Origin: Desulfobacterales bacterium | GTDB taxonomy: Bacteria > Desulfobacterota > Desulfobacteria > Desulfobacterales > UBA2174 | Direction of reading: 5' to 3' | DNA length: 64,000 nt | Assembly (NCBI GenBank): GCA_963668645.2 | Contig: CAXXWC010000018.1 | Span: 192,001-256,000, forward strand | In this document: in pieces, positions 1 through 64,000 of the stretch | Layout of the letters: every line of letters begins with the position of its first letter | Position numbering within the stretch: the stretch's first letter is position 1 | Program-made: the position numbers and the translations under genes | Notes under the pieces: generated by a model | What the model saw: only the letters and a program-made list of their open reading frames with translations | Databases searched by the model: none | What the model was told of the DNA's origin: nothing

Positions 1-551
1 CCGATCACCAGCATCAGGACCGGATAGGTCATCGCATTGCGGATGCGGGCCCGCACGGCCTGCTGTTTCTCGGTGACGTCGGCCAGCCGTTCGAGAACGA
101 TTTCCAGGGTTCCCGATGCTTCGCCGGAACGTACCATGTTGACATAGACCGGTGGGAAGGTGTCGCCGGCGCGGCCCAGGGCGTCTGCGAAGCTGCTGCC
201 GCCCACCACGGCGTCCTTAATCTGAGTGAGCTTTTTTTGCAGCCCGGCCGACGGGGTCTGGGGGATCAGCGCGTCCAGGGCCTGCACCAGGGGAAAACCC
301 GCCCCCAGCAGGGTGGCGAGCTGGCGTGTGACCAGGGAGACCTCCGCCGGCTTGACCCGATTGCCCATCAGGCGCTGGCGTATTGCCCCCTGCTCCGGAC
401 CCGCGGCAGCGGCGGTGACCTCCTTGAGGCTTACCGGATAGATCCCCCCGGCGCGCAGCCGACTGCGCGCCCCGGCCAGCCCGTCGGCGTCCAGAACCCC
501 GCTGACCTTCCTGCCTCGTCGATCAAGAGCGCTGTATTCGAATACCGACAT
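1..551 (-). CDS. gspF: Type II secretion inner-membrane platform protein GspF (runs off the left window edge)
   Basis: Not in the ORF track. Manual translation from ATG at 551: MSVFEYSALDRRGRKVSGVLDAD...TRQLATLLGAGFPLVQAL...FPPVYVNMVRSGEASGTLEIVLERLAD...IRNAMTYP, typical GspF/PilC motifs; gspN and gspC nearby. Confidence 0.9.
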   Translation of the reverse strand, partial: MSVFEYSALDRRGRKVSGVLDADGLAGARSRLRAGGIYPVSLKEVTAAAAGPEQGAIRQRLMGNRVKPAEVSLVTRQLATLLGAGFPLVQALDALIPQTPSAGLQKKLTQIKDAVVGGSSFADALGRAGDTFPPVYVNMVRSGEASGTLEIVLERLADVTEKQQAVRARIRNAMTYPVLMLVI

Positions 552-633
552 GCGTGCCTGCCAAGTCTGTCATGGGTTGAAAAATTGTCCTGAACAGCAA
601 AGAGATGCCGTCCTGTTGAAGATGAATTTTTAC

Positions 634-664
634 TCCGGCTTGGCGCAGCGGGTCAAGTCGGATG
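634..664. repeat. Left copy of imperfect palindromic direct repeat bounding the B12 island
   Basis: TCCGGCTTG-gcgcag-CGGGTCAAGTCGGATG; the same 9-mer and identical 16-mer occur at 24669-24698. Confidence 0.8.
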
Positions 665-703
665 TGGAAAATCTATGGACCGCGCATGACGAGGCATTTT
701 CCC

Positions 704-732
704 TTGACATCAATGGCGCACTTTTATAATAC
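704..732 (+). promoter_or_regulatory. Sigma70-type promoter upstream of the riboswitch
   Basis: TTGACA at 704-709 and TATAAT at 725-730 (15-nt spacer; TAATAC at 727-732 would give 17), just before the aptamer. Confidence 0.65.
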
Positions 733-746
733 AGACTTAAAAAATT

Positions 747-906
747 TGTTCAGGCGCTCATAATGGAGCTTAATAGGGAACCCCGTGAAAATCGGGGACG
801 GGCCCGCCGCTGTAATCGGGGACGAAAGCCGTAGCATGCCACTGACCTTGGGTCGGGAAGGCACGGCCGGTAGGACGATCCGTCAGTCAGAAGACCTGCC
901 TGGGCA
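747..906 (+). ncRNA. Cobalamin riboswitch
   Basis: AATAGGGAA, CCCGCCGCTGTAA, GCCACTG, GGGAAGG and B12-box AGTCAGAAGACCTGCC in canonical order; closing stem TGTTCAGG/CCTGGGCA. Confidence 0.95.
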
Positions 907-963
907 TATGGTCACCACCGCGCGGACGGCGTGGCGGCCACGATTTATCTGTGGATAAAAAAG

Positions 964-1005
964 GGAAATCCCGGATCGCAAAAGATCCGGGATTTCCTTT
1001 TTTTT
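964..1005 (+). terminator. Intrinsic terminator (riboswitch expression platform)
   Basis: Perfect 14-bp stem GGAAATCCCGGATC/GATCCGGGATTTCC, 6-nt loop, T8 tail. Confidence 0.9.
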
Positions 1006-1190
1006 GTGGGCCCTGCCGGCCCGGATTCCGGGTCAACGAAACGGTCAATACATCGGGCTTTGGGTTTTCAACCATCGGCATCGTTCGAGAACGAAGAAAG
1101 GCGCTGATGCGATACGCTAAAAGCGGGCTCAATACTGTCCTGTTAAAAGGTGTTCAATATGAAATAACTATCTAAAGATACTTAAAGGCG

Positions 1191-1317
1191 ATGGACTTTT
1201 TTGCCCATACGTCAGTTCCGCCGGTGCGCTGCTCGGTATCCTGGAAGCTACCGGGTTTGCTCTTTTACATGCCACGACCAGTACCTGTGTATGGCTTTTG
1301 CCCAGCTGATCTAGCGG
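1191..1317 (+). pseudogene. IS4-family transposase N-terminal (DUF4372-like) remnant
   Basis: MDF, a +1 shift in a T run, then LPIRQFRRCAARYPGSYRVCSFTCHDQYLCMAFAQLI-stop, matching the FxCxDQxLCMAFAQL motif. Confidence 0.7.
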
Positions 1318-1519
1318 TACTACGATGACCGGCAACAACGGGCACTGGTTTTTTGACCAACAACTTTTACCCACCTGCCTTGACCATAGCGGATTTTGCC
1401 GCTGGCGATGGCAGGTGAAACTCTTTTTCAATTCGAAAAAGTGACTCTTTTTCAGCTACTTGATGTTGCCGGCGACAACAAAGCAGATAGGGTGCCTTGT
1501 CTCCAATTGAAATTATGCG

Positions 1520-2560
1520 ATTCTTGAACGGACACTGCTGAAAAAATGCTTGTAATGATTGCCATTTGCGATAGATGGCTATCCTCTTCTTCTTCTTTGT
1601 CAAATCGTCCATGCCAGTCCGGCCGGGATGACCGCCGAAGCGCTTGGCAAAAAGCTGCGCTGCCGTTGTCATTCGGTTCTGGTCGGGTTGTACCGTCGCG
1701 GTCTTGTCCAACGCCAGCACCAGGGACGCGCGAACGTTTACCTGGCCAGCAATGCCAGGACCGACGAGGCGCAACGTCGTGTCCTGGCAGCGCCCGTGAC
1801 GGCGGTGCTGCCAGCCGAGATCGCGGTGATGGTGCTGGCCGGATTCATCCGCCAACCATCGGCCGGGCCAGCCGAGCTGGCCCGCCGGGTGTCGGCCAGG
1901 GCCACCGTGCGTATCGAGGCCGAACAGATCCGGGCGCTGTTCGCGCATCACGGTTTAAAAAAACTGTTGCCGTTGCGGCCATCGGCCTCCTGAGTCGCCT
2001 CAGCGAACAACTGCAACAGGAGGTGCGCCCGTCGGTACTGTCCCCGCAGCCACCGGCGGTCGATTTCGAGGCCTGCCACAGTGTCGGGCAGATTCGCAAT
2101 GAGCCGCTGGCCCGCGATGTGGTGCTGTCCGATTCTCAAATCACCAAACTCGGCCGCAAGTTTATCCTCTTGCTGGCCCATCGCCGCGCCATCCCGCGCA
2201 TCAATCAGGCGATGGTCAGAAGCGGCAGCTATATCCTCCATCTGGATGCCGTGCACCAAGAAGATGTGCCCGCCCTGATGTCAGACAACGACGGTCTGAG
2301 CGGCCTGGTGTTGTCCAACGTCAAGGTCCCCAGTGAACACGCCGCGTTGGTAAAAAATTTTTCCAACCCCGACTACATGAAAACCCTGCTCGACGGTCGG
2401 CCCAATATCGAAGCCGTGTTTGCTGATTTGAATTGGGCTGCGGCTTCCGAGGATCTGACAACGGCTACGGAAGCCGAATGTGTTCTGCCTGGTTTTAAAG
2501 CACTGACAAAAATGCCGGATCTACCCGTTCGAATCTCAGAACGCGCTTCTGCGGCTTTAT
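1520..2560 (+). mobile_element. Degraded two-ORF insertion sequence remnant (helper ORF plus internally deleted transposase)
   Basis: ORF 1559-1993 has a TTTAAAAAAAC run near its end; the next frame has YILHLDAVHQED..LMS.NDGLSGLVLSNVKVPSE joined directly to LVKNFSNPDYMKTLLDG, like a deltaproteobacterial transposase with its core deleted. Family assigned from memory. Confidence 0.55.
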
Positions 2561-2634
2561 CCAGGGTAAAATCCAACCAAATTGTGTGGTTATGGAAGAT
2601 AACGTTACAGCTTTTTTGTCAAAGGAGGAAAAAC

Positions 2635-5600
2635 ATGCAGGCTGATCCACGCAACAGGTTTTTGAATTTTGCAGGCGCCGTACTGCTGGCCGTGCCTTTG
2701 GTCGCTATCGGCCTGGCCGCCGGACCGTCTATGGCCGACGCGGCCGGAATTACGGTCCAAGAGGGCGGAAGCATTCAGGCGGCCATTGACGCGGCCACGT
2801 CCGGGGACACGGTAACCGTGGAAAGCGGCACCTATGCCGGGGGCCTTACAATAGCTGAAAAATCACTGATCCTGCTCGGGGTGGACACGGGCGCCGGAAA
2901 GCCGGTAATCGACGGCGAGGGCGGCTCGGAACCGGTTGTTTCGCTGCAAAACAGCAGCGGCTGTACCGTCGAAGGGTTTGCGATCCAGAATTCGGGTTCT
3001 TTCGGCCTGAAGATACTGGGTTCGCCCAACGCGATCGTCCGGAGCAATGAACTCACCAATACCAACGGTATCGATGTAGAAGAAGGGTCGGACGCGGTCA
3101 CGATTGCACAAAACACCTGTGAGAGCAATGGTAACGCCCTTTATGTGTATAACTCACCCGGCCCCACCATCACCGGCAATACCTTTCAAAATGTCAGCAG
3201 CATTGGGTTGTACATAAGAAATTCCGGCGATGCCGCCATCAGAGACAATACCTTTGAAAACGTGGGCAACCGCGGAATTTACGCAAGAGATTCGATCAAT
3301 CCTGTCATCACCGGAAATACCTTAAACACCGATAGGGACGCAATTAACGTGAGGGGGTCGGACAATGCGGTCATCACCAAAAATACCTCTAAGAACGCAA
3401 TCAATGTACAGCAGTCCAACAACGCTGTTATTTCCGAAAATAGCTCTGCAGATTCATCGGGCTACGGAATATATGTAAGTAATTTAAGCGATCTGGTCCT
3501 TTCCCAGAATACCGTCAGCAGCGCCGGCAGCGATGGCATCTACCTGAACCAGATCACAACTGGCCTGGTGGAACACAACGCCGTCACCGGGGTAGGTGGT
3601 ACGGCGTGTCTCGTCGTCGAAAGTTGCAGCGATGCGATCGTCCGATACAATACGCTCAATGAGTCGGTCTACTATCTTGGTCTCGCCATTTGGGGGGGCA
3701 GCCAGGGGTGCAGCTTTTATGGCAATACCGTGGCCAACAACAACGGTGACCAGGGATGGAGCGGCGGTCTTTACCTGGAGGATGCCGATGCCGGGAACAC
3801 TTTTTACCTCAACGATTTTGAAAACGATGTCAATGTCGTCGAAACGGCAGGCGGCAGCGACTACCATTCGCCTGTTTTGTTGCGATACCAATACGGAGGC
3901 GAGACCCGTGATGGGTATTTGGGAAACCGCTGGTCCGACTACACCGGCACGGATGCAAACGGCGACGGCGTCGGGGATACCCCTTATGTGATAAGCGGCG
4001 ATATTCAGGACCCTTATCCCCTGGTAGGGACCCTGGACGCGTATACGGACATTATTGAAATAGCGCCCGATATCGCCATCAGCAACCTGACGCCGCCGTA
4101 TGTTGTCGGCGTCAGCCTGAACAACGTGATAACGGTCACCCTGCGCAACAACGGACTGGGCGCTGCCGGGACCTTCAACGTCTACCTTTACGCCGACGGC
4201 GAACTGGTCGACACGGTGACGGTGGAGGGCTTGGCCGCCGGCGAAGAGATTCAGGTGGCATTCACCTGGACGCCGCTGGAACGGATGACGGGCGTGGTTC
4301 TTACCGCTGAAACCGATCCGGACTACGCCGGACAGGGCATTAATCTCGATGACAATCAAACCGTGGCCGAGGCAGCGGTGGACGTTCTTGCCTCCGATTT
4401 GACCGTGACCGCGGTGGCCGTGGCGGCCGAGGTGGACAAAGACGAGGCCCGGACGGTGACTGTAACCGTTGCCAACACCGGATCCGCGCCGGCCATGGAC
4501 TTCACCGTGGGGCTCTACTGCGACATGTCGCCGGTGGTTCCCTGGGCCATGGCGCACCCGGCCGAAGCGGCCCTGCAGCCCGGCCTTTTCAACACCGTGG
4601 GAGCCGCCGGTCTGGTGGCCCGGGCGGTGGTGGACAATCTAGGGGCCGGAGAGTCAACGGATGTGGAGATTTCCTGGACCCCGGCCGACCCCGGGGTGCA
4701 TTTTGTCAGCGCCTGGGTGGATATGACGGCCGGTACCGTTGAGATGGACGATGCCAACAATATGCTGGCAACCCCGGTGCAAACCCTGGTTACGCCCTAC
4801 GCCGGCACGGTGACCACCCTGAATCAGGGGGATTCCCTGCAAACTGCGGTGGACGCCGCAGCCACGGGCGACACCATCCTGCTCAACCCGGGAACCTATC
4901 TGCTGGAGCCGGACGGCCAGGGCCTGCGGCTCAACATTCCGAAGGGGGGCTTGACTTTCAAGAGCGCAGGCGGGGCCGTGATCGACGGCAGCGTCAATGT
5001 GCTGCAGGACCCGGCCATTGCCTGGACGTCGGACGCGCCGGATACGGTCTTTGACGGTATTGCCTTTGTAAATTTCGCCATGGCCGCCGGCACGGCGGAC
5101 AAGTCCGGCCTGATGCTGAAAAACTGTACGTTCCAGGGCGGCCTGCGCGCCTTTTTCGGCGCCGAAGACGCCCTGGCCAATACCGACGGACTGACGGTCA
5201 GCGGCTGCCTGTTCGAGGCTGCCGACGTCAACGCCTTTGACGCAACGGCCGCGGACGTGACCATTGAAAATACGGTGTTCGACGGCAGTGCGTTTGCCGT
5301 GCGCAACCCGTCCGCTTTCAGCGGCTTTATTTTCCGCAACAACATGGTTGCCGGCGCTACGGTGCCCGAGGGCGCCAACAGCGCCTTTGTGCGCATCGAA
5401 GGGCCGGACGGCCTGGTGGCGGGCAACGTGTTCGAAGCCATGTCCCCCGGCGCGGGAAAGCTGGCCCTGACCCTGGTGGGCAGCAATGCGACGGTGCAAG
5501 GCAACCGCTTCGGCGCACTTTCCGGCGACGGCCATATCCTGCTGGAAAACGGTTCGAACAACCGGATTTATCTGAACGATTTTCCGGGCGAGGCGCCTCT

Positions 5601-7740
5601 TCTGTACGGCAATCCCGTGCTGCAGTCGCCGGAAGCCTATACCTATACCTATCAGGAACAAAGCTACACCTCGGTGCTCGGCAACCGCTACGCTTCTTAC
5701 GGGGGCGCTGATGCGGACGGCAACGGCGTGGGCGACACCTCCATGGATTTCACCGGGGCAAGCGACACGTTCCCGCTGATGGATTCCTTTGCCGCCTATA
5801 CGGATCTGGCCGCCGAAAAGGCCAATCTGACTGTGGGCGCGGTTACCGGGCCGGCAACGGCCCATGTGGGCATCTCCGCCGAGGTGACCGCCGAGGTGAG
5901 CAACACGGGCGGACCGGCCCATGATTTCACGGTGGCCCTCTACGCCGATGGAACCTTGGTGGAAACCCTGACCGTCGATACCCTCGGATTCGGGGAGACC
6001 GAAACCCTGACCTTCACCTGGACACCGGCGGCGGAAGCCCAGGCAGTGGTCCTTTCGGTGATCGCGGATGACGGCAATACGGTGGCCGAAAGCAACGAGG
6101 ATGACAATACCGTTGCGGCCGACACCGGTGTGGGCGTCACGCTGGCGGTGGACATGAGCATCGATCCGGCAACCGTTGAGACTGAAAACGGATCGGCCTT
6201 TGACGTGGCCATCCGCCTGGCGCCAAACGCTTACCGGGTGGCCGGGGTACAGTTCGACCTGACCTTCAATCCCGCCATCCTGGAGGTGACCGGCGTAACC
6301 GAAAGCACGCTTCTGAATCAGGACGGCGCCGGCACCTATTTTAACGGCGGTGCGGTGGACAACACGGCCGGCACCCTCACCGGGGTCGTGGGCGCCATCA
6401 CCACCCCGGGGGCGGACGTGGGCACGGCCGGCGTTTTCGCCGTTGTGAGTTTTCTGGCCAAGGGGGACGGCGTTTCGGTCCTGACCCTGTCCAATGCCAT
6501 TGTGGGTGACATGGATGCCCAGCCGCTGACCGTCGCCTTGACCGGAGGCTTTGTGCAAACCGCCTTTACCTATACGGCCACGGGCCAGGCGGCCTACGGC
6601 GGGGGGCAAACCGGCCCGCTGTATGTGGGCGTATACCTGGATGAAGACCTGAACCAGCCGCTGGTGCTGCCGGTTGCCGCCGACCTTGGAACGGACGTGA
6701 CCGTGTCCGACCTGGGGCCGGGGACCGGATACTACTTCGGCGGGTTTATCGACAGCAACGAAAACAACCTGCGGGATCCGGCCGAGGCTTTCGGCGCGGT
6801 GATGTTCGACATCGTGGACGACGACGTGACCGGGCTCGACGCTATTCTGTCGGACCCGGACGCGGACACCGACAACCTGCCCGACTACTGGCAGACCCTG
6901 TATGCCGGTTACAACTGCGGCCAGGGCATCGGGGGGGGCGACGACGACGCGGACCACGACGGCTACAGCAATGCCTGGGAATGGGCCAACGGCACCGATC
7001 CCACGGTGGTGGATGATCCGGACGGTCAGGGGTACGATCCCCAGACCGACCAGCGGGTGGTGCCGGCTGGCTGGTCCGTGACCCGCAGCCACGGCGACTA
7101 CCGGCCCGGTCAGTCCTTTACGGTAACCGTCACGGTTGCATACTCAGGGGACGTAACCGCCCTGGGCATCACCGAGGCCTTGCCCGAAGGCTGGACCTAC
7201 GTATCGGCTGAAAGCGCCGGCGGTATGAACGTGTTTGCGACCGGCGACGGCCGCCTCGAGTTCGCCTGGCTCAGCCTGCCGACCGACGGCCAGGGCCAGT
7301 CGGTCAATCCTTTTACCTTCAGTTACACCCTCCAGGTGCCGGAAACGGCCGGTGGCGACGCGGTTTTCGATGGGCAGGTGATCATGCGCATCGGCGGCGA
7401 GGCCGAAACCGCCTTTGACATGGCCCGGACCGTAGCCCGGCGCTTTGCCTTCCACACAGCGGACTTTTACCCGGCGGACTGGAGCATCAACCTGTCCGAG
7501 CTGCTGCGGGTCATTCAGCTTTACAACGTGGGCGCCTACCACTGTGATGGCCTGGGTGAAGACGGCTTCAACCCGGGTGCGGGTGAATACATGGACCCTG
7601 CGCCCCACAGCGCGGACTACAACCCGACAGACGGCGTTATCAGCGTATCCGAGCTGCTGCGGGTCGTGCAGATCTACAACGTGGGCGGGTACTGCCAGGA
7701 TGCCCTGGGTGAGGACGGGTACCGGCCAAGCGTCCAGTAG
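2635..7740 (+). CDS. Scaffold A, 1701 aa secreted protein: NosD/CASH beta-helix, 2 CARDB, second beta-helix, CARDB, cohesin, Ig, Ca-binding linker, LPxGW module, C-terminal SELLRVIQ dockerin-like domain
   Basis: RBS AAGGAGG at 2622-2628 before ATG 2635; signal peptide; YLGNRWSDYTGTDANGDGVGDTPY; CARDB motifs (DLTV..V.NTG..A..F.V.LY.DG); cohesin AGVQFDLTFNP..TYF..DNTAGTL at about 6154-6549; paired H(S/T)AD...SELLRV(I/V)Q repeats at the C-terminus. Confidence 0.85.
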   Translation: MQADPRNRFLNFAGAVLLAVPLVAIGLAAGPSMADAAGITVQEGGSIQAAIDAATSGDTVTVESGTYAGGLTIAEKSLILLGVDTGAGKPVIDGEGGSEPVVSLQNSSGCTVEGFAIQNSGSFGLKILGSPNAIVRSNELTNTNGIDVEEGSDAVTIAQNTCESNGNALYVYNSPGPTITGNTFQNVSSIGLYIRNSGDAAIRDNTFENVGNRGIYARDSINPVITGNTLNTDRDAINVRGSDNAVITKNTSKNAINVQQSNNAVISENSSADSSGYGIYVSNLSDLVLSQNTVSSAGSDGIYLNQITTGLVEHNAVTGVGGTACLVVESCSDAIVRYNTLNESVYYLGLAIWGGSQGCSFYGNTVANNNGDQGWSGGLYLEDADAGNTFYLNDFENDVNVVETAGGSDYHSPVLLRYQYGGETRDGYLGNRWSDYTGTDANGDGVGDTPYVISGDIQDPYPLVGTLDAYTDIIEIAPDIAISNLTPPYVVGVSLNNVITVTLRNNGLGAAGTFNVYLYADGELVDTVTVEGLAAGEEIQVAFTWTPLERMTGVVLTAETDPDYAGQGINLDDNQTVAEAAVDVLASDLTVTAVAVAAEVDKDEARTVTVTVANTGSAPAMDFTVGLYCDMSPVVPWAMAHPAEAALQPGLFNTVGAAGLVARAVVDNLGAGESTDVEISWTPADPGVHFVSAWVDMTAGTVEMDDANNMLATPVQTLVTPYAGTVTTLNQGDSLQTAVDAAATGDTILLNPGTYLLEPDGQGLRLNIPKGGLTFKSAGGAVIDGSVNVLQDPAIAWTSDAPDTVFDGIAFVNFAMAAGTADKSGLMLKNCTFQGGLRAFFGAEDALANTDGLTVSGCLFEAADVNAFDATAADVTIENTVFDGSAFAVRNPSAFSGFIFRNNMVAGATVPEGANSAFVRIEGPDGLVAGNVFEAMSPGAGKLALTLVGSNATVQGNRFGALSGDGHILLENGSNNRIYLNDFPGEAPLLYGNPVLQSPEAYTYTYQEQSYTSVLGNRYASYGGADADGNGVGDTSMDFTGASDTFPLMDSFAAYTDLAAEKANLTVGAVTGPATAHVGISAEVTAEVSNTGGPAHDFTVALYADGTLVETLTVDTLGFGETETLTFTWTPAAEAQAVVLSVIADDGNTVAESNEDDNTVAADTGVGVTLAVDMSIDPATVETENGSAFDVAIRLAPNAYRVAGVQFDLTFNPAILEVTGVTESTLLNQDGAGTYFNGGAVDNTAGTLTGVVGAITTPGADVGTAGVFAVVSFLAKGDGVSVLTLSNAIVGDMDAQPLTVALTGGFVQTAFTYTATGQAAYGGGQTGPLYVGVYLDEDLNQPLVLPVAADLGTDVTVSDLGPGTGYYFGGFIDSNENNLRDPAEAFGAVMFDIVDDDVTGLDAILSDPDADTDNLPDYWQTLYAGYNCGQGIGGGDDDADHDGYSNAWEWANGTDPTVVDDPDGQGYDPQTDQRVVPAGWSVTRSHGDYRPGQSFTVTVTVAYSGDVTALGITEALPEGWTYVSAESAGGMNVFATGDGRLEFAWLSLPTDGQGQSVNPFTFSYTLQVPETAGGDAVFDGQVIMRIGGEAETAFDMARTVARRFAFHTADFYPADWSINLSELLRVIQLYNVGAYHCDGLGEDGFNPGAGEYMDPAPHSADYNPTDGVISVSELLRVVQIYNVGGYCQDALGEDGYRPSVQ

Positions 7741-7753
7741 GAATGAAAAAAGA

Positions 7754-7788
7754 GCCGCGGGGGTGGGCTTTCGATCTGCTCCCGCGGC
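7754..7788 (+). promoter_or_regulatory. GC-rich intergenic stem-loop without U tail
   Basis: GCCGCGGG...CCCGCGGC; an equivalent follows scaffold C at 13124-13158. Confidence 0.6.
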
Positions 7789-7876
7789 GCCGAATATATT
7801 GCCTCATGCAGAGTGCCGAGAGCATCGCGCGGGAGGCATCATCTGACAGGATGAACCGGATTAAAAGGAGAAAGAA

Positions 7877-8290
7877 ATGAAACGAAAAGTGGCGATAAGA
7901 ACGCTGTCGGTTCTGGCCCTGGCGGCCGTGGTGCTGTGGTCCGCAACGGCCTTTGCGTTGACCGCCTCCCAGCAGGTTATCGGTGCGGGCGGCGAGATAA
8001 CGGTCATTACCACCATTGAATACAACGAGGCGCTCACGGCCCTGGGCGTAAGGGTGAAGCTGCCGGCTGGCTGGACCTTCAAGACCGTGGGCGGCAGCGA
8101 TGTGCCTGCAGTGGCGCCGGCTGAGGGTGCAAGCGGTGAAATCGACTTTGCCTGGATCGCGGCACCGGCTGGACCGGCGATGTTTGCATATACCCTGGCG
8201 GCGCCGCAAGGGGGTACGGCTCAGGATCTGGCTGCCGAGGTGGTCTACCGCGTGGGCGCCGGTGAGGAGCAGGTGGTTGTTGTCGAGTGA
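7877..8290 (+). CDS. Small secreted protein B: single LPxGW (cohesin-like) module
   Basis: RBS AAGGAG; signal peptide ending AFA; ALGVRVKLPAGWTF...IDFAWI...FAYTL shared with modules in A, C, F and G. Confidence 0.85.
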   Translation: MKRKVAIRTLSVLALAAVVLWSATAFALTASQQVIGAGGEITVITTIEYNEALTALGVRVKLPAGWTFKTVGGSDVPAVAPAEGASGEIDFAWIAAPAGPAMFAYTLAAPQGGTAQDLAAEVVYRVGAGEEQVVVVE

Positions 8291-8366
8291 TTTGATGGGT
8301 TCTGCTTCGCTCCACCGATACGATATCAAAAGAACGTTTCAGTCTTATTGCCATAGGAGGAAAACC

Positions 8367-11300
8367 ATGCAGACCGATCCACGCAACAGGTTTTTGAACC
8401 ATGCAGGCGCCGTGGTGCTGACCGTGTTGATGGTCATGGGCGGCCTGGCGGCCGGCCCGTCGGCGGCCTATGCCGCCGAACATGTGGTCCAGGACGGCGA
8501 AAGCATCGTCATGGCCATCCAAAATGCCGCCGGCGGCGACACGATTCTGGTGGAAAGTGGCACCTACAACGACGTCCTGTGGATAGACAAAACCCTGACC
8601 CTGCGCGGGGTGGACACCGGCGGCGGCAGACCGGTGATCGACGGCGGCGGTGTAAGCGACGCCATCACGCTGATGGCCGGGGGGATCGTCATCGAGGGGC
8701 TTATCATCCAAAACAATAACGCCAATTACGGTATTCAGGACTACCGCGGCAGCGCCACCATCCACGACAATGTGATCCGCAACTGCAATATCGCCCTTCG
8801 GTTGAAGAGTTCCGCGATTGTCACGCAAAACACGATCCAGGACATGAGTAGCTACTGGATATACCTCTCCAGTTGCTCCAGTATCCTGATTCAGGGAAAT
8901 ACCATTTCGAACTGCAAGAACGGGGAATTCATCAGCACTTCGCGCGATGTTATCGAACACAACACGTTTTCAAACATGGATTATGCCATCCGTTTCAGTA
9001 CGGCCAGCCAAAATATCATCCGGTACAACACCTTCTCCGATTTCACCGGAAATGGAATCTATTTCAACAATATGCCCAACACTGGGTATTGGAACGAGGT
9101 CTACGGCAACACGTTCAGCAACATCGGCGGGAAGGCCATGGCAATCAACGGCAACGCCAAATACCAGCGGATCTTCTTCAACGACTTCGAGAACGTCGGG
9201 GGCGTGGTCGGCACGACCGGAGGGATCGACAACAGGTATCACTCCCTCGGCGTGTGGCAGTACGACTACAACGGCCAGACCTATCAGAGCTATCTTGGCA
9301 ACCGCTACCCGGGCTACGCGGGATCGGATGCGGACGGCGACGGCATCGGCGACACGCCCTATGCGGTCACCGCCGAGCTCAACGACGAATATCCCCTGGC
9401 GGCGTCCCTGGATGCCTACACCAACGTGGTGCCGGTGCTGCCGGACCTGACTGTGACCGATATCACGCTGCCGGCTGTCATCGGCGTTGACCTGTCGTCA
9501 TCCGTGGCGGTGACCGTGGCCAACACCGGCCTGGCCGATGCGGAAAGCTTCCAGGTGAAGCTGTACGCCGACGGCGAGGTCGTGGAGACCCTGACCGTGG
9601 ACGGCCTGGCCATGGGCGCCGAAATCGTGGTGATCTTTACCTGGACCCCCGAAGAGATCGCCCAGGGCGTGGAACTGGAGGTCAAAGTCGATTCGGGCAA
9701 CAGCCTGGATGAAATTTCCGAAGACGACAACACGGTGCCGGCGGGTGCGCCGGTGGATGTACAGTCTTCCGATTTGTCAGTCACCGCGGTCACCCTGGCG
9801 GACAACGTCAACCGGGATGAAAGCCAGACCGTCACCGTGACGGTGGCCAACACCGGCGCGGCCGATGCGGGGAGTTTTATCGTGGGGCTTTACTGCGACA
9901 TGTCGCCGGCGGTGACCTGGGCCGCGGCCCATGCGGATGAAGCCGCCCTGCATCCCGGCCTTTTCAACACCATCGGCAAAGCCGGGCTGGTGGCGGCCGC
10001 TACGGTGGATTCACTGGCGGCCGGTGCAACGGTGAACCTGGATATCCCCTGGACGCCGGAAAAGGCCGGCGTACGGACCCTCAGCGCCTGGGCCGACATG
10101 ACCTGTACGGTGGATGAACAGGACAATGCCAACAATCTGCTGGATACGGCTGCCCTGCGGGTGGTGCAGCCTTACACCGGGACGGTGGCCACCCTGGATC
10201 CCGGTGACTCGCTCCAGGCGGCAATGGATGCCGCGGCCGCGGGTGACACCATCGTTTTGAATCCCGGGACCTACGAACTGGAAGAAACCGGCGGCACTCG
10301 TACCCTGGCCATTACCGGGCCGGACCTGACCGTCAAGGCTGCCGGCGCGGTCGTTATCGACGGGGTGGACCCGCTGCAGTATCCGGCCCTGGTGTGGGGG
10401 CCTGAAGACGCATCCCGGACCCTTTTCGACGGCATCACGTTTGTCAAGGTGGCCATGGCATCCGGCGAAGCAGGCCGGTCCGGACTGACCTTTAAAAACT
10501 GTACCTTCGGAGGCGGCCAAAAAAACCTGTTCGGCGACGGGGAAGCGCTGGCCGGGGTCGGCAATGTGACGGTTGACAGCTGCCTGTGGCAGTCCGGCAA
10601 CGACCAGCCGTTTTCCGCAACCGCCGAAGGTTTTACCATCCAAAACAGCGTTTTTGACGGCTGCACCCTGACCATCCGCAATCCTTCGGCCTTTGGCGGC
10701 TTTGTTTTCCAAAACAACATGGCCGTGGGGGTGACGGTACCTGAAAGCGACTATAACGCCTTTCTGCGTATCGAAGGGCCAAACAGCCTGGTGGCGGGCA
10801 ATGTATTCGAAGCCATGACGCCGGGAGAGGGTAATCTGGTCGTGAACCTGGTGGCCGACGGCGGCACGGTGCGGGACAACCGCTTCGGCGTCCTGGCCGG
10901 CAGCGGGTGGACCTTCATGGAAGCCGGAACCAGCAACCGCATTTTCCGCAACGACTTTCTGGGCGATACGCCCATGTTTTTCGGCAATCCCTCCCTGCAA
11001 ACCCCGGTGACCACCGCCTGGGTCTACCAGGAGCATACCTGTACCGGATTGATGGGAAACCATTACGCGAATTATTCAGGCGGCGACAGCGACGGCGACG
11101 GTATCCGCGACAGCGCCGCCAACATTGACGGGGTCATGGACGACTATCCGCTGGCAGCTTCGATTTCCGCTTACGGGGTCGTGCCGGCCAATCTCACGGT
11201 GAACGCGCTGACCTTGCCGGGCGGTATTTACGAGGGACTGCCGGCGGAGATCACTGCCGTTTTGGCCAACACCGGCGCCAGCGATGCCGGTCCCTTTACG

Positions 11301-13109
11301 GCTGCGCTCCATGTGAACGATCAAATCGTGGATTCTCTTACGGTGGGCGGCCTCGCGGCCGGTGCGGATATCGGGGTGACCTTTACCTGGACCGCGCCGG
11401 GAGCTGCCGAGGGGGTGGTCCTGACGGTTGTGGTGGACGTGGACGACGCCGTTATGGAAGCAGACGAAACCGACAACACCGGCGCCGCGGAAGCGCCGGT
11501 GGACGTGGTGCTGCCGGTGCGGCTCTATACGGAACCGATGCCGGCCAACGCTCCCGTCGGGGCCTCCTTTGACGTGGCGGTGCGGGTGGATCCGGGCGCA
11601 TTCGGCATTGCCGGCGTGCAGTTCGACCTGTCTTTCGATCCGGCGGTCCTGGAAATTACCGGGGTGGCCCAAGGCGCCTTGCTGAACCAGGACGGCGCGG
11701 GCACCTATTTTGCCGGCGGTACGATCGACAACACGGCCGGGACCCTCAGCGGCGTGGCCGGCGCCATTACCACGCCGGGTGCCGATGTGAACACTTCCGG
11801 CGTGTTCGCCGTGATCAGCTTTACGGCCAAGGCATATGGTGTTTCGAACCTGGCCTTTTCCAACGCCATCGTGGGGGACATTAACGCCGACCCGGTGAGC
11901 CTGATGGTGGAAAACGGGTCCGCGGCAGTGGTGGTCACCTATTCGGCCACCGGCCAGGCGGCTTATGCCGTCGGCCAGACCGGAGATCTGATCGTAGGTG
12001 TCTATAGCGACGATGACCTGACCCAGCCGTTGGCCGTACCGGTGATTGCCAGCCTGGGGGCTGACGCGACCGTGACCGGCCTGGTGGCAGGGACCGGATA
12101 CCGTTTCGGGGCCTTTATCGACAGCAACGGCAATGGCGCAAGGGATGGGGCCGAAGCCTGGGGCGCGACCGTCTTCGATATCGTGGACAGCGACGCAACC
12201 GGCCTGAAGGTGCTCCTGATGGATCCGGATCTTGATGCCGACAACCTCCCCGATTATTGGCAGGCCCTTTACGCCGGGTATAACGGCGGCGCCGGCATCG
12301 GGGATGGAGACGGCGACGCGGACCACGACGGTTACAGCAATTTCTGGGAGCTGATCAACGGCACCGACCCTACGGTGCAGGACGATCCGGACGGGGAGGG
12401 CTACGATTCGGCCACCGATCAGCGGGTGGCGCCGGCCGGCTGGAACGTGTCCCGCAGCCACGGGGATTACCGGCCCGGGCAGTCTTTTGAGGTGACTCTG
12501 ACTGTACAGTACAGCGGCGACGTGACGGCCATGGCAATCATCGAAACCCTGCCCGAGGGCTGGACCTACGTATCGGCGAACAGTGCCGGCAACATGTTTG
12601 CCCAGGAAGGACCCGACAATACGCTGGAGTTCGTTTTGATCAGCTTGCCTGTGGACGTGCAGGGCCAGGCGGTCAATCCTTTCACTTTCAGCTACGTTGT
12701 GCAGGTACCGGAGACGGCCGACGGTGCGGCGGTTTTCGACGGCGACATCCTGGCGCGCATCGATGACGGCATCGAAAAGACCTTTACGATCCCGCAAACC
12801 ACGGCAAACCGCTACGCTTTTCACAGTGCGGATTACCGGCCGGCGGACTGGACGATCAATCTCTCGGAATTGTTGCGGGTGATCCAGCTTTACAACATGG
12901 GGGCCTATCACTGCGATCCTTTGGGTGAAGAGGGCTTCAACCCAGGTGTGGGTGATTACACCGATCCGGCGCCTCACAGTGCGGACTACAACCCGGCCGA
13001 CGGCAGCATCGGCCTTTCCGAGCTGCTGCGGGTGATACAGATCTACAATGTAGGCGGATACCGATTGGATCCTGCCGGCGAGGACGGGTACCAGCCGGGT
13101 TTGGAGTAA
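8367..13109 (+). CDS. Scaffold C, 1580 aa paralog of scaffold A with the same domain order
   Basis: RBS AGGAGG before ATG 8367; MQTDPRNRFLN start like A; collinear with A after a divergent first beta-helix; cohesin at about 11520-11920; SELLRVIQ repeats at about 12820-13106. Confidence 0.85.
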   Translation: MQTDPRNRFLNHAGAVVLTVLMVMGGLAAGPSAAYAAEHVVQDGESIVMAIQNAAGGDTILVESGTYNDVLWIDKTLTLRGVDTGGGRPVIDGGGVSDAITLMAGGIVIEGLIIQNNNANYGIQDYRGSATIHDNVIRNCNIALRLKSSAIVTQNTIQDMSSYWIYLSSCSSILIQGNTISNCKNGEFISTSRDVIEHNTFSNMDYAIRFSTASQNIIRYNTFSDFTGNGIYFNNMPNTGYWNEVYGNTFSNIGGKAMAINGNAKYQRIFFNDFENVGGVVGTTGGIDNRYHSLGVWQYDYNGQTYQSYLGNRYPGYAGSDADGDGIGDTPYAVTAELNDEYPLAASLDAYTNVVPVLPDLTVTDITLPAVIGVDLSSSVAVTVANTGLADAESFQVKLYADGEVVETLTVDGLAMGAEIVVIFTWTPEEIAQGVELEVKVDSGNSLDEISEDDNTVPAGAPVDVQSSDLSVTAVTLADNVNRDESQTVTVTVANTGAADAGSFIVGLYCDMSPAVTWAAAHADEAALHPGLFNTIGKAGLVAAATVDSLAAGATVNLDIPWTPEKAGVRTLSAWADMTCTVDEQDNANNLLDTAALRVVQPYTGTVATLDPGDSLQAAMDAAAAGDTIVLNPGTYELEETGGTRTLAITGPDLTVKAAGAVVIDGVDPLQYPALVWGPEDASRTLFDGITFVKVAMASGEAGRSGLTFKNCTFGGGQKNLFGDGEALAGVGNVTVDSCLWQSGNDQPFSATAEGFTIQNSVFDGCTLTIRNPSAFGGFVFQNNMAVGVTVPESDYNAFLRIEGPNSLVAGNVFEAMTPGEGNLVVNLVADGGTVRDNRFGVLAGSGWTFMEAGTSNRIFRNDFLGDTPMFFGNPSLQTPVTTAWVYQEHTCTGLMGNHYANYSGGDSDGDGIRDSAANIDGVMDDYPLAASISAYGVVPANLTVNALTLPGGIYEGLPAEITAVLANTGASDAGPFTAALHVNDQIVDSLTVGGLAAGADIGVTFTWTAPGAAEGVVLTVVVDVDDAVMEADETDNTGAAEAPVDVVLPVRLYTEPMPANAPVGASFDVAVRVDPGAFGIAGVQFDLSFDPAVLEITGVAQGALLNQDGAGTYFAGGTIDNTAGTLSGVAGAITTPGADVNTSGVFAVISFTAKAYGVSNLAFSNAIVGDINADPVSLMVENGSAAVVVTYSATGQAAYAVGQTGDLIVGVYSDDDLTQPLAVPVIASLGADATVTGLVAGTGYRFGAFIDSNGNGARDGAEAWGATVFDIVDSDATGLKVLLMDPDLDADNLPDYWQALYAGYNGGAGIGDGDGDADHDGYSNFWELINGTDPTVQDDPDGEGYDSATDQRVAPAGWNVSRSHGDYRPGQSFEVTLTVQYSGDVTAMAIIETLPEGWTYVSANSAGNMFAQEGPDNTLEFVLISLPVDVQGQAVNPFTFSYVVQVPETADGAAVFDGDILARIDDGIEKTFTIPQTTANRYAFHSADYRPADWTINLSELLRVIQLYNMGAYHCDPLGEEGFNPGVGDYTDPAPHSADYNPADGSIGLSELLRVIQIYNVGGYRLDPAGEDGYQPGLE

Positions 13110-13221
13110 AAGAGGATATGATTGCCGCGGGTGCGGTCTCGGGGACTGCTCCCGCGGCGGCCCAGAAAAGCGCAGAGGGTTAACGGCCCTGGCGTACGGG
13201 AAAATTGCATAAGGAGGAAAA

Positions 13222-13635
13222 ATGAAGCGAAAATGGACGACTTCAATGATGTCGGTTCTGGCCCTGGCGGCCGTGGTGCTGTGGTCCGCAACGGCCTTTG
13301 CGTTGACCGCCTCCCAGCAGGTTATCGGTGCGGGCGGCGAGATAACGGTCATTACCACCATTGAATACAACGAGGCGCTCACGGCCCTGGGCGTAAGGGT
13401 GAAGCTGCCGGCTGGCTGGACCTTCAAGACCGTGGGCGGCAGCGATGTGCCTGCAGTGGCGCCGGCTGAGGGTGCGAGCGGTGAAATCGATTTTGCCTGG
13501 ATCGCGGCGCCGGCTGGACCGGCGATGTTTGCATATACCCTGGCGGCGCCGCAAGGGGGTACGGCCCGGGATCTGGCTGCCGAGGTGGTCTACCGCGTGG
13601 GCGCCGGTGAGGAGCAGGTGGTTGTCGTCGAGTGA
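13222..13635 (+). CDS. Small secreted protein D: single LPxGW module, near-identical to B
   Basis: RBS AAGGAGG; mature sequence differs from B by one residue (Q/R). Confidence 0.85.
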   Translation: MKRKWTTSMMSVLALAAVVLWSATAFALTASQQVIGAGGEITVITTIEYNEALTALGVRVKLPAGWTFKTVGGSDVPAVAPAEGASGEIDFAWIAAPAGPAMFAYTLAAPQGGTARDLAAEVVYRVGAGEEQVVVVE

Positions 13636-13730
13636 TTCGATGGGCTTGCCAGCATAACGATCCATAGTGGATAGGGAAAACCTGACAGGATGAACAGGAT
13701 CGTAATGATAATAGCATCTGCGGAAGTTTT

Positions 13731-15140
13731 ATGAGGAATAACGAGATGATGAAATGCCTGATTCAGAAAAAAAACGCATATCTCTGGATGGCCGTCATCG
13801 CGCTCTTCTGCTTGGTCCTGCCCATCACAGCCAGCGCCGGGCTGGATGACGGGACGAGCTGGGAGCAGTTCGGCGGGGACGTTACCCACGTGGGATTCAC
13901 CCAGTCCACTGTTCCCCACGTCAAGCAGCTTGCCTGGTTCAGTCAGATTATCTATGCCAGCGGCTCGTCGTCCCTGGCGGTGGCGGACGGAAAAATATTC
14001 GTTTATTCCGCCCCCAGCGGGATGGATGCCAGCGGTCCCACAAGCGTTGTCTGCCTGGACGCCGCAGGCGGCACGAAGCTATGGGAAACGGCAGTGGAAG
14101 AGGCCGAGTGGGGCTCATGGTCGTCACCGGCCTATCACGACGGCAAGGTGTTTATCTCTTCGGGCAAGGAAACCTGGTGCATGAACGCTGAAGACGGGGC
14201 CAAGATCTGGGCGTTTCGCAACCCTTCGGAAGAGGCGTCCTGTAACGGGGGGCCGACCGTGGCCGACGGCAAGGTCTTTTGCAGCGACTGGCAGGGGGGG
14301 CACTATTACTGCCTGAACGAGTCGGACGGCAGCCTGGTGTGGACCTTTGACGTGCCCGGCTACGCTCAGGGAACGCCGGCCTATCGTGACGGCAAGGTCT
14401 ACCTGACAAGCTGGGTCTATGTTGGCGGACATATCTATTCCGTAAACGTCGCCGACAAGAGCGTGAACTGGCATCAGACAAATCTCCTTGATACTTGCGG
14501 CTCGGCAACCCTCTACAATGACACAGTTTTCGTGACCACGTATAATTTTGCCGGGGACGGAGAACTCATCGCCCTGAACGAAGCGGACGGCAGCTATAAA
14601 TGGACGCGTGTCGTTCAGCGCACGGACAATACGCCGGCAGTGGCCTATGGCAAAGTCTATGTCGGGGGCGGGTGTGCCGGCTATTCCGCTTCAATGGTAC
14701 ACTGCTTTGACGCCGAAACCGGAGACATGGCCTGGGAAGTGAGCAACTACGGCAACTGGACCGGCAACGTGGCCGTAGCCGACGGACTGGTAATTGTGGG
14801 CCGGGGCGGCGGCAGTTACTTCGGCTATGCCGGCACCTATGCCCTGGATGCGGAAACCGGTGCGGAAATCTGGGGCCATAATAGGGGGGGATCTTCCCCG
14901 GTGGTGGCCAACGGATTCATCTACACCATCGGCGACGATGGCCGCGTTTATGCCTATGGATCGTCTTTCCCGGCCTGGGATATCAATACCGACGGAGCCA
15001 CCAACGTGCTGGACCTGATCCGCGTGGGCCAGCATTTCGGGGAAACCGGGGCAGCAGGCTGGATTCCGGAAGATGTCAACATGGACGGCAGGATCAACGT
15101 TCTGGATATGATTCTTATCGGACAGCATTGGAGCTTTTAA
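13731..15140 (+). CDS. Protein E: secreted PQQ-like (BamB-type) beta-propeller with C-terminal dockerin
   Basis: Signal peptide; WEQFGGD..H.G start; repeated SP....GKV / C..A..G...W blades; WDINTDGATNVLDLIRVGQHF...EDVNMDGRINVLDMILIGQHW. Start may be 13746 or 13749. Confidence 0.85.
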   Translation: MRNNEMMKCLIQKKNAYLWMAVIALFCLVLPITASAGLDDGTSWEQFGGDVTHVGFTQSTVPHVKQLAWFSQIIYASGSSSLAVADGKIFVYSAPSGMDASGPTSVVCLDAAGGTKLWETAVEEAEWGSWSSPAYHDGKVFISSGKETWCMNAEDGAKIWAFRNPSEEASCNGGPTVADGKVFCSDWQGGHYYCLNESDGSLVWTFDVPGYAQGTPAYRDGKVYLTSWVYVGGHIYSVNVADKSVNWHQTNLLDTCGSATLYNDTVFVTTYNFAGDGELIALNEADGSYKWTRVVQRTDNTPAVAYGKVYVGGGCAGYSASMVHCFDAETGDMAWEVSNYGNWTGNVAVADGLVIVGRGGGSYFGYAGTYALDAETGAEIWGHNRGGSSPVVANGFIYTIGDDGRVYAYGSSFPAWDINTDGATNVLDLIRVGQHFGETGAAGWIPEDVNMDGRINVLDMILIGQHWSF

Positions 15141-15766
15141 CCCATAAATTCGTGCGGTGGATTATTTTTATCGCAGTTTTTCTCAGCCTGGCAGGTGTTT
15201 TTACACCTGTTCAGGCCGAATTGCGGACGGCTTTGACAACGGTGGCGGCCCACCATTCGAGCGCCGGCTACATCGCCGGTGAAACGCTGGCCGTTTCGGT
15301 ATCCATTGAGTATCCGGAGTCCTTAACGGCCCTGGGGTATCAGATGGCCCTGCCGGCCGGATGGTCCTTTGTAGCTGCGGCCGGTTCAAGGGTCCCGCCC
15401 ATCAAGCCTGATGTCGGGCATACAGGCGTCCTCGATTTTGCCTGGATCCTGCCGCCCGCCGGTCCGTCGGTATTTACGATCACCCTGGCCGTGCCGGAAG
15501 GGTGTGCCGGCATACAGACCCTTCAAGGGACCGTTCTGTTCCATGTCGGCAACGACAATCAACAAAAGACCGCGGCCTTGCCGGATCCATTGAGGGTCTA
15601 TCCGTTGGGCGCAGGCGATCTCGACGGCAGCGGCGTCGTAGACCTGGCCGATGCCGTTGCGGGGCTGAGGGGGCTTTGCGGCCTGCCGGCACAATTGGGG
15701 GAACTGGAAGGCGGACGGGTCAGAATGGCAGATGTGCTGCTCGTGCTGCGGCGGATCTCGGAATGA
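15128..15766 (+). CDS. Adaptor F: LPxGW module plus host-type dockerin
   Basis: Signal peptide; ALGYQMALPAGWSF...LDFAWI; C-terminal GDLDGSGVVDLADAVAGLR...MADVLLVLR. TTG start uncertain. Confidence 0.75.
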   Translation: MELLTHKFVRWIIFIAVFLSLAGVFTPVQAELRTALTTVAAHHSSAGYIAGETLAVSVSIEYPESLTALGYQMALPAGWSFVAAAGSRVPPIKPDVGHTGVLDFAWILPPAGPSVFTITLAVPEGCAGIQTLQGTVLFHVGNDNQQKTAALPDPLRVYPLGAGDLDGSGVVDLADAVAGLRGLCGLPAQLGELEGGRVRMADVLLVLRRISE

Positions 15767-15882
15767 AGGGCGTTTACGCATAGCGCAGAGGGCAAGGGGC
15801 ATGGCCCGTCGCGCAGAGAGAAAAAAACGGACAGGATGAATCGCAGGGTTAACTTTTGTTGCAGGATAAATGGAGGAACTAA

Positions 15883-18066
15883 TTGAAGTCCCTTAAAAAC
15901 AACACAAATGGGGGGGAAAGCCCGGGACACACCGCGGCAACCCTTGTTTTGCTGCTTTTAGCGATTTTTGCTGCACCGGCGGCGGCAGCCGTGGACCTGA
16001 CGGCTCACCATGCAGCCGCTCCTTACATACCGGGAAGTCCGTTGGTCGTAACCGTGACGCTGGACTACGATACGGGCCTGAGTGCCCTGGGCATGCGCGT
16101 GGTGCTGCCCACGGACTGGACTTACCTTTACTGCTGCGGGACCGGCCGGCCCGACAGCGTCCGGGTCGTCGCCCCCGGCGAGCTGGAATTGGTGTGGATC
16201 AACGCACCGGAACCCGGCGCCGGGGAGGATCCTGCACTGTCTTTTACCTATCTGCTGGGCGTTCCGGCATCCGAAGCCGAAACCCGAACGCTCCAGGCTG
16301 AAATTTTTTACCGCGTCGGCAGTGGGGCCGAGAATACAGCGGCCGTTTTGCCGGACCCCTTGGACGTGTCCGCTGATCCCGCACCGGAAAGTTTCGTGGA
16401 GCCGACGCACCAGGCAGCGCGTTTTTTGGCCGGCAGCCTTGCAGCGGTGGAGACGTCCGTACGGTATTCGGGCGAGTTGAGTGCATTGGCCCTGGTTATG
16501 GAACTGCCTGAAGGCTGGTCGTATGCCTCCGCCGACGGAGAGGTGCCGGACATTGAACCAACACCCGGTACAGAAGGAACATTAGAATTTACATGGATTA
16601 CGCCGCCGCCAAGTCCGGCCGTCTTTACCTGCCGGCTGCAGACACCGGTGGATGCCGGCAATGCCGCCGAGATCCGCTCCGAAATTGTATATCGGCGCCT
16701 GGCCGAAGAGCTTCGCAAGGAGGTGCAGCCGGACCCGCTCATGCTCCGTTGGGTGACTCCGGAAGTTTTGCAGGCAGCGCCGTCCGCCATCGTGGACAGT
16801 CCGGAAGCAAAGGAACTGGTGGTTACCGGCCGCTATTTTGTTCCGGGTGAAAACCACATCGTGCGTTTCGTCAATTCGCAAAACGTTTTCGATCTGAAAA
16901 GCCTGCCGTCGGATGAAAGCAGTCTGACGGTCGCTATCCCGCCCGGTGTTCCGCCGGGGACCTACCGGCTGCGGGTCATCAATGCATGCGGCATTTCGGC
17001 TCTCAGCGAAGCCACCGTGGAGGTGACCGCGCCGGCGACGCCGATACCCAACGTAACCGACGTCCGGCCCTCTACCGGCGCCGTTCAAAAATCGACCCGG
17101 ATCACCCTATACGGGGCGCATTTCAACGACGTATCGTCCGTTTGCCTCTGCGAAGACGGCCTTCAGATAGCGCTATTGGACGTTACTTTGGTGGATGAAT
17201 CCACTGTTCAGGCGACAGTGCCGTCGACTTGTCCCGAGGGCATCTATGATGTGCAGGTGACGGCCGGCGGGCTAAAAAACAACATCAGCACGGTAAAGTT
17301 TTTCGTATTTGTACCGAGGGCCATTAACTCCGAGACTTCCGATGAATTGGTGGCCGATGGGTTGGTGGACCTTGACGAAAATTTAAACGGTACCCTGCCG
17401 GTCAACCTGACCCTGAAAACCTGGTCCGACGGATACCGGATGGTGATCGACGACGATCCCCTGGAAATCGAGGCGGTCATCGAGGCCGGTACCCGCATGA
17501 CCCGCAGTGACGGGAGCGCCTATGCGGGCGCCCTGATGATGCCGGTGCAGGTCAAGGTAACCGAGGATCTCGCAGAGGATTTCAGTTGGGATGACGTGGC
17601 GCTATTCCAGATGGGCAGCGCCGAAGAATCCATCATTTTGTCCGAACCCATGGTAATCGCCTTGACCGTCAGCCGCAGCGCCGCGAAGGGCGCCCCCCTG
17701 ATCTACTACCTTGATGCAGACGGCGGGACCACACCGGCCGGCGTGGCCGGTGTAAAGGACGGCCGGGAATATGAAGCCGGCGGAACCGTACTGGAAGTTA
17801 GGGCGGATGAACCCGAGGCCGGCAAGAACACATACCGTATCGGCCTGCTGCTAGACCATATGTCCACCTTCGTCGTGGGAAACAAGGGCGCCGCTTCGGG
17901 GCAGCCCCCGTCTGGCGGCGGCGGAAAGTGCTTTATCGATGTGGCCGACGGGGAAATAGGTAATTTTAACGGCGGCTGTCAAGTGATTTGGGGCGTGATG
18001 GTCCTTCTGGCGATGGGACTGTGCCTGGTGAAACGGATGGAGGATCAAAAGCCGCAGGATAGGTGA
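15883..18066 (+). CDS. Anchor G: two LPxGW modules, two IPT/TIG-like domains, C-terminal GGGGKCFID plus TM sorting signal
   Basis: RBS GGAGG before TTG; LPTDWTY and LPEGWSY modules; VTGRYF and LYGAHF IPT motifs; GGGGKCFID at 17914-17940, then a hydrophobic helix and charged tail. Confidence 0.8.
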   Translation: MKSLKNNTNGGESPGHTAATLVLLLLAIFAAPAAAAVDLTAHHAAAPYIPGSPLVVTVTLDYDTGLSALGMRVVLPTDWTYLYCCGTGRPDSVRVVAPGELELVWINAPEPGAGEDPALSFTYLLGVPASEAETRTLQAEIFYRVGSGAENTAAVLPDPLDVSADPAPESFVEPTHQAARFLAGSLAAVETSVRYSGELSALALVMELPEGWSYASADGEVPDIEPTPGTEGTLEFTWITPPPSPAVFTCRLQTPVDAGNAAEIRSEIVYRRLAEELRKEVQPDPLMLRWVTPEVLQAAPSAIVDSPEAKELVVTGRYFVPGENHIVRFVNSQNVFDLKSLPSDESSLTVAIPPGVPPGTYRLRVINACGISALSEATVEVTAPATPIPNVTDVRPSTGAVQKSTRITLYGAHFNDVSSVCLCEDGLQIALLDVTLVDESTVQATVPSTCPEGIYDVQVTAGGLKNNISTVKFFVFVPRAINSETSDELVADGLVDLDENLNGTLPVNLTLKTWSDGYRMVIDDDPLEIEAVIEAGTRMTRSDGSAYAGALMMPVQVKVTEDLAEDFSWDDVALFQMGSAEESIILSEPMVIALTVSRSAAKGAPLIYYLDADGGTTPAGVAGVKDGREYEAGGTVLEVRADEPEAGKNTYRIGLLLDHMSTFVVGNKGAASGQPPSGGGGKCFIDVADGEIGNFNGGCQVIWGVMVLLAMGLCLVKRMEDQKPQDR

Positions 18067-18108
18067 ATTCCAGCGAAAACCATCGTTTCGTCCGTCGAAA
18101 GGGAAAAT

Positions 18109-19182
18109 ATGATCCGACATGTTTTTGGCGTTCTACGCCGGAGGTGGATTTTTTGGGGCATACTCTTTTTGCCATGCCTGGCATCCGCGGCCGTTGCCGA
18201 GGAAACGCGTGTTTTTTTTACAGGCGGCCCCCATTTTGTCGAAGAAGGTGGCAACTGTACCGTTGCGCTGCAGGCGGTGCCGGCCGTTCCCGTCGCCGGT
18301 ATTCAGGTGGACGTGGTTTTCGATCCGACCCATGTTGAAATCACCGGAGTTCAGGAAGGGGATTTTTTCAAAGGGCAGGGCTACAGCACCTATTTCGTGC
18401 CGGGCACCATCGACAACGATCAGGGGCGGCTGTCCCAGATGGTGGGGGTGATCACGACCCCCGGCGGTGAAACCGGGCAGGCGGGCGTGATCGCCGAGAT
18501 CGCCTTTATGGGCAAAACCGCCGGAACGGCTGCCCTGACAATCGCAGAGCTCGTCATCGGCAACAAAGACGGGGCGGCCGTGGCGGCTTCGGCGGAGGCG
18601 GGAGAAATTCGGATAACGGCTGCGGACGCCGATGACGACGGTATCCCGGACGTGTGGGAAGAGACCCATGGACTGAACAGCGCTTTTGGAGACGACGCCC
18701 TTGAGGACCGTAACGCCGACGGCGAAAGCAACATCAACGAATATAAACGCGAGTTTCTGTCCTGGATCAGCGGCGCTGATCCAGAGTTGGAACGGGCGAA
18801 ATGGGATGTTGGCGGGGACGGGCGGTTGACGCTCGCCGAGGCAGTATGCGCTCTGCAGGCGGCGGCCGGATTGCGGCAGGCAGTGCTTTCCGACGCTGAT
18901 TCGGAAAGCAGCGCGGCCCTGGATGCCGAGGACGCCGATAATGACGGCATGCCGGACGCCTGGGAGACGGACCGTGGTTTGAATCCGCAAAACGCCCAGG
19001 ACGCCCTTGCGGACAGGGATGCGGACGGCGTCAGCAACATCCAGGAGTGCCTGCGGGAAGCCTGGCTGGCCAAGGAAACGACGGGGGCACTTGAGGCCCG
19101 AACGCCATGGGACGTCGGCGGTGATGGTATTATGGGGTTGGCCGAAGCGGTTCAGGCCCTGCAGGTGGCGGTGGCGAACTAG
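18109..19182 (+). CDS. Adaptor H: cohesin (same type as in A and C) plus two [Ca-binding repeat + host-type dockerin half] units
   Basis: VAGIQVDVVFDP..VQEGDF..TYFVPGTIDNDQGRL..ITTPG; DADDDGIPDVWE and DADNDGMPDAWE; WDVGGDG...LAEAV.ALQ twice. Confidence 0.8.
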   Translation: MIRHVFGVLRRRWIFWGILFLPCLASAAVAEETRVFFTGGPHFVEEGGNCTVALQAVPAVPVAGIQVDVVFDPTHVEITGVQEGDFFKGQGYSTYFVPGTIDNDQGRLSQMVGVITTPGGETGQAGVIAEIAFMGKTAGTAALTIAELVIGNKDGAAVAASAEAGEIRITAADADDDGIPDVWEETHGLNSAFGDDALEDRNADGESNINEYKREFLSWISGADPELERAKWDVGGDGRLTLAEAVCALQAAAGLRQAVLSDADSESSAALDAEDADNDGMPDAWETDRGLNPQNAQDALADRDADGVSNIQECLREAWLAKETTGALEARTPWDVGGDGIMGLAEAVQALQVAVAN

Positions 19183-19184
19183 GG

Positions 19185-19363
19185 AGTTTCCATCCAGAAA
19201 TGGCCCTTTTCCGCAATCTCGGTCTCAGACCGCGGAGTTTCTTGTGCGGCGTACTACCCGTACGCCTCCGCGCAACTCCTTGTCTTCCTTGATCTTGCGA
19301 AAAATTGCTCATTTCTGAATCGGAAACTCACCGGTGCCCGGTTCCCATTTCTGGATGGGCACT
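19185..19363. mobile_element. MITE-like element inside the operon
   Basis: Terminal inverted repeats AGTTTCCATCCAGAAATGG and CCATTTCTGGATGGGCACT, plus an inner right end at 19310-19328; ACTAGGGAG occurs at both junctions. Confidence 0.7.
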
Positions 19364-19375
19364 AGGGAGGACAAC

Positions 19376-20809
19376 GTGAAGCGATGCTTTTCAAAATCAA
19401 AAACAACGGCCTGGAGCGTAGCAATCCTTTTCGGGCTGTTGGCTGCCGGGGGGGCCGTTGCCGCTGACTGGCCCCAGTTTCAAAACGGTGCCACAAGACC
19501 CGGCATCACCTACGATGCCGCCCCTGTTACGGCGCCGGCAGTACGCTGGAAAACCTTTACCCATTACCACTATACCCACGGCATCGACGTGCCGGCGGTC
19601 ATCGCCAACGGCCGGGCCTTTGTCATTGATGTGGACGAATACGCCTGGGCCTTCAATGCGGACAACGGGGCCATGATGTGGTCCGTGCCGCTGACCGAAG
19701 GGAACCGCTTCACCCTGGCCACGCCGGCTTACGGCGACGGCAAGATTTTTTTCGCCACCTCCACCGGCTGGATCTACGCCCTGGCGGAAGAGGATGGCAC
19801 GGTGCTGTGGAGCGGCAAGCTGACTCAAGGGGCGTATCAGGAAGAGGAGCTTTCCACGCAGATCGCTTATGACGACGGGCGGGTTTACGTCGGCAGTTGG
19901 GAAGGCGTTTACTACGCCCTGGACGCCATGGGAGACGGCGGCGGCCAGCCGAAGATTTTGTTTTCTTACGAAATCTCGGAGGGCGGCTACGATTGGTGGT
20001 CCGGCCCTACCGTGGTCGGTCCATATCTGCTGTTCGGCGACACCCGGTCGCATATGGTCTGCCTGGACAAGGTGACCGGTGAGAAGACGGCGGAATTCGA
20101 CGCCGGGCAGTATTTCGGAGTGGATGCAGGCTCCATCCGCTCGGCAGCGACCTACGACGCGGGCAACGGCCGCATCTATTTCACCTCCAAAAACGGCTAT
20201 CTTTTTGCCGTCGGCTTCGATCGGGGCGTTGGGCAGTTCGACGGGGCCAGCGGCTGGGTCGTCCCGGCGGGAAGTTACAGCGCTTCGACGCCAACTTTCC
20301 ACGACGGGCGGATCTATGTCTGCACCGGGAGTTTTCAAAAAACCGGCGGTTTGAGCTGCCACGGGGCGGCCGATGGCGGGGTGATCTGGCAGCACGCCTT
20401 CGACGGTTACGGCTCCGAAGGCGCACCGGCCATATCCGTGCAAAACGGGGAGGCCTACATCTTCATTTCCACGGATACGGGCGCGGGAACTTTTTACTGC
20501 TTCGACAAAGACGGCAACATCCGATGGTCCCACGTGCCGGACCATCCTGAATACATACTCCAGGGGGCCGCCATCTGGGACGGCAAGGTCTACTTCACCA
20601 ACGATGCGGGCTATATCTACTGTATGGGGGATCCCCTGGAAGCCGACGTGAATCGGGACGGGGCGGTGAACGTGCTCGACATGATCCGCCTCGGACAGCA
20701 TTGGAACCAAACCGGTGTGCCGGGATGGATCACCGAGGACGTCAACGCCGACGGCGTCGTTAATATCCTCGATATGATTGTGGTGGGGCAGAACTGGTCA
20801 GGGAGCTGA
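19376..20809 (+). CDS. Protein I: secreted PQQ-like beta-propeller with C-terminal dockerin
   Basis: RBS GGAGG before GTG 19376; ADWPQFQ; propeller blades; DVNRDGAVNVLDMIRLGQHW...EDVNADGVVNILDMIVVGQNW. Confidence 0.85.
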   Translation: MKRCFSKSKTTAWSVAILFGLLAAGGAVAADWPQFQNGATRPGITYDAAPVTAPAVRWKTFTHYHYTHGIDVPAVIANGRAFVIDVDEYAWAFNADNGAMMWSVPLTEGNRFTLATPAYGDGKIFFATSTGWIYALAEEDGTVLWSGKLTQGAYQEEELSTQIAYDDGRVYVGSWEGVYYALDAMGDGGGQPKILFSYEISEGGYDWWSGPTVVGPYLLFGDTRSHMVCLDKVTGEKTAEFDAGQYFGVDAGSIRSAATYDAGNGRIYFTSKNGYLFAVGFDRGVGQFDGASGWVVPAGSYSASTPTFHDGRIYVCTGSFQKTGGLSCHGAADGGVIWQHAFDGYGSEGAPAISVQNGEAYIFISTDTGAGTFYCFDKDGNIRWSHVPDHPEYILQGAAIWDGKVYFTNDAGYIYCMGDPLEADVNRDGAVNVLDMIRLGQHWNQTGVPGWITEDVNADGVVNILDMIVVGQNWSGS

Positions 20810-20864
20810 AACAATCTCAAAACCGAAAGCCCAGTGAAGAATCGATGATTTTAATGTTGCGACG

Positions 20865-22268
20865 ATGAAAAAAATAAAAACGATTTGGATCTGTCGGGCC
20901 GTTGTGCTGCTGGCCGGGCTATTGGCCGCCGGCGCCGCCGGCGCGGAAGACTGGCCCCAGTTCCAGTGCACGGCGGCGCGAAAGGGATGGACGACGGATT
21001 CGGCGCCCGTATTACGCCCGGTCCTCAAATGGCGGCGCTATGTAGACGGGTGCGGCGTCGGCATTGAATCGCCGCCGGTGGTCTGGAACGATCGGGTGTA
21101 TGTGATCGCCTGCAGCACCATCCTGGCTCTTAACGCGGCCACCGGACAGGAGGTGTGGCGGGCCGACATCTCCGGTCACGGCAGCCTGCAGTCGGGCACG
21201 CCGGCAGTGGGCGGCGGCATGCTGTTTGTCGTGACCTTCGACGGGTATGTCATGGCCTTGGATGCTGCCGGTGGAGATTTGCGCTGGTCCCGCAAGGTGG
21301 CCGCGCTGAATTTTCAATGTCCTTTGACCTATCACCAGGGGCGTCTGTATGTCGGGGAGGGCGGCACCGGCGGGACTCTCAACCGCTACTTCTGCCTGGA
21401 TGCAGCCGACGGCGACACGCTATGGGAATATGCGGCTCAAACCGCCGGGTACCTCTGGTGCGGCGCCTCCGTTGCCGGTGATTTTCTGGTGTTCGGCAAT
21501 GTCAACGGGGTGCTTACCGCCTTGCACCTGGCCGACGGCACGGCGGCCGACGTCCTCGACTTCCACGACCTTGGCATCGAGCCCGGGCGGATCCGGGCTT
21601 CGGTAAGCTTCTTCGACGGTTTTGTATACACAACCTCCGAAGCCGGCGCCGCGGCCGGCTATGTCTACAAGGTCCCCTTCGACACCGTAAGCGGGACGTT
21701 CGGCGATCCGACCTGGATGACGCCTTTCGGCTTCAGCACGTCCACGCCGGTCAAATACGGGGACCGGATCTACGTAGGGCAGGGCGAACACGGCTTCCCG
21801 GGACGACTGGTCTGCCTGAATGATGCCGACGGGTCGATTCTCTGGGACTATGCCGTTTACAGGGGGGTGAAGTCGTCGCCCGCCCTTTCGGCGACGCCGG
21901 CAGGGCTTCACATCTACTTTGTGCCGGCACAAGACGACGGAGCGATGACCTGCTTAACGGAAAACGGGAATTTGGCCTGGTCCTGGAACCCACCGGAAGA
22001 CGACGGCTATATTCTGCAAGGGGCGGCCCTGTCCGAAGGCCGGCTTTTTTTCGGCACAGGCAGCGGGAATCTCTTCTGCCTGGTCGAAGCTGCAACGGCC
22101 GACATCAACGGCGATGGCGGCGTGGACGTGCTCGACATGATTCGCCTTGGACAGCAATGGAACCAAACCGGTGCACCGGGGTGGATTGCTGAAGACATCA
22201 ACACGGACGGCATCGTGAATATCCTGGATATGATCATCGTGGGGCAGAACTGGTCGGGGCGCTTATGA
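20865..22268 (+). CDS. Protein J: secreted PQQ-like beta-propeller with C-terminal dockerin
   Basis: Signal peptide; EDWPQFQ; propeller blades; DINGDGGVDVLDMIRLGQQW...EDINTDGIVNILDMIIVGQNW. Confidence 0.85.
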   Translation: MKKIKTIWICRAVVLLAGLLAAGAAGAEDWPQFQCTAARKGWTTDSAPVLRPVLKWRRYVDGCGVGIESPPVVWNDRVYVIACSTILALNAATGQEVWRADISGHGSLQSGTPAVGGGMLFVVTFDGYVMALDAAGGDLRWSRKVAALNFQCPLTYHQGRLYVGEGGTGGTLNRYFCLDAADGDTLWEYAAQTAGYLWCGASVAGDFLVFGNVNGVLTALHLADGTAADVLDFHDLGIEPGRIRASVSFFDGFVYTTSEAGAAAGYVYKVPFDTVSGTFGDPTWMTPFGFSTSTPVKYGDRIYVGQGEHGFPGRLVCLNDADGSILWDYAVYRGVKSSPALSATPAGLHIYFVPAQDDGAMTCLTENGNLAWSWNPPEDDGYILQGAALSEGRLFFGTGSGNLFCLVEAATADINGDGGVDVLDMIRLGQQWNQTGAPGWIAEDINTDGIVNILDMIIVGQNWSGRL

Positions 22269-22399
22269 CCAAAGGACGGAGTCCGGAGTACGGAGGGCAG
22301 AGGATAAGATGGCGGCGCCGGCCGGCGCAGAGCGCATCTTTTTTTTTTCATACATTCATGACCCAATATCCCTGTAAAACGCAGAATTCAATTGCGGCG

Positions 22400-24415
22400 A
22401 TGTTGCGGCTCGTGCTGCTGGCAGCCCTGCTGCTGGCGATCGGTGTCCCCATCAGCCATGCTGAGAACGGGCAGGAAAGGGGCGGCTCATATTCGGATGC
22501 CGCGGATAGCTCCACGAAAGAATCCACCGATGACCCGATAGTCCTCGACGAAGTCGTCGTCAAGGGCGTCAAGATCAAAGAGTCCACCGGGGTAAGCGTC
22601 ATCAGCCGCGAGGACATCGAAAACAAGCAGAAAAACACCGTTATCGAGCTATTGCGGGACATTCCCGGCATCGACGTGGTGCAGACCGGCGGGCCCGGTA
22701 AATCCGCCCACGTCTATATCCGCGGCGCCAATCCCGAGCACACCCTGGTGTTGATCGACGGCGTGGAAGTCAGCGACCCCATGTCGCCGGCAAGATCGTT
22801 CGACTTCGGCTATCTGGGTACCGACGGCATTGACACCATCGAGATCCTGCGAGGAGCGCAGTCTCCGCTTTATGGGGCAAACGCCATGGGCGGCGTTATC
22901 AACATCACCACCCGAAAAAACAAGGGGCCTATCTCCGGGTTCGTTTCCAGCGAGGGCGGCTCGCTCGATAGCCGCAAGATCGCCGGCGCCGTCGGTGGAC
23001 GCATAGGATGGTTCAACGTCTCCGTAAACGGTTCCCACGCGGGTAGCGACGGTGTGTCGGCCGCCAACCGGGAAAGGCAGCAAAAAGGCGGAGGGCACGG
23101 CTTCATGGGCGAGGGCAGTACGGAAACCGAAATCCCCGAGCCGGACGGCTTCACCGACAACTCCTATTCGGCGAGGGTGGAATTCATGCCGATGGAGATG
23201 TGGAAGATCGAAGGCTTTTATCTGTGCAACGACTACGCCGGCGATCTGGACGACCATGCCGGCGCCGGTGGTGAAGATCCCAATTACGACATGGATATGA
23301 ATCACCGGCTATACAAGCTGGCCGGATCGCTACGCCTGTTCGGCGACCGCTGGGAGCAGACGCTGTCCCACGGGGTCTCCGAGACGGTGCGCACTTACGA
23401 AAACAAGGCCGATCCCCTGCATCACCTGAGCGAGGACTACGGCAGCGTCTATGATGGAAGCATCAGCCAGGACAAGTGGCACCATCACTTTGAGATTTTC
23501 CGGTGGGCCGAAGTTGATGTCGGTATCGAGGAGAAAAAAGAGCTTGGCGACTACAGCTACTACTCGGACAGCCACTGGGGACGATATAACTATCAATTCC
23601 CGCTTCGCACGGCGAGCACCACCAGCTACTACGGCAGTGCAAGGATCGAGTTCGGCGAGCGGTTTTCCGTCACCGGCGGCCTTCGCCGGGACGATCACAG
23701 CATGTTCGATTCCGAAACCACCGGACGTATTGAGACGCTCTGGATATGTCCCGGCGTCGAGACTTTTTTAAAGGCTTCCTACGGGACAGCATGGAAGATC
23801 CCATCGCTTTTTCAGCTCTATTCCCTGTGGGGCAACGAAGACTTGAAGCCCGAAGAGAGCACTAGTTGGGATATCGGCGTCGAGCAGGCCCTGTTCGAAG
23901 GCCGGCTCCGGGCGGGCGTGACCTGGTTCCGGAACGACTTTGTCGATCTGATTGACTACAACTATTGGAAGGGATACGTCAATGTGGAAGGCGCCCGGAC
24001 GGAAGGTGCCGAGATTTTCCTGCGGCTGGAATTATTGGATGATTTGACGCTCAGCGTAAATTACACTCACACCGAGACCGAGGACAAAACCACGGGGGAA
24101 AAGCTGCTGCGGCGTCCCCGGACCAAATACAGCGCCAATCTCAACTACGCTTTCACTCCCGGCCGTTTTTTTCACCAGGCGAACTTTAACCTAAATTACC
24201 GGTATGTGGGGGAACGGGAGGACTGGGTCCCATGGCCCCGGCGGGGCGTGGTGGAATCCTACTCGGTCGTGGACGTGGCACTGCATGTGGACATCAACGA
24301 CCGACTGCGGCTGTTCGGCCGCATCGAAAACCTGTTGGATGATGAATACCAGGAGGTCTGGGGTTTCGGTGTGCAAAGGCGGTTTTTCGCTGCTGGCCTG
24401 CGGGTCAGCTTCTAA
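22400..24415 (+). CDS. btuB: TonB-dependent receptor, BtuB-like cobalamin transporter
   Basis: TonB box LDEVVV; plug PGIDVVQTGGPG..VYIRGANPEHTLVLIDGV; IEILRGAQSPLYGANAMGGVINITT; terminal Phe; downstream of a B12 riboswitch. Start uncertain (frame open from 22265). Confidence 0.8.
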   Translation: MLRLVLLAALLLAIGVPISHAENGQERGGSYSDAADSSTKESTDDPIVLDEVVVKGVKIKESTGVSVISREDIENKQKNTVIELLRDIPGIDVVQTGGPGKSAHVYIRGANPEHTLVLIDGVEVSDPMSPARSFDFGYLGTDGIDTIEILRGAQSPLYGANAMGGVINITTRKNKGPISGFVSSEGGSLDSRKIAGAVGGRIGWFNVSVNGSHAGSDGVSAANRERQQKGGGHGFMGEGSTETEIPEPDGFTDNSYSARVEFMPMEMWKIEGFYLCNDYAGDLDDHAGAGGEDPNYDMDMNHRLYKLAGSLRLFGDRWEQTLSHGVSETVRTYENKADPLHHLSEDYGSVYDGSISQDKWHHHFEIFRWAEVDVGIEEKKELGDYSYYSDSHWGRYNYQFPLRTASTTSYYGSARIEFGERFSVTGGLRRDDHSMFDSETTGRIETLWICPGVETFLKASYGTAWKIPSLFQLYSLWGNEDLKPEESTSWDIGVEQALFEGRLRAGVTWFRNDFVDLIDYNYWKGYVNVEGARTEGAEIFLRLELLDDLTLSVNYTHTETEDKTTGEKLLRRPRTKYSANLNYAFTPGRFFHQANFNLNYRYVGEREDWVPWPRRGVVESYSVVDVALHVDINDRLRLFGRIENLLDDEYQEVWGFGVQRRFFAAGLRVSF

Positions 24416-24429
24416 CTTGGGGATCTTTT

Positions 24430-24672
24430 TTTGACAACAACGAACAGCAAAGATTGGAAAAGGCGCTGGAACTCAACAAGCCGCTGGCGACGGCCTACTA
24501 TATGAAAGAAGACTTGAGGCGGCTTTGGAGTCAGAGCGACAAGAAAGCCGCCTACCACTTTCTCATCGACTGGATCTGGCGTGCAGGCACCTCCGGGATC
24601 GATATGCTTTTTCGTTTTGCTCGTACCCTGGCAACCCATATGGACGGCATCCTTGCCTACTACGATTATCCG
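24430..24672 (+). pseudogene. ISL3-family transposase fragment
   Basis: LEKALELNKPLATAYYMKEDLRRLW...FARTLATHMDGILAYYDYP; similarity stops before the expected GPLEG.NNKIK motif. Confidence 0.8.
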
Positions 24673-24698
24673 GCTTGCCTATCGGGTCAAGTCGGATG
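24669..24698. repeat. Right copy of the palindromic direct repeat
   Basis: TCCGGCTTG-cctat-CGGGTCAAGTCGGATG, matching 634-664. Confidence 0.8.
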
Positions 24699-24850
24699 AT
24701 AGGGGCTTTACCCGGGCAAAATTCAGTAGTAAGGATAAAATTTCCGGACGGGGCCAGGCATGGGCGAATTTCTGAATGCCGCTTGCGGGGCTGCCTTGGG
24801 CGGATCAATTCCCTGTTTCACACTTCTTGGTGGTTTTGCAGGCAATCGAC

Positions 24851-25381
24851 GTGACAGCGGTTTATTCAAAACCCCATCGGTTTAAATTTCGGCCTCTGCT
24901 CTGGGGCACTATCCTGGCATCCATTCTCTGGTCGGGCTCGGCCTTGGTTCCGGCGTTGGGCGCTGCGACCGAAATCCACATCGATGCACAGACGGTATCG
25001 CCCGGCCAGACGATCAAGGTTCCCATCGTGATCGACAGGGTCGAAGACCTGGCGGGGGTTAAGATCGTGTTGCAGTATGATCCCGGCCAGCTCCGGTATC
25101 GCGCCACGGCCCGGGCCGCGGCGGCTTCGCAGATGATGCACGTGGTCAACGACAAGCGGCCCGGCACCCTGATCATCGTGATGGCCGGGGCGACTGGCAT
25201 CCGAGGCGAGAACCTGGCGCTGTTTTCCATCACTTTCAATGTGGCCGCCGAGCTGCCCGCGAAGACCCAGATCACCCTGCGCATTGCCGAAAGCCAGTTG
25301 ATGAGTGCGCAGCTCAAGGACATTGCCCATGCGGTGGCGGTATCACCGTTCAGGGTCAAAAAGACGGCCCAGCCGCAATGA
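24851..25381 (+). CDS. Single-cohesin secreted or membrane-tethered protein
   Basis: Hydrophobic N-terminus, then VSPGQTIKVPIVIDRVEDLAGVKIVLQYDP...GTLIIVMAGATGIRG..LFSITF. Start uncertain (frame open from 24776). Confidence 0.75.
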   Translation: MTAVYSKPHRFKFRPLLWGTILASILWSGSALVPALGAATEIHIDAQTVSPGQTIKVPIVIDRVEDLAGVKIVLQYDPGQLRYRATARAAAASQMMHVVNDKRPGTLIIVMAGATGIRGENLALFSITFNVAAELPAKTQITLRIAESQLMSAQLKDIAHAVAVSPFRVKKTAQPQ

Positions 25382-25460
25382 ACCCCTTGCGGAAAATGCG
25401 TTCACAAGGAACCGTCGCTTTACGGCGGTTGCTGATTATCCGGACCTTCCCCTTGCCGCG

Positions 25461-26315
25461 ATGAAGCAACGGTCTTTATATTTTCTCTACCTGGTGGCGG
25501 TAACGGTCGTCTGGCTCTACGTGCAGTTTCCGGCCCGTGCCATCCAGGCCTATGTCGTTCAAAAGGCCGCGGCCCTGACACCCGGCCTGAGCATGGCGGT
25601 GGAGGCGGTCAACCTCAGTTTTCCGCTGGGGGTTCGTTTCGATGAGGTCGCCTTGAGTTATCAGGGGGCCCCGGCCCTGAATCTTGACTGGCTGGAACTG
25701 CACCCGGGATGGAAAAGCCTGATGCCCGGCCAGGCCGCCTTCGCCTTTCAAAGCGCCCTTGGGGAAGGCAAGGTCCTGGGGCGTATCGAAATGGTCCGGG
25801 GGCCGGATTGGAAGCCGAAATTTTTGCACTTCGACCTTGAGGCGGTTTCAGTGGCCGATCTGCCGATTCTGGCGCAGCAGACCGGCCGGAAAATCACCGG
25901 GATATGCAGCGGGGAGATAGTCTGCGGACCGGATGATGCCGCCGCTGAGGCCAAAGCCCATCTGGTGCTGGAGAACGGCCGCGTCGAGATTCGCCAGCCG
26001 GTGATCAAGCGCGAGAGCCTGGAGTTTGCCAGAGTCGATGCGCAGATTGAAGTGCAAAGATGGTCCGTGGCCCTGCGGCGTATCGTCTGGCAGGGACCCG
26101 AGATCGACGGGGAGTTTTCCGGCACCATCGAGATCAAGTCGCCCCTGGAGACCAGCCGGATCGAGATCCGCGGCGATCTGCGGCCCCATGCGGGATTTTT
26201 GACCGAACTGGGCCAGACCATTCCGGAACGGCTGCTCCCCAAACCCGGTCCGGGCGGCCGCTACGCGGTGCAACTGGCCGGAACCGTGGCCAAACCCCAC
26301 TATCGATGGCGTTAA
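25461..26315 (+). CDS. gspN: Type II secretion protein GspN (deltaproteobacterial type)
   Basis: N-terminal TM ending LYVQFP, beta-rich body, C-terminal LAGTVAKP; directly upstream of gspC. Confidence 0.7.
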   Translation: MKQRSLYFLYLVAVTVVWLYVQFPARAIQAYVVQKAAALTPGLSMAVEAVNLSFPLGVRFDEVALSYQGAPALNLDWLELHPGWKSLMPGQAAFAFQSALGEGKVLGRIEMVRGPDWKPKFLHFDLEAVSVADLPILAQQTGRKITGICSGEIVCGPDDAAAEAKAHLVLENGRVEIRQPVIKRESLEFARVDAQIEVQRWSVALRRIVWQGPEIDGEFSGTIEIKSPLETSRIEIRGDLRPHAGFLTELGQTIPERLLPKPGPGGRYAVQLAGTVAKPHYRWR

Positions 26316-26319
26316 AGCG

Positions 26320-27207
26320 ATGAAGACCATTTTTTTTACCACCGCCCAACTCCTGCTGCTGACCCTGGCGAGTTATTTCGGGGTTGGGCTTTTTTACCAG
26401 GTCATGAGCGCCGGCCTCGATCCGGCCATTTCCCCGGCAGTTTCGGCCCGCGCCGCCTCCCGGCCGGCGGGCCCGGAAACGGTCCGGCCGCTGGCCGCAT
26501 ACAGCGCCATCGCGGGGCGCAACCTGTTTCGTACCGCCGATCCGAACAAGGCGCCCGAGACGCCCAAGGCGGTCGATCTGGCCGCCTTGCAGGAGACCAA
26601 ACTGGATCTCAAGCTGTGGGGAACCCTGATCCTGAACGACGGGCGCGGCAGCCGCGCCGTCATCGAGGACAAACAGGCCGGCGGGCAGAACCTTTACCGG
26701 GTGGGCGACAAGGTCAAGGAGGCGCTGGTCAAGATGATCCTCAGAGAGCGGGTGGTGCTGGACGTGGGAGGCAAGGACGAGATCCTGCAGATCGAGGATC
26801 TGGCCGCCGTCTCCGGTGCGGTTCGCACGCCGCCCGGCGCAACGGCAGCACCGGCCGGTCCCCCGCCGGCCGAACCGGAACCGGTGGCCCGGGATGTGAA
26901 TCTGAGCCGCCAAACCATCGAGGAGGCCATGGGCAACGTGGCCGAATTGATGAAGCAGGTGCGCATCCGCCCCTTTTTCGAGGGAGGCAAACCGGCCGGC
27001 CTGAGCCTGGCCGGAGTCACCGCAGGCTCGATCTTCGAAAAGATGGGAATCCGCAACGGCGATGTGCTCCAGGCCGTCGACGGCCAGCCGATCCAGACGG
27101 TGGATGACGTGGTCAACCTCTACCAGAGCCTGAGCAACGCCGAGAACATCGCCATCCAGGTGCGCCGCGGCGGGCGGATCGAGGATATCCAGTACAAGAT
27201 CGAGTAA
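26320..27207 (+). CDS. gspC: Type II secretion protein GspC with PDZ domain
   Basis: TM; RNLF; LKLWGT..AVIED...Q.LYRVGD HR domain; RIRPFF..GKPAG...GSIFEKMGIRNGDV PDZ domain. Confidence 0.9.
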   Translation: MKTIFFTTAQLLLLTLASYFGVGLFYQVMSAGLDPAISPAVSARAASRPAGPETVRPLAAYSAIAGRNLFRTADPNKAPETPKAVDLAALQETKLDLKLWGTLILNDGRGSRAVIEDKQAGGQNLYRVGDKVKEALVKMILRERVVLDVGGKDEILQIEDLAAVSGAVRTPPGATAAPAGPPPAEPEPVARDVNLSRQTIEEAMGNVAELMKQVRIRPFFEGGKPAGLSLAGVTAGSIFEKMGIRNGDVLQAVDGQPIQTVDDVVNLYQSLSNAENIAIQVRRGGRIEDIQYKIE

Positions 27208-27361
27208 GGGGCCCAGGCTCGCAAGTTATCCAGACAGCCTGCAGCCAGTTTCCCACCACCTGTTGAAAATGTCCGGCACCGAAAACCGGTTCTCCCAACG
27301 TCACGGCGGAAATGCCCAAAGTTTATCCTCCGCGTCTCCGCGCGATACCCAAAGCTGCTTG

Positions 27362-30300
27362 TTAACGCCAGCCGGCCACCTCCTGCAAGGCAGACATCGC
27401 CTCGGCGGCCCCGATGCGCCGATTTGCATCCACGTCGCCTGCCAGGGCCGCATGCACCGCCGTATCGCCGGCCAGTACCCGCAGCGCCAGGATAGCATCG
27501 GAAAGATCGACAGCCCCGTCGCTGTTCATGTCGCCGGGGGTCCCGGTATAGAATCGATAGTTGTCGCTGTTGCTGGCCGGCACCTTGGAGATGTTGTCCG
27601 GGTCGGAACCGGCGCTGTCCCAGGCCTCGACGCGGTAGCGGTAGTACGCGTTGGGCCGCAGCACCCCGGGGGGGACCGTGTAGGTGGTCGTCTGGCCGTC
27701 GACAGGCCCGCGATGGAGGGTGCGGCTGCTGTCGTTGTTGTAGATGCGCACCCGGTATTTTTCGGCCCCTTCAATGGGGTTCCAGCGGAAGGTCGGCGTG
27801 ACCGAGGTCACCAAATTGATGCGAACCTGGAGCTGCTTTTCCGGATAACGGGCCGCCAGGACCGTTCCGGTCGGGGTATAGGTGTAGGTGGCCTCATCGG
27901 CTTTGAACACCATGCTGGTTCCGTTCCAGGAAATTCCCACGGTTACGGTTTCACCGGCCTCGACGGTTTTGAGGGTCCCGTTGGCGATGTCCTGCCAGTG
28001 CATCGTCTCGTCCACCAGGTCGGTGGAGATCGAATAGGCCACCCGCATCGGGGTGACGCTGATCGTCGCCCACACATCGAGCCCGTCCTGGTTGAACCAG
28101 TAGCCGCTGATTCTCGCTTGCGGACCGGTTTCCGAACTGGCTTCGGAAACGGTGACGGCCGCCTCCACGGCGTCGACCGATTCGGGGTTTTTCAATGAGA
28201 TGCTCGTATCGGCCCGTCCCACAGAGTTCAGGGTCGACAGGTGCAAGGCCCCCTGGTCGATCTGGATGCCGCCATTGTCCCAATAATTCCATCGATCGGT
28301 GTCCGGCAGGGCGCCTAGGTCGAAAGCATCGTACAGGACGCCGTTGACCTTCACATCGTCGAAAACGGCGTGGATGTATTCCTGTACCGGGTTGTAGAGG
28401 CTAGGCCGGAGCTGGGCCGGATCCACCGGCGCCAGGGGGTTGGCGATCAGCGTATCGGTGGTGGTTGCAGATCGGTTCTCCAGGTCGGTGACGGTGAAGG
28501 TGTAGATGCCGTCCGGGCTTTCCGGCACGGGACCGCTGCCCCAGTAATAGGCGGTCTGGTTGTCGCTGGAACTATCGAAATTGAGGTCCACCGATGACCC
28601 GTCGGGCAGGCTCACCGATACCTGGTGCGAAGACCCGTCTGCCGCGATTCCGTCCGCATCGTAAACCGTCACGCTGCCGGCCAGGAATGTGCCGTTGGGG
28701 GTGGTATAGGTCAGGGCGTTCCAGTCCTCCAGGAACTGGGGTGTACTGGCATGATCGAGGCTGGCGGCCATGGAAAAGGGGATCCAGGCCGATTGGGAGC
28801 GATTCTGCACGTCGAGCCAGTCGCTGCTGTCGGTGGCCCGCACGCGGTATTCGTAGTTAGTGCCGGCGCTCAGTTTTCCGGCCGGAACGGTAAAGTGGGT
28901 CATCGAGTAGGTGCGCGGGGTGCTGACCACCTGCTCGCCGGTGGTGCGGTCCCGGATCTGGAGCCGGTAGGCGATGCGCGCTCCGGCGATGCCCGATGAG
29001 GCCGGGTCGGTGATCGCGGCCCAGGAGAACATGGGGGTCTTGGAGCTGAGCACCGTGTCCGGCTGCACCGCAAAGCCGGTGGCGTCCGGCAGCGGCAAGT
29101 CTCGGTTGATGTGATGGATGCCGGTATAGGTCCGGGTCTGGCCGGCGATGGTGAGGCGGAATGTGTAGGTGCCGACCTGGGGGGAACCTGGGGTTATTGC
29201 ATAGACTTCATTCCACGCCGGATCGAACTGGACTCCGTCGACGCCGGCGGCGATCTGGGCGCCGGTATAGGAAAGATCGATGCCCGGGCCGGTGACGGCC
29301 CACTCGTCGATGTCCTGGGGCAGGGAGCCGCTGTAGTCGTATATGTCGGTGATAAAAAGGGCGCGGACGCCTTGTGCATCGTGGGTATTCATCACCCTGG
29401 AATCGTGACTGAAAGGCGGCTCCACCGTCAGCTGAAGCTGGCGCGGTTGGCTCTCGTCCACAGTGTCATCCGGCATTTCGAGCAGCATAAAACCCGGCCA
29501 GTCGCTGCTGATCGCCACCTGGCCATCCGGCGGTCCGATGAAATTGGTCGGTTCCTGACTGCCATCGTCACCGGGGTTGGAAAGGCCCGCGGTGATCCAG
29601 CCGCCTGCGGCTGGATTGCCGTTTTGATTCACTCGGAACGCCGTTCCGGCAGTCAGGTCCTGGATGGCGTCGAAGGAAAAGATGCGGTCTCCGTGCCACA
29701 GGATGAGAATATACTTGTAGAACTTTGACGCCGGGATGGTGGCGGTTTCCGAAGATTCACCCAGGAAAACCATCTCGGCACCGCTCCAGTCGATGTCATT
29801 GGGGTTCCAGGGCCCGTAAAAAGGCTGGGCCAGCGGGTTGGTGTCGGACCCGAAAACCCGGTAGACCCCCGCTTTGGTCATCACGTAATCGTCGTTGATC
29901 GGTGTGTCGGCCTCCGAGTCGATGAGATTCTCGCCGGCGCTGATCGCCACCGGTCCGCTCACCCCTGTGGTGTCGCCGAAATCGAGGATGCCGTTGTCGT
30001 TCGCATCGTAGATCACGTGCAGGTAGACCGTGGCGCCGATGGGGATGCCGGTCAGGGTGTAGCTGCCTGAATTTTCGAGAAAGACCGCATCGCCGATGGC
30101 ATCGCCGCAGCGGTAGGCCGGTTCGGCGCAGGGCAGGGCGGCGACGAAAAACTTGCCATCTCCGGTGCAGTCGGCACAGGAAACCGTTCCGGACAGGGTC
30201 GCGGTTTCGATCCGGATCTGGGTCGGGTTGTCGTCGCTGAGGATATGCCCGCTGGTCTGGTGGGAATAAACTCTCAGCCATCGGCCCGAGAACAGGTCCC

Positions 30301-32290
30301 CGATTTCGGCAAGCGGGGCTCGCCATTCGATGAAACCGGTTCCCGCGGCCACATCGCCGTTGGCACCGGTCCATAGCACGTTAGGCTCCGCCCACGGATC
30401 CGCCGTTTTCGTGCCGAACCCGGCAACCCACTGCCCGTCCGCGCGATAGGCGTAACAGGCCGGGTTGCCCGCCTGATTGCCGTTTTCATAATCGTTCATG
30501 GCCTCCCAGACATAGGCCATGCCCGTTTCGGCCAACGGATTTCCGTCCGCCAGTTGGATCCCGACATAGAAGTAATTGCTGTCCTTGGCGGCGTAAACCG
30601 CCTGAATGTCGCCACCGGCAAGGTCCGCCCCTTCATTCTCGTCGCCGCTAAAGTCGGTGAAGACCAGGCTGGCGGCGGGCCATCCGCTCTGATTGCCGTC
30701 CAGGACAATGGCGCCGTCAGAGACCGTGGGGATATTGAAAAACGGCCCTCCACTGCCGTCCAGGTGGGTTTCGTGGCGCAGTTCCCATTGGGCCGCAAGC
30801 GCTTTGTTGGTGGCCGCACCGGGCCAGATCCCGTTGAGAACGTGGCCGTTCGTATTGGCGGGAAAGGTGCCGGCCACCGCATCGTCCTGGATGCCGAACT
30901 TGGGCAGTGCGGCGCGGATGTCGAGCGGATTCTGGCCCGTATTGCCGAACACGGCGTTGGGGTTGAGGGATTTCGTCCCGGTTTCCATCGCGTTGCGGAT
31001 GCCGGCAAAGTTGTAAGGCCCCTCGGTACCGGAATTGGTTGTGCGGGTGTAGTTCCCCGCGATGGTATCCCCGTTGACGGTGCCGTTAATCGTGGCCGTA
31101 AAAGGCTCCGATCCGCCGGTGGTCAAATTCCAGGTCACTTGGTTGCCGCTGCGCTGGATGCTTTCCAGGTAGCCCCCGCAGGTGAAAAAGTTGCAACTGT
31201 CTATCCCGTAGAAATTCGTATCCGCCAGGATCAGTTCATCCAAGGTGCCGGCCGGCGGGGTGGTGATGTATTCGAAACTGACGGCCAACCGGGAGCCGTC
31301 GGCAATGTTTGTCAGGGTCCAGCTTTCGTAAGTTTGCGAAAAGTCCGCCGCACGGTTTTCAGCCAAGGCGCTGTTGATTTCTTCCAGTTGGATCAGGTCG
31401 CCCAGGGCATCGCGCCGGGTTTGGTCCGAATCGAAATAGAAAAGGTCGTCGTCCTGGAGATCGCCTTCAAGGCTGATCGCGTCGTAAGCGGCCCGGGCAT
31501 TGTCGATGCCGGCCATCAGGCTGGCGCGGGCCTCCGTGAGGCTTTCGATCCCGTCCGCCGAGCGCAGCTTGAGCAGATCCGGATTTTCATCCAAAAGTTC
31601 CTGGAGGCGCAAAACCCCAGCATTGCCCAGAACCATCAGTTCGCGCAGATCGATGTCCAGGTCGTAGGCCGTCACGATCAAAAGGGACGCCTTGAGCAGC
31701 TGGAGGGTGGATTTGAACAGCAGGATGTCGCCGGCGTCGATTTCCACCTGCTGGTCGCCTGTTTCTGCCGCGCTCAAGGTCAGGGCGAATCCGCTTCCCA
31801 CGGCTTCCAGGTTGGCCAGGGCCCCGTCGATTTCCGTGATGAACGGTCCTTGAAGAAAGGCGTGAAAGGTTGCCCCGTCGGGGACGGTGGCCGGCGGGTC
31901 ATACTGGTCGTAAGACAGGGGCGGTTCGTCGAACGGCTCCTGGCCAAGGGGCCGGGTCGGATGGACGTTCAACCCGAAGAGGCTTGCCAGGTCGGCGGCG
32001 GTGTCGAGGCCGGCGGGACTCGTGTCAATGAAAAAGGCCGCCATGCGCGTGACGGCGCAAAACAGGTGGGCCGTTTTGTCGGTGGGGTCGCTGGAAACCG
32101 CCTGTTCGAACTTGTCGCGGGCCGCCACGATATCGGCATAGGTGGTCACTTGACCCTGGAAAATCAGGGCGCGCCCCTCAGCCACGAGTGCGCTGGAAGC
32201 ATCCGAGGCCTGGGCGGAGGTGATCGGCCCCGCCATACAAAGGGATATGACGATTGTCACTATACTCGCGATACGCCAGTTCGATGTCAT
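27362..32290 (-). CDS. 1642 aa secreted multidomain protein with C-terminal host-type dockerin
   Basis: Signal peptide; helical N-region; DOMON/CBM9-like segment (LDGNQSGW..DI..VYAAKDSNYFYVGI); FN3-like domains (Y.YRV.A.D); GDMNSDGAVDLSDAILALRVLAG...DVDANRRIGAAEAMSALQ. Confidence 0.8.
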   Translation of the reverse strand: MTSNWRIASIVTIVISLCMAGPITSAQASDASSALVAEGRALIFQGQVTTYADIVAARDKFEQAVSSDPTDKTAHLFCAVTRMAAFFIDTSPAGLDTAADLASLFGLNVHPTRPLGQEPFDEPPLSYDQYDPPATVPDGATFHAFLQGPFITEIDGALANLEAVGSGFALTLSAAETGDQQVEIDAGDILLFKSTLQLLKASLLIVTAYDLDIDLRELMVLGNAGVLRLQELLDENPDLLKLRSADGIESLTEARASLMAGIDNARAAYDAISLEGDLQDDDLFYFDSDQTRRDALGDLIQLEEINSALAENRAADFSQTYESWTLTNIADGSRLAVSFEYITTPPAGTLDELILADTNFYGIDSCNFFTCGGYLESIQRSGNQVTWNLTTGGSEPFTATINGTVNGDTIAGNYTRTTNSGTEGPYNFAGIRNAMETGTKSLNPNAVFGNTGQNPLDIRAALPKFGIQDDAVAGTFPANTNGHVLNGIWPGAATNKALAAQWELRHETHLDGSGGPFFNIPTVSDGAIVLDGNQSGWPAASLVFTDFSGDENEGADLAGGDIQAVYAAKDSNYFYVGIQLADGNPLAETGMAYVWEAMNDYENGNQAGNPACYAYRADGQWVAGFGTKTADPWAEPNVLWTGANGDVAAGTGFIEWRAPLAEIGDLFSGRWLRVYSHQTSGHILSDDNPTQIRIETATLSGTVSCADCTGDGKFFVAALPCAEPAYRCGDAIGDAVFLENSGSYTLTGIPIGATVYLHVIYDANDNGILDFGDTTGVSGPVAISAGENLIDSEADTPINDDYVMTKAGVYRVFGSDTNPLAQPFYGPWNPNDIDWSGAEMVFLGESSETATIPASKFYKYILILWHGDRIFSFDAIQDLTAGTAFRVNQNGNPAAGGWITAGLSNPGDDGSQEPTNFIGPPDGQVAISSDWPGFMLLEMPDDTVDESQPRQLQLTVEPPFSHDSRVMNTHDAQGVRALFITDIYDYSGSLPQDIDEWAVTGPGIDLSYTGAQIAAGVDGVQFDPAWNEVYAITPGSPQVGTYTFRLTIAGQTRTYTGIHHINRDLPLPDATGFAVQPDTVLSSKTPMFSWAAITDPASSGIAGARIAYRLQIRDRTTGEQVVSTPRTYSMTHFTVPAGKLSAGTNYEYRVRATDSSDWLDVQNRSQSAWIPFSMAASLDHASTPQFLEDWNALTYTTPNGTFLAGSVTVYDADGIAADGSSHQVSVSLPDGSSVDLNFDSSSDNQTAYYWGSGPVPESPDGIYTFTVTDLENRSATTTDTLIANPLAPVDPAQLRPSLYNPVQEYIHAVFDDVKVNGVLYDAFDLGALPDTDRWNYWDNGGIQIDQGALHLSTLNSVGRADTSISLKNPESVDAVEAAVTVSEASSETGPQARISGYWFNQDGLDVWATISVTPMRVAYSISTDLVDETMHWQDIANGTLKTVEAGETVTVGISWNGTSMVFKADEATYTYTPTGTVLAARYPEKQLQVRINLVTSVTPTFRWNPIEGAEKYRVRIYNNDSSRTLHRGPVDGQTTTYTVPPGVLRPNAYYRYRVEAWDSAGSDPDNISKVPASNSDNYRFYTGTPGDMNSDGAVDLSDAILALRVLAGDTAVHAALAGDVDANRRIGAAEAMSALQEVAGWR

Positions 32291-32341
32291 GGTTTCCTTT
32301 CCTCTCCTCCATCTCGGCCAAAAGTCGGGTGGGTAATGTCG

Positions 32342-33151
32342 TTATCTGCCTGTGGGAGCGGATGACATCCGCTCCTCGGGTTTTAATGCCAAATCGACCA
32401 CCAGCCGGCGACCCCTGGTTCGCCTGCTTTCATCTTCCATGGTGTAGGGGCCTTGCACCGCAATGGTCCCCGTTTCCGGCCGGAGGATGGCCCGTTCGGC
32501 CGCCAGGCGCCGCCCTCCGGCACGGATATGGATTTTCCCCTCCAGGAGCATGTCCTTTTTCTGAAATCTTACCGTTGCCCGCCGGCCGGTGATTCGGGAC
32601 AGGGTCTGGCCGTCTTCATCGAGTAGAACAAGGTCGACCGGTTCGGCCATAAGGCCGGCGATCCGCCCCTTCGAGAACCCTGCCAGAATGTGCTGATCCA
32701 AGCCCTCGACAAGGGTATAGCGCGACCTTGCAGGTGTCTCTGTGCCTTGGGGCAGCGGGGCCTTGACAAGGTGCAGCTCGATCCGCGCATTGGCTAAAAC
32801 GGCTTCCTGGACAAGACCGAAGCGAAAGTGGCCCAGCTTTTTGTGCTGGATGCGAAAGGCATCCGCGGAGATGTGAAACACGGTTTGGCCGTCAACGGTA
32901 TGGGTAAACGAGAAACCGCGAATTTCGACTTGGGGGGCAGGATAGGGGGTGGTCCCGGCCGGTGCGGTTGCAATGGAGTCATGGCGCGCTGGAAAAGAAA
33001 AGTGCCACAGGGCCATTGTCGTGCCGATTGTCGCCACGGCAACGGCCACAGCCAGCAGGAAGAATGCCCGTTTGACTCGGAGGCCCTGGCAGATGGGCAG
33101 CTTCTGTCCCATTTCTCTGCTGACCGCCGGCCCGATCAAGGATATTTTCAT
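32342..33151 (-). CDS. Membrane-anchored hypothetical protein, possibly LptC/OstA-like beta-jellyroll
   Basis: Single N-terminal TM followed by short beta-strand patterns (FHISAD, ITGRRA, LEGKIHI, LAAERA). Fold call is tentative. Confidence 0.45.
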   Translation of the reverse strand: MKISLIGPAVSREMGQKLPICQGLRVKRAFFLLAVAVAVATIGTTMALWHFSFPARHDSIATAPAGTTPYPAPQVEIRGFSFTHTVDGQTVFHISADAFRIQHKKLGHFRFGLVQEAVLANARIELHLVKAPLPQGTETPARSRYTLVEGLDQHILAGFSKGRIAGLMAEPVDLVLLDEDGQTLSRITGRRATVRFQKKDMLLEGKIHIRAGGRRLAAERAILRPETGTIAVQGPYTMEDESRRTRGRRLVVDLALKPEERMSSAPTGR

Positions 33152-33346
33152 ATACAGGTCCGAAGGCGCAAATTTTCAGCTTCAGTTTTTTATCCCGATT
33201 TAGTGCAAGTCTAAAGCCGAATGGCAATGGTTGTCAACGAAGAGACCCATGACACGGCAAATTCCGTTGAATCCAAGATCTGCCGGTTTCACCGAAGGGA
33301 TGCCATCGCTGGACTTGGAATTCGGCAAAATGGCAGGTCTAATTTC

Positions 33347-33375
33347 TTGACACCGGGACGGCCCTAGCTTAAAGT
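33347..33375 (+). promoter_or_regulatory. Sigma70-type promoter for the second scaffold operon
   Basis: TTGACA-17 nt-TAAAGT. Confidence 0.6.
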
Positions 33376-33428
33376 GTTTTCCCATAACGGCAAGCCTTTT
33401 TTACCCTCCAAATCTTCAAGGAAACCAC

Positions 33429-33836
33429 ATGCCGGCAGGCAACCAGATTTTGCGTTGGGTGCTGACGTTGGTGGTGCTCGGCAACTGCCTGCCCTACTTT
33501 GCCTTCGAAGATGTAAACCGTGATCGCAGGGTCGACCTTTTCGACGCCGTCGTTCAGGTGCGCAACATGGTCGATGCGACCCAAGCCGACAAAGCGGTTT
33601 TTGTCACCATTCAGAAAGCTATCCTGGCGGTCAGCGCCACGGCCGGGCTGGAAACCGTTATCCAATCCGGGGCGGATCTGTTCGATGCCGGACGGCTTTC
33701 CATGACCGCCTCTTTCCTGCTGTCCGCATTCCAATGGGATCAGCCGAGCGCAGCCGGCCTTGCCCGGCCGGATCAACCGGTTCGGTTCGACTCCTTGGCG
33801 CGAGAGCCTGTGTTGCCTCCTCCGGAATTGGGTTGA
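33429..33836 (+). CDS. Small protein with one dockerin-like Ca-binding loop and a Pro-rich C-terminus
   Basis: RBS AAGGA; hydrophobic N-terminus; EDVNRDRRVDLFDAV; ends PVLPPPELG. Confidence 0.6.
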   Translation: MPAGNQILRWVLTLVVLGNCLPYFAFEDVNRDRRVDLFDAVVQVRNMVDATQADKAVFVTIQKAILAVSATAGLETVIQSGADLFDAGRLSMTASFLLSAFQWDQPSAAGLARPDQPVRFDSLAREPVLPPPELG

Positions 33837-33998
33837 TTCCCTTCTCAAGACTCCAGGCAACCGAGATCGTCATTGCCGAGGAGCCTGCGACGAAGAATCT
33901 CAATGTGCCGGGGCTGACGTGGCGAGATTCTTCCTCACCCGTATCAAGCTTGAAATATAATTTTTCCCTATTGATCCTATATTTTGGGGAGGCGCCCA

Positions 33999-36008
33999 AT
34001 GAAAAAAATGAAAACCGCCTTCGTTTTTCTGGCGACGATTATTTTGGCTCTGGCTTTTGCGGGTTCGGCACTTGCGGCCAATTTGAGCCTTCAGGCCACA
34101 TCCGACGGCTTGACAGAGGCCGCCCAGTTCATGCAAGGCGATTCGATTTACTTGAACATCATCGTGGACGACTCCACCGGCCTGGCCGGTTGCGCCTTTA
34201 CGGTGACCTACGATGCCACCCTGCTCGATCCGCCGGCCACCAATGCCGACGGTACCCCGGTGGACGGCTCGGTGACCTCGGTTTTCCCGTTTACCTTCCA
34301 AAGCGAGCCGATGCACCGGGAGAACTCGTCCGAAGCGGGAAAGGTCTACCTGGCCGGGGCCACCATCGACGAGAGTACCGGCGGGGCCAAGGCCGGCCAG
34401 ATTGACACCGTTTTGTTCACCCTGATCTTCAAGGTCAAGGACGAAGCGACCATCGGTTCCACTTTCAACTTCGGGCTGGAGCAAACCTGGCTGATGAATC
34501 CGGACGCCGGGTACGGAACCGACGTCGACGGTGACGGGGTCTATGATCCCGGCGACGGAGATTTGAAAGACTCGGTGACGGTGCTGGTGGGTGCCGTGGC
34601 CCAGGGAGAGCCGGGATACGACAATTTCGATTGCAGCGGCGAGGATCCGTGCGCCTTTCCGGAGATCGCCAGCAATCTGCCGGTTGGCAGTACCCAACTA
34701 GAGGTTGTGCCGGTTCCTACCTATACGGTCAGCGGCACGGTCGCGTATGCAGGTCCTCAAACCGGCGACATCCTGGTCGGTGTATTCAACAGTTCGACGC
34801 CCGGTACTGATTCGTTTGTTGCCGGCGTCAGCATCGCGACGCCCGGCGCTTTTACGATTTCCGATGTGCCCGAGGGGGAAAACTACTACCTGGCGGCTTT
34901 CCGCGATTCAGACGGCGGATCCGATTTAGGTACGCCCGTGCTGGATATCGATGCGGCCGAGGCTCAGGGTATACTGACCACACCCTTTGATGTCCTGGAA
35001 GCCGTCAGCGGCAAGTCCGTCACCTTGACCGATCCGGACAACAACGCCGATGGGATCCCAGATTATTGGTACCCGGGGATCGGCGCTGCGGGCGACGACT
35101 TCGACCAAGACGGGTACTCCAACCTGGTGGAATTCCAGAACCAGACGGATCCGACGGCCGACGACCCGCCGTTCGGGACGGGATATGATGCCGCTACTGA
35201 TGAGCGTGGACCATATCAGAAAGTGACACCCAGTCCGGCATCCATCCGCAATGCAGCCGGCAAGTCCTTCTCTTTCGCGGTCAATTACACCACGACCGAC
35301 AACAATCCCAACTTGGCCGGCCTTGGGCTGAGAATTCATTATGACTCGTCCAAGCTCACGTGGGACAATTTCTCGGATACCCTTTCACAGAGCCTGACAA
35401 GCACAGGGACGGCACCTCAAGACGACACCGAGGACGCAGACAACGATCCGTCCACCGACGAGTACGTCATCATCGCCTGGTCGGATACGAGCGGCCTGTG
35501 GCCGGGAAGTCTGCCCGCGACGCTGTTCAATATCCAGTTTACGTTGAATTCGGAACTGGCCGAGGGGGAGACCACGACGATCCGGTTCTCCTATACCTCC
35601 AAGGCGGTTTCGCACTCCTTCTTCGCAGACAGCGCAACCGTGACCGTGTCGCCGTTCTCGTTGGATATCGATGGCAACGGCGTGGCGGACGCTCTGACCG
35701 ATGGGCTGCTCATCATGCGCTATCTGTTCGAAGCCCGCGGCAGCGATCTGATCGTAGGTGCGGTGGATACCTACAATGGGACGCGCACTACGGCGGAGGA
35801 GATTGAGAGCTACATCGCCGGTGGTATCTCTTCGCTGGACATCGATGGCAACGGCGTGGCGGATGCTCTGACCGATGGGCTGCTAATCATGCGCTATCTG
35901 TTTGAAGCCCGCGGCAGCGATCTGATCGTAGGCGCGGTGGATACCTACAACGGGACCCGTACCACGGCTGCGGAAATCGAAGGTTATGTCGAAGGACTCT
36001 TGCCCTAG
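33999..36008 (+). CDS. Scaffold P: cohesin, Ig, Ca-binding linker, GLRIHY module, two DALTDG dockerin-like repeats
   Basis: RBS GGAGG; signal peptide; LAGCAFTVTYD cohesin; YTVSGTVAYAGPQTG Ig; DGIPDYW..DGYSN..TDPT..GYD..TDER linker; LAGLGLRIHYDSS..DNDPSTD..AWSD..GLWPG module. Confidence 0.8.
   Translation: MKKMKTAFVFLATIILALAFAGSALAANLSLQATSDGLTEAAQFMQGDSIYLNIIVDDSTGLAGCAFTVTYDATLLDPPATNADGTPVDGSVTSVFPFTFQSEPMHRENSSEAGKVYLAGATIDESTGGAKAGQIDTVLFTLIFKVKDEATIGSTFNFGLEQTWLMNPDAGYGTDVDGDGVYDPGDGDLKDSVTVLVGAVAQGEPGYDNFDCSGEDPCAFPEIASNLPVGSTQLEVVPVPTYTVSGTVAYAGPQTGDILVGVFNSSTPGTDSFVAGVSIATPGAFTISDVPEGENYYLAAFRDSDGGSDLGTPVLDIDAAEAQGILTTPFDVLEAVSGKSVTLTDPDNNADGIPDYWYPGIGAAGDDFDQDGYSNLVEFQNQTDPTADDPPFGTGYDAATDERGPYQKVTPSPASIRNAAGKSFSFAVNYTTTDNNPNLAGLGLRIHYDSSKLTWDNFSDTLSQSLTSTGTAPQDDTEDADNDPSTDEYVIIAWSDTSGLWPGSLPATLFNIQFTLNSELAEGETTTIRFSYTSKAVSHSFFADSATVTVSPFSLDIDGNGVADALTDGLLIMRYLFEARGSDLIVGAVDTYNGTRTTAEEIESYIAGGISSLDIDGNGVADALTDGLLIMRYLFEARGSDLIVGAVDTYNGTRTTAAEIEGYVEGLLP
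35658..36005 (+). repeat. Two tandem 174-nt (58 aa) dockerin-like repeats
   Basis: SLDIDGNGVADALTDGLLIMRYLFEARGSDLIVGAVDTYNGTRTTA starts at 35658 and again at 35832. Confidence 0.9.
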
Positions 36009-36030
36009 CATCACTGCTCGTGAGGGAGTA

Positions 36031-36062
36031 ACCGACGCCCGCGGTTAATGTCGGGCGTCGGT
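36031..36062 (+). promoter_or_regulatory. GC-rich intergenic stem-loop without U tail
   Basis: 11-bp stem ACCGACGCCCG/CGGGCGTCGGT. Confidence 0.6.
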
Positions 36063-36089
36063 CTGGCGCGGTGATGAGGATGGCTTGAA

Positions 36090-36602
36090 ATGAAAATGGC
36101 GAAACATAGACAAATGGCAAAGGCCTTGGTTCTATCATTGGGCATGCTGATTATGTCAGGCCTGGCCTCATCCTACGGATGGGCGGAAACGCAGTACGTG
36201 GAATTGAAACCTCTGCAGGACGTTGGCGGTGTTCAAGATTTTGCGGTGGTCTATCATATCGATGGCGCCACGGCACTGACCACCGGTTTGGGGATCAGGA
36301 TCCACTACAACTCTAAAGCCGTTTCAAAAGTGATTTTTTCGGGTGTTTTTGAAAAGGGGCTTGTGGTCAAGGACGCAAAACCCAAACCGGATAACGCGGA
36401 CTATGACAACAACCCTGAAACGGACCGATTCGTTGTGCTGGCATGGATGGATTTAGACGGTCGATGGCCTTATGAGGCCCAACTTCCGTTGACGCTTGCA
36501 ACGCTTTCCATAACCTCAAACAAAAACGGAGGAACACTGCGACTGGCGGTCAGCGCCTCCAGCGTGCCTCCGGGGCTGTCCTTCAAAGGAGGGCGATTAT
36601 AG
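36090..36602 (+). CDS. Small secreted protein Q: single GLRIHY module
   Basis: Signal peptide; TTGLGIRIHYNS..DYDNNPETDRFVVLAWMDLDGRWP..LPLTL. Confidence 0.8.
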   Translation: MKMAKHRQMAKALVLSLGMLIMSGLASSYGWAETQYVELKPLQDVGGVQDFAVVYHIDGATALTTGLGIRIHYNSKAVSKVIFSGVFEKGLVVKDAKPKPDNADYDNNPETDRFVVLAWMDLDGRWPYEAQLPLTLATLSITSNKNGGTLRLAVSASSVPPGLSFKGGRL

Positions 36603-36685
36603 TCTGGTACAACCATCTGAACAACCACAACACTTTGTTTTAATAAAATTAGACGTTAATCCCACAAAGGACGAGGTGGCTGAAA

Positions 36686-39600
36686 ATGACTTCTAGAAAA
36701 TTAAAAACGTTTTTATCGACAGGCCTCCTGATTTCAATGCTGTTTTTCCTCCCGTCGATGGCGGCCGCGGCTCAGCAGACTGTTACTCTGACCCCGGTCA
36801 GTTCGGCCCAACTGCTCGGTGGGGAAGATTTTTCGCTTACAGCGACCTACGACGCCGATAGTGCAGAAAAGACAGGTATCGGCCTTCGAATCCATTACAA
36901 TTCTTCGGTATTGACTTGGAATGGCTTCAGCGATGTGTTGGCGCTCAACCGTACCGCTCTGGGCACGTCTGCCCAGACGGACTCCACGGATAAGGACGGT
37001 GATTCGTCCACTGACAAGTTCGTGATCGTCAGTTGGGCGGACACGGGTTCCACCTGGCCGGGAAGTGTCCCGCTTACCCTGTTCAAGATCAATTTTTCTC
37101 CCACGGGAAAGGGTACTTCACCCGTCAACGTCACTTTTACAAGTACCTACCAATTCCAACCGGCGGAGGCTGTCAATGCGTCGGTAACCGTATCCAGTGT
37201 TCCGTCACAGATTCAGATTACTTCAAGTGCGTTGAGCCAAACTGCCGGCACAAAAGGCGACATGGCCATCGTGCTCAAGGATGCGGAAGATGATACGGCC
37301 GCAGCCACCACTGACGTGGTCATTGATCTAACCAGCGACAGTGCCAAAGGGACCTTCTACAACGCTGCCGGCGACACCGTCATCACTTCAGTGACTATTC
37401 CCACCGGCAGCACTTCGGCCGAGTTCAAGTACGCCGATGAAACCGTCGGCACGCCCACTGTTGCCGTGAGCGCCACCGGATTTACCGGGGCCACCCAGCA
37501 GCAGACCATCAACGCCGGGCCCTTGGCCGTTTTGACGGTGGCACCGGACACGGTCGCCCTGACTGCGGATCAGACCCAGCTTTTCACCGTCACCGGGGCC
37601 GACGCCTACGGCAATGAGGTGACCGAGATCGGCACCATCACCTGGAGCGGCGGGGCCGGGATCGGCACCATCGATTCGGCCACCGGCGAATTTGAGGCGA
37701 ACTTCGTCGGCGACGGTACGGTGACGGCCACCAGCAGCATCGACAACATCAGCGACAGCTCCGGGACGATCACGGTTTCAGCGGGGGTGCTGGCCGTGCT
37801 CACCGTCAGCCCGGATACGGCCAATCTGACCACGGACGACACCCAGCAGTTCACCGTCGCCGGGGCGGATGCCAACGGCAACGAAGTCACTGACCTGGGC
37901 ACCATCACCTGGAGCGGCGGGGCCGGGATCGGCACCATCGATGGGGCCAGCGGCCTGTTCGACGCCACCACGGTGGGTACCGGCACGGTGACGGCCACCA
38001 GCAGCATCAACGGCATCAGTGACACGACGGGAGATGTCGTGGTGGCCGTGGGAGCCCTGGCCACATTGACCGTCAGTCCGGACACGGCCGATCTGACTGC
38101 GGACGATACCCAGCAGTTCACCCTTGCCGGCGCGGATGCCGACGGCAACCCCATCACCGCCCTTACCCCGGCGACCTGGTCGGTGGCCGGTACGATCGGC
38201 AGCATCGACGCTTCCGGCCTGTTTGACGCCACCACCGTCGGCACAGGCATCGTGACGGCCACCATCGGGGCGGTTTCCGACGATTCAGGTAGCATCAACG
38301 TGAGCCCCGGTGCTCCGGCCGAAATCGTGCTGGTCTGCGACAAGACCAAGGTCGCCAGTGCCGGCAAAGGCACCGCCGTGCTGACCGCGACTTTCAAGGA
38401 TGGAGACGGCAACACGGTAACCGGTGACAGCGGTACGGCTGTCACCTTCACGGCCTCGGGCGACGGCGCCGTCCATCTCTACCCGAATCCGGGCACCGGC
38501 GATACTTCAAGCGGCGTGGCCACCTTAACCCTGAATACCACCGGAACGGTGGCTTCGGGCAGTGCGGCAGCCAGTATCGTGGCCACTGCCGGCGGCATGA
38601 CTTCCAATGATGTCTCCCTGACCGTGGTCAATTTCTCCATCGATGTGGCCGGCAACCAGACCGATTTGATCCGCAAACCATTTGCGCCCAACTCGGTAGG
38701 GCTCACCGGCCAGGGCGGTACTTCCGGCCAGTACCGATGGACCATTACCGGCGTGGGGAGCTTTTCGGCCACCGAAACCGTGACCTCCGTAGTGGCCGAC
38801 AGCGTAACCTTCTACGCGCCTGAAACCTTGACCGGGGCCTCCCAGGCAGCAACGATCCGGCTGGAGGACACCCTTGATTCCAATCTCAACGACCAGGTTG
38901 TGTTGACGGTCCACAACCCCACCAAGCTGGCCTTCACCAATGCCGCCCTGAATCTGGCGGCCGGAGAGACCGGCACCATGACCGTCGAGGTGCAGGCCGA
39001 TGACGGCACCCCGGTGACCATCGGCGCCTTTACCGTGGCCCTTACCACCGACAGCACTGGCAAATTTTACTCCACCAACCCGGGCACCGAGATCACCAGC
39101 GTGACCATTGCCGACGGGGCCAGCAGCGCCAGCTTCAACTACAAGGACGAAAAGGCCGGTACCCCGAAGGTGACGGTTACGACTGAAGGCCTAAGCTCTG
39201 ATGAACAAATACAGACCGTCGTTGCGGCTGCGGCCAATAAGATGACCCTGGAAGCCTCCAAGACCGTTCTGGCCAGCGACGGCAAGGGGTCGGCAGGATT
39301 GACGGCCAAGATTTTCGACGCCTTCGACAACCTGGTGACCGCTGACAGCGCAACCCAGGTCACCTTTACCGTAACCCCCGACACCTATCTGACACTGACC
39401 GGTTCGCCGGCCACCGCCGCTGAAGGGGTGGCCCAGGCGACGGTGACGACCAAGGCCGGTGAGGTGCCGTCCCCGCCGGCTGCCGCGCAGGTGAGCATCA
39501 GTGCCGACGGCCTGACTGCTCCGGCGTCGCTCACCCTGACCATCGTCAACTTCGACATCCAGGTGACCGGAGAGACCACGCTGCTCGTCAGCGGCAACAC

Positions 39601-41539
39601 CCCGGACAGCGTGGTGCTCACCGGAACGGGCGGCACCGCGGGCAATTATCGCTGGAGCGTGTCCGGCGTGGGGAGCCTGTCGGCGACCAATACCGACAGC
39701 GTAACCTTCTCCGCGCCGGAAACCATCGAAGGATCCAGCCAGACGGCCACGGTGACCCTCACCGATGCCACCGATTCCAGCCTTGTCGCTACGGTGACGA
39801 TCACCGTTTACAACAAGGTTGCCATCACCGACAAACCCACCACCCCGCCGGTGATTGAAGCCGGCGAGCAGTCGGCCACCTTCAGCGTGGGCGGAGGCGA
39901 TGACACCCTCTACACTTGGACCCTGACCGACAGCAGCGGTGGCGTCGTCGACACCAAAACCGGCGCCAGCTACTCCTTCGTGGCCCCCTCGACAGGGGCT
40001 TTTGCCGGCGTTTATACCGTATCGGTGGCCGACAACACCGGCTTTACGGACAGCTTCGAGGTCAAGGTGCCCTTCAAGCTGGATCCGGCCATCAAGGCCT
40101 TTACCGAAACCAAGCTCGATGGGACTCCCAACCCGCAGGCTTTCACCGTTTTGGGGGCCGACAGCGATTACACCTGGGAGATCCTGCATTCGGAGACCGC
40201 CACTTCTGAAGTGGCCAGCCCCGGTGACTATGGCACCTGGGACAAAGCCAGCCCGGTGACCGGGGATGCGACCAATTCTCTGAATCCGGCGAATGTGGAT
40301 GCGGTCAAGCGGTTCTTCATCCGCGTCACGGTGCAAAACGATGACGACCTCACCGAGGACAATGGGCTGAATCAGCGGATCTTCGGTCCCTTTACCCTGA
40401 TTCCTGTGGCTGACTTTGCACTGACGGTGGCCGACGAGGCCGGTACCGTAATCGCTGGTGCCGAGGTGAGTGTCGATTACACCGATCCGTCCACCGGCAC
40501 CAAAGTGGCGGCCAAAGTCACCGATGCCGAAGGCATGGCCGTTTTTGTCCTGCCGGACGCCGGTGGTACATACACTTATATGGGCAAAGCGGACGGCTAT
40601 GTTTCCGGCACGGTTGCTTCCAAGGCAAAAGCGGCAAGCCTTGCGCTCAAAGCGGCCGGTACGGATCAGATCGCCGGTACGGTGACCGATGGTACCGCAG
40701 GGCTGGAGAATGCCACCATCACGGCTTACCAACCTGCCGATCTTTCCAAAACCTACTCGGCGAACAGTGCGGCGGATGGCACTTATACCATCACCCTGCC
40801 GGTGGGCGCGGCCCAGAGCGGCTGGACCGTGGTCGCCGTCCTGAACGGTTATACCAGCTCCGCAATGACGGATCAGGCCATCGGTACGGTGGACTTCACC
40901 CTGGAGGTATCCACCGATCCGGATATCATCGATCCGTTTGCCCCCGGCAGCCTGACCTTCAATCAAAACGGTCAGACCGTTGTCGTCGACGTGCCGGTGG
41001 GCGGCGCAAGCCAGAGCGCCTTTATTATCGTCAACCAGTTCTCCAAGACGGATTCCGGGGCATCGGCCACCGCGGGGTCACCGACCTATGTCTACGAGGT
41101 GCGCCTGGACAGCACCACCGGAACCCTGACCTCCGACCAGATCAACCGCGTGGAAATCACCCTGCCCATCGATCTGAGCGTGGTGAGCCCGGGGGACCTG
41201 GAAAACGGCAATTTCCTGATCTACAAGGCCGACAGCCAGACTGACTTGCTGGATCCGGACAAGCGTTCCATCATGCCGACCTCGAGTATCATCAGCACCG
41301 ATTACATCGGTGACGGCAAGATCGGTTCGGTGACCTTCTGGGTCGACAGCCTGTCTGTCTTCGGCATCGGCGAGCCCGAAGGCTCGGGGCCGGCGGCCGG
41401 TGGCGGTGGAGGAGGTGGATGCTTCATCGACACGGCTGCCAAAGGATCCCCGACGAACGGCGTTGGCGCCCTTCCGGTGGTTGGTGCCGGCTTGATGTTG
41501 CTCGGTTTGGGCATCGCGCACATCCGCCGCAAGCGGTGA
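36686..41539 (+). CDS. Anchor R, 1617 aa: N-terminal GLRIHY module, long Ig-like stalk, C-terminal Gly7-CFID plus TM sorting signal
   Basis: RBS GAGG; signal peptide; TGIGLRIHYNSS..DGDSSTDKFVIVSWADTGSTWPG; three tandem Ig repeats of about 90 aa at about 37520-38310; GGGGGGGCFID at 41399-41431, TM helix, RRKR. Confidence 0.85.
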   Translation: MTSRKLKTFLSTGLLISMLFFLPSMAAAAQQTVTLTPVSSAQLLGGEDFSLTATYDADSAEKTGIGLRIHYNSSVLTWNGFSDVLALNRTALGTSAQTDSTDKDGDSSTDKFVIVSWADTGSTWPGSVPLTLFKINFSPTGKGTSPVNVTFTSTYQFQPAEAVNASVTVSSVPSQIQITSSALSQTAGTKGDMAIVLKDAEDDTAAATTDVVIDLTSDSAKGTFYNAAGDTVITSVTIPTGSTSAEFKYADETVGTPTVAVSATGFTGATQQQTINAGPLAVLTVAPDTVALTADQTQLFTVTGADAYGNEVTEIGTITWSGGAGIGTIDSATGEFEANFVGDGTVTATSSIDNISDSSGTITVSAGVLAVLTVSPDTANLTTDDTQQFTVAGADANGNEVTDLGTITWSGGAGIGTIDGASGLFDATTVGTGTVTATSSINGISDTTGDVVVAVGALATLTVSPDTADLTADDTQQFTLAGADADGNPITALTPATWSVAGTIGSIDASGLFDATTVGTGIVTATIGAVSDDSGSINVSPGAPAEIVLVCDKTKVASAGKGTAVLTATFKDGDGNTVTGDSGTAVTFTASGDGAVHLYPNPGTGDTSSGVATLTLNTTGTVASGSAAASIVATAGGMTSNDVSLTVVNFSIDVAGNQTDLIRKPFAPNSVGLTGQGGTSGQYRWTITGVGSFSATETVTSVVADSVTFYAPETLTGASQAATIRLEDTLDSNLNDQVVLTVHNPTKLAFTNAALNLAAGETGTMTVEVQADDGTPVTIGAFTVALTTDSTGKFYSTNPGTEITSVTIADGASSASFNYKDEKAGTPKVTVTTEGLSSDEQIQTVVAAAANKMTLEASKTVLASDGKGSAGLTAKIFDAFDNLVTADSATQVTFTVTPDTYLTLTGSPATAAEGVAQATVTTKAGEVPSPPAAAQVSISADGLTAPASLTLTIVNFDIQVTGETTLLVSGNTPDSVVLTGTGGTAGNYRWSVSGVGSLSATNTDSVTFSAPETIEGSSQTATVTLTDATDSSLVATVTITVYNKVAITDKPTTPPVIEAGEQSATFSVGGGDDTLYTWTLTDSSGGVVDTKTGASYSFVAPSTGAFAGVYTVSVADNTGFTDSFEVKVPFKLDPAIKAFTETKLDGTPNPQAFTVLGADSDYTWEILHSETATSEVASPGDYGTWDKASPVTGDATNSLNPANVDAVKRFFIRVTVQNDDDLTEDNGLNQRIFGPFTLIPVADFALTVADEAGTVIAGAEVSVDYTDPSTGTKVAAKVTDAEGMAVFVLPDAGGTYTYMGKADGYVSGTVASKAKAASLALKAAGTDQIAGTVTDGTAGLENATITAYQPADLSKTYSANSAADGTYTITLPVGAAQSGWTVVAVLNGYTSSAMTDQAIGTVDFTLEVSTDPDIIDPFAPGSLTFNQNGQTVVVDVPVGGASQSAFIIVNQFSKTDSGASATAGSPTYVYEVRLDSTTGTLTSDQINRVEITLPIDLSVVSPGDLENGNFLIYKADSQTDLLDPDKRSIMPTSSIISTDYIGDGKIGSVTFWVDSLSVFGIGEPEGSGPAAGGGGGGGCFIDTAAKGSPTNGVGALPVVGAGLMLLGLGIAHIRRKR

Positions 41540-41610
41540 TCTGACGCATGCAGCCGGTACTTTTGGGATGCCGGCTGCATCGCTTGTTTTCGTATTCCAA
41601 CAATCTGAAG

Positions 41611-41640
41611 AAAAAGGAGGGGCGATCGCCCCTCCTTTTT
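41611..41640. terminator. Bidirectional intrinsic terminator
   Basis: AAAAAGGAGGGGCGATCGCCCCTCCTTTTT between convergent genes; a second hairpin lies at 41548-41580. Confidence 0.85.
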
Positions 41641-42143
41641 TATTGGATGGATTTCAATGGCAGGAATAACCTGAAACTCCCTGGACCGAAAAGGCGAAAT
41701 CCGAACTGCTCATAAAAAGCGACGACATCGTCGTTTGCGGCATCCACGACCATCGCATAGACTGCGATCTGATCTGAAACCGTTAGGGTCCGTTTGATGG
41801 CGTCGGCCAACAACATCGCCCCGATTCCCTGCCGCTGAGCGTGGAGGCTAACCGCCAGCCGTCCGATTAAAGCGGCGGGTATCGGATGACGGGGTAATTT
41901 GCGGGCCATCGATGGGGGCAACTGGCTAAGCTCGATGGCCAAAGCGCTCAATGTATAAAAACCCAAGACCGTTTTTGGATCGGTTCGGGCTGTTGCGACG
42001 AAAACGTGGCTGATGCGGCGGCGGATGTCCTGCCGGGCCTGTTTGAGTAGATACCGATCCAGCGATTCACTGCCGCACCTGAATCCGGATAGGTGATGGG
42101 CCGGATCAAGGGGCGAAATCACAAGTTCCTGCAAGGCGTTCAT
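41640..42143 (-). CDS. GNAT-family toxin (TacT/AtaT-like)
   Basis: FRCGSESLDRYL, LGFYTLS, PIPAALIGRLAV..QRQGIG..LL.DA, VDA.ND..AFYEQFGF. Confidence 0.9.
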   Translation of the reverse strand: MNALQELVISPLDPAHHLSGFRCGSESLDRYLLKQARQDIRRRISHVFVATARTDPKTVLGFYTLSALAIELSQLPPSMARKLPRHPIPAALIGRLAVSLHAQRQGIGAMLLADAIKRTLTVSDQIAVYAMVVDAANDDVVAFYEQFGFRLFGPGSFRLFLPLKSIQ

Positions 42144-42427
42144 TCTTGAACCACCCGCCGGGTATGTTCATCTATAGCTGCCGCCAGCTTTGGATTGAAG
42201 TGGACCGGTTCCGCCAGTGCTTCGAAGAAGACGCGGCTGTTTTCGGCATTCAACGCCATGATTTCGTGGGCCTGAACGGTTTGTTGGGCGCACTCCAGGG
42301 CGCTTGTCAGTATGAAATGACTCACCGATTTGCCCTCAAAGCCGGCCGCGCGTTCGATCAGATGTTTGGCGCTACGCTTGAGACGCAGATTGATCCGTTC
42401 GTTTGCATCTTGAGTACCCGGCTCCAT
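42140..42427 (-). CDS. DUF1778-family antitoxin (TacA-like)
   Basis: ERINLRL..K.LIERAA...G.SVS.FIL.SA; overlaps the toxin start by 4 nt. Confidence 0.9.
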   Translation of the reverse strand: MEPGTQDANERINLRLKRSAKHLIERAAGFEGKSVSHFILTSALECAQQTVQAHEIMALNAENSRVFFEALAEPVHFNPKLAAAIDEHTRRVVQE

Positions 42428-42696
42428 TCCATTCCCTCCTCTTGGCGGTCCTTGTTTGACCCGTGTGGAAATGTACGTCTAAACGGTGCCTTTGTCAAAC
42501 TCGGTGGCGGTCGGTTCAGGTGTCATGGCAAGTCCGAATGATACCGGTACGACGATTTTTTTGACCTCGCGCGGAGACGCAGAGACGCAGAGGAACAACA
42601 AATCTTACTCCGGCGTTATGCCGAGAAACGACCAGGGATTTGCAGTGACGAAAGAAGGCGGGACGAAGCCATAGAAAAGCAAAAAGGTGCATTCTT

Positions 42697-45437
42697 TCAA
42701 ATCAACCGCCACACATGCACCACCGGTTTGGCCCCGTCGGCGTATAGTCCCAGAACATACAGATACCCGTTGTCGCGGTCGTAGGCTGCGGCCCCGATGC
42801 GATAGCGGCGCTGGTCCCCTTCGCCGACGTTGACCACGTCCCATTGGGGCGGGTTGAGATAAAGATGCGCGTCGATGTCCAGCGCCGCGTAGGGCTGGGG
42901 CTGCCAGGGTTCCAGTTCGCCGGCTGCCACGCGGGCCAAGTCCGCCGGGTCGAAAAGGATCAACTGGGCATCGAAGCGGGTGCTCCACCACCCGCGGTAG
43001 CTGATGCAATCTTCTTCGGCTTCGTCGCAGCAGCCGGCAAAATCTTCGGCTGGGCAGGGGGTGCCGTCGGCATTGCGGCAGGTGACATAATCGGTCACAT
43101 GGTGGTCGACGCAGGGGTGCTCGGGACCGAGGGGGTTGCGATAACCGTACCAGTATTTGCTTCCCGTGGCCTTGGTGCCGGCAAAGAGCACCGCCGTCTT
43201 GCCCGACGGGGTGGTGATCCAGGCCCCGCCCTCCCATTCGTCCGCATGCTGGTACCCGTTGAGGGCGTGCTCGGGAGGATCCATGGCGGCGACATCGCCG
43301 TAAAGCAACAGGACCGACTCGGCCAAGCGGGTGCCGGGGGCCGGCGCCGCGCCGCCGGTCAGCCAGGGACGGTAGGCGAACAGGGCCGGTCCCATCCCGC
43401 CCTGCCCCCCATCGCGCATCCTGCCGGTGGCCAGGCAGCGGCCGCCTGTGTTGGCATCGGCCCAGGCCGGCGGGATGTCGAACAGGTACCCGTTGACACT
43501 GTAAAGATTCTGGTCGCCGATGAACCAGGAGCCCTGAAAATCGGGGTGGCCAGGTCTGCGCTGATCCAGGCGTGGGAAGGGGTTTGCGGGGGCTGCAGGT
43601 GCTGGCCCCAGCAGACATGGAGTTTGGCGCCGGTCTCAACGGTGTTGAGATACTGCATGCCGACCTTGGGGATCTCGTCCATGTCGGTGAACCGTCCCTG
43701 GAGCGCGTCGTGAAAATCCTGGATAAAAGACGCTACTGGAAGGCTTTGCGGGCTGGCCGCAGTTGCCGGTATGGGGATGGAAATTTCGGCGATCTGATTG
43801 CCGTCCGGCATCTCCCCGTAGGGCAGCCGGTCGTGGCCCGTTACGAACAGGGAACCCGGCGGACCTTCGGTGCCGGCCGGATCCCCGTCCGGGTTGTAGG
43901 TCATGGCATTGCCGCCGTATTCGAAGGTCAGGGGGCGATCGCCGGCGTCCGGCAGGCGAAAGGCGCCGAGGTATTGAAAGTCGGACGGCTGGAGCAAAGC
44001 CGTCGGCTGGCGTAGCGCGGCAGTTTGCTGCATGGCGTATATGGCTTCCGGCAGTCCGATTTTCCCATCCCCGTCGATTTCCGCAGCCCCGACCGCCTGC
44101 GGCTGTTTCACGGCGGCGCATATTTTCAGCGCCAGGATGGCGTCCGCCAGGTCGACCTGGCCGTCGAGGCTGCCGTCGACATTGCCCGGGACCACGGCAG
44201 CAGATGATGCGCTGCGAAAGGTCATGTCCTCGCCCAGTGTCGTTCCCGCGCTGTTGGTGGCAACGATGCGGTAATGATACGGATTGTCGGCGTTCAGCCC
44301 CGTGATGGCGGCATTCACCGCCAGATCGGTGCTGCCCGAACCCGCGCCGGACGCTGCGCTCTGGCTGCCGTAGGCGTCGGTTGGGCCGTATGAGAAGTAA
44401 AAAGTGGTCTCGGCGCCACGGGGATTGACCACGCCGTTCAGGACGGCGCTGTCAGACGTTACGGCACTGGCGGCGCCGGTGGTCGCGGTGGGCTTGGACA
44501 CCGCTGCGGTGCCGTTCGTAAAGGTGTTGTAGTAGAAGTTCAAAAGCGGGATGAACTCTGCGGTCGCTTTCTGGTGGCCGGCCGTGCTAGGGTGGCTGTC
44601 CCAGGCGTCGTTCGGATAATAGGCGAAATCCTCCGACTCGGGGCTGGTGACATGTTCCACCGTCCCGCCCACCACGCGGTGGTGGTTGTCCGGGTGGGTC
44701 AGTACGTTGAAATAGTCGAATACGGCGATGTTGGGGTGCGGATAGCCTGCCAGCCATTCGTGAACCAGCCAGTTGTTGAAGGCCCGGGCATTGGCGGCTC
44801 TATGAGCGGGTATCTGATAATCGGCGCTATAGTCGTTTTCGAGCTGGGGCGGCGCCGTGACGGCGACGAAAAGTTTTTCCGGGTGGGCGGTAAAGTAGAT
44901 CAGCAGGTCGTTGTAGACCGCCTTGGCATTGGCCACGGTGAACTGGTCGCCGGGCTGGGCGGCCGGCGGATCGTCGGGTTCGCCGAACAGATCGGAGTTG
45001 GGAAAGCAGGATTTGAAAAGGACGACGGTGTTCTCGCCTCCCGGATCGGCAGCCAGACGGGGCCAGGCGCCGAAGTCGCCCGTGTTCTGTCCGGTTTCAC
45101 CGTAAAGGGCCGCTAAGACGGCAGCGCTGTTCTGGCCGGTGAACCATTCCGGCCAGTTGGGGATGTCGGTGCGGTCACCGATTCCGTTCGGTCCCCAGCC
45201 GTAATTGGTGGCGCTGACATAATAGTTATTGGCCATCAGGGCCGCTCCCAGATCGCCGTAAGGCTGGTCTTCATTGGGTGCCGCCAGCCAGTTGCCACCG
45301 GTGGAGTGGTGGATGAAGACCAGTTTGACTGGCGAGGTCGCAGGGGTGGTGCCGGCGCTCAAAGAGGGCGATGGGGTTAGAAGGAGCACCGGCAGCAGGG
45401 CTAAAATCAGCGACACCTTGGCGCGCAGACGGTCCAT
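42697..45437 (-). pseudogene. Secreted multidomain protein (SGNH-like domain, FN3, internal host-type dockerin, C-terminal beta domain) split by a frameshift
   Basis: ORFs 43359-45437 and 42697-43419 join if one base is added to the G4 run at 43543-43546, giving ATPDFQGSWFIGDQNLYSVNGYLFDIP..GRMRDGG; dockerin GNVDG..VDLADAILALK..IDGDGKIGLPEAIYAMQ. Could be a sequencing error. Confidence 0.75.
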
Positions 45438-45779
45438 CGGCGGTCCCCTTTCTGTTATGGAATCGGCGGCTTCTTAATTTTTTTCTTTTCGGATTTAAAT
45501 TTTGTATCGACCTCTGACCCGAGTGTCAACAGCCGGCAAGGCCCGTTGTGACCGTTGCATATTGCACCATCGGTTTGAATATGCATGCTTGTAAAGGGTT
45601 GATACACGGCCCCGTCAACGTTTTGTGATGGCTTTATCAAGATGGATTCCTTTCTGTTTGGGGGGGGCACCTGTGTGCCTAACTGCAGATCCCTCGTCGT
45701 TTCTCGGGATGACACGGAAGGGGATGGGCCTGCTCGGGATGACGCGGGATGGGTCCTGAGCATTAATAGCGAATCGGTA

Positions 45780-46067
45780 TTACAGCACCCGGGGCCATTT
45801 CCTGGCCCCGTGCAGTACGCGCAGGATATGAACCTCTTTGTCTATGCATCGGTACGGTACGATAAACGGGGTGTCGGCGACGACCAGTTCGCGGGTCCCG
45901 GGAATACGACCGGGACGGCCCATGGCGGGCTGCTCTGCCAGGCATTGGACGGCCTGCCAGATTTTGGCGGCTATTGAAATGGCGCTTTCCGGCCGATCCC
46001 TGGCGATGAAGGCCATCAGCTCGTCCAGATCGGCCAGGGCCAGGTGGAGCCACCTAATCTTGTTCAC
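45780..46067 (-). CDS. RelE/ParE-family toxin
   Basis: IRWLHLALADL..FIARD.P..A...P.MGRPGRIPGTRELVV..TPFIVPYR...ILRVLHGARKWP; GTG start overlaps the antitoxin. Confidence 0.9.
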   Translation of the reverse strand: MNKIRWLHLALADLDELMAFIARDRPESAISIAAKIWQAVQCLAEQPAMGRPGRIPGTRELVVADTPFIVPYRCIDKEVHILRVLHGARKWPRVL

Positions 46068-46305
46068 CGGAAACGCCCCATTTGGTAAAAACGGATATGA
46101 CTTGAGCATCCGAAGCGAAACGGCCGGCATCGGCCTCCTGGATGCCCTGTTCGATGGCCTCGATCTGCCAGGTATGCGCATCCACAAAGGCACGGATGGC
46201 TTCGGCCACAAGGAAGGATTTCGACCGGACAGTGGCTTTGGCCAGTTGCCCGAGTTTGGCATTGGTTTCCGCATCGAGGCGGGCGGTTACCGTGGTGGTG
46301 TGCAT
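46054..46305 (-). CDS. CopG/RHH-family antitoxin
   Basis: TVTARLD....KL..LA.AT.RSKSFL..EAI..F...WQ..AI..GI.EADAG; near-palindrome AATTTGTGTACAAATT upstream at 46337-46352. Confidence 0.85.
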   Translation of the reverse strand: MHTTTVTARLDAETNAKLGQLAKATVRSKSFLVAEAIRAFVDAHTWQIEAIEQGIQEADAGRFASDAQVISVFTKWGVSGEQD

Positions 46306-46504
46306 GGTGAACTCCAGGGGATGTTTGGATGTGAAGAATTTGTGTACAAATTATTAACACGTGTTTGCTGCCCAGGCAAGGAGCGCAATACGTGATCATT
46401 ATTTGTGGCAGCCAGCCATGGACGTAATTTATTCAATTTTTCTATGGACAACGGCGGATATCTCCTCGTTGACGCTCGCCGCAATGACAGAAAGGAAGAT
46501 ATAG

Positions 46505-48214
46505 ATGCAACTCGAATCTCTGATTCAAGCGGCCCGGGGAAAGATCCCCTGCGATCTGCTGCTGACCGGTGCCAGAATCATCAATGTCTTCAACGGCCGA
46601 ATTTTTTCCGGCAGCATCGCCGTTCACGGCGGGGCCATCGCGGCCCTGGACGCGCGGCCGGCCCGCAAGGTGGTGGACCTGGAAGGCCGCTGGGTGGCTC
46701 CGGGTTTTATCGACGCCCATGTGCACCTCGAAAGCGCCATGACCGTGCCGGTCCAGTTCGCCCGGGCCGTGCTGCCCCGGGGCACGACCACGGTGGTGGC
46801 CGATCCCCATGAGATCGCCAACGTCCTGGGAACCGCGGGGATCGACTATATCCTGGCCGCCAGTGATGGGCTGCCCCTGCAATGTTTTTTTGCTCTGTCG
46901 TCCTGCGTGCCGGCCACCGGCCTGGAGACCGCCGGTGCGCGGCTCGGGCCCGCCGAGCTGGCACCGTACTGGTCCCATCCGCGCATCGCGGCCCTGGCCG
47001 AGATGATGGATTTTCCCGGAGTCCTGGCGGCCGACGGGGAGGTGCTGGCCAAGATCGCGGCCGCCGAGTCGCGCGGCAAACCGGTGGACGGGCACGCTCC
47101 GGGTCTTGGCGGGCCGGGGCTAGCGGCTTACGTGGCGGCCGGGATCGGCAGCGACCACGAGTGCACCCGGGCCGACGAAGCCCGTGAAAAGCTGGCCGCC
47201 GGGATGCGCATCATGATCCGCGAGGGGACCGGGGCCAAGAACCTCGACGACCTGCTGCCCATCGTGAGCGATGTCAACTGGCACCGGATCATGTGGTGCA
47301 CGGACGACCGCCATCCCCACGACCTGATCACCGAAGGGCACATCGACGCCATGGTGCGCCGGGCCGTGGCCGCGGGCCAGGATCCGGTGCGTGCCATTCA
47401 GATGGCGACCCTCACGGCGGCCGAGTATTTTGGCCTGCGCCGCTGTGGGGCACTGGCTCCAGGCCGCCGGGCCGACCTGGTGGTGATAGACGATCTGGAC
47501 ACGATCCGCATCGATTCGGTCTGGGCCGGAGGGCGGCAGGTATCGGCCGGAAATGAGATGATCCTGGCCGATGGGCAAACGGCCGGCCCGGCAGCCCCCA
47601 CAGTCATGCGTCTGGACCCTGCCGCCCTGGGCCTGGCCGTGCCGGCGGCCGGAGAACAAATTCGGGTCATCGAGCTGGTGCCCGGCCAGATCCTCACCGG
47701 TAACGGCCGGGCCAGGGCGTGCATCCGGGCAGGCCTTGCCACGGCCGATCCGGCCCGGGATCTGCTCAAACTGATAGTTGTGGATCGTTACAGCGGCCGC
47801 GGGCGGACAGGGATCGGGTTCGTGCGCGGCTTCGGTATGGATCGGGGCGCCCTGGCTTCCAGCGTGGCCCACGATTCACACAATATCATCGCCGTGGGGG
47901 GCGACGATGCTGACTTGAAGGCCGCGGTGGCTGGTGTGGTCGAAATGGGCGGCGGATTGACCGCTGCGGCCGGCGGCCGGATCCGGGCAAAACTTCCCCT
48001 TCCGGTGGCCGGGCTGATGAGCCTGGAGCCGGTGGATGCGGTGCGCCGGGGCCTGGATCGGCTCAACACGGTCTACCGGGAACTGGGCGGGCGGCTGAGC
48101 GATCCTTTCATGACGCTGTCCTTTCTGGCCCTACCGGTGATCCCGGAACTCAAACTCACCGACCAGGGGCTGGTGGACGTGAACCGCTTTACATTCGTCC
48201 CGCTCTTTGTCTGA
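46505..48214 (+). CDS. ade: Adenine deaminase
   Basis: PGFIDAHVHLES, DPHEIANV, DGHAPG, SDHEC, IREG, CTDDRHP, SVAHDSHN, PFMTLSFLALPVIPELKLTD. Confidence 0.95.
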   Translation: MQLESLIQAARGKIPCDLLLTGARIINVFNGRIFSGSIAVHGGAIAALDARPARKVVDLEGRWVAPGFIDAHVHLESAMTVPVQFARAVLPRGTTTVVADPHEIANVLGTAGIDYILAASDGLPLQCFFALSSCVPATGLETAGARLGPAELAPYWSHPRIAALAEMMDFPGVLAADGEVLAKIAAAESRGKPVDGHAPGLGGPGLAAYVAAGIGSDHECTRADEAREKLAAGMRIMIREGTGAKNLDDLLPIVSDVNWHRIMWCTDDRHPHDLITEGHIDAMVRRAVAAGQDPVRAIQMATLTAAEYFGLRRCGALAPGRRADLVVIDDLDTIRIDSVWAGGRQVSAGNEMILADGQTAGPAAPTVMRLDPAALGLAVPAAGEQIRVIELVPGQILTGNGRARACIRAGLATADPARDLLKLIVVDRYSGRGRTGIGFVRGFGMDRGALASSVAHDSHNIIAVGGDDADLKAAVAGVVEMGGGLTAAAGGRIRAKLPLPVAGLMSLEPVDAVRRGLDRLNTVYRELGGRLSDPFMTLSFLALPVIPELKLTDQGLVDVNRFTFVPLFV

Positions 48215-48231
48215 ATTTTCCGATGCCAGGG

Positions 48232-48591
48232 TCAGAGGCTGATCACGGCGGCGTCACAGGCCAAGTGGATCAGTTCCGAGGCCGCTCCGAAGCGGGCGCC
48301 TTCGATCAGGTCCGACTCGGCGATGCGCCGGGCCTTGGCACACGGGGTACAGACGATGATGGGCACTTCGTGGGCCTGGAGGTAGGCAATCATGTCGTCG
48401 GCGATGTCGCCGGTGGCTGCGCGCAGGTTGTCCGCCAGACCTTCTCTGGCCAGGTAGACCGCCTCGTCGAGCAGGAATACGGAGACCTTTTTGCCCTCCT
48501 TGTGGGCTACGGTGGCCAGGTGGAAGGCGCGGGTGGCGCGATTGGGATTGTTGGTGCCGCAGCTCAGGGCGATAACGACGTTGTCGGTCAT
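48232..48591 (-). CDS. DsrE-family protein
   Basis: VSVFLLDEAVYL and VCTPCAKAR motifs; 119 aa. Confidence 0.8.
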   Translation of the reverse strand: MTDNVVIALSCGTNNPNRATRAFHLATVAHKEGKKVSVFLLDEAVYLAREGLADNLRAATGDIADDMIAYLQAHEVPIIVCTPCAKARRIAESDLIEGARFGAASELIHLACDAAVISL

Positions 48592-48761
48592 GAGAGTGCC
48601 TCCCTTGGGTGATGGGTGGTGGTGAATCTGAAATTCAATCGCCGAACGATAAGTCTACCTGCAAAGCCGGGTGTTGCGCAATATCGGGTTTGACAGTCGG
48701 TTCCAGTTGTGCTTTCTGAAAGGCCGCTTTTATTTATCCATCCCTGCCAGAGGAAAACCCC

Positions 48762-49859
48762 ATGCCCGATGCAACTCATCCGACCCGCCCCATCTGGTTT
48801 AATGCAGAGACCGCAACGGTTCAGGTTATCGACCAGCGCCGACTGCCCCACCGCCTGGTGGTGATGGACCTGCCCAGCGTTGATACGGTCATCTACGCCA
48901 TCGCGGAAATGGTGGTGCGCGGCGCCCCCCTGATCGGGGTCACGGCAGCCTACGGGGTTTATGTGGCCTGCGCCGTGGCCGACGATATCGACGATTCCCG
49001 GCTCAAGACCGAGGCGGCCCGCATCAAGGCGGCCCGCCCCACCGCCGTCAATCTGGCCTGGGCCGTGGACCGGGTCCTGGAACAGCTGCTGGCCACGCCG
49101 CCGGCCGAGCGCCGGACCCGGGCACTGGCCATTGCCGGGGAGATCGCCGAAGAAGAAGCCTCCAACTGCCGCCGGATCGGTCTTCACGGTCTTCCCGTGA
49201 TCCGGAAAATCGCCGAGACAAAAAACGGCGCACCGGTCAACATCCTGACCCACTGCAACGCGGGCTGGCTGGCCTGCGTCGAATACGGTACGGCTACGGC
49301 CCCGGTCTATGCCGCGGCCGAGGCAGGCATTGCGGTGCATGTATGGGTGGATGAGACCCGTCCGCTGAACCAGGGCGCACGCCTGACAGCCTGGGAGCTG
49401 GAGCGGCGCGGCGTCCCCCACACGGTGATCGTCGACAACGCCGGGGGCCACCTCATGCAGCACGGCCGGGTCGATCTGGTGATCGTGGGTACGGACCGGA
49501 CCACCGCCACCGGGGACGTGGCCAACAAGATCGGCACTTATCTGAAGGCCCTGGCGGCCCGGGACAACGAGGTTCCCTTTTACGTGGCCCTGCCCTCGAG
49601 CACTTTCGACTGGGATTTGAGCGATGGCATCGCCCAGATCCCCATCGAGGACCGCGATCCGGACGAGGTGCGTTTTGTCCAGGGGCTAGCCGAGAACCGG
49701 GTGGTGCAGGTGCTGGTGCCCCCGGCCCAAAGTCCGGCGCTCAACCCGGCCTTCGACGTCACACCCGCCCGGCTGGTGACCGGTTTTATCACCGAGCGCG
49801 GGATCTGCGGAGCCACGGCCGGGGAGATCCGGCAACTGTTCCCGGAAATAGGGGCCTGA
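48762..49859 (+). CDS. mtnA: Methylthioribose-1-phosphate isomerase
   Basis: IDQRRLP, MVVRGAPLIG, ARPTAVNL, LTHCNAGWLA, DETRP.NQGARLTAWEL, GDVANKIGTY, NPAFDVTP. Confidence 0.95.
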   Translation: MPDATHPTRPIWFNAETATVQVIDQRRLPHRLVVMDLPSVDTVIYAIAEMVVRGAPLIGVTAAYGVYVACAVADDIDDSRLKTEAARIKAARPTAVNLAWAVDRVLEQLLATPPAERRTRALAIAGEIAEEEASNCRRIGLHGLPVIRKIAETKNGAPVNILTHCNAGWLACVEYGTATAPVYAAAEAGIAVHVWVDETRPLNQGARLTAWELERRGVPHTVIVDNAGGHLMQHGRVDLVIVGTDRTTATGDVANKIGTYLKALAARDNEVPFYVALPSSTFDWDLSDGIAQIPIEDRDPDEVRFVQGLAENRVVQVLVPPAQSPALNPAFDVTPARLVTGFITERGICGATAGEIRQLFPEIGA

Positions 49860-49910
49860 AATCGGCGGGAACTTGATTTTCAAATCCGTTTACCGTTTAA
49901 TGGCCAGACC

Positions 49911-50384
49911 ATGCTGAGCGAACTTGAAAAACGGGTCATCGCCTCGATCCAGGGAGATCTGCCGGTCACCGAACGGCCTTACCTGGAAATCGCCGAACGC
50001 CTGGGTATCACGGAGGCGAGACTGATCGAGGTGCTTCATGCACTTTGCCACCGGGGGGTGATTCGCCGCTTCGGGGCGACGTTGAGGCACCAGAAGTCCG
50101 GTTTTGCCGCCAACGCCATGGGTGCCTGGAAGGTGCCCGAGTTGCGGGTGGAAGAGGTGGGTGCTTGCATGGCCGACTCGCCTCATGTCTCCCACTGCTA
50201 CCGGCGTGATCCGGGCGATGGCTGGCCTTACAACCTGTACACCATGATCCACGGGACGGACCGATCCGGCGTGGAGGCCGTCGCCGCCGATCTTTCCAGC
50301 CAGACCGGGATCGCGGAGTACCGCCTGCTCTTCAGTCGCCACGAGCTGAAAAAGACATCCATGCGTTACTTTTCCGAATCTTGA
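49911..50384 (+). CDS. ahbB: Siroheme decarboxylase beta subunit (AhbB/NirH family, Lrp/AsnC-like)
   Basis: QGDLPV..RPY, IRRFGATLRH..GF.ANAM..W, VSHCYRR...WPYNLYTMIH, ELKKTSMRYF. Confidence 0.85.
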   Translation: MLSELEKRVIASIQGDLPVTERPYLEIAERLGITEARLIEVLHALCHRGVIRRFGATLRHQKSGFAANAMGAWKVPELRVEEVGACMADSPHVSHCYRRDPGDGWPYNLYTMIHGTDRSGVEAVAADLSSQTGIAEYRLLFSRHELKKTSMRYFSES

Positions 50385-51724
50385 GACCGGCTCCCGCCCA
50401 CATCCTGCTCGTCAATCCCTGGATCCACGATTTTGCCGCCTACGACTTCTGGGCCCGGCCTTACGGCCTGCTGCTGCTGGCGGCCATCTTGCGCCTTCAC
50501 GATTTTCGCGTTACCTACCTCGATTGCCTGGACCGTTTTCATCCACGCGCCGCAAACCGAACCGGGCCTTTGCGCCACGGCCGGGGGCCGTACCTCAAGA
50601 CTCCCATCGCCAAGCCGGCAGGTCTGGCCGACGTCCCACGCACTTTTTCACGCTATGGGATTCCGGTGGAATGGTTGCGCTGCGACCTGGAGGGTGTTGA
50701 ACGGCCGGACCTGATTCTGGTTACCGGGTTGATGACTTATTGGGCCTCCGGGGTAGCCGAAACCATCGCCGAGCTGCGCCGGGCCTTTCCAAAGACACCC
50801 ATCGTCCTGGGCGGGGTCTATGCCACCCTGTGCCCGGATCACGCACGGCAATTTTCAGGCGCCGACCGGGTGGTGACCGGCCCCGGGGAAAAGACCGTGC
50901 TCGAACTGGCGGCCGAGGTCACCGGGTACCGGCCCGAGCTGCGCTTTAACCCGGAGGATCTGGATACCCATCCTTTTCCGGCTCTCGACCTGCAGCGCCG
51001 GATTCCCTTCATGCCCCTGCTTACGGTGCGCGGGTGCCCGTACCGCTGTGCCTACTGCGCCTCTTCGCGGCTGGCCCCGCTGCGCCGGCGCCAATCCGTG
51101 GCCCGGGTCCTGGCCGAGATCGAGCATTGGCACGGCCGCTGCGGGGTGCGCGATTTCGCCTTTTACGACGACGCGTTGCTGGTGGACCCCGATGTGCATG
51201 CCCGGCCGCTTTTCGAGGCCATCGCCGCTGCCGGTCTGGGCCTTCACCTGCACACGCCCAACGCCCTGCATATCCGATGCATCGATGCGCCGCTGGCCCG
51301 GGTAATGCGGCGTGCCGGGATGCAGACGGTGCGCCTGGGCCTGGAGACCACCGATTTCGAAGGCCGCCGGGGCCTGGATGCCAAGGTGACGGCCGAGGAG
51401 TTCCGGCAGGCTGCGGCTTATCTAAGGGAGGCGGGATTTTCAGCCGGCCAGCTCGGGGCCTATCTGCTGGTGGGGCTTCCCGGCCAGTCCATGGCTGCCG
51501 TGGAAGCGGCCGTGCGCACGGTCCGTGAGGCCGGGATCACCCCGATTCCCGCCTATTACAGCCCCATCCCAGGCACGGCCCTGTGGCCCGCTGCGCGGGC
51601 CGCTTCGCGCTACGACCTGGAGGCCGATCCGGTGTTTACCAACAACGCCGTCTGGCCCTGCAGCCCGAAGGGATTCGACTGGCAGACCCTGACCCGGATC
51701 AAGCGGCTCTGCGTAAAAGGATAG
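50381..51724 (+). CDS. B12-binding-domain radical SAM protein
   Basis: ILLVNPWIHDFAAYD.W..P.GLL, IVLGGVYATL, RGCPYRCAYC, FYDDALL. Confidence 0.85.
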   Translation: MRPAPAHILLVNPWIHDFAAYDFWARPYGLLLLAAILRLHDFRVTYLDCLDRFHPRAANRTGPLRHGRGPYLKTPIAKPAGLADVPRTFSRYGIPVEWLRCDLEGVERPDLILVTGLMTYWASGVAETIAELRRAFPKTPIVLGGVYATLCPDHARQFSGADRVVTGPGEKTVLELAAEVTGYRPELRFNPEDLDTHPFPALDLQRRIPFMPLLTVRGCPYRCAYCASSRLAPLRRRQSVARVLAEIEHWHGRCGVRDFAFYDDALLVDPDVHARPLFEAIAAAGLGLHLHTPNALHIRCIDAPLARVMRRAGMQTVRLGLETTDFEGRRGLDAKVTAEEFRQAAAYLREAGFSAGQLGAYLLVGLPGQSMAAVEAAVRTVREAGITPIPAYYSPIPGTALWPAARAASRYDLEADPVFTNNAVWPCSPKGFDWQTLTRIKRLCVKG

Positions 51725-51761
51725 GGTCTCGCGCCGAGACGCGGGGCACATCCTTTTAAGG

Positions 51762-51845
51762 CGTCATTCCGAGGAGCTTGCGACGAGAATCTGCAGTTGG
51801 GCAAAGCGTCGGGAAAACAGCGTCAATCAGGATGAGATCCCTCGC
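51762..51845. repeat. REP-like palindromic element family
   Basis: GTCATTCCGAGGAG...GAGAATCT...GAGATCCCTCG; related half-elements near 45686-45745 and 56472-56501 (GATYCCTCG...GGATGAC), 54099-54125 and 54208-54233. Confidence 0.5.
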
Positions 51846-52036
51846 TGGCTGGATCCAACGTTAACCAGAAGTGCTATGTCATAACCAAGAACGGATGCTT
51901 ATCATTTTTGTTAAGTTTGTGTTCCACTTTCAGGCCACCGGTATTGATGCACTTCAGTCGCCCACAGATGCCAGGATCAGCTTTGAGGCAGCTAGTGACA
52001 CTGTGTAATCCGCAAAGTCGGGGCTATAACGACCGG

Positions 52037-52291
52037 TCAGTAGTGATATCTCAGTTGAGCAACAAGAACTGCATCCTCTGAAACCTTGTAAACGAATCTA
52101 TGTTCGTCGCTTATCCGCCTGGACCAGTAGCCGGAAAGCGCATGTTTCAGAGGTTCAGGTTTGCCGAGCCCCTCAAAGGGATTACGTTTCGTTTCTTTAA
52201 TGAGGGTGTTGATGCGGTGAAGGATTTTTTTATCCGTTTTTTGCCAATAGATGTAATCGTCCCAGGCATGGTCGGAGAAAATGAGCTTCAC
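52037..52291 (-). CDS. yoeB: Txe/YoeB-family toxin
   Basis: AWDDYIYWQ.TDKK..RIN.LI...R.PFEGLGKPEPLKH.LSGYWSRRI.DEHR.VY. Confidence 0.95.
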   Translation of the reverse strand: MKLIFSDHAWDDYIYWQKTDKKILHRINTLIKETKRNPFEGLGKPEPLKHALSGYWSRRISDEHRFVYKVSEDAVLVAQLRYHY

Positions 52292-52539
52292 TCCACAAGC
52301 TCCTTTTCGTTTCCCTTACCATTTTCAAGTTGGGCGATGGATTCAATCAGCCGCCTTGTATTTTTCGGTGACCGCAACAGGTATGCTGTTTCTTCAAGGG
52401 CTTCAAAGTCCTCGAGAGACATGATCACTACGGATTCCGACGATTTCCGTGTCACAATGATCGGAGCGCGGTTTTTGCAAACTTTTTCCATTGTTTTTGC
52501 AAGGTTTTGCCTCGCTGCGGTGTAGGTTATGGCTTCCAT
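52288..52539 (-). CDS. yefM: Phd/YefM-family antitoxin
   Basis: ITYTAARQNLAKTM..V...PII.TR...VVIMSLED..ALEETAYLLRSP.N; RBS GGAGG. Confidence 0.95.
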   Translation of the reverse strand: MEAITYTAARQNLAKTMEKVCKNRAPIIVTRKSSESVVIMSLEDFEALEETAYLLRSPKNTRRLIESIAQLENGKGNEKELVE

Positions 52540-52551
52540 TGCGGCACCTCC

Positions 52552-52569
52552 TGTACAAGTTATTGTACA
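52552..52569. promoter_or_regulatory. YefM operator
   Basis: Two TGTACA palindromes 12 bp apart, the arrangement known for yefM-yoeB autoregulation. Confidence 0.75.
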
Positions 52570-52665
52570 TATATAGAGCCATTCGTCAACACATTTTAGG
52601 CCCAACCCCTCTCATGGAGCTGACGGGGTTGACCACGTGTCTCCACATGTGTCTCTATATGTTAT

Positions 52666-53139
52666 TCAAGCTCCAGACCCGCCCCTGACCTTGACGCCGG
52701 TCTCCCCATCTTTCCGCAGGCATTGCTGGCACAGCCCATCCAGGCGCACCTCGACGCGCTCGATCCGGCCGGCAAAGGTGCGCATCAGGTCGGTCACTTC
52801 CAATTGCAGGTCGCCGGCATGAATGCACTCCAGTTGCCCGCACTGGCGGCAGTGGAAATGGGGGTGTGAGGGGTGGTTGGCATTTGGGGCCAGTCCATAG
52901 AAGAATCGGCGTTCGCCTGCACTGAGCCGATCGACCAGTCCGTTTTGCACCAGAATATCAAGGATGCGATACACCGTCACCCGGTTGATCGGTCCTTGCC
53001 GCCGCAAAATGGCCAGGATGTCGCGGGGGCTCAGGGGCTTGTCGTTGTTGCCGATCGCTTCCAGCACGTGCACGCGGTTGGGGGTAGGGGACAGGCCGGC
53101 ATCGCGCAGCATCTTCTCGTAGTCGCAGTGGCGGCACAT
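52666..53139 (-). CDS. zur: Fur-family regulator, likely Zur
   Basis: GL..TPNR..VL, NRVTVYRILD, HPHFHCRQCG, C-terminal CQQC; last gene of the znu operon. Confidence 0.8.
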   Translation of the reverse strand: MCRHCDYEKMLRDAGLSPTPNRVHVLEAIGNNDKPLSPRDILAILRRQGPINRVTVYRILDILVQNGLVDRLSAGERRFFYGLAPNANHPSHPHFHCRQCGQLECIHAGDLQLEVTDLMRTFAGRIERVEVRLDGLCQQCLRKDGETGVKVRGGSGA

Positions 53140-53149
53140 GGGCGCCTCC

Positions 53150-54019
53150 TTATTCGGTTGAGGCCGGCAGGGTCTGTACGTCCGGGCTATGGTTATGTGC
53201 GCCCGCGCGGCGCCGCCTGCCTATGAGCTGCGAAAGGCCCAGGGCCGTGAAAAAGCCGACCCCGGCCACCAGGATGATGGCCGCGCCCGAACTCAGGTTG
53301 AAGCGGTACGCCAGCCCCATGCCTGCCAGGGTGAAAAGGGCGCTCAGGCCGCAGGCATGGATCATCATGGTCTTGAGCGATCCGGAGAACCGTTCGGCGA
53401 TGTACGGCGGGATGGTCATCAGGGCGATGACCAGGATCAGCCCGACGATGCGGATGACCACTACCACCGTGACGGCGATGAGTGCCAACAGCAGAAAGTG
53501 CAAGGCGGTGACCGGCACCCCGCGCACGCGGGCGAATTCCTCGTCATAGGCCATGGCCAGAAGGTCCGGGTAGCACCAGCCCACCACAGCCAGCACGACG
53601 ACGGTCAGCACCGCCATCTGGACCAGTTCGGCGCCGGGAACGACCAGGATGCTGCCGAACAGGTAACTCATCAGATCGACGTTGTAACCCGGGGTCAGAT
53701 CGAGCAGAACCACCCCGACGGCCATGCCCACGGCCCAGATAACCCCAATAATGGTATCGGCCCGGTGGCGGGCCTTCAGGGTGACCGCTGCCATGATCAG
53801 GGCGGCGGTCAAGGCGAAGCCCAGGGTCCCCACCAGGTAGGGCCAGCCGCAGAAAAAGGCCAATCCGATCCCTCCGTAGGCCGCGTGGGCGATGCCGCCG
53901 GAAATGAACACGATGCGGTTGACCACCACCAGCGAGCCGATGACCCCGCAGATGACGCTGGCCATCAGGCCGGCGAGCAAGGCGTTGCGCATGAATTCGA
54001 ATTGCAGGATATCGAGCAT
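53150..54019 (-). CDS. znuB: Zinc ABC transporter permease
   Basis: FMRNALLAG, GGIAHAAYGG, LMSYLFGSIL, YDEEFA..RG, IRIVGLILVIAL. Confidence 0.85.
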   Translation of the reverse strand: MLDILQFEFMRNALLAGLMASVICGVIGSLVVVNRIVFISGGIAHAAYGGIGLAFFCGWPYLVGTLGFALTAALIMAAVTLKARHRADTIIGVIWAVGMAVGVVLLDLTPGYNVDLMSYLFGSILVVPGAELVQMAVLTVVVLAVVGWCYPDLLAMAYDEEFARVRGVPVTALHFLLLALIAVTVVVVIRIVGLILVIALMTIPPYIAERFSGSLKTMMIHACGLSALFTLAGMGLAYRFNLSSGAAIILVAGVGFFTALGLSQLIGRRRRAGAHNHSPDVQTLPASTE

Positions 54020-54259
54020 TGTGTTCAATGCCTTTGTAAAAATCCTGCAATTGGCCTTTGGGCACATGCAGGGATTTTTTTGCCTGTTGGAATAAAATGG
54101 ATTCCGGATCGAGTCCGGAATGACGTAAAGGCGGTGTTTGGCATTTTTAAGATTTTACCAAGTTTTTAAGGGCTACGTTTTCGGGTTTCGCAACCGGCCC
54201 CAGTTCCTTCATTCCTGCGAAAGCAGAAATCCATGTCCATTTTCTCTTGTTCTCCCCCG

Positions 54260-55024
54260 TCAATGTGCCGGCAGCACCCGATGCGGCAGACCGTGGGCCA
54301 CCAGCTCCACCGGGCACTGGTACAGATCCAGCATTGCCCCGGTGATTTCCGGCTGGGGATGGTAGTGGACCCGCCGGTTGACGCAGGCCACCGATTTGAC
54401 ATAGCTCGAAAGGGTCATGAAGTCGTGGCTCACCAAAACGATGGTCACCGTCTGATTGAGCCGGCGCAGGTCTTCGAAAAAGTCGGTCTGCCCCTGGGGG
54501 TCGATGCTGGCGGTGGGTTCGTCCAGAAAAAGCAGCTCCGGGTCGTCCACCAGGGCCCGGGCGATAAAGACCCGCTGGCGCTGGCCGCCGGAAAGGGTTC
54601 CGACACGCCGCTGGCCCAAATCGCCCATGTTCACACGGTCCAGGGCTGCCAGGGCCGCCCGGCGGTCACGGGCCGTGAGGCGGTGCCGGCTCTGCCCCGG
54701 CCGGCGGACGCCCATCAAAACCACATCCAGGGCCGTGACCGGGAAGTCCTTGTTGACATGCACGTTCTGGGGCACGTAGCCCACCCGGCGGGTCGATTGA
54801 CGCGGCGACCGGCCGAAGATGCGGATCTCGCCGTGATCCGGGGCCAGCAGGCCGAGCATCAGCTTGAGCAGGGTCGTCTTGCCTCCGCCGTTGGGGCCGA
54901 TGAGGGCCAAGAATTCACCGGCCGCAACTTCAAAGCCCACATCCTGGAGAACCGGCTGGCCGTTGTAGGCAAAATAGACCCTGTTCAGTGAGATGACGGT
55001 GTTGTTATTGATGCTGTTCGGCAT
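54260..55024 (-). CDS. znuC: Zinc ABC transporter ATPase
   Basis: GPNGGGKTT, GYVPQ, LSGGQRQRV.IARAL, LDEPT, VSHD, HG..HRVL..H tail. Confidence 0.85.
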   Translation of the reverse strand: MPNSINNNTVISLNRVYFAYNGQPVLQDVGFEVAAGEFLALIGPNGGGKTTLLKLMLGLLAPDHGEIRIFGRSPRQSTRRVGYVPQNVHVNKDFPVTALDVVLMGVRRPGQSRHRLTARDRRAALAALDRVNMGDLGQRRVGTLSGGQRQRVFIARALVDDPELLFLDEPTASIDPQGQTDFFEDLRRLNQTVTIVLVSHDFMTLSSYVKSVACVNRRVHYHPQPEITGAMLDLYQCPVELVAHGLPHRVLPAH

Positions 55025-55037
55025 TGTTACCGGTTTC

Positions 55038-55187
55038 GCGAGTGTCCATCCATAAACGGCACCTTTCGGCCCCCGGCGGCGTTCTCCCTCGTCTCCAATC
55101 CTCGAAATAGCGGGCTATTGCTCCGGCTGGAAACTCGCTCGGGCCTTGCCGGAAACCAAAAATCACCATTTATGGACGGACACTCGC
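55038..55187. mobile_element. MITE-like element of about 150 bp between znuA and znuC
   Basis: Terminal inverted repeats GCGAGTGTCCATCCATAAA and TTTATGGACGGACACTCGC (18/19 match); ends resemble the element at 19185. Confidence 0.7.
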
Positions 55188-55312
55188 TATGTTGAGATGG
55201 CTTGTCGCAAGCGCCATGGGCCGCTTACTTGGCCACAAAGACACCAGGGAGAAAATAAATGACATAAAATTTTAATGGCACCGCTCATAAATAGCGGTCC
55301 GGGTCGCGCCGG

Positions 55313-56227
55313 TTACCGTAGCGCCTCGCGGAACGCCGCCGCCTGGCGGCGCAGATTGGCAATCCAGTCCTCGGCCAGCGGATCGGCGGCCACCACCCGG
55401 CCGTCGATGGCCCGGGCAACGGTCCGGGCTGCCGTATCGGAAAACTGGGGCTGTACGAAGATGACCCGGATGTTTTTTGCCTTGGCAGCCTTAATCAGTT
55501 CGGCGAGTTGGGCCGGTTTGGGGCTTTTGCCCTCGATTTCGATGGGGATCTGTTCCAGATCGTAGGCGTCGGCGAAATAGCCCCAGGCCGGGTGAAAGAC
55601 CATGAAGGCCATGCCATGGCGATCCTGGAAGATTTCATGCAGTTCGGTGTCGAGGGTTTCGATGTCGGCCGCAAAGGCCTTGTAGTTGGCGGTGTAAATC
55701 GCGCGGCCGGCCGGATCGGCGGCGATCAGCGCATCACGGATTCTTGTCGCCTGCATCTTGACCAGGGGCGGCGACGTCCAGATGTGCGGGTCGAGGATGC
55801 CGTGATCGTGTTCCACTTCTGAATGTTGTGTTTCCTCTTCATGGTGATGCTCCCCGATGGGCCGCTTCTGGATACCCTGGTGGGTCTTAATGATCTGCAT
55901 TTTCGGATTGGCCGCGGCGATCTTGCCGAGCCAGGCCGTCTCGAAGGGGACGCCCACGGCAAAATACAACCGCGCTTGGGCCAGAGCGGCCATCTGGTTC
56001 GGTTTGGGCTCGTAAGTGGCCGGGCTGGCTCCCGGGGCCACCATGACCTGCACCGTCACCCGCGATCCGCCGACCCGTTCGACGAAATACTTCTGGGGGG
56101 CGATGCTGACAAAAGCGGTCAGGGGGGTGGCGGCTGCGGAACCCACCGCAATCAGCGCACCCACCGGGGCGATCATGGCCAGGATCAGGGCCAATCGGCT
56201 CCAAATCGATATGGGATGGCGAAACAT
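55313..56227 (-). CDS. znuA: Zinc ABC transporter substrate-binding protein
   Basis: Signal peptide, SPATYEPKP, His-rich loop, DPHIWTSP, FHPAWGYFA, IE.EGK.P.P. Confidence 0.9.
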   Translation of the reverse strand: MFRHPISIWSRLALILAMIAPVGALIAVGSAAATPLTAFVSIAPQKYFVERVGGSRVTVQVMVAPGASPATYEPKPNQMAALAQARLYFAVGVPFETAWLGKIAAANPKMQIIKTHQGIQKRPIGEHHHEEETQHSEVEHDHGILDPHIWTSPPLVKMQATRIRDALIAADPAGRAIYTANYKAFAADIETLDTELHEIFQDRHGMAFMVFHPAWGYFADAYDLEQIPIEIEGKSPKPAQLAELIKAAKAKNIRVIFVQPQFSDTAARTVARAIDGRVVAADPLAEDWIANLRRQAAAFREALR

Positions 56228-56324
56228 GGAAATCCTCCTTTTAAAAACAATCGGCTGTCATGCAGAAAAGCCAGTACGGTTTTTTCGGTCCAAGGGCCGG
56301 GATTACCGAGCGGCGATGGGGTTA

Positions 56325-56341
56325 GTGCAACTTTGTTGCTT
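56325..56341. promoter_or_regulatory. Putative Zur box
   Basis: GCAAC-TTT-GTTGC palindrome about 100 nt upstream of znuA, resembling the deltaproteobacterial Zur motif as I recall it. Confidence 0.6.
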
Positions 56342-56527
56342 ATAGGGACGGGCACGGCCTTTGTCAAGCAGGAGGGGTGCTTTCACAAGGCCCGTCAAAA
56401 TTCTGCGATGAATTCATCGAGAGGGATTTTTTCTGTTTGGGAATTTTTGTTTCGTCGATTTTTCTGAATGCTGATTCCTCGTCGTGCCTCCTCTGGATGA
56501 CGCAGAAGGGGATGCGCCAAGAGCCGC

Positions 56528-57805
56528 CTAGCGGCGGTGGAAGGGGTGTTCAGCCTCGCGCAACTTGATTGCAGATTTTTTCCCTCTGGCCGCGTGGATC
56601 AGGGGTGATTCTTCCAGGCGGGTGCACAGATAAAAGTTGGCCAGCGCCAAGGCCACGAAGAGCCCCATGAACGGAAGCATGCCAGCCAGGTTCATGCCCA
56701 CAATGAAAACGATGCCCGAGATCTGCCCGCTCAAGGTGAGCATCGCCTGGGACAGCGATTCGGGGGCCGGAAAGCTGATTTCCGCTCCGTATTGGAATCC
56801 GATGGGTCCCCCGGCACCCAGAAAGAAAAAGCCGAAGATGAAGGCCGAGACCAGAAGGCCGCCGTACCCGGACAGAAAGGCGAGGCCCGCCAGTCCGGGA
56901 AGCATCCCGCCCATGCCAACTACCAGGTAGGCCTTGCGTTTACGGGCACGGTCGGAAAGCGGGGGCAGGACCAGGGCTCCGGCCACTCCGGCCACGAGGA
57001 TCAGTCCCCCCAGCACCCCGGCCTGTTCCATGGAAAGCCCCTTGGCTTGGCAGATCTGGTCGATGCAGGTGCTGATGGCGTTGAACATGCCCAGACCTGC
57101 AAAAAAGAGCAGCACCAGCAGGCGCATGTTACGGTCGCGAAACATGTGGCCGATGGCCTGAAGCATTTTGAAGCGCTTTTCTTCGGACTCGAGCGAAGGC
57201 GCCGTCTTCGGCCGTTCTCGTAAGAAGACCAGCAGGGCGACGGCGCCAGCGGCCGAAAGGCCGCCGTAAAGCCGCAGGACCTGGACGATGCTGTATCCGG
57301 GGGCCTCGCTACTGCCGATCATCAATGGGGTGGCCACCATCACCGCGATGATGCCGGCAAACTGGGCCAGGGTGGCGATGCCCACCGCCGTGGCCCGTTC
57401 GCTGATGGGGAACCAGCGCACGGCGACCTTGGTGGCGGCGTTGATGATGAATGGCTGGGCCACGGCCAGCCCGATCTGGGCGGCGACCACCAGGGCATAG
57501 TCCCGGGCGAAAATTCCCTTGACCACCCCGAACAGGCCGGTGAGCGCCGCGCCGATACCGATACCGACCCGGATGCCGAAAGTATCGATGACCCACGAGG
57601 CCGGGATACAGACCACGAGAAAAACGATCATGAAGAGCATGGAAAGAAAGTCGATCTGAAGCGGCGTGGCGTCGTAGAAGATGCGCGCCTCGCGGGCGAT
57701 GGGCGCGAAGGTCAACCACTGGATCTGGATGATGGCGGTGATGATGAAAACCACCGCAAGTACGACCCAGCGGTAGGCGTAGATCCGTATCGGCGGGGTA
57801 TCCAT
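56528..57805 (-). CDS. MFS transporter
   Basis: About 12 hydrophobic segments; YRWVVL, WFP..ERATA.G, LSDR.RKRK. Confidence 0.9.
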   Translation of the reverse strand: MDTPPIRIYAYRWVVLAVVFIITAIIQIQWLTFAPIAREARIFYDATPLQIDFLSMLFMIVFLVVCIPASWVIDTFGIRVGIGIGAALTGLFGVVKGIFARDYALVVAAQIGLAVAQPFIINAATKVAVRWFPISERATAVGIATLAQFAGIIAVMVATPLMIGSSEAPGYSIVQVLRLYGGLSAAGAVALLVFLRERPKTAPSLESEEKRFKMLQAIGHMFRDRNMRLLVLLFFAGLGMFNAISTCIDQICQAKGLSMEQAGVLGGLILVAGVAGALVLPPLSDRARKRKAYLVVGMGGMLPGLAGLAFLSGYGGLLVSAFIFGFFFLGAGGPIGFQYGAEISFPAPESLSQAMLTLSGQISGIVFIVGMNLAGMLPFMGLFVALALANFYLCTRLEESPLIHAARGKKSAIKLREAEHPFHRR

Positions 57806-57838
57806 CGTTTCGATCCTCCCTGTATCAAGCAGCGCCCG

Positions 57839-58468
57839 TCACCGGTCCGATGATGGCGGACCGGCGTCTTCGCTCCTTGCCGGCAGTGTCAACCCGCTGC
57901 GCAGCATATCGAAGATCAGCGCCACGATCTCCTCGCGATCGGCGACCCCGGCATCCCTCAGGTGAAGACTGCAGAGGCTGTCGAGCATCCCGACCACCGC
58001 CACCGCCGCCAGGTGCCGGTTCACCGGGCGCAGGTACCCTTTTTCCACCCCATCCCGGAGCTGATCGGAGACAAAGTCGACGTAGCGCCGGCGCATCCTT
58101 TCGATGTCGTCGCGCACTGCGTCGTCGATCCCGTTGGACACTTCATTGAAGACGATGCGGGCCAGATCGCTGTACTGCAGGTAGAGATCGACGTTGCACT
58201 CGATCAGCTTGTGAAAATGGACCATGAAGGGCAGATCGGAGCGCAGGTTCTCGCGGATTTTGGCGATGATCTGCTCGATTCCCTCGGTCACGGTAGCCGA
58301 AAAGAGCTTGGATTTACTCGAAAAGTTGTAATACAGCGTCCCCTTGGCAACTCCGGCGCGGGCGGCGATTTCGTCCATCCGGGCCTGGTGGAATCCTTTT
58401 TGGGAAAACACCGCCGCGGCGGCGGCAAAGATCCGCCGGCGCTTGCCGGCTTTGGCATCCGGGTTCAT
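57839..58468 (-). CDS. TetR-family regulator
   Basis: IFAAA..VFSQKGFH...MDEIA.RAGVAKGTLYYNFSSK. Confidence 0.95.
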   Translation of the reverse strand: MNPDAKAGKRRRIFAAAAAVFSQKGFHQARMDEIAARAGVAKGTLYYNFSSKSKLFSATVTEGIEQIIAKIRENLRSDLPFMVHFHKLIECNVDLYLQYSDLARIVFNEVSNGIDDAVRDDIERMRRRYVDFVSDQLRDGVEKGYLRPVNRHLAAVAVVGMLDSLCSLHLRDAGVADREEIVALIFDMLRSGLTLPARSEDAGPPSSDR

Positions 58469-59154
58469 GGTGTCTCCTTGCGGCCGGCGGAGGCCTTTTT
58501 ACGGGCGTCCTCGCGCACGGCCTCCAGCAAGGCGGCGATCGGTTCGGGGAGTACGGTCACCTCTCCCCCTGCCGCCATGGCCCGGAGGTAGACGGCGGCG
58601 GTCTTTTCCAGCAGTTCAGCGTTGAGCCAGGCTTTTTCCAGGCTTTCGCCCAGGCAGAGGGCCCCGTGGTTTTGCAGGATGTAGGCGTGGGCGCCGCTGG
58701 TTACGGCCGCCGCGACGTGGTCGACCAATTCGGAGCTGCCCGAAAGGGCGTAGGGGATTACCGCCACAAGGGGGCCGAGGCTGAGGGCGACCTCGTCGAA
58801 GAGGGCCGGAATCGGCCGGTTGAGCAGGGCGAACACGCTGGCCTCGGGCTGGTGGGTGTGCACCACGGCACCGACGTCGGGCCGCTGGCGGTAAACCGCC
58901 AGGTGCAGCCCGGCTTCCACCGAAGGCGGGTACGGACCTTCGATGGGCTGGAGGTCGAAGTCAACGATACAGATGTCCTCGGCCGCCAGGCGGTCATAGG
59001 GACGGCTGGACGGGGTGACGGCGAAAATCGCCTGGCCGTCGATGCGCACCGACACGTTTCCTCCCGTGCCGCGCAAAGCCCCGAAGTAGCCGTGGCGGCT
59101 CAGCCATGCGGTGCATTCCAGGACCTGTTTGCGGTATCGATCATATCGGCCCAT
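58465..59154 (-). CDS. Class II aldolase/adducin-family protein
   Basis: GGNVSVR, VTPS, PSVE..LH..VY..RPDV.AVVHTH, LQNHG. Confidence 0.9.
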   Translation of the reverse strand: MGRYDRYRKQVLECTAWLSRHGYFGALRGTGGNVSVRIDGQAIFAVTPSSRPYDRLAAEDICIVDFDLQPIEGPYPPSVEAGLHLAVYRQRPDVGAVVHTHQPEASVFALLNRPIPALFDEVALSLGPLVAVIPYALSGSSELVDHVAAAVTSGAHAYILQNHGALCLGESLEKAWLNAELLEKTAAVYLRAMAAGGEVTVLPEPIAALLEAVREDARKKASAGRKETP

Positions 59155-59175
59155 CTTTGGCCTTTCATTGGCAGT

Positions 59176-60803
59176 TCAGCGGCGGCCCAACCCTTGAAGA
59201 TCGCGGTTGAGGCGCCGGAAGAGGCCCTTGTTTTTGCGGTAAAGATCCTTGAACACGGCGAAGTTGCGATCGTAGAGGGACTTGAATTGCGGCCGGGGGG
59301 TATAGGTGCGCGCCACCGGCACCATCGACTTGGCTGCCGCAAAGCCGTCCACGCGCCCCAGCCCGACTGCGCAGACCAGGGCGGCGCCTTTGGCGCCCGC
59401 GTCCTGGGGGTTGGCCACGGTTTCGATCCGCCGGCCGGTGATGTCGGCCATGATCTGGCACCAGACCTCGGACTTGGCCCCGCCGCCGACGAAGCGCAGG
59501 GCATGGCGGTGCGGGATCTTTCTTTCGGCGGCTTCGAGGATCCAGCGCTTGTGAAAGGCCACCCCTTCGAGCACGGCGCGAATCATGAGCCGTTTGCCAC
59601 TGTCGATGCCCAGGTTGAAAAAGATGCCCCGGGCCAGGGCGTCCTCGCGCGGCGAGCGGTTCCCGTGCAGCCAGGGAGTAAAGATCAGGTTCCCCGCCCC
59701 GGGTGCGGTCTCTTCCACCACGTGGTTGAGCAGTTTGTAGAGCAGGGCCGTCTCTTCGGCCGGGCCGGCGGCCGGGGTCTGTTGGGCCAGATAGACGCCG
59801 ATTCCGTCCAGCGCCAGGTGGTCGCGCACCCACTTCAGGCAGGCCCCGGAGGTCTCCTGCTCGCCGATGTAGTTGTAACGCCCCGGCATGGCCCCGAGGA
59901 TCGAAGCCATGAAGTTGCCGATGTCCACCATGCGCCGGTCGACGTTGGCGGCCACCCACCCCGAAGTGCCCACATAGATGTGGGTGTCGTAAAGATCGAG
60001 GCATCCGGCGCCGATGCCGGTCATGGCCACATCCCCGCCCCCGCCGAAGACCGGCACGCCGGGGGCCAGACCCATCTGGGCAGCGGCAGCGCTGCTGAGC
60101 CGGCCTGCCACGTCGGTGGCTCCGATCACGGGAGGCAGATGGGCCATGTCCACGTCAAAGAGGCGGCAGAGTCCCGTGTGCCAGCCGAGACGGCCCGGCC
60201 GGGTGTCATAGACGAAGGTGACGTTAGCCGAATCGTGGGTCATGGCGCAGGACCCGGTGGCCCGCAGGATCAGGTAGTCCTTGACGTCGAGCCATTTTTC
60301 GGTACGGGCGAAGATCTGCGGTTCGTTGTCGCGCACCCAATGGTACTTCCACAGCGGATCCTTGGGCGAAGCGGCCAGCCCGCCGGTGACGCGCAGTGAG
60401 CGTAAGGTCTTGAGCGCATTCCAGCCCCCGATGCGCACGATCCCGCGGTAGAGGTGCCGGGCGATCTGGCGTGTGGCCCGGCCGTCGAGGTAGACCATCG
60501 GGTTGCGCAGGGCGCGGCCGGCCCGGTCGACGAGGATCGAGCCCTGCATCTGGCAGCAGAAGGCCATGGCGGCGATGCGCCCGGCCCCGATGCCGCTGCG
60601 CTCCAGCACGATGCGCGTCGAGCGGCAGATGGCTTCCCACCAGTCGTCGGCTTTTTGCTCGGCGCCGCCCTCGGCGGTGGTGAAAAGCGGATACTCGGCC
60701 ATGGCTGCGTCCACCCGGGTCAGGGTGTGGCCCAGCCGGTAGAGCCCGGTTTTGCTGCCGGTGGTGCCCACGTCATGGGCCAGGATATAGACCGGCACCG
60801 CAC

Positions 60804-60807
<4 letters not shown>
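59176..60807 (-). CDS. FGGY-family carbohydrate kinase (xylulokinase-like)
   Basis: LAHDVGTTGSK, AEQ..DDWW, GGGD...GIGAG, YVGTSGW, PWL.G.RSP, RAVLEGVA, VGGGA.S..WCQI.AD. Confidence 0.9.
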
Positions 60808-62254
<1,447 letters not shown>

Positions 62255-62300
62255 GAGCGACCTCCTCGGGATGGCAAGGGCTGTGTACGGGGCGGGGGAT

Positions 62301-62364
62301 TTGACCGATGAGTACAAAAACCGCGGCAGGGCTGTCAAGGTAAAACTGACCGGTCGGTACAAAA
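62301..62364. promoter_or_regulatory. Candidate TetR operator sites
   Basis: TGACCGATGAGTACAAAA and TGACCGGTCGGTACAAAA upstream of the operon containing the TetR gene. Confidence 0.55.
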
Positions 62365-62621
62365 CTTACTACAAGCGGCGGCCAGAGCGCCAGTTGCCGA
62401 TCACCGGATTTCTATCCGGTCGCAGAGCAGCGAAGATGGGATGTCTTTGCCGGAATGCCGGGCGGTCCGGCCTGCGGCGGGGCTGTCGGGCCGGCACGGG
62501 GATATTAACCTGTGCCGGCCGTCCCGTGGCGGTCAATGCCGCCGGGCGCCTGCGCCGGACGGTCCGGTACACAGGCCCGGTTTTGTGGCCGGATGCCTGA
62601 ATACTCCTTTGGCGCGGGTTC

Positions 62622-63140
62622 TTAGCCGTTGGCCTGCATTGCCGGTACGGTATACTGGTTCATGACCCATCCATAGCCATTTTCCGGGGTGCGCACGTAG
62701 TACCAGCCCGGAACACTGCCGTAGACCGAAAGCGGCGTTCCAGCGGCGAGCTGGTGCATGGAAGGGTCGGTGAGGCTCGGTCCTGAACGCAGATTGAGCA
62801 GGGCAGCCGTTACCACCACCGTGCTTGTAACGGCAATGCGATTTGGCCCCGCGGCAACGGAGGGCGCGCTCATGACCACCACTGGTGTGTTTGCAGGCGG
62901 GGGAGGAGCGCTGGGGGCGTTGTTGATTGCGCTCAAGGTCATCCCGGCGAGCACGACCGTGGTCAGAATTGCCGGCAGCAGCAGCCAGCCGTCGCCTCCG
63001 TGGACATGGTGGTGCCCGCCGCCGTGAAACGGTCTCGGAGGTCTGCAGAAGGCCGGGGTGGAGAAAACGGTCAGGGAAAATACCAGGGCGACCAGCGCCG
63101 TTGTGATCCTTTTGGATGTATTGCGAGTCAATATGGTCAT
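62622..63140 (-). CDS. Secreted or membrane protein with C-terminal bacterial SH3 domain
   Basis: RBS GGAGG; signal peptide; His/Gly stretch; hydrophobic segment; Pro linker; LNLRSGPS...GWYYV..GWV. Confidence 0.8.
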   Translation of the reverse strand: MTILTRNTSKRITTALVALVFSLTVFSTPAFCRPPRPFHGGGHHHVHGGDGWLLLPAILTTVVLAGMTLSAINNAPSAPPPPANTPVVVMSAPSVAAGPNRIAVTSTVVVTAALLNLRSGPSLTDPSMHQLAAGTPLSVYGSVPGWYYVRTPENGYGWVMNQYTVPAMQANG

Positions 63141-63370
63141 GGCAACCTCCTGAATGTATCATGGGCATCCATTTGCTGTGGAGCATGATTATCCATAGAG
63201 TCGTTGGGCCGCCTCGAACGGTTACACCCTGGGTTCGGGGAGTATCCTGGAAAACACCGGCAACCCGGGCCTGCAGGGAGGCCGATATGAGGCTCAACTT
63301 TACTGGAGATCTCTTTGAAGCGCAACACAGTGGAACGCAATGCCTTTTTGCCGCCGCGGCCTCGGAAAAC

Positions 63371-63398
63371 TTGACGTAACTGACGGTTCGGGTATAAA
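63371..63398 (+). promoter_or_regulatory. Sigma70-type promoter for the tandem riboswitch leader
   Basis: TTGACG-16 nt-TATAAA. Confidence 0.6.
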
Positions 63399-63411
63399 AG
63401 GAGCCAAAATG

Positions 63412-63584
63412 CTTGCCCGGGTGCGCGCATTGCGCTTAAAAGGGAACCCCGTTGGAATCGGGGACGGGCCCGCCGCTGTGATCGGGGACGAAAGCTGCAC
63501 TGAAGCCACTGCACTGCCATTGAGCGGAGCGGGAAGGCGCGGCCGGTAGAAGGATCCGAGAGTCAGAAGACCTGCCGGGGCAAG
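63412..63584 (+). ncRNA. Cobalamin riboswitch (tandem copy 1)
   Basis: AAAAGGGAA, CCCGCCGCTGTGA, GCCACTG, GGGAAGG, AGTCAGAAGACCTGCC; closing stem CTTGCCC/GGGCAAG. Confidence 0.95.
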
Positions 63585-63639
63585 TGGTGGCTGGGCGTGG
63601 AATCCGTTTAGCCGCCGGATCGCGTGGATCAAACAGGGC

Positions 63640-63675
63640 ATCCCGGATCGAAGCTTTTCGATCCGGGATTTTTTG
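63640..63675 (+). terminator. Intrinsic terminator between the tandem riboswitches
   Basis: 13-bp stem ATCCCGGATCGAA/TTCGATCCGGGAT followed by a T run. Confidence 0.85.
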
Positions 63676-63699
63676 TTCTTTGCCAACCTGTCGATTTTA

Positions 63700-63872
63700 G
63701 TGTTCGGGTGCTCGCTTGCGAGCTTGAAAGGGAACCTCGTATGAATCGGGGACGGGCCCGCCGCTGTGATCGGGGACGAAAGCTGCATTGAAGCCACTGC
63801 GCCGCGCGAGACGCGGCGTGGGAAGGCGCAGCCGGTAGAGCGATCCGAGAGTCAGAAGACCTGCCCGAACGC
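63700..63872 (+). ncRNA. Cobalamin riboswitch (tandem copy 2)
   Basis: Same conserved boxes in order; closing stem GTGTTCGG/CCGAACGC. Confidence 0.95.
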
Positions 63873-64000
63873 ACTGATGCGTGCTGCCGAGGCAGGGGTG
63901 CGCGTTTTTGATCTGCGGATGAAAAGGGGACGTCCCGGATCGCGACCGGTGGCCGCGGCTTCGGGGTACGACCCGGACCGCTGCCGCCCTCATGCTCAAC

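Follow-up and report, generated by a model that had tools for sequence, protein, structure and literature searches.

A candidate receptor/tag pair in a Desulfobacterales gene cluster and the possible head-to-tail chaining of its adaptor scaffolds

Organization of the two gene clusters

The window analysed here is a stretch of 64,000 nucleotides from a Desulfobacterales bacterium, and all features described below lie on its + strand. The first cluster has at its 5′ side a cobalamin riboswitch (735..917; Rfam RF00174, 125 bits), followed 3′ by a terminator-like hairpin in the sequence (about 960-1005) and lying 1.7 kb from the start of gene A (2635..7740; ORF calls, Pfam). A start of A at 1546 was ruled out: positions 1546-2634 have no Pfam match and an RBS sits just before 2635. 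Protein A consists, in order, of a signal-like N-terminus, a NosD-like beta-helix with CARDB repeats, a cohesin (6148..6567; PF00963, E 1.1e-7) that is likely its cargo site, a TSP3-like acidic repeat, a module that we call Y (7069..7446) and a tag of two repeats that we call dY (7450..7737), the last two delimited by sequence comparison and predicted structure. Together, Y and dY of A (7069-7737) make up 223 residues. Gene B (7877..8290; ORF calls, sequence comparison) encodes a signal-like N-terminus and Y alone. It is followed by C (8367..13109; ORF calls, Pfam, sequence comparison), a paralogue of A with its cohesin at 11517-11939 (Pfam, E 1.5e-9), Y at 12438-12815 and dY at 12819-13106. 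A and C have one Pfam cohesin apiece, are predicted to be large secreted proteins, and are 63% identical in Y and 76% in dY.

Downstream lie D (13222..13635; ORF calls, sequence comparison), a Y-only protein near-identical to B; E (13731..15140), a PQQ-type beta-propeller (PF13360) with a Pfam dockerin (PF00404) and a likely cargo of the A and C cohesins; and F (15128..15766), with a Y (15233-15604) and a dockerin-like repeat of the same type as on other proteins of the genome. Protein G (15883..18066; ORF calls, Pfam, sequence comparison) is a predicted membrane anchor, with two tandem Y (15991-16374 and 16393-16755), an IPT/TIG domain, a Gly-rich CFI motif and a hydrophobic C-terminal stretch, and no tag. 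The cluster continues with H (18109..19182), which has acidic and dockerin-like repeats and a Pfam cohesin resembling those of A and C, two further PQQ-type propellers with Pfam dockerins (19334-20809 and 20865-22268; Pfam) and a TonB-dependent receptor (22265..24415; PF00593, PF07715). It does not encode a cellulosome in the strict sense: no dockerin-bearing glycoside hydrolases occur in the cluster, the dockerin bearers being PQQ-type propellers.

The second cluster opens with P (33999..36008; Pfam, sequence comparison, predicted structure), composed of a Pfam cohesin, a module Z (35211-35657) and a tag dZ of two repeats (35655-36005). Next come Q (36090..36602), with a signal-like N-terminus and Z alone, and the anchor R (36686..41539; Pfam, sequence comparison), with one N-terminal Z (36770-37201), an Ig-like stalk, a Gly-rich CFI motif and a hydrophobic tail, again without a tag. 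The first-pass annotation had placed one and the same module directly before the tag in A, C and P; this holds for A and C, whereas P has the dissimilar Z and dZ. No significant similarity between Z and Y or between dZ and dY was found by BLAST or phmmer, and profile-profile comparison gave probabilities of 6.5% for Y/Z and 1.1% for dY/dZ, ruling out P as a carrier of Y/dY. P is part of a second, parallel system, separate from Y/dY. Likewise, the anchors do have the module and no tag within each system (two Y in G, one Z in R), but no Y is common to both. The first-pass annotation made no mention of B, D, F or Q. Across the 22 contigs of the genome (6.35 Mb, 99% complete), a search found 7 Y, 2 dY, 3 Z and 1 dZ, every copy inside the window; the only dY tags are those of A and C, and the only dZ is that of P.

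The dY tag has dockerin-like repeats and the Y module a predicted beta-sandwich fold

In the tag of A, each of the two dY repeats is predicted to consist of an EF-hand-like loop, a 13-residue helix and a hairpin. Invariant Asp, Glu, Arg and Gln residues occur in both repeats of 20/20 tags, with the duplicated loop plus helix (F-hand) arrangement of a dockerin. Of 572 dY repeats, 193 have a 12-residue loop and 367 a loop of 13 residues; in the 12-residue loops, whose first and last residues were set by the search pattern, Asn/Asp occupies position 3 in 0.87 and position 5 in 0.98. Pfam Dockerin_1 (PF00404) matched 0/20 dY at E<=1, and neither dY nor Z-dZ has a sequence relative in the PDB. The Y-dY model has helices at 142-154 and 193-205, with beta-hairpins where a dockerin has its linker helix. 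Fold searches with two-domain receptor-tag fragments returned no dockerin chain, their lists being filled by sandwich domains. In the ESM Atlas, dY led to unnamed Hydrogenedentota clusters (0.95-0.97) and, much less convincingly (0.84), to a cluster that is 11% Dockerin_1. Judged by its sequence, dY is predicted to be an EF-hand-like, dockerin-like loop-helix tag with putative Ca binding. The tag was confirmed on at least 613 genome stretches. In the best 120 of 210 homologues it is C-terminal in 101, and its cargo is unrelated (peptidases, collagenase, sulfatase, LRR, VCBS).

Pfam Cohesin (PF00963) matched 0/60 Y domains at E<=0.1, and none over Y of A or C, while weak matches to DUF11 (PF01345) were found in 16 of the 60. 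The AF2 model of Y (pLDDT 93) is a predicted nine-stranded jelly-roll sandwich. In VIA comparisons its nearest folds were close to a tie: the Clostridium perfringens cohesin 2w1n (Z-score 13.5, rmsd 2.4, 121 aligned), a CnaA pilin (13.1) and CLIPPER (12.3, rmsd 2.6, 114 aligned), the last being the top Foldseek match. CnaA and CLIPPER domains form non-binding stalks, and the near-tie counts against the chaining model described below. The model thus predicts a beta-sandwich of the cohesin/CLIPPER (CnaA) type. The Lys-Asp-Asn isopeptide triad is missing from Y: across 486 domains, whose columns were assigned by eye with DUF11-like repeats as the guide, the first-strand position holds Lys in 0.00, Arg in 0.43 and His in 0.20, the catalytic position Glu in 0.53 and Asp in 0.06, and Asn never exceeds 0.14 in the last strands. 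The top covarying pair within Y, Arg12-Glu47, is weak (z 4.6, MI-APC) and its positions match the Lys and Asp of CLIPPER. Among the top 150 Y proteins, many carry 2-10 Y, mostly as N-terminal tandem arrays, and end in a hydrophobic stretch, without any tag.

For Z of P, cohesins filled the top 17 VIA rows (Z-score 14.2, rmsd 2.4, 132 aligned), the first non-cohesin scoring 11.0; from its model, Z is predicted to be a divergent cohesin. The Z of Q and of R have no Pfam Cohesin match. The two dZ repeats form an adjacent pair in 120/120 homologues found with the tag alone, on which grounds independent dockerins were rejected and a single dockerin-like unit is preferred to a branch point. Both possibilities had been raised for P at first pass; judging by its sequence, branching through P is unlikely.

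Y and dY co-occur and exchange as cassettes

In an order-level sample of 251 genomes, Y was present in 9/9 genomes with dY and in 12 overall; elsewhere, among the matches listed, it was present in 27/28 dY genomes, some of which recur in the 251-genome sample, kin genomes not being independent. A background sample of 350 genomes from elsewhere in the phylum had Y in 0/350 and dY in 1/350. Similarly, Z was present in 10/10 dZ genomes, and 11 of the 251 order genomes have Z. The gene order tagged protein, stand-alone receptor, anchored receptor is kept in seven other loci or genomes (L038, L154, L173, G514, G589, G420, G002). Cassettes are also swapped between the two systems: P0016 is a P-type cohesin protein with Y-dY at its end, in L173 three Y sit on an R-like anchor, and G420 encodes a mixed Z-dY protein. 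Y and another dockerin-like repeat are combined in one protein in F, L009 and L041.

The co-occurrence of Y and dY, the presence of dY on unrelated enzymes and the tandem Y on anchors together suggest a new receptor/tag pair, and we consider it likely that Y and dY form one. Binding of dY by Y, putatively Ca-dependent, is likewise likely. The earlier proposal that the tag is the partner of the module is well supported, if indirectly, by co-occurrence, architecture and fold, for Y/dY and Z/dZ separately. A complex prediction with the second Y of G, dY of A and two Ca gave scores of 0.19 and 0.17 against a mark of 0.32 and was given no weight in either direction. An MI-APC analysis of receptor-tag covariation (67 Y-dY and 134 Z-dZ rows) yielded no inter-domain pair above the intra-domain range and is therefore uninformative. 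Repeated anchored receptors alongside many tagged secreted proteins, as in a multi-tier complex of cellulosome type, occur in genome G012 (30 dY matches and a five-Y protein); the window has a two-Y anchor and two tagged adaptors.

Adaptors A and C may form head-to-tail chains

We propose that A and C likely act as adaptor scaffolds in a surface complex that has two tiers and resembles a cellulosome. The C-terminal dY of A or C would likely dock on a Y of the predicted membrane anchor G, and the Y of the docked protein would then likely take the dY of the next A or C, so that short chains grow head to tail; dockerin-bearing propellers would load onto the Pfam cohesins of A and C, and the soluble Y proteins B, D and F may act as caps or chaperones. 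P, Q and R would follow the same scheme with Z and dZ. Since their own tag likely fits a Y-type socket, A and C likely attach to the anchor and may chain. Chaining would follow from the sole dY being on A and C, and the sole dZ on P, if the tag-adjoining module is active and unable to close on its own tag. Given Y-dY binding, we lean slightly towards the tag-adjoining Y being active in trans; chains of A and C themselves we hold to be a real possibility, a little short of an even chance.

The placement of Y immediately ahead of dY is seen again in 65 non-identical Y domains and is not due to chance. Chaining is favoured by a short linker and by conserved residues that tag-adjoining modules keep at much the same rate as the others. 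The Y-dY linker has 4-11 residues in 43/49 cases, and the Z-dZ linker 0-1 residues in 134/140. Comparing tag-adjoining with tandem Y, Gly44 is kept in 0.62 vs. 0.63, Trp80 in 0.89 vs. 0.84 and Arg113 in 0.82 vs. 0.75; for tag-adjoining vs. other Z, Gly37 is kept in 0.96 vs. 0.94 and His43 in 0.91 vs. 0.88. Counting against chaining, departures from the consensus occur at Pro64 and Tyr112 in the Y of both A and C, and also at Gly44 and Trp80 in that of C. In five genomes (G000, G002, G009, G463, G553) the sole dZ found is on a Z-dZ protein, which adjoins a one-Z anchor in three of them (G000, G009, G553).

The first-pass annotation went further, deriving valency from polymerisation instead of tandem receptors, and this does not hold as a family rule: G itself has two Y, the anchors of its relatives have 4-10, and most tagged proteins have no receptor of their own. 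A receptor in the same chain as the tag was found in 5/100 dY ORFs, in 14 of the best 120 of 210 dY proteins, and in 36/120 dZ proteins. In G012, G514, G464 and G589, a tagged neighbour without Y lies beside an anchor with 4-5 tandem Y, suggesting that tandem receptors are the usual source of valency. Tagged proteins without a receptor of their own are found beside one-receptor anchors as well (G566, G449, G387). A hand count of gene clusters gave five with a tag-adjoining receptor and low anchor valency, four of the opposite kind with 4-5 Y, and three exceptions.

A first alternative, which we think rather unlikely though it deserves weight, is that Y does receive dY, but that the tag-adjoining Y folds back onto the tag beside it or occupies one of two symmetric sites, the second taking the anchor's Y or soluble B or D, so that A and C would be single, non-chaining adaptors. 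The Y-dY-Y architecture, 30 of 53 tag-adjacent cases (30 vs. 19 for Y-dY, in a set enriched for multi-Y proteins), is consistent with this, as are its parallel, Z-dZ-dZ-Z, and the succession of A then B and C then D, which resembles Y-dY-Y spread over two genes. In G412 and G413, all five dY are in Y-dY-Y or dY-Y proteins, with no anchor and no strong Y elsewhere in the assemblies, a pattern that a self-contained clamp fits as well as a network. Moreover, the same helix residues are kept in both tag repeats, and the receptor-tag models, with pTM values of 0.73 and 0.85, leave room for a defined contact of receptor with tag. However, the cohesin binding face is the sheet opposite the last strand, which the short linkers of both systems look unable to reach, and a canonical dockerin generally engages a single cohesin at once.

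It is improbable, to our mind, that the tag-adjoining module is instead a structural spacer, comparable to the X module of type II dockerins, or binds another ligand such as another dockerin class, in which case assembly would be a finite hierarchy and no homopolymer would form. The short, fixed linker and the degenerate positions in Y of C would suit a spacer, as would the nearest-neighbour identities by which Y classes were compared, the closest relative of a tag-adjoining Y being another such Y in 53/65; the Z-dY protein of G420 and proteins F, L009 and L041 show that true cross-type adaptors exist, and X60-dockerin offers a precedent (PMC5590126). Against it, most tags occur without the module, anchors bear the module in tandem arrays without any tag, and mean identity between Y classes is flat (0.29-0.33), indicating no clearly separate subfamily. 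That Y is a CLIPPER/DUF11-derived stalk without a binding role, dY anchoring through another receptor or surface and the shared gene cluster explaining co-occurrence, is quite improbable, for although the DUF11 rather than Cohesin matches, the Foldseek ranking of CLIPPER and a dY genome without Y (G388) would agree with it, Y sits at the distal N-terminus of anchors and in stand-alone proteins, accompanies dY in the genome counts above often on contigs other than those of most tags, and swaps with the clearly cohesin-like Z.

Comparison with known cohesin-dockerin systems

The pairing of A with B, or of P with Q, resembles that in Archaeoglobus fulgidus (PDB 2xdh), where a gene with cohesin and dockerin is reported to lie beside a cohesin-only gene; its modules are canonical and type I-like, unlike Y/dY and Z/dZ. 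Like the ScaC-type adaptor scaffoldins of Ruminococcus flavefaciens, A and C unite a receptor with a tag and would bridge an anchor and cargo that bears dockerins, with two tiers of specificity. The ScaC type has one cohesin and one dockerin, and described adaptors switch specificity (PMC4081043, PMC12484212). A and C differ in that the cargo cohesin is joined by another receptor, which belongs to the anchor's own family; Y/dY also differ in lacking a Pfam cohesin or dockerin match, in a likely Gram-negative host and in cargo other than CAZymes.

Self-association has been proposed before for cSca1/cSca2 of the mucinolysome, whose scaffoldin cohesins are predicted to bind their own dockerin (PMC12997984). 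Those are canonical multi-cohesin scaffoldins, known from prediction only, whereas A, C and P have a single receptor, a near-zero linker and unannotated families. Non-cellulosomal systems have been described in the planctosome (PMC6461901), Cloacimonadota (PMC8542988) and ANME (PMC9012536); they share with the present one the surface display of peptidases or metal-uptake binding proteins and adaptors with both modules. They came from standard domain libraries, whereas Y/dY and Z/dZ escape Pfam models. The XDoc dyad of type II systems (PMC5590126) likewise has a beta-sandwich just before the dockerin; unlike it, Y is a family of tandem anchor modules and is missing from most tagged proteins. 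With CLIPPER/DUF11 (PF01345), Y shares a predicted CnaA-like fold (bioRxiv 10.1101/2025.04.25.650565), but Y has Arg/His at the isopeptide Lys position and no conserved Asn, and is distal or stand-alone, not mid-stalk. In the literature searched, which takes in few subscription journals, we found no description of Y/dY or Z/dZ modules.

Implications for surface assembly in diderm anaerobes

The surface scaffold proposed here would likely serve vitamin B12 (corrinoid) capture, in which the complex would assist beside the TonB-dependent receptor. More broadly, and tentatively, a receptor derived from the CLIPPER/DUF11 fold and an unannotated EF-hand-like tag might represent a third, widespread cohesin-dockerin-like code, with which some lineages would build self-extending head-to-tail filaments and others tandem scaffoldins or anchor-free Y-dY-Y networks; its hosts would be Hydrogenedentota, Desulfobacterota and other diderms, and each filament subunit would display cargo, here B12-scavenging propellers. 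If binding is as we infer, cellulosome-like surface complexes would be far commoner in uncultured diderm anaerobes than annotated, and their tagged cargo could be read from genomes, with dY on up to about 30 proteins per genome. As small candidate pairs that would be orthogonal to each other, Y/dY and Z/dZ could also find use in designer scaffolds. If receptor-tag polymers that extend themselves do occur in nature, they would be a new mode of assembly.

Two parallel candidate receptor/tag systems in the window

The stretch studied here is the C-terminal end of protein A (2635-7740), a secreted-type adaptor in which a candidate receptor module of about 125 residues, Y (7069-7446), is followed one codon later by its candidate tag dY (7450-7737), made of two repeats of about 47 residues each. 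The adaptor C ends in Y then dY in the same way and, N-terminal of this pair, A and C each carry a Pfam cohesin, CARDB repeats and NosD-like beta-helices. Further copies of Y stand alone in B and D, accompany a dockerin-like repeat in F and occur twice in tandem in the anchor G. The first-pass annotation placed Y directly before the tag in A, C and P; this holds for A and C, but P has neither Y nor dY and carries a pair, Z and dZ, with no significant similarity to them in sequence and profile comparisons. Since Z recurs alone in Q and once in the anchor R, the window contains two parallel systems with a common layout: tagged adaptor, stand-alone module and anchored module. A whole-genome scan placed every Y, dY, Z and dZ copy of the genome within the window.

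A+B and C+D are a duplication, with 66-76% DNA identity across long stretches (2600-13720); the mature parts of B and D are nonetheless identical except at about one position, which suggests recent conversion. A small protein with one dockerin-like loop is encoded at 33429-33836, and similar genes lie upstream of the adaptor cluster in two other loci (L038, L173). A protein with dockerin-like repeats (42697-45437, minus strand) is apparently split across two overlapping ORFs, with a frameshift near 43400; on either side of it are GNAT and ParE genes (41640-42143 and 45780-46274, minus strand), likely parts of toxin-antitoxin pairs. A class III aminotransferase also lies in two ORFs (60804-62362, minus strand).

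Cohesin-like modules and dockerin-like tags

The best fold-search match of the Y model (AF2 model of Y-dY: pLDDT 93.2, pTM 0.73) was to cohesins (Z score 13.5, rmsd 2.4, 121 aligned), on a par with CnaA pilin domains and with CLIPPER, the CnaA-like isopeptide stalk domain described in 10.1101/2025.04.25.650565. Weak Pfam DUF11 matches in 16 of 60 Y domains, together with Arg or His at the isopeptide Lys position and Glu at the Asp position, suggest that Y descended from CLIPPER and lost the cross-link. For Z, the top 17 rows were all cohesins (Z-dZ model: pLDDT 96.8, pTM 0.85); judged by this model, Z is a divergent cohesin, more plainly so than Y. Modules and tags fall outside Cohesin and Dockerin_1 by sequence membership, yet the modules have the corresponding fold in prediction and the tags the corresponding repeats. 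At E<=0.001 the Y profile retrieved 1,841 representatives, some of which are DUF11 repeats (P0123, for example); among the best 150 of these, 46 had dY, and many others were untagged, with a hydrophobic tail and 2-10 Y that were mostly N-terminal and in tandem.

Sequence searches of Pfam and the PDB found no family and no relative for dY. In alignment and model, each repeat combines an EF-hand-like loop, 12 or 13 residues long, with a conserved helix and what is predicted to be a hairpin. Among the best 120 of 210 homologues, C itself counted, dY was borne by unrelated secreted-type proteins, was C-terminal in 101 and was accompanied by Y in 14. Y was present on 5 of 100 dY ORFs at loci from titled genomes (Desulfobacterales, Hydrogenedentota and others), and on 12/80 in metagenome loci, which were retrieved with a Y-dY query. 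By analogy, this spread over proteins is a dockerin-like distribution. Y is followed by a single tag repeat in P0150, P0155, P0241, P0248, P0268 and L158, sometimes as Y-half-Y-half. Such half tags would need pairing; the functional single-repeat dockerins of R. flavefaciens (PMC12270676) bear on these proteins.

Co-occurrence of the candidate receptors and tags

Because the genomes counted are related and the sets partly overlap, co-occurrence is given without a test statistic: across 251 genomes of the order, Y was found in 12 and dY in 9, all nine with Y (of the three Y-only genomes, one is 83% complete and two have single weak matches each), and Z in 11 and dZ in 10, all ten with Z; 27 of 28 dY genomes drawn from the best 78 of at least 613 dY loci had Y, the remaining one yielding none with a deeper profile either, against a background of 0/350 genomes in a phylum sample. 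The cassettes of the two systems are exchangeable, as seen in a P-type cohesin protein with Y-dY as its end (P0016), an anchor with three Y and, by eye, a C-terminal part like that of R (L173), and a mixed Z-dY protein upstream of Y anchors in G420, a genome that employs both systems. Binding of Y to dY is thus a putative step that we consider quite probable.

A single cluster of G420 (L308, C106:1-17500) encodes the mixed protein, Y on its own, a protein with two Y and an anchored protein with nine. A third receptor/tag system is possible at L173:5858-10453: the P-type cohesin protein encoded there has a module of a further, third type and GWNL-type repeats at its end, and two neighbours share this module.

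Do the adaptors form chains?

That A and C form head-to-tail chains is a proposal we hold tentatively, at slightly short of an even chance. Since the genome has no dY besides theirs, the only tags open to an active Y in either protein would be the one beside it and those of further A or C molecules. P's dZ is likewise the only one, limiting an active Z on P to its own tag or another P's; the same restriction applies in four genomes with a single dZ found in each (G002, G009, G463, G553). By hand count, tag-adjacent receptors go with anchors of one or two receptors (both systems of the window, G009, G553 and, by coordinates only, G463); where the anchor has four or five Y, the tagged neighbours have none (G012, G514, G464, G589). 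Against chains, three genomes (G566, G449, G387) have one-receptor anchors yet no tag-adjacent receptor, and G itself already has two Y.

The frequency of Y-dY-Y (30 of 53 tag-adjacent cases) also counts against chains, and favours a closed form or 2:1 sandwich. In both G412 and G413, dY is confined to proteins of the Y-dY-Y type (Y-dY-Y or dY-Y), and a profile search found no strong Y elsewhere in these assemblies, a pattern equally compatible with an intramolecular clamp and with a network. However, receptor-tag linkers are short and of fixed length, so that, by established cohesin topology, self-closure of the tag onto the binding face is unlikely, a point in favour of chains; we regard the closed or sandwich form as unlikely overall. 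Tag-adjacent receptors, Y and Z, retain the conserved residues of scaffold receptors, which speaks for chains, and several are lost in the Y of C, which speaks against them; that such a module is a spacer or binds another ligand seems improbable. A lack of any binding between Y and dY is more improbable still.

The soluble B and D, one each downstream of A and C, could cap chains or could occupy a second site. Stand-alone modules are not tied to chaining, since stand-alone Y also follows tagged proteins without Y (L038, G514, G589) and stand-alone Z is absent in G009 and G553. Branching through the two repeats of P, as earlier suggested, is unlikely: each repeat has one loop, and repeats were paired in 120/120 dZ homologues examined.

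Proposed cargo, anchoring and export

An Rfam cobalamin riboswitch (735-917) lies 1.7 kb upstream of A, and the cluster encodes a TonB-dependent receptor together with three PQQ-type propellers that bear Pfam dockerins. In the likely picture, the propellers would dock onto the cohesins of three proteins (A, C and a further one, H), of which A and C would in turn be held by G, giving a corrinoid-scavenging surface array. Riboswitch control of A is uncertain owing to the intervening sequence. Between the two (1100-2630), an open frame runs from 1546 into A, with no Pfam match; by eye this stretch resembles transposase remnants, and it may have cut the cluster off from riboswitch control. Two more cobalamin riboswitches lie in tandem at 63402-63593 and 63689-63882 (plus strand), their target outside the window.

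The anchor motif, read from the sequence, is Gly-rich, then CFI and a hydrophobic tail; it has no NCBIfam match and presumably plays a role in sorting. The F-type dockerin-like repeat occurs on about a dozen further ORFs of this genome (G000 contigs C1, C3, C10, C18, C20, C21), and a 4,300-residue frame at C10:132618-145553 has the same CFI anchor; these are likely cargo and anchor for further cohesins, for example those of P and 24776-25381. Past the end of the cluster (25305-27207) come genes for type II secretion protein C and for an unannotated neighbour, a possible export route. Judging by the genes it carries and the closest titled loci, the host is probably a diderm of Desulfobacterota type.

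Comparison with known systems

The arrangement of A, C and G, as read from genes and predictions, resembles a two-tier cellulosome with adaptors (PMC4081043, PMC12484212). Self-binding scaffoldins are predicted for mucinolysomes (PMC12997984), and there are accounts of non-cellulolytic cohesin-dockerin systems from Planctomycetes, Cloacimonadota and ANME; further sources are PMC5590126 and PMC13487519. The literature searched yielded no description of the Y/dY or Z/dZ modules. The solid result is two receptor/tag families without annotation, and the polymer is a live hypothesis that is cheap to test.
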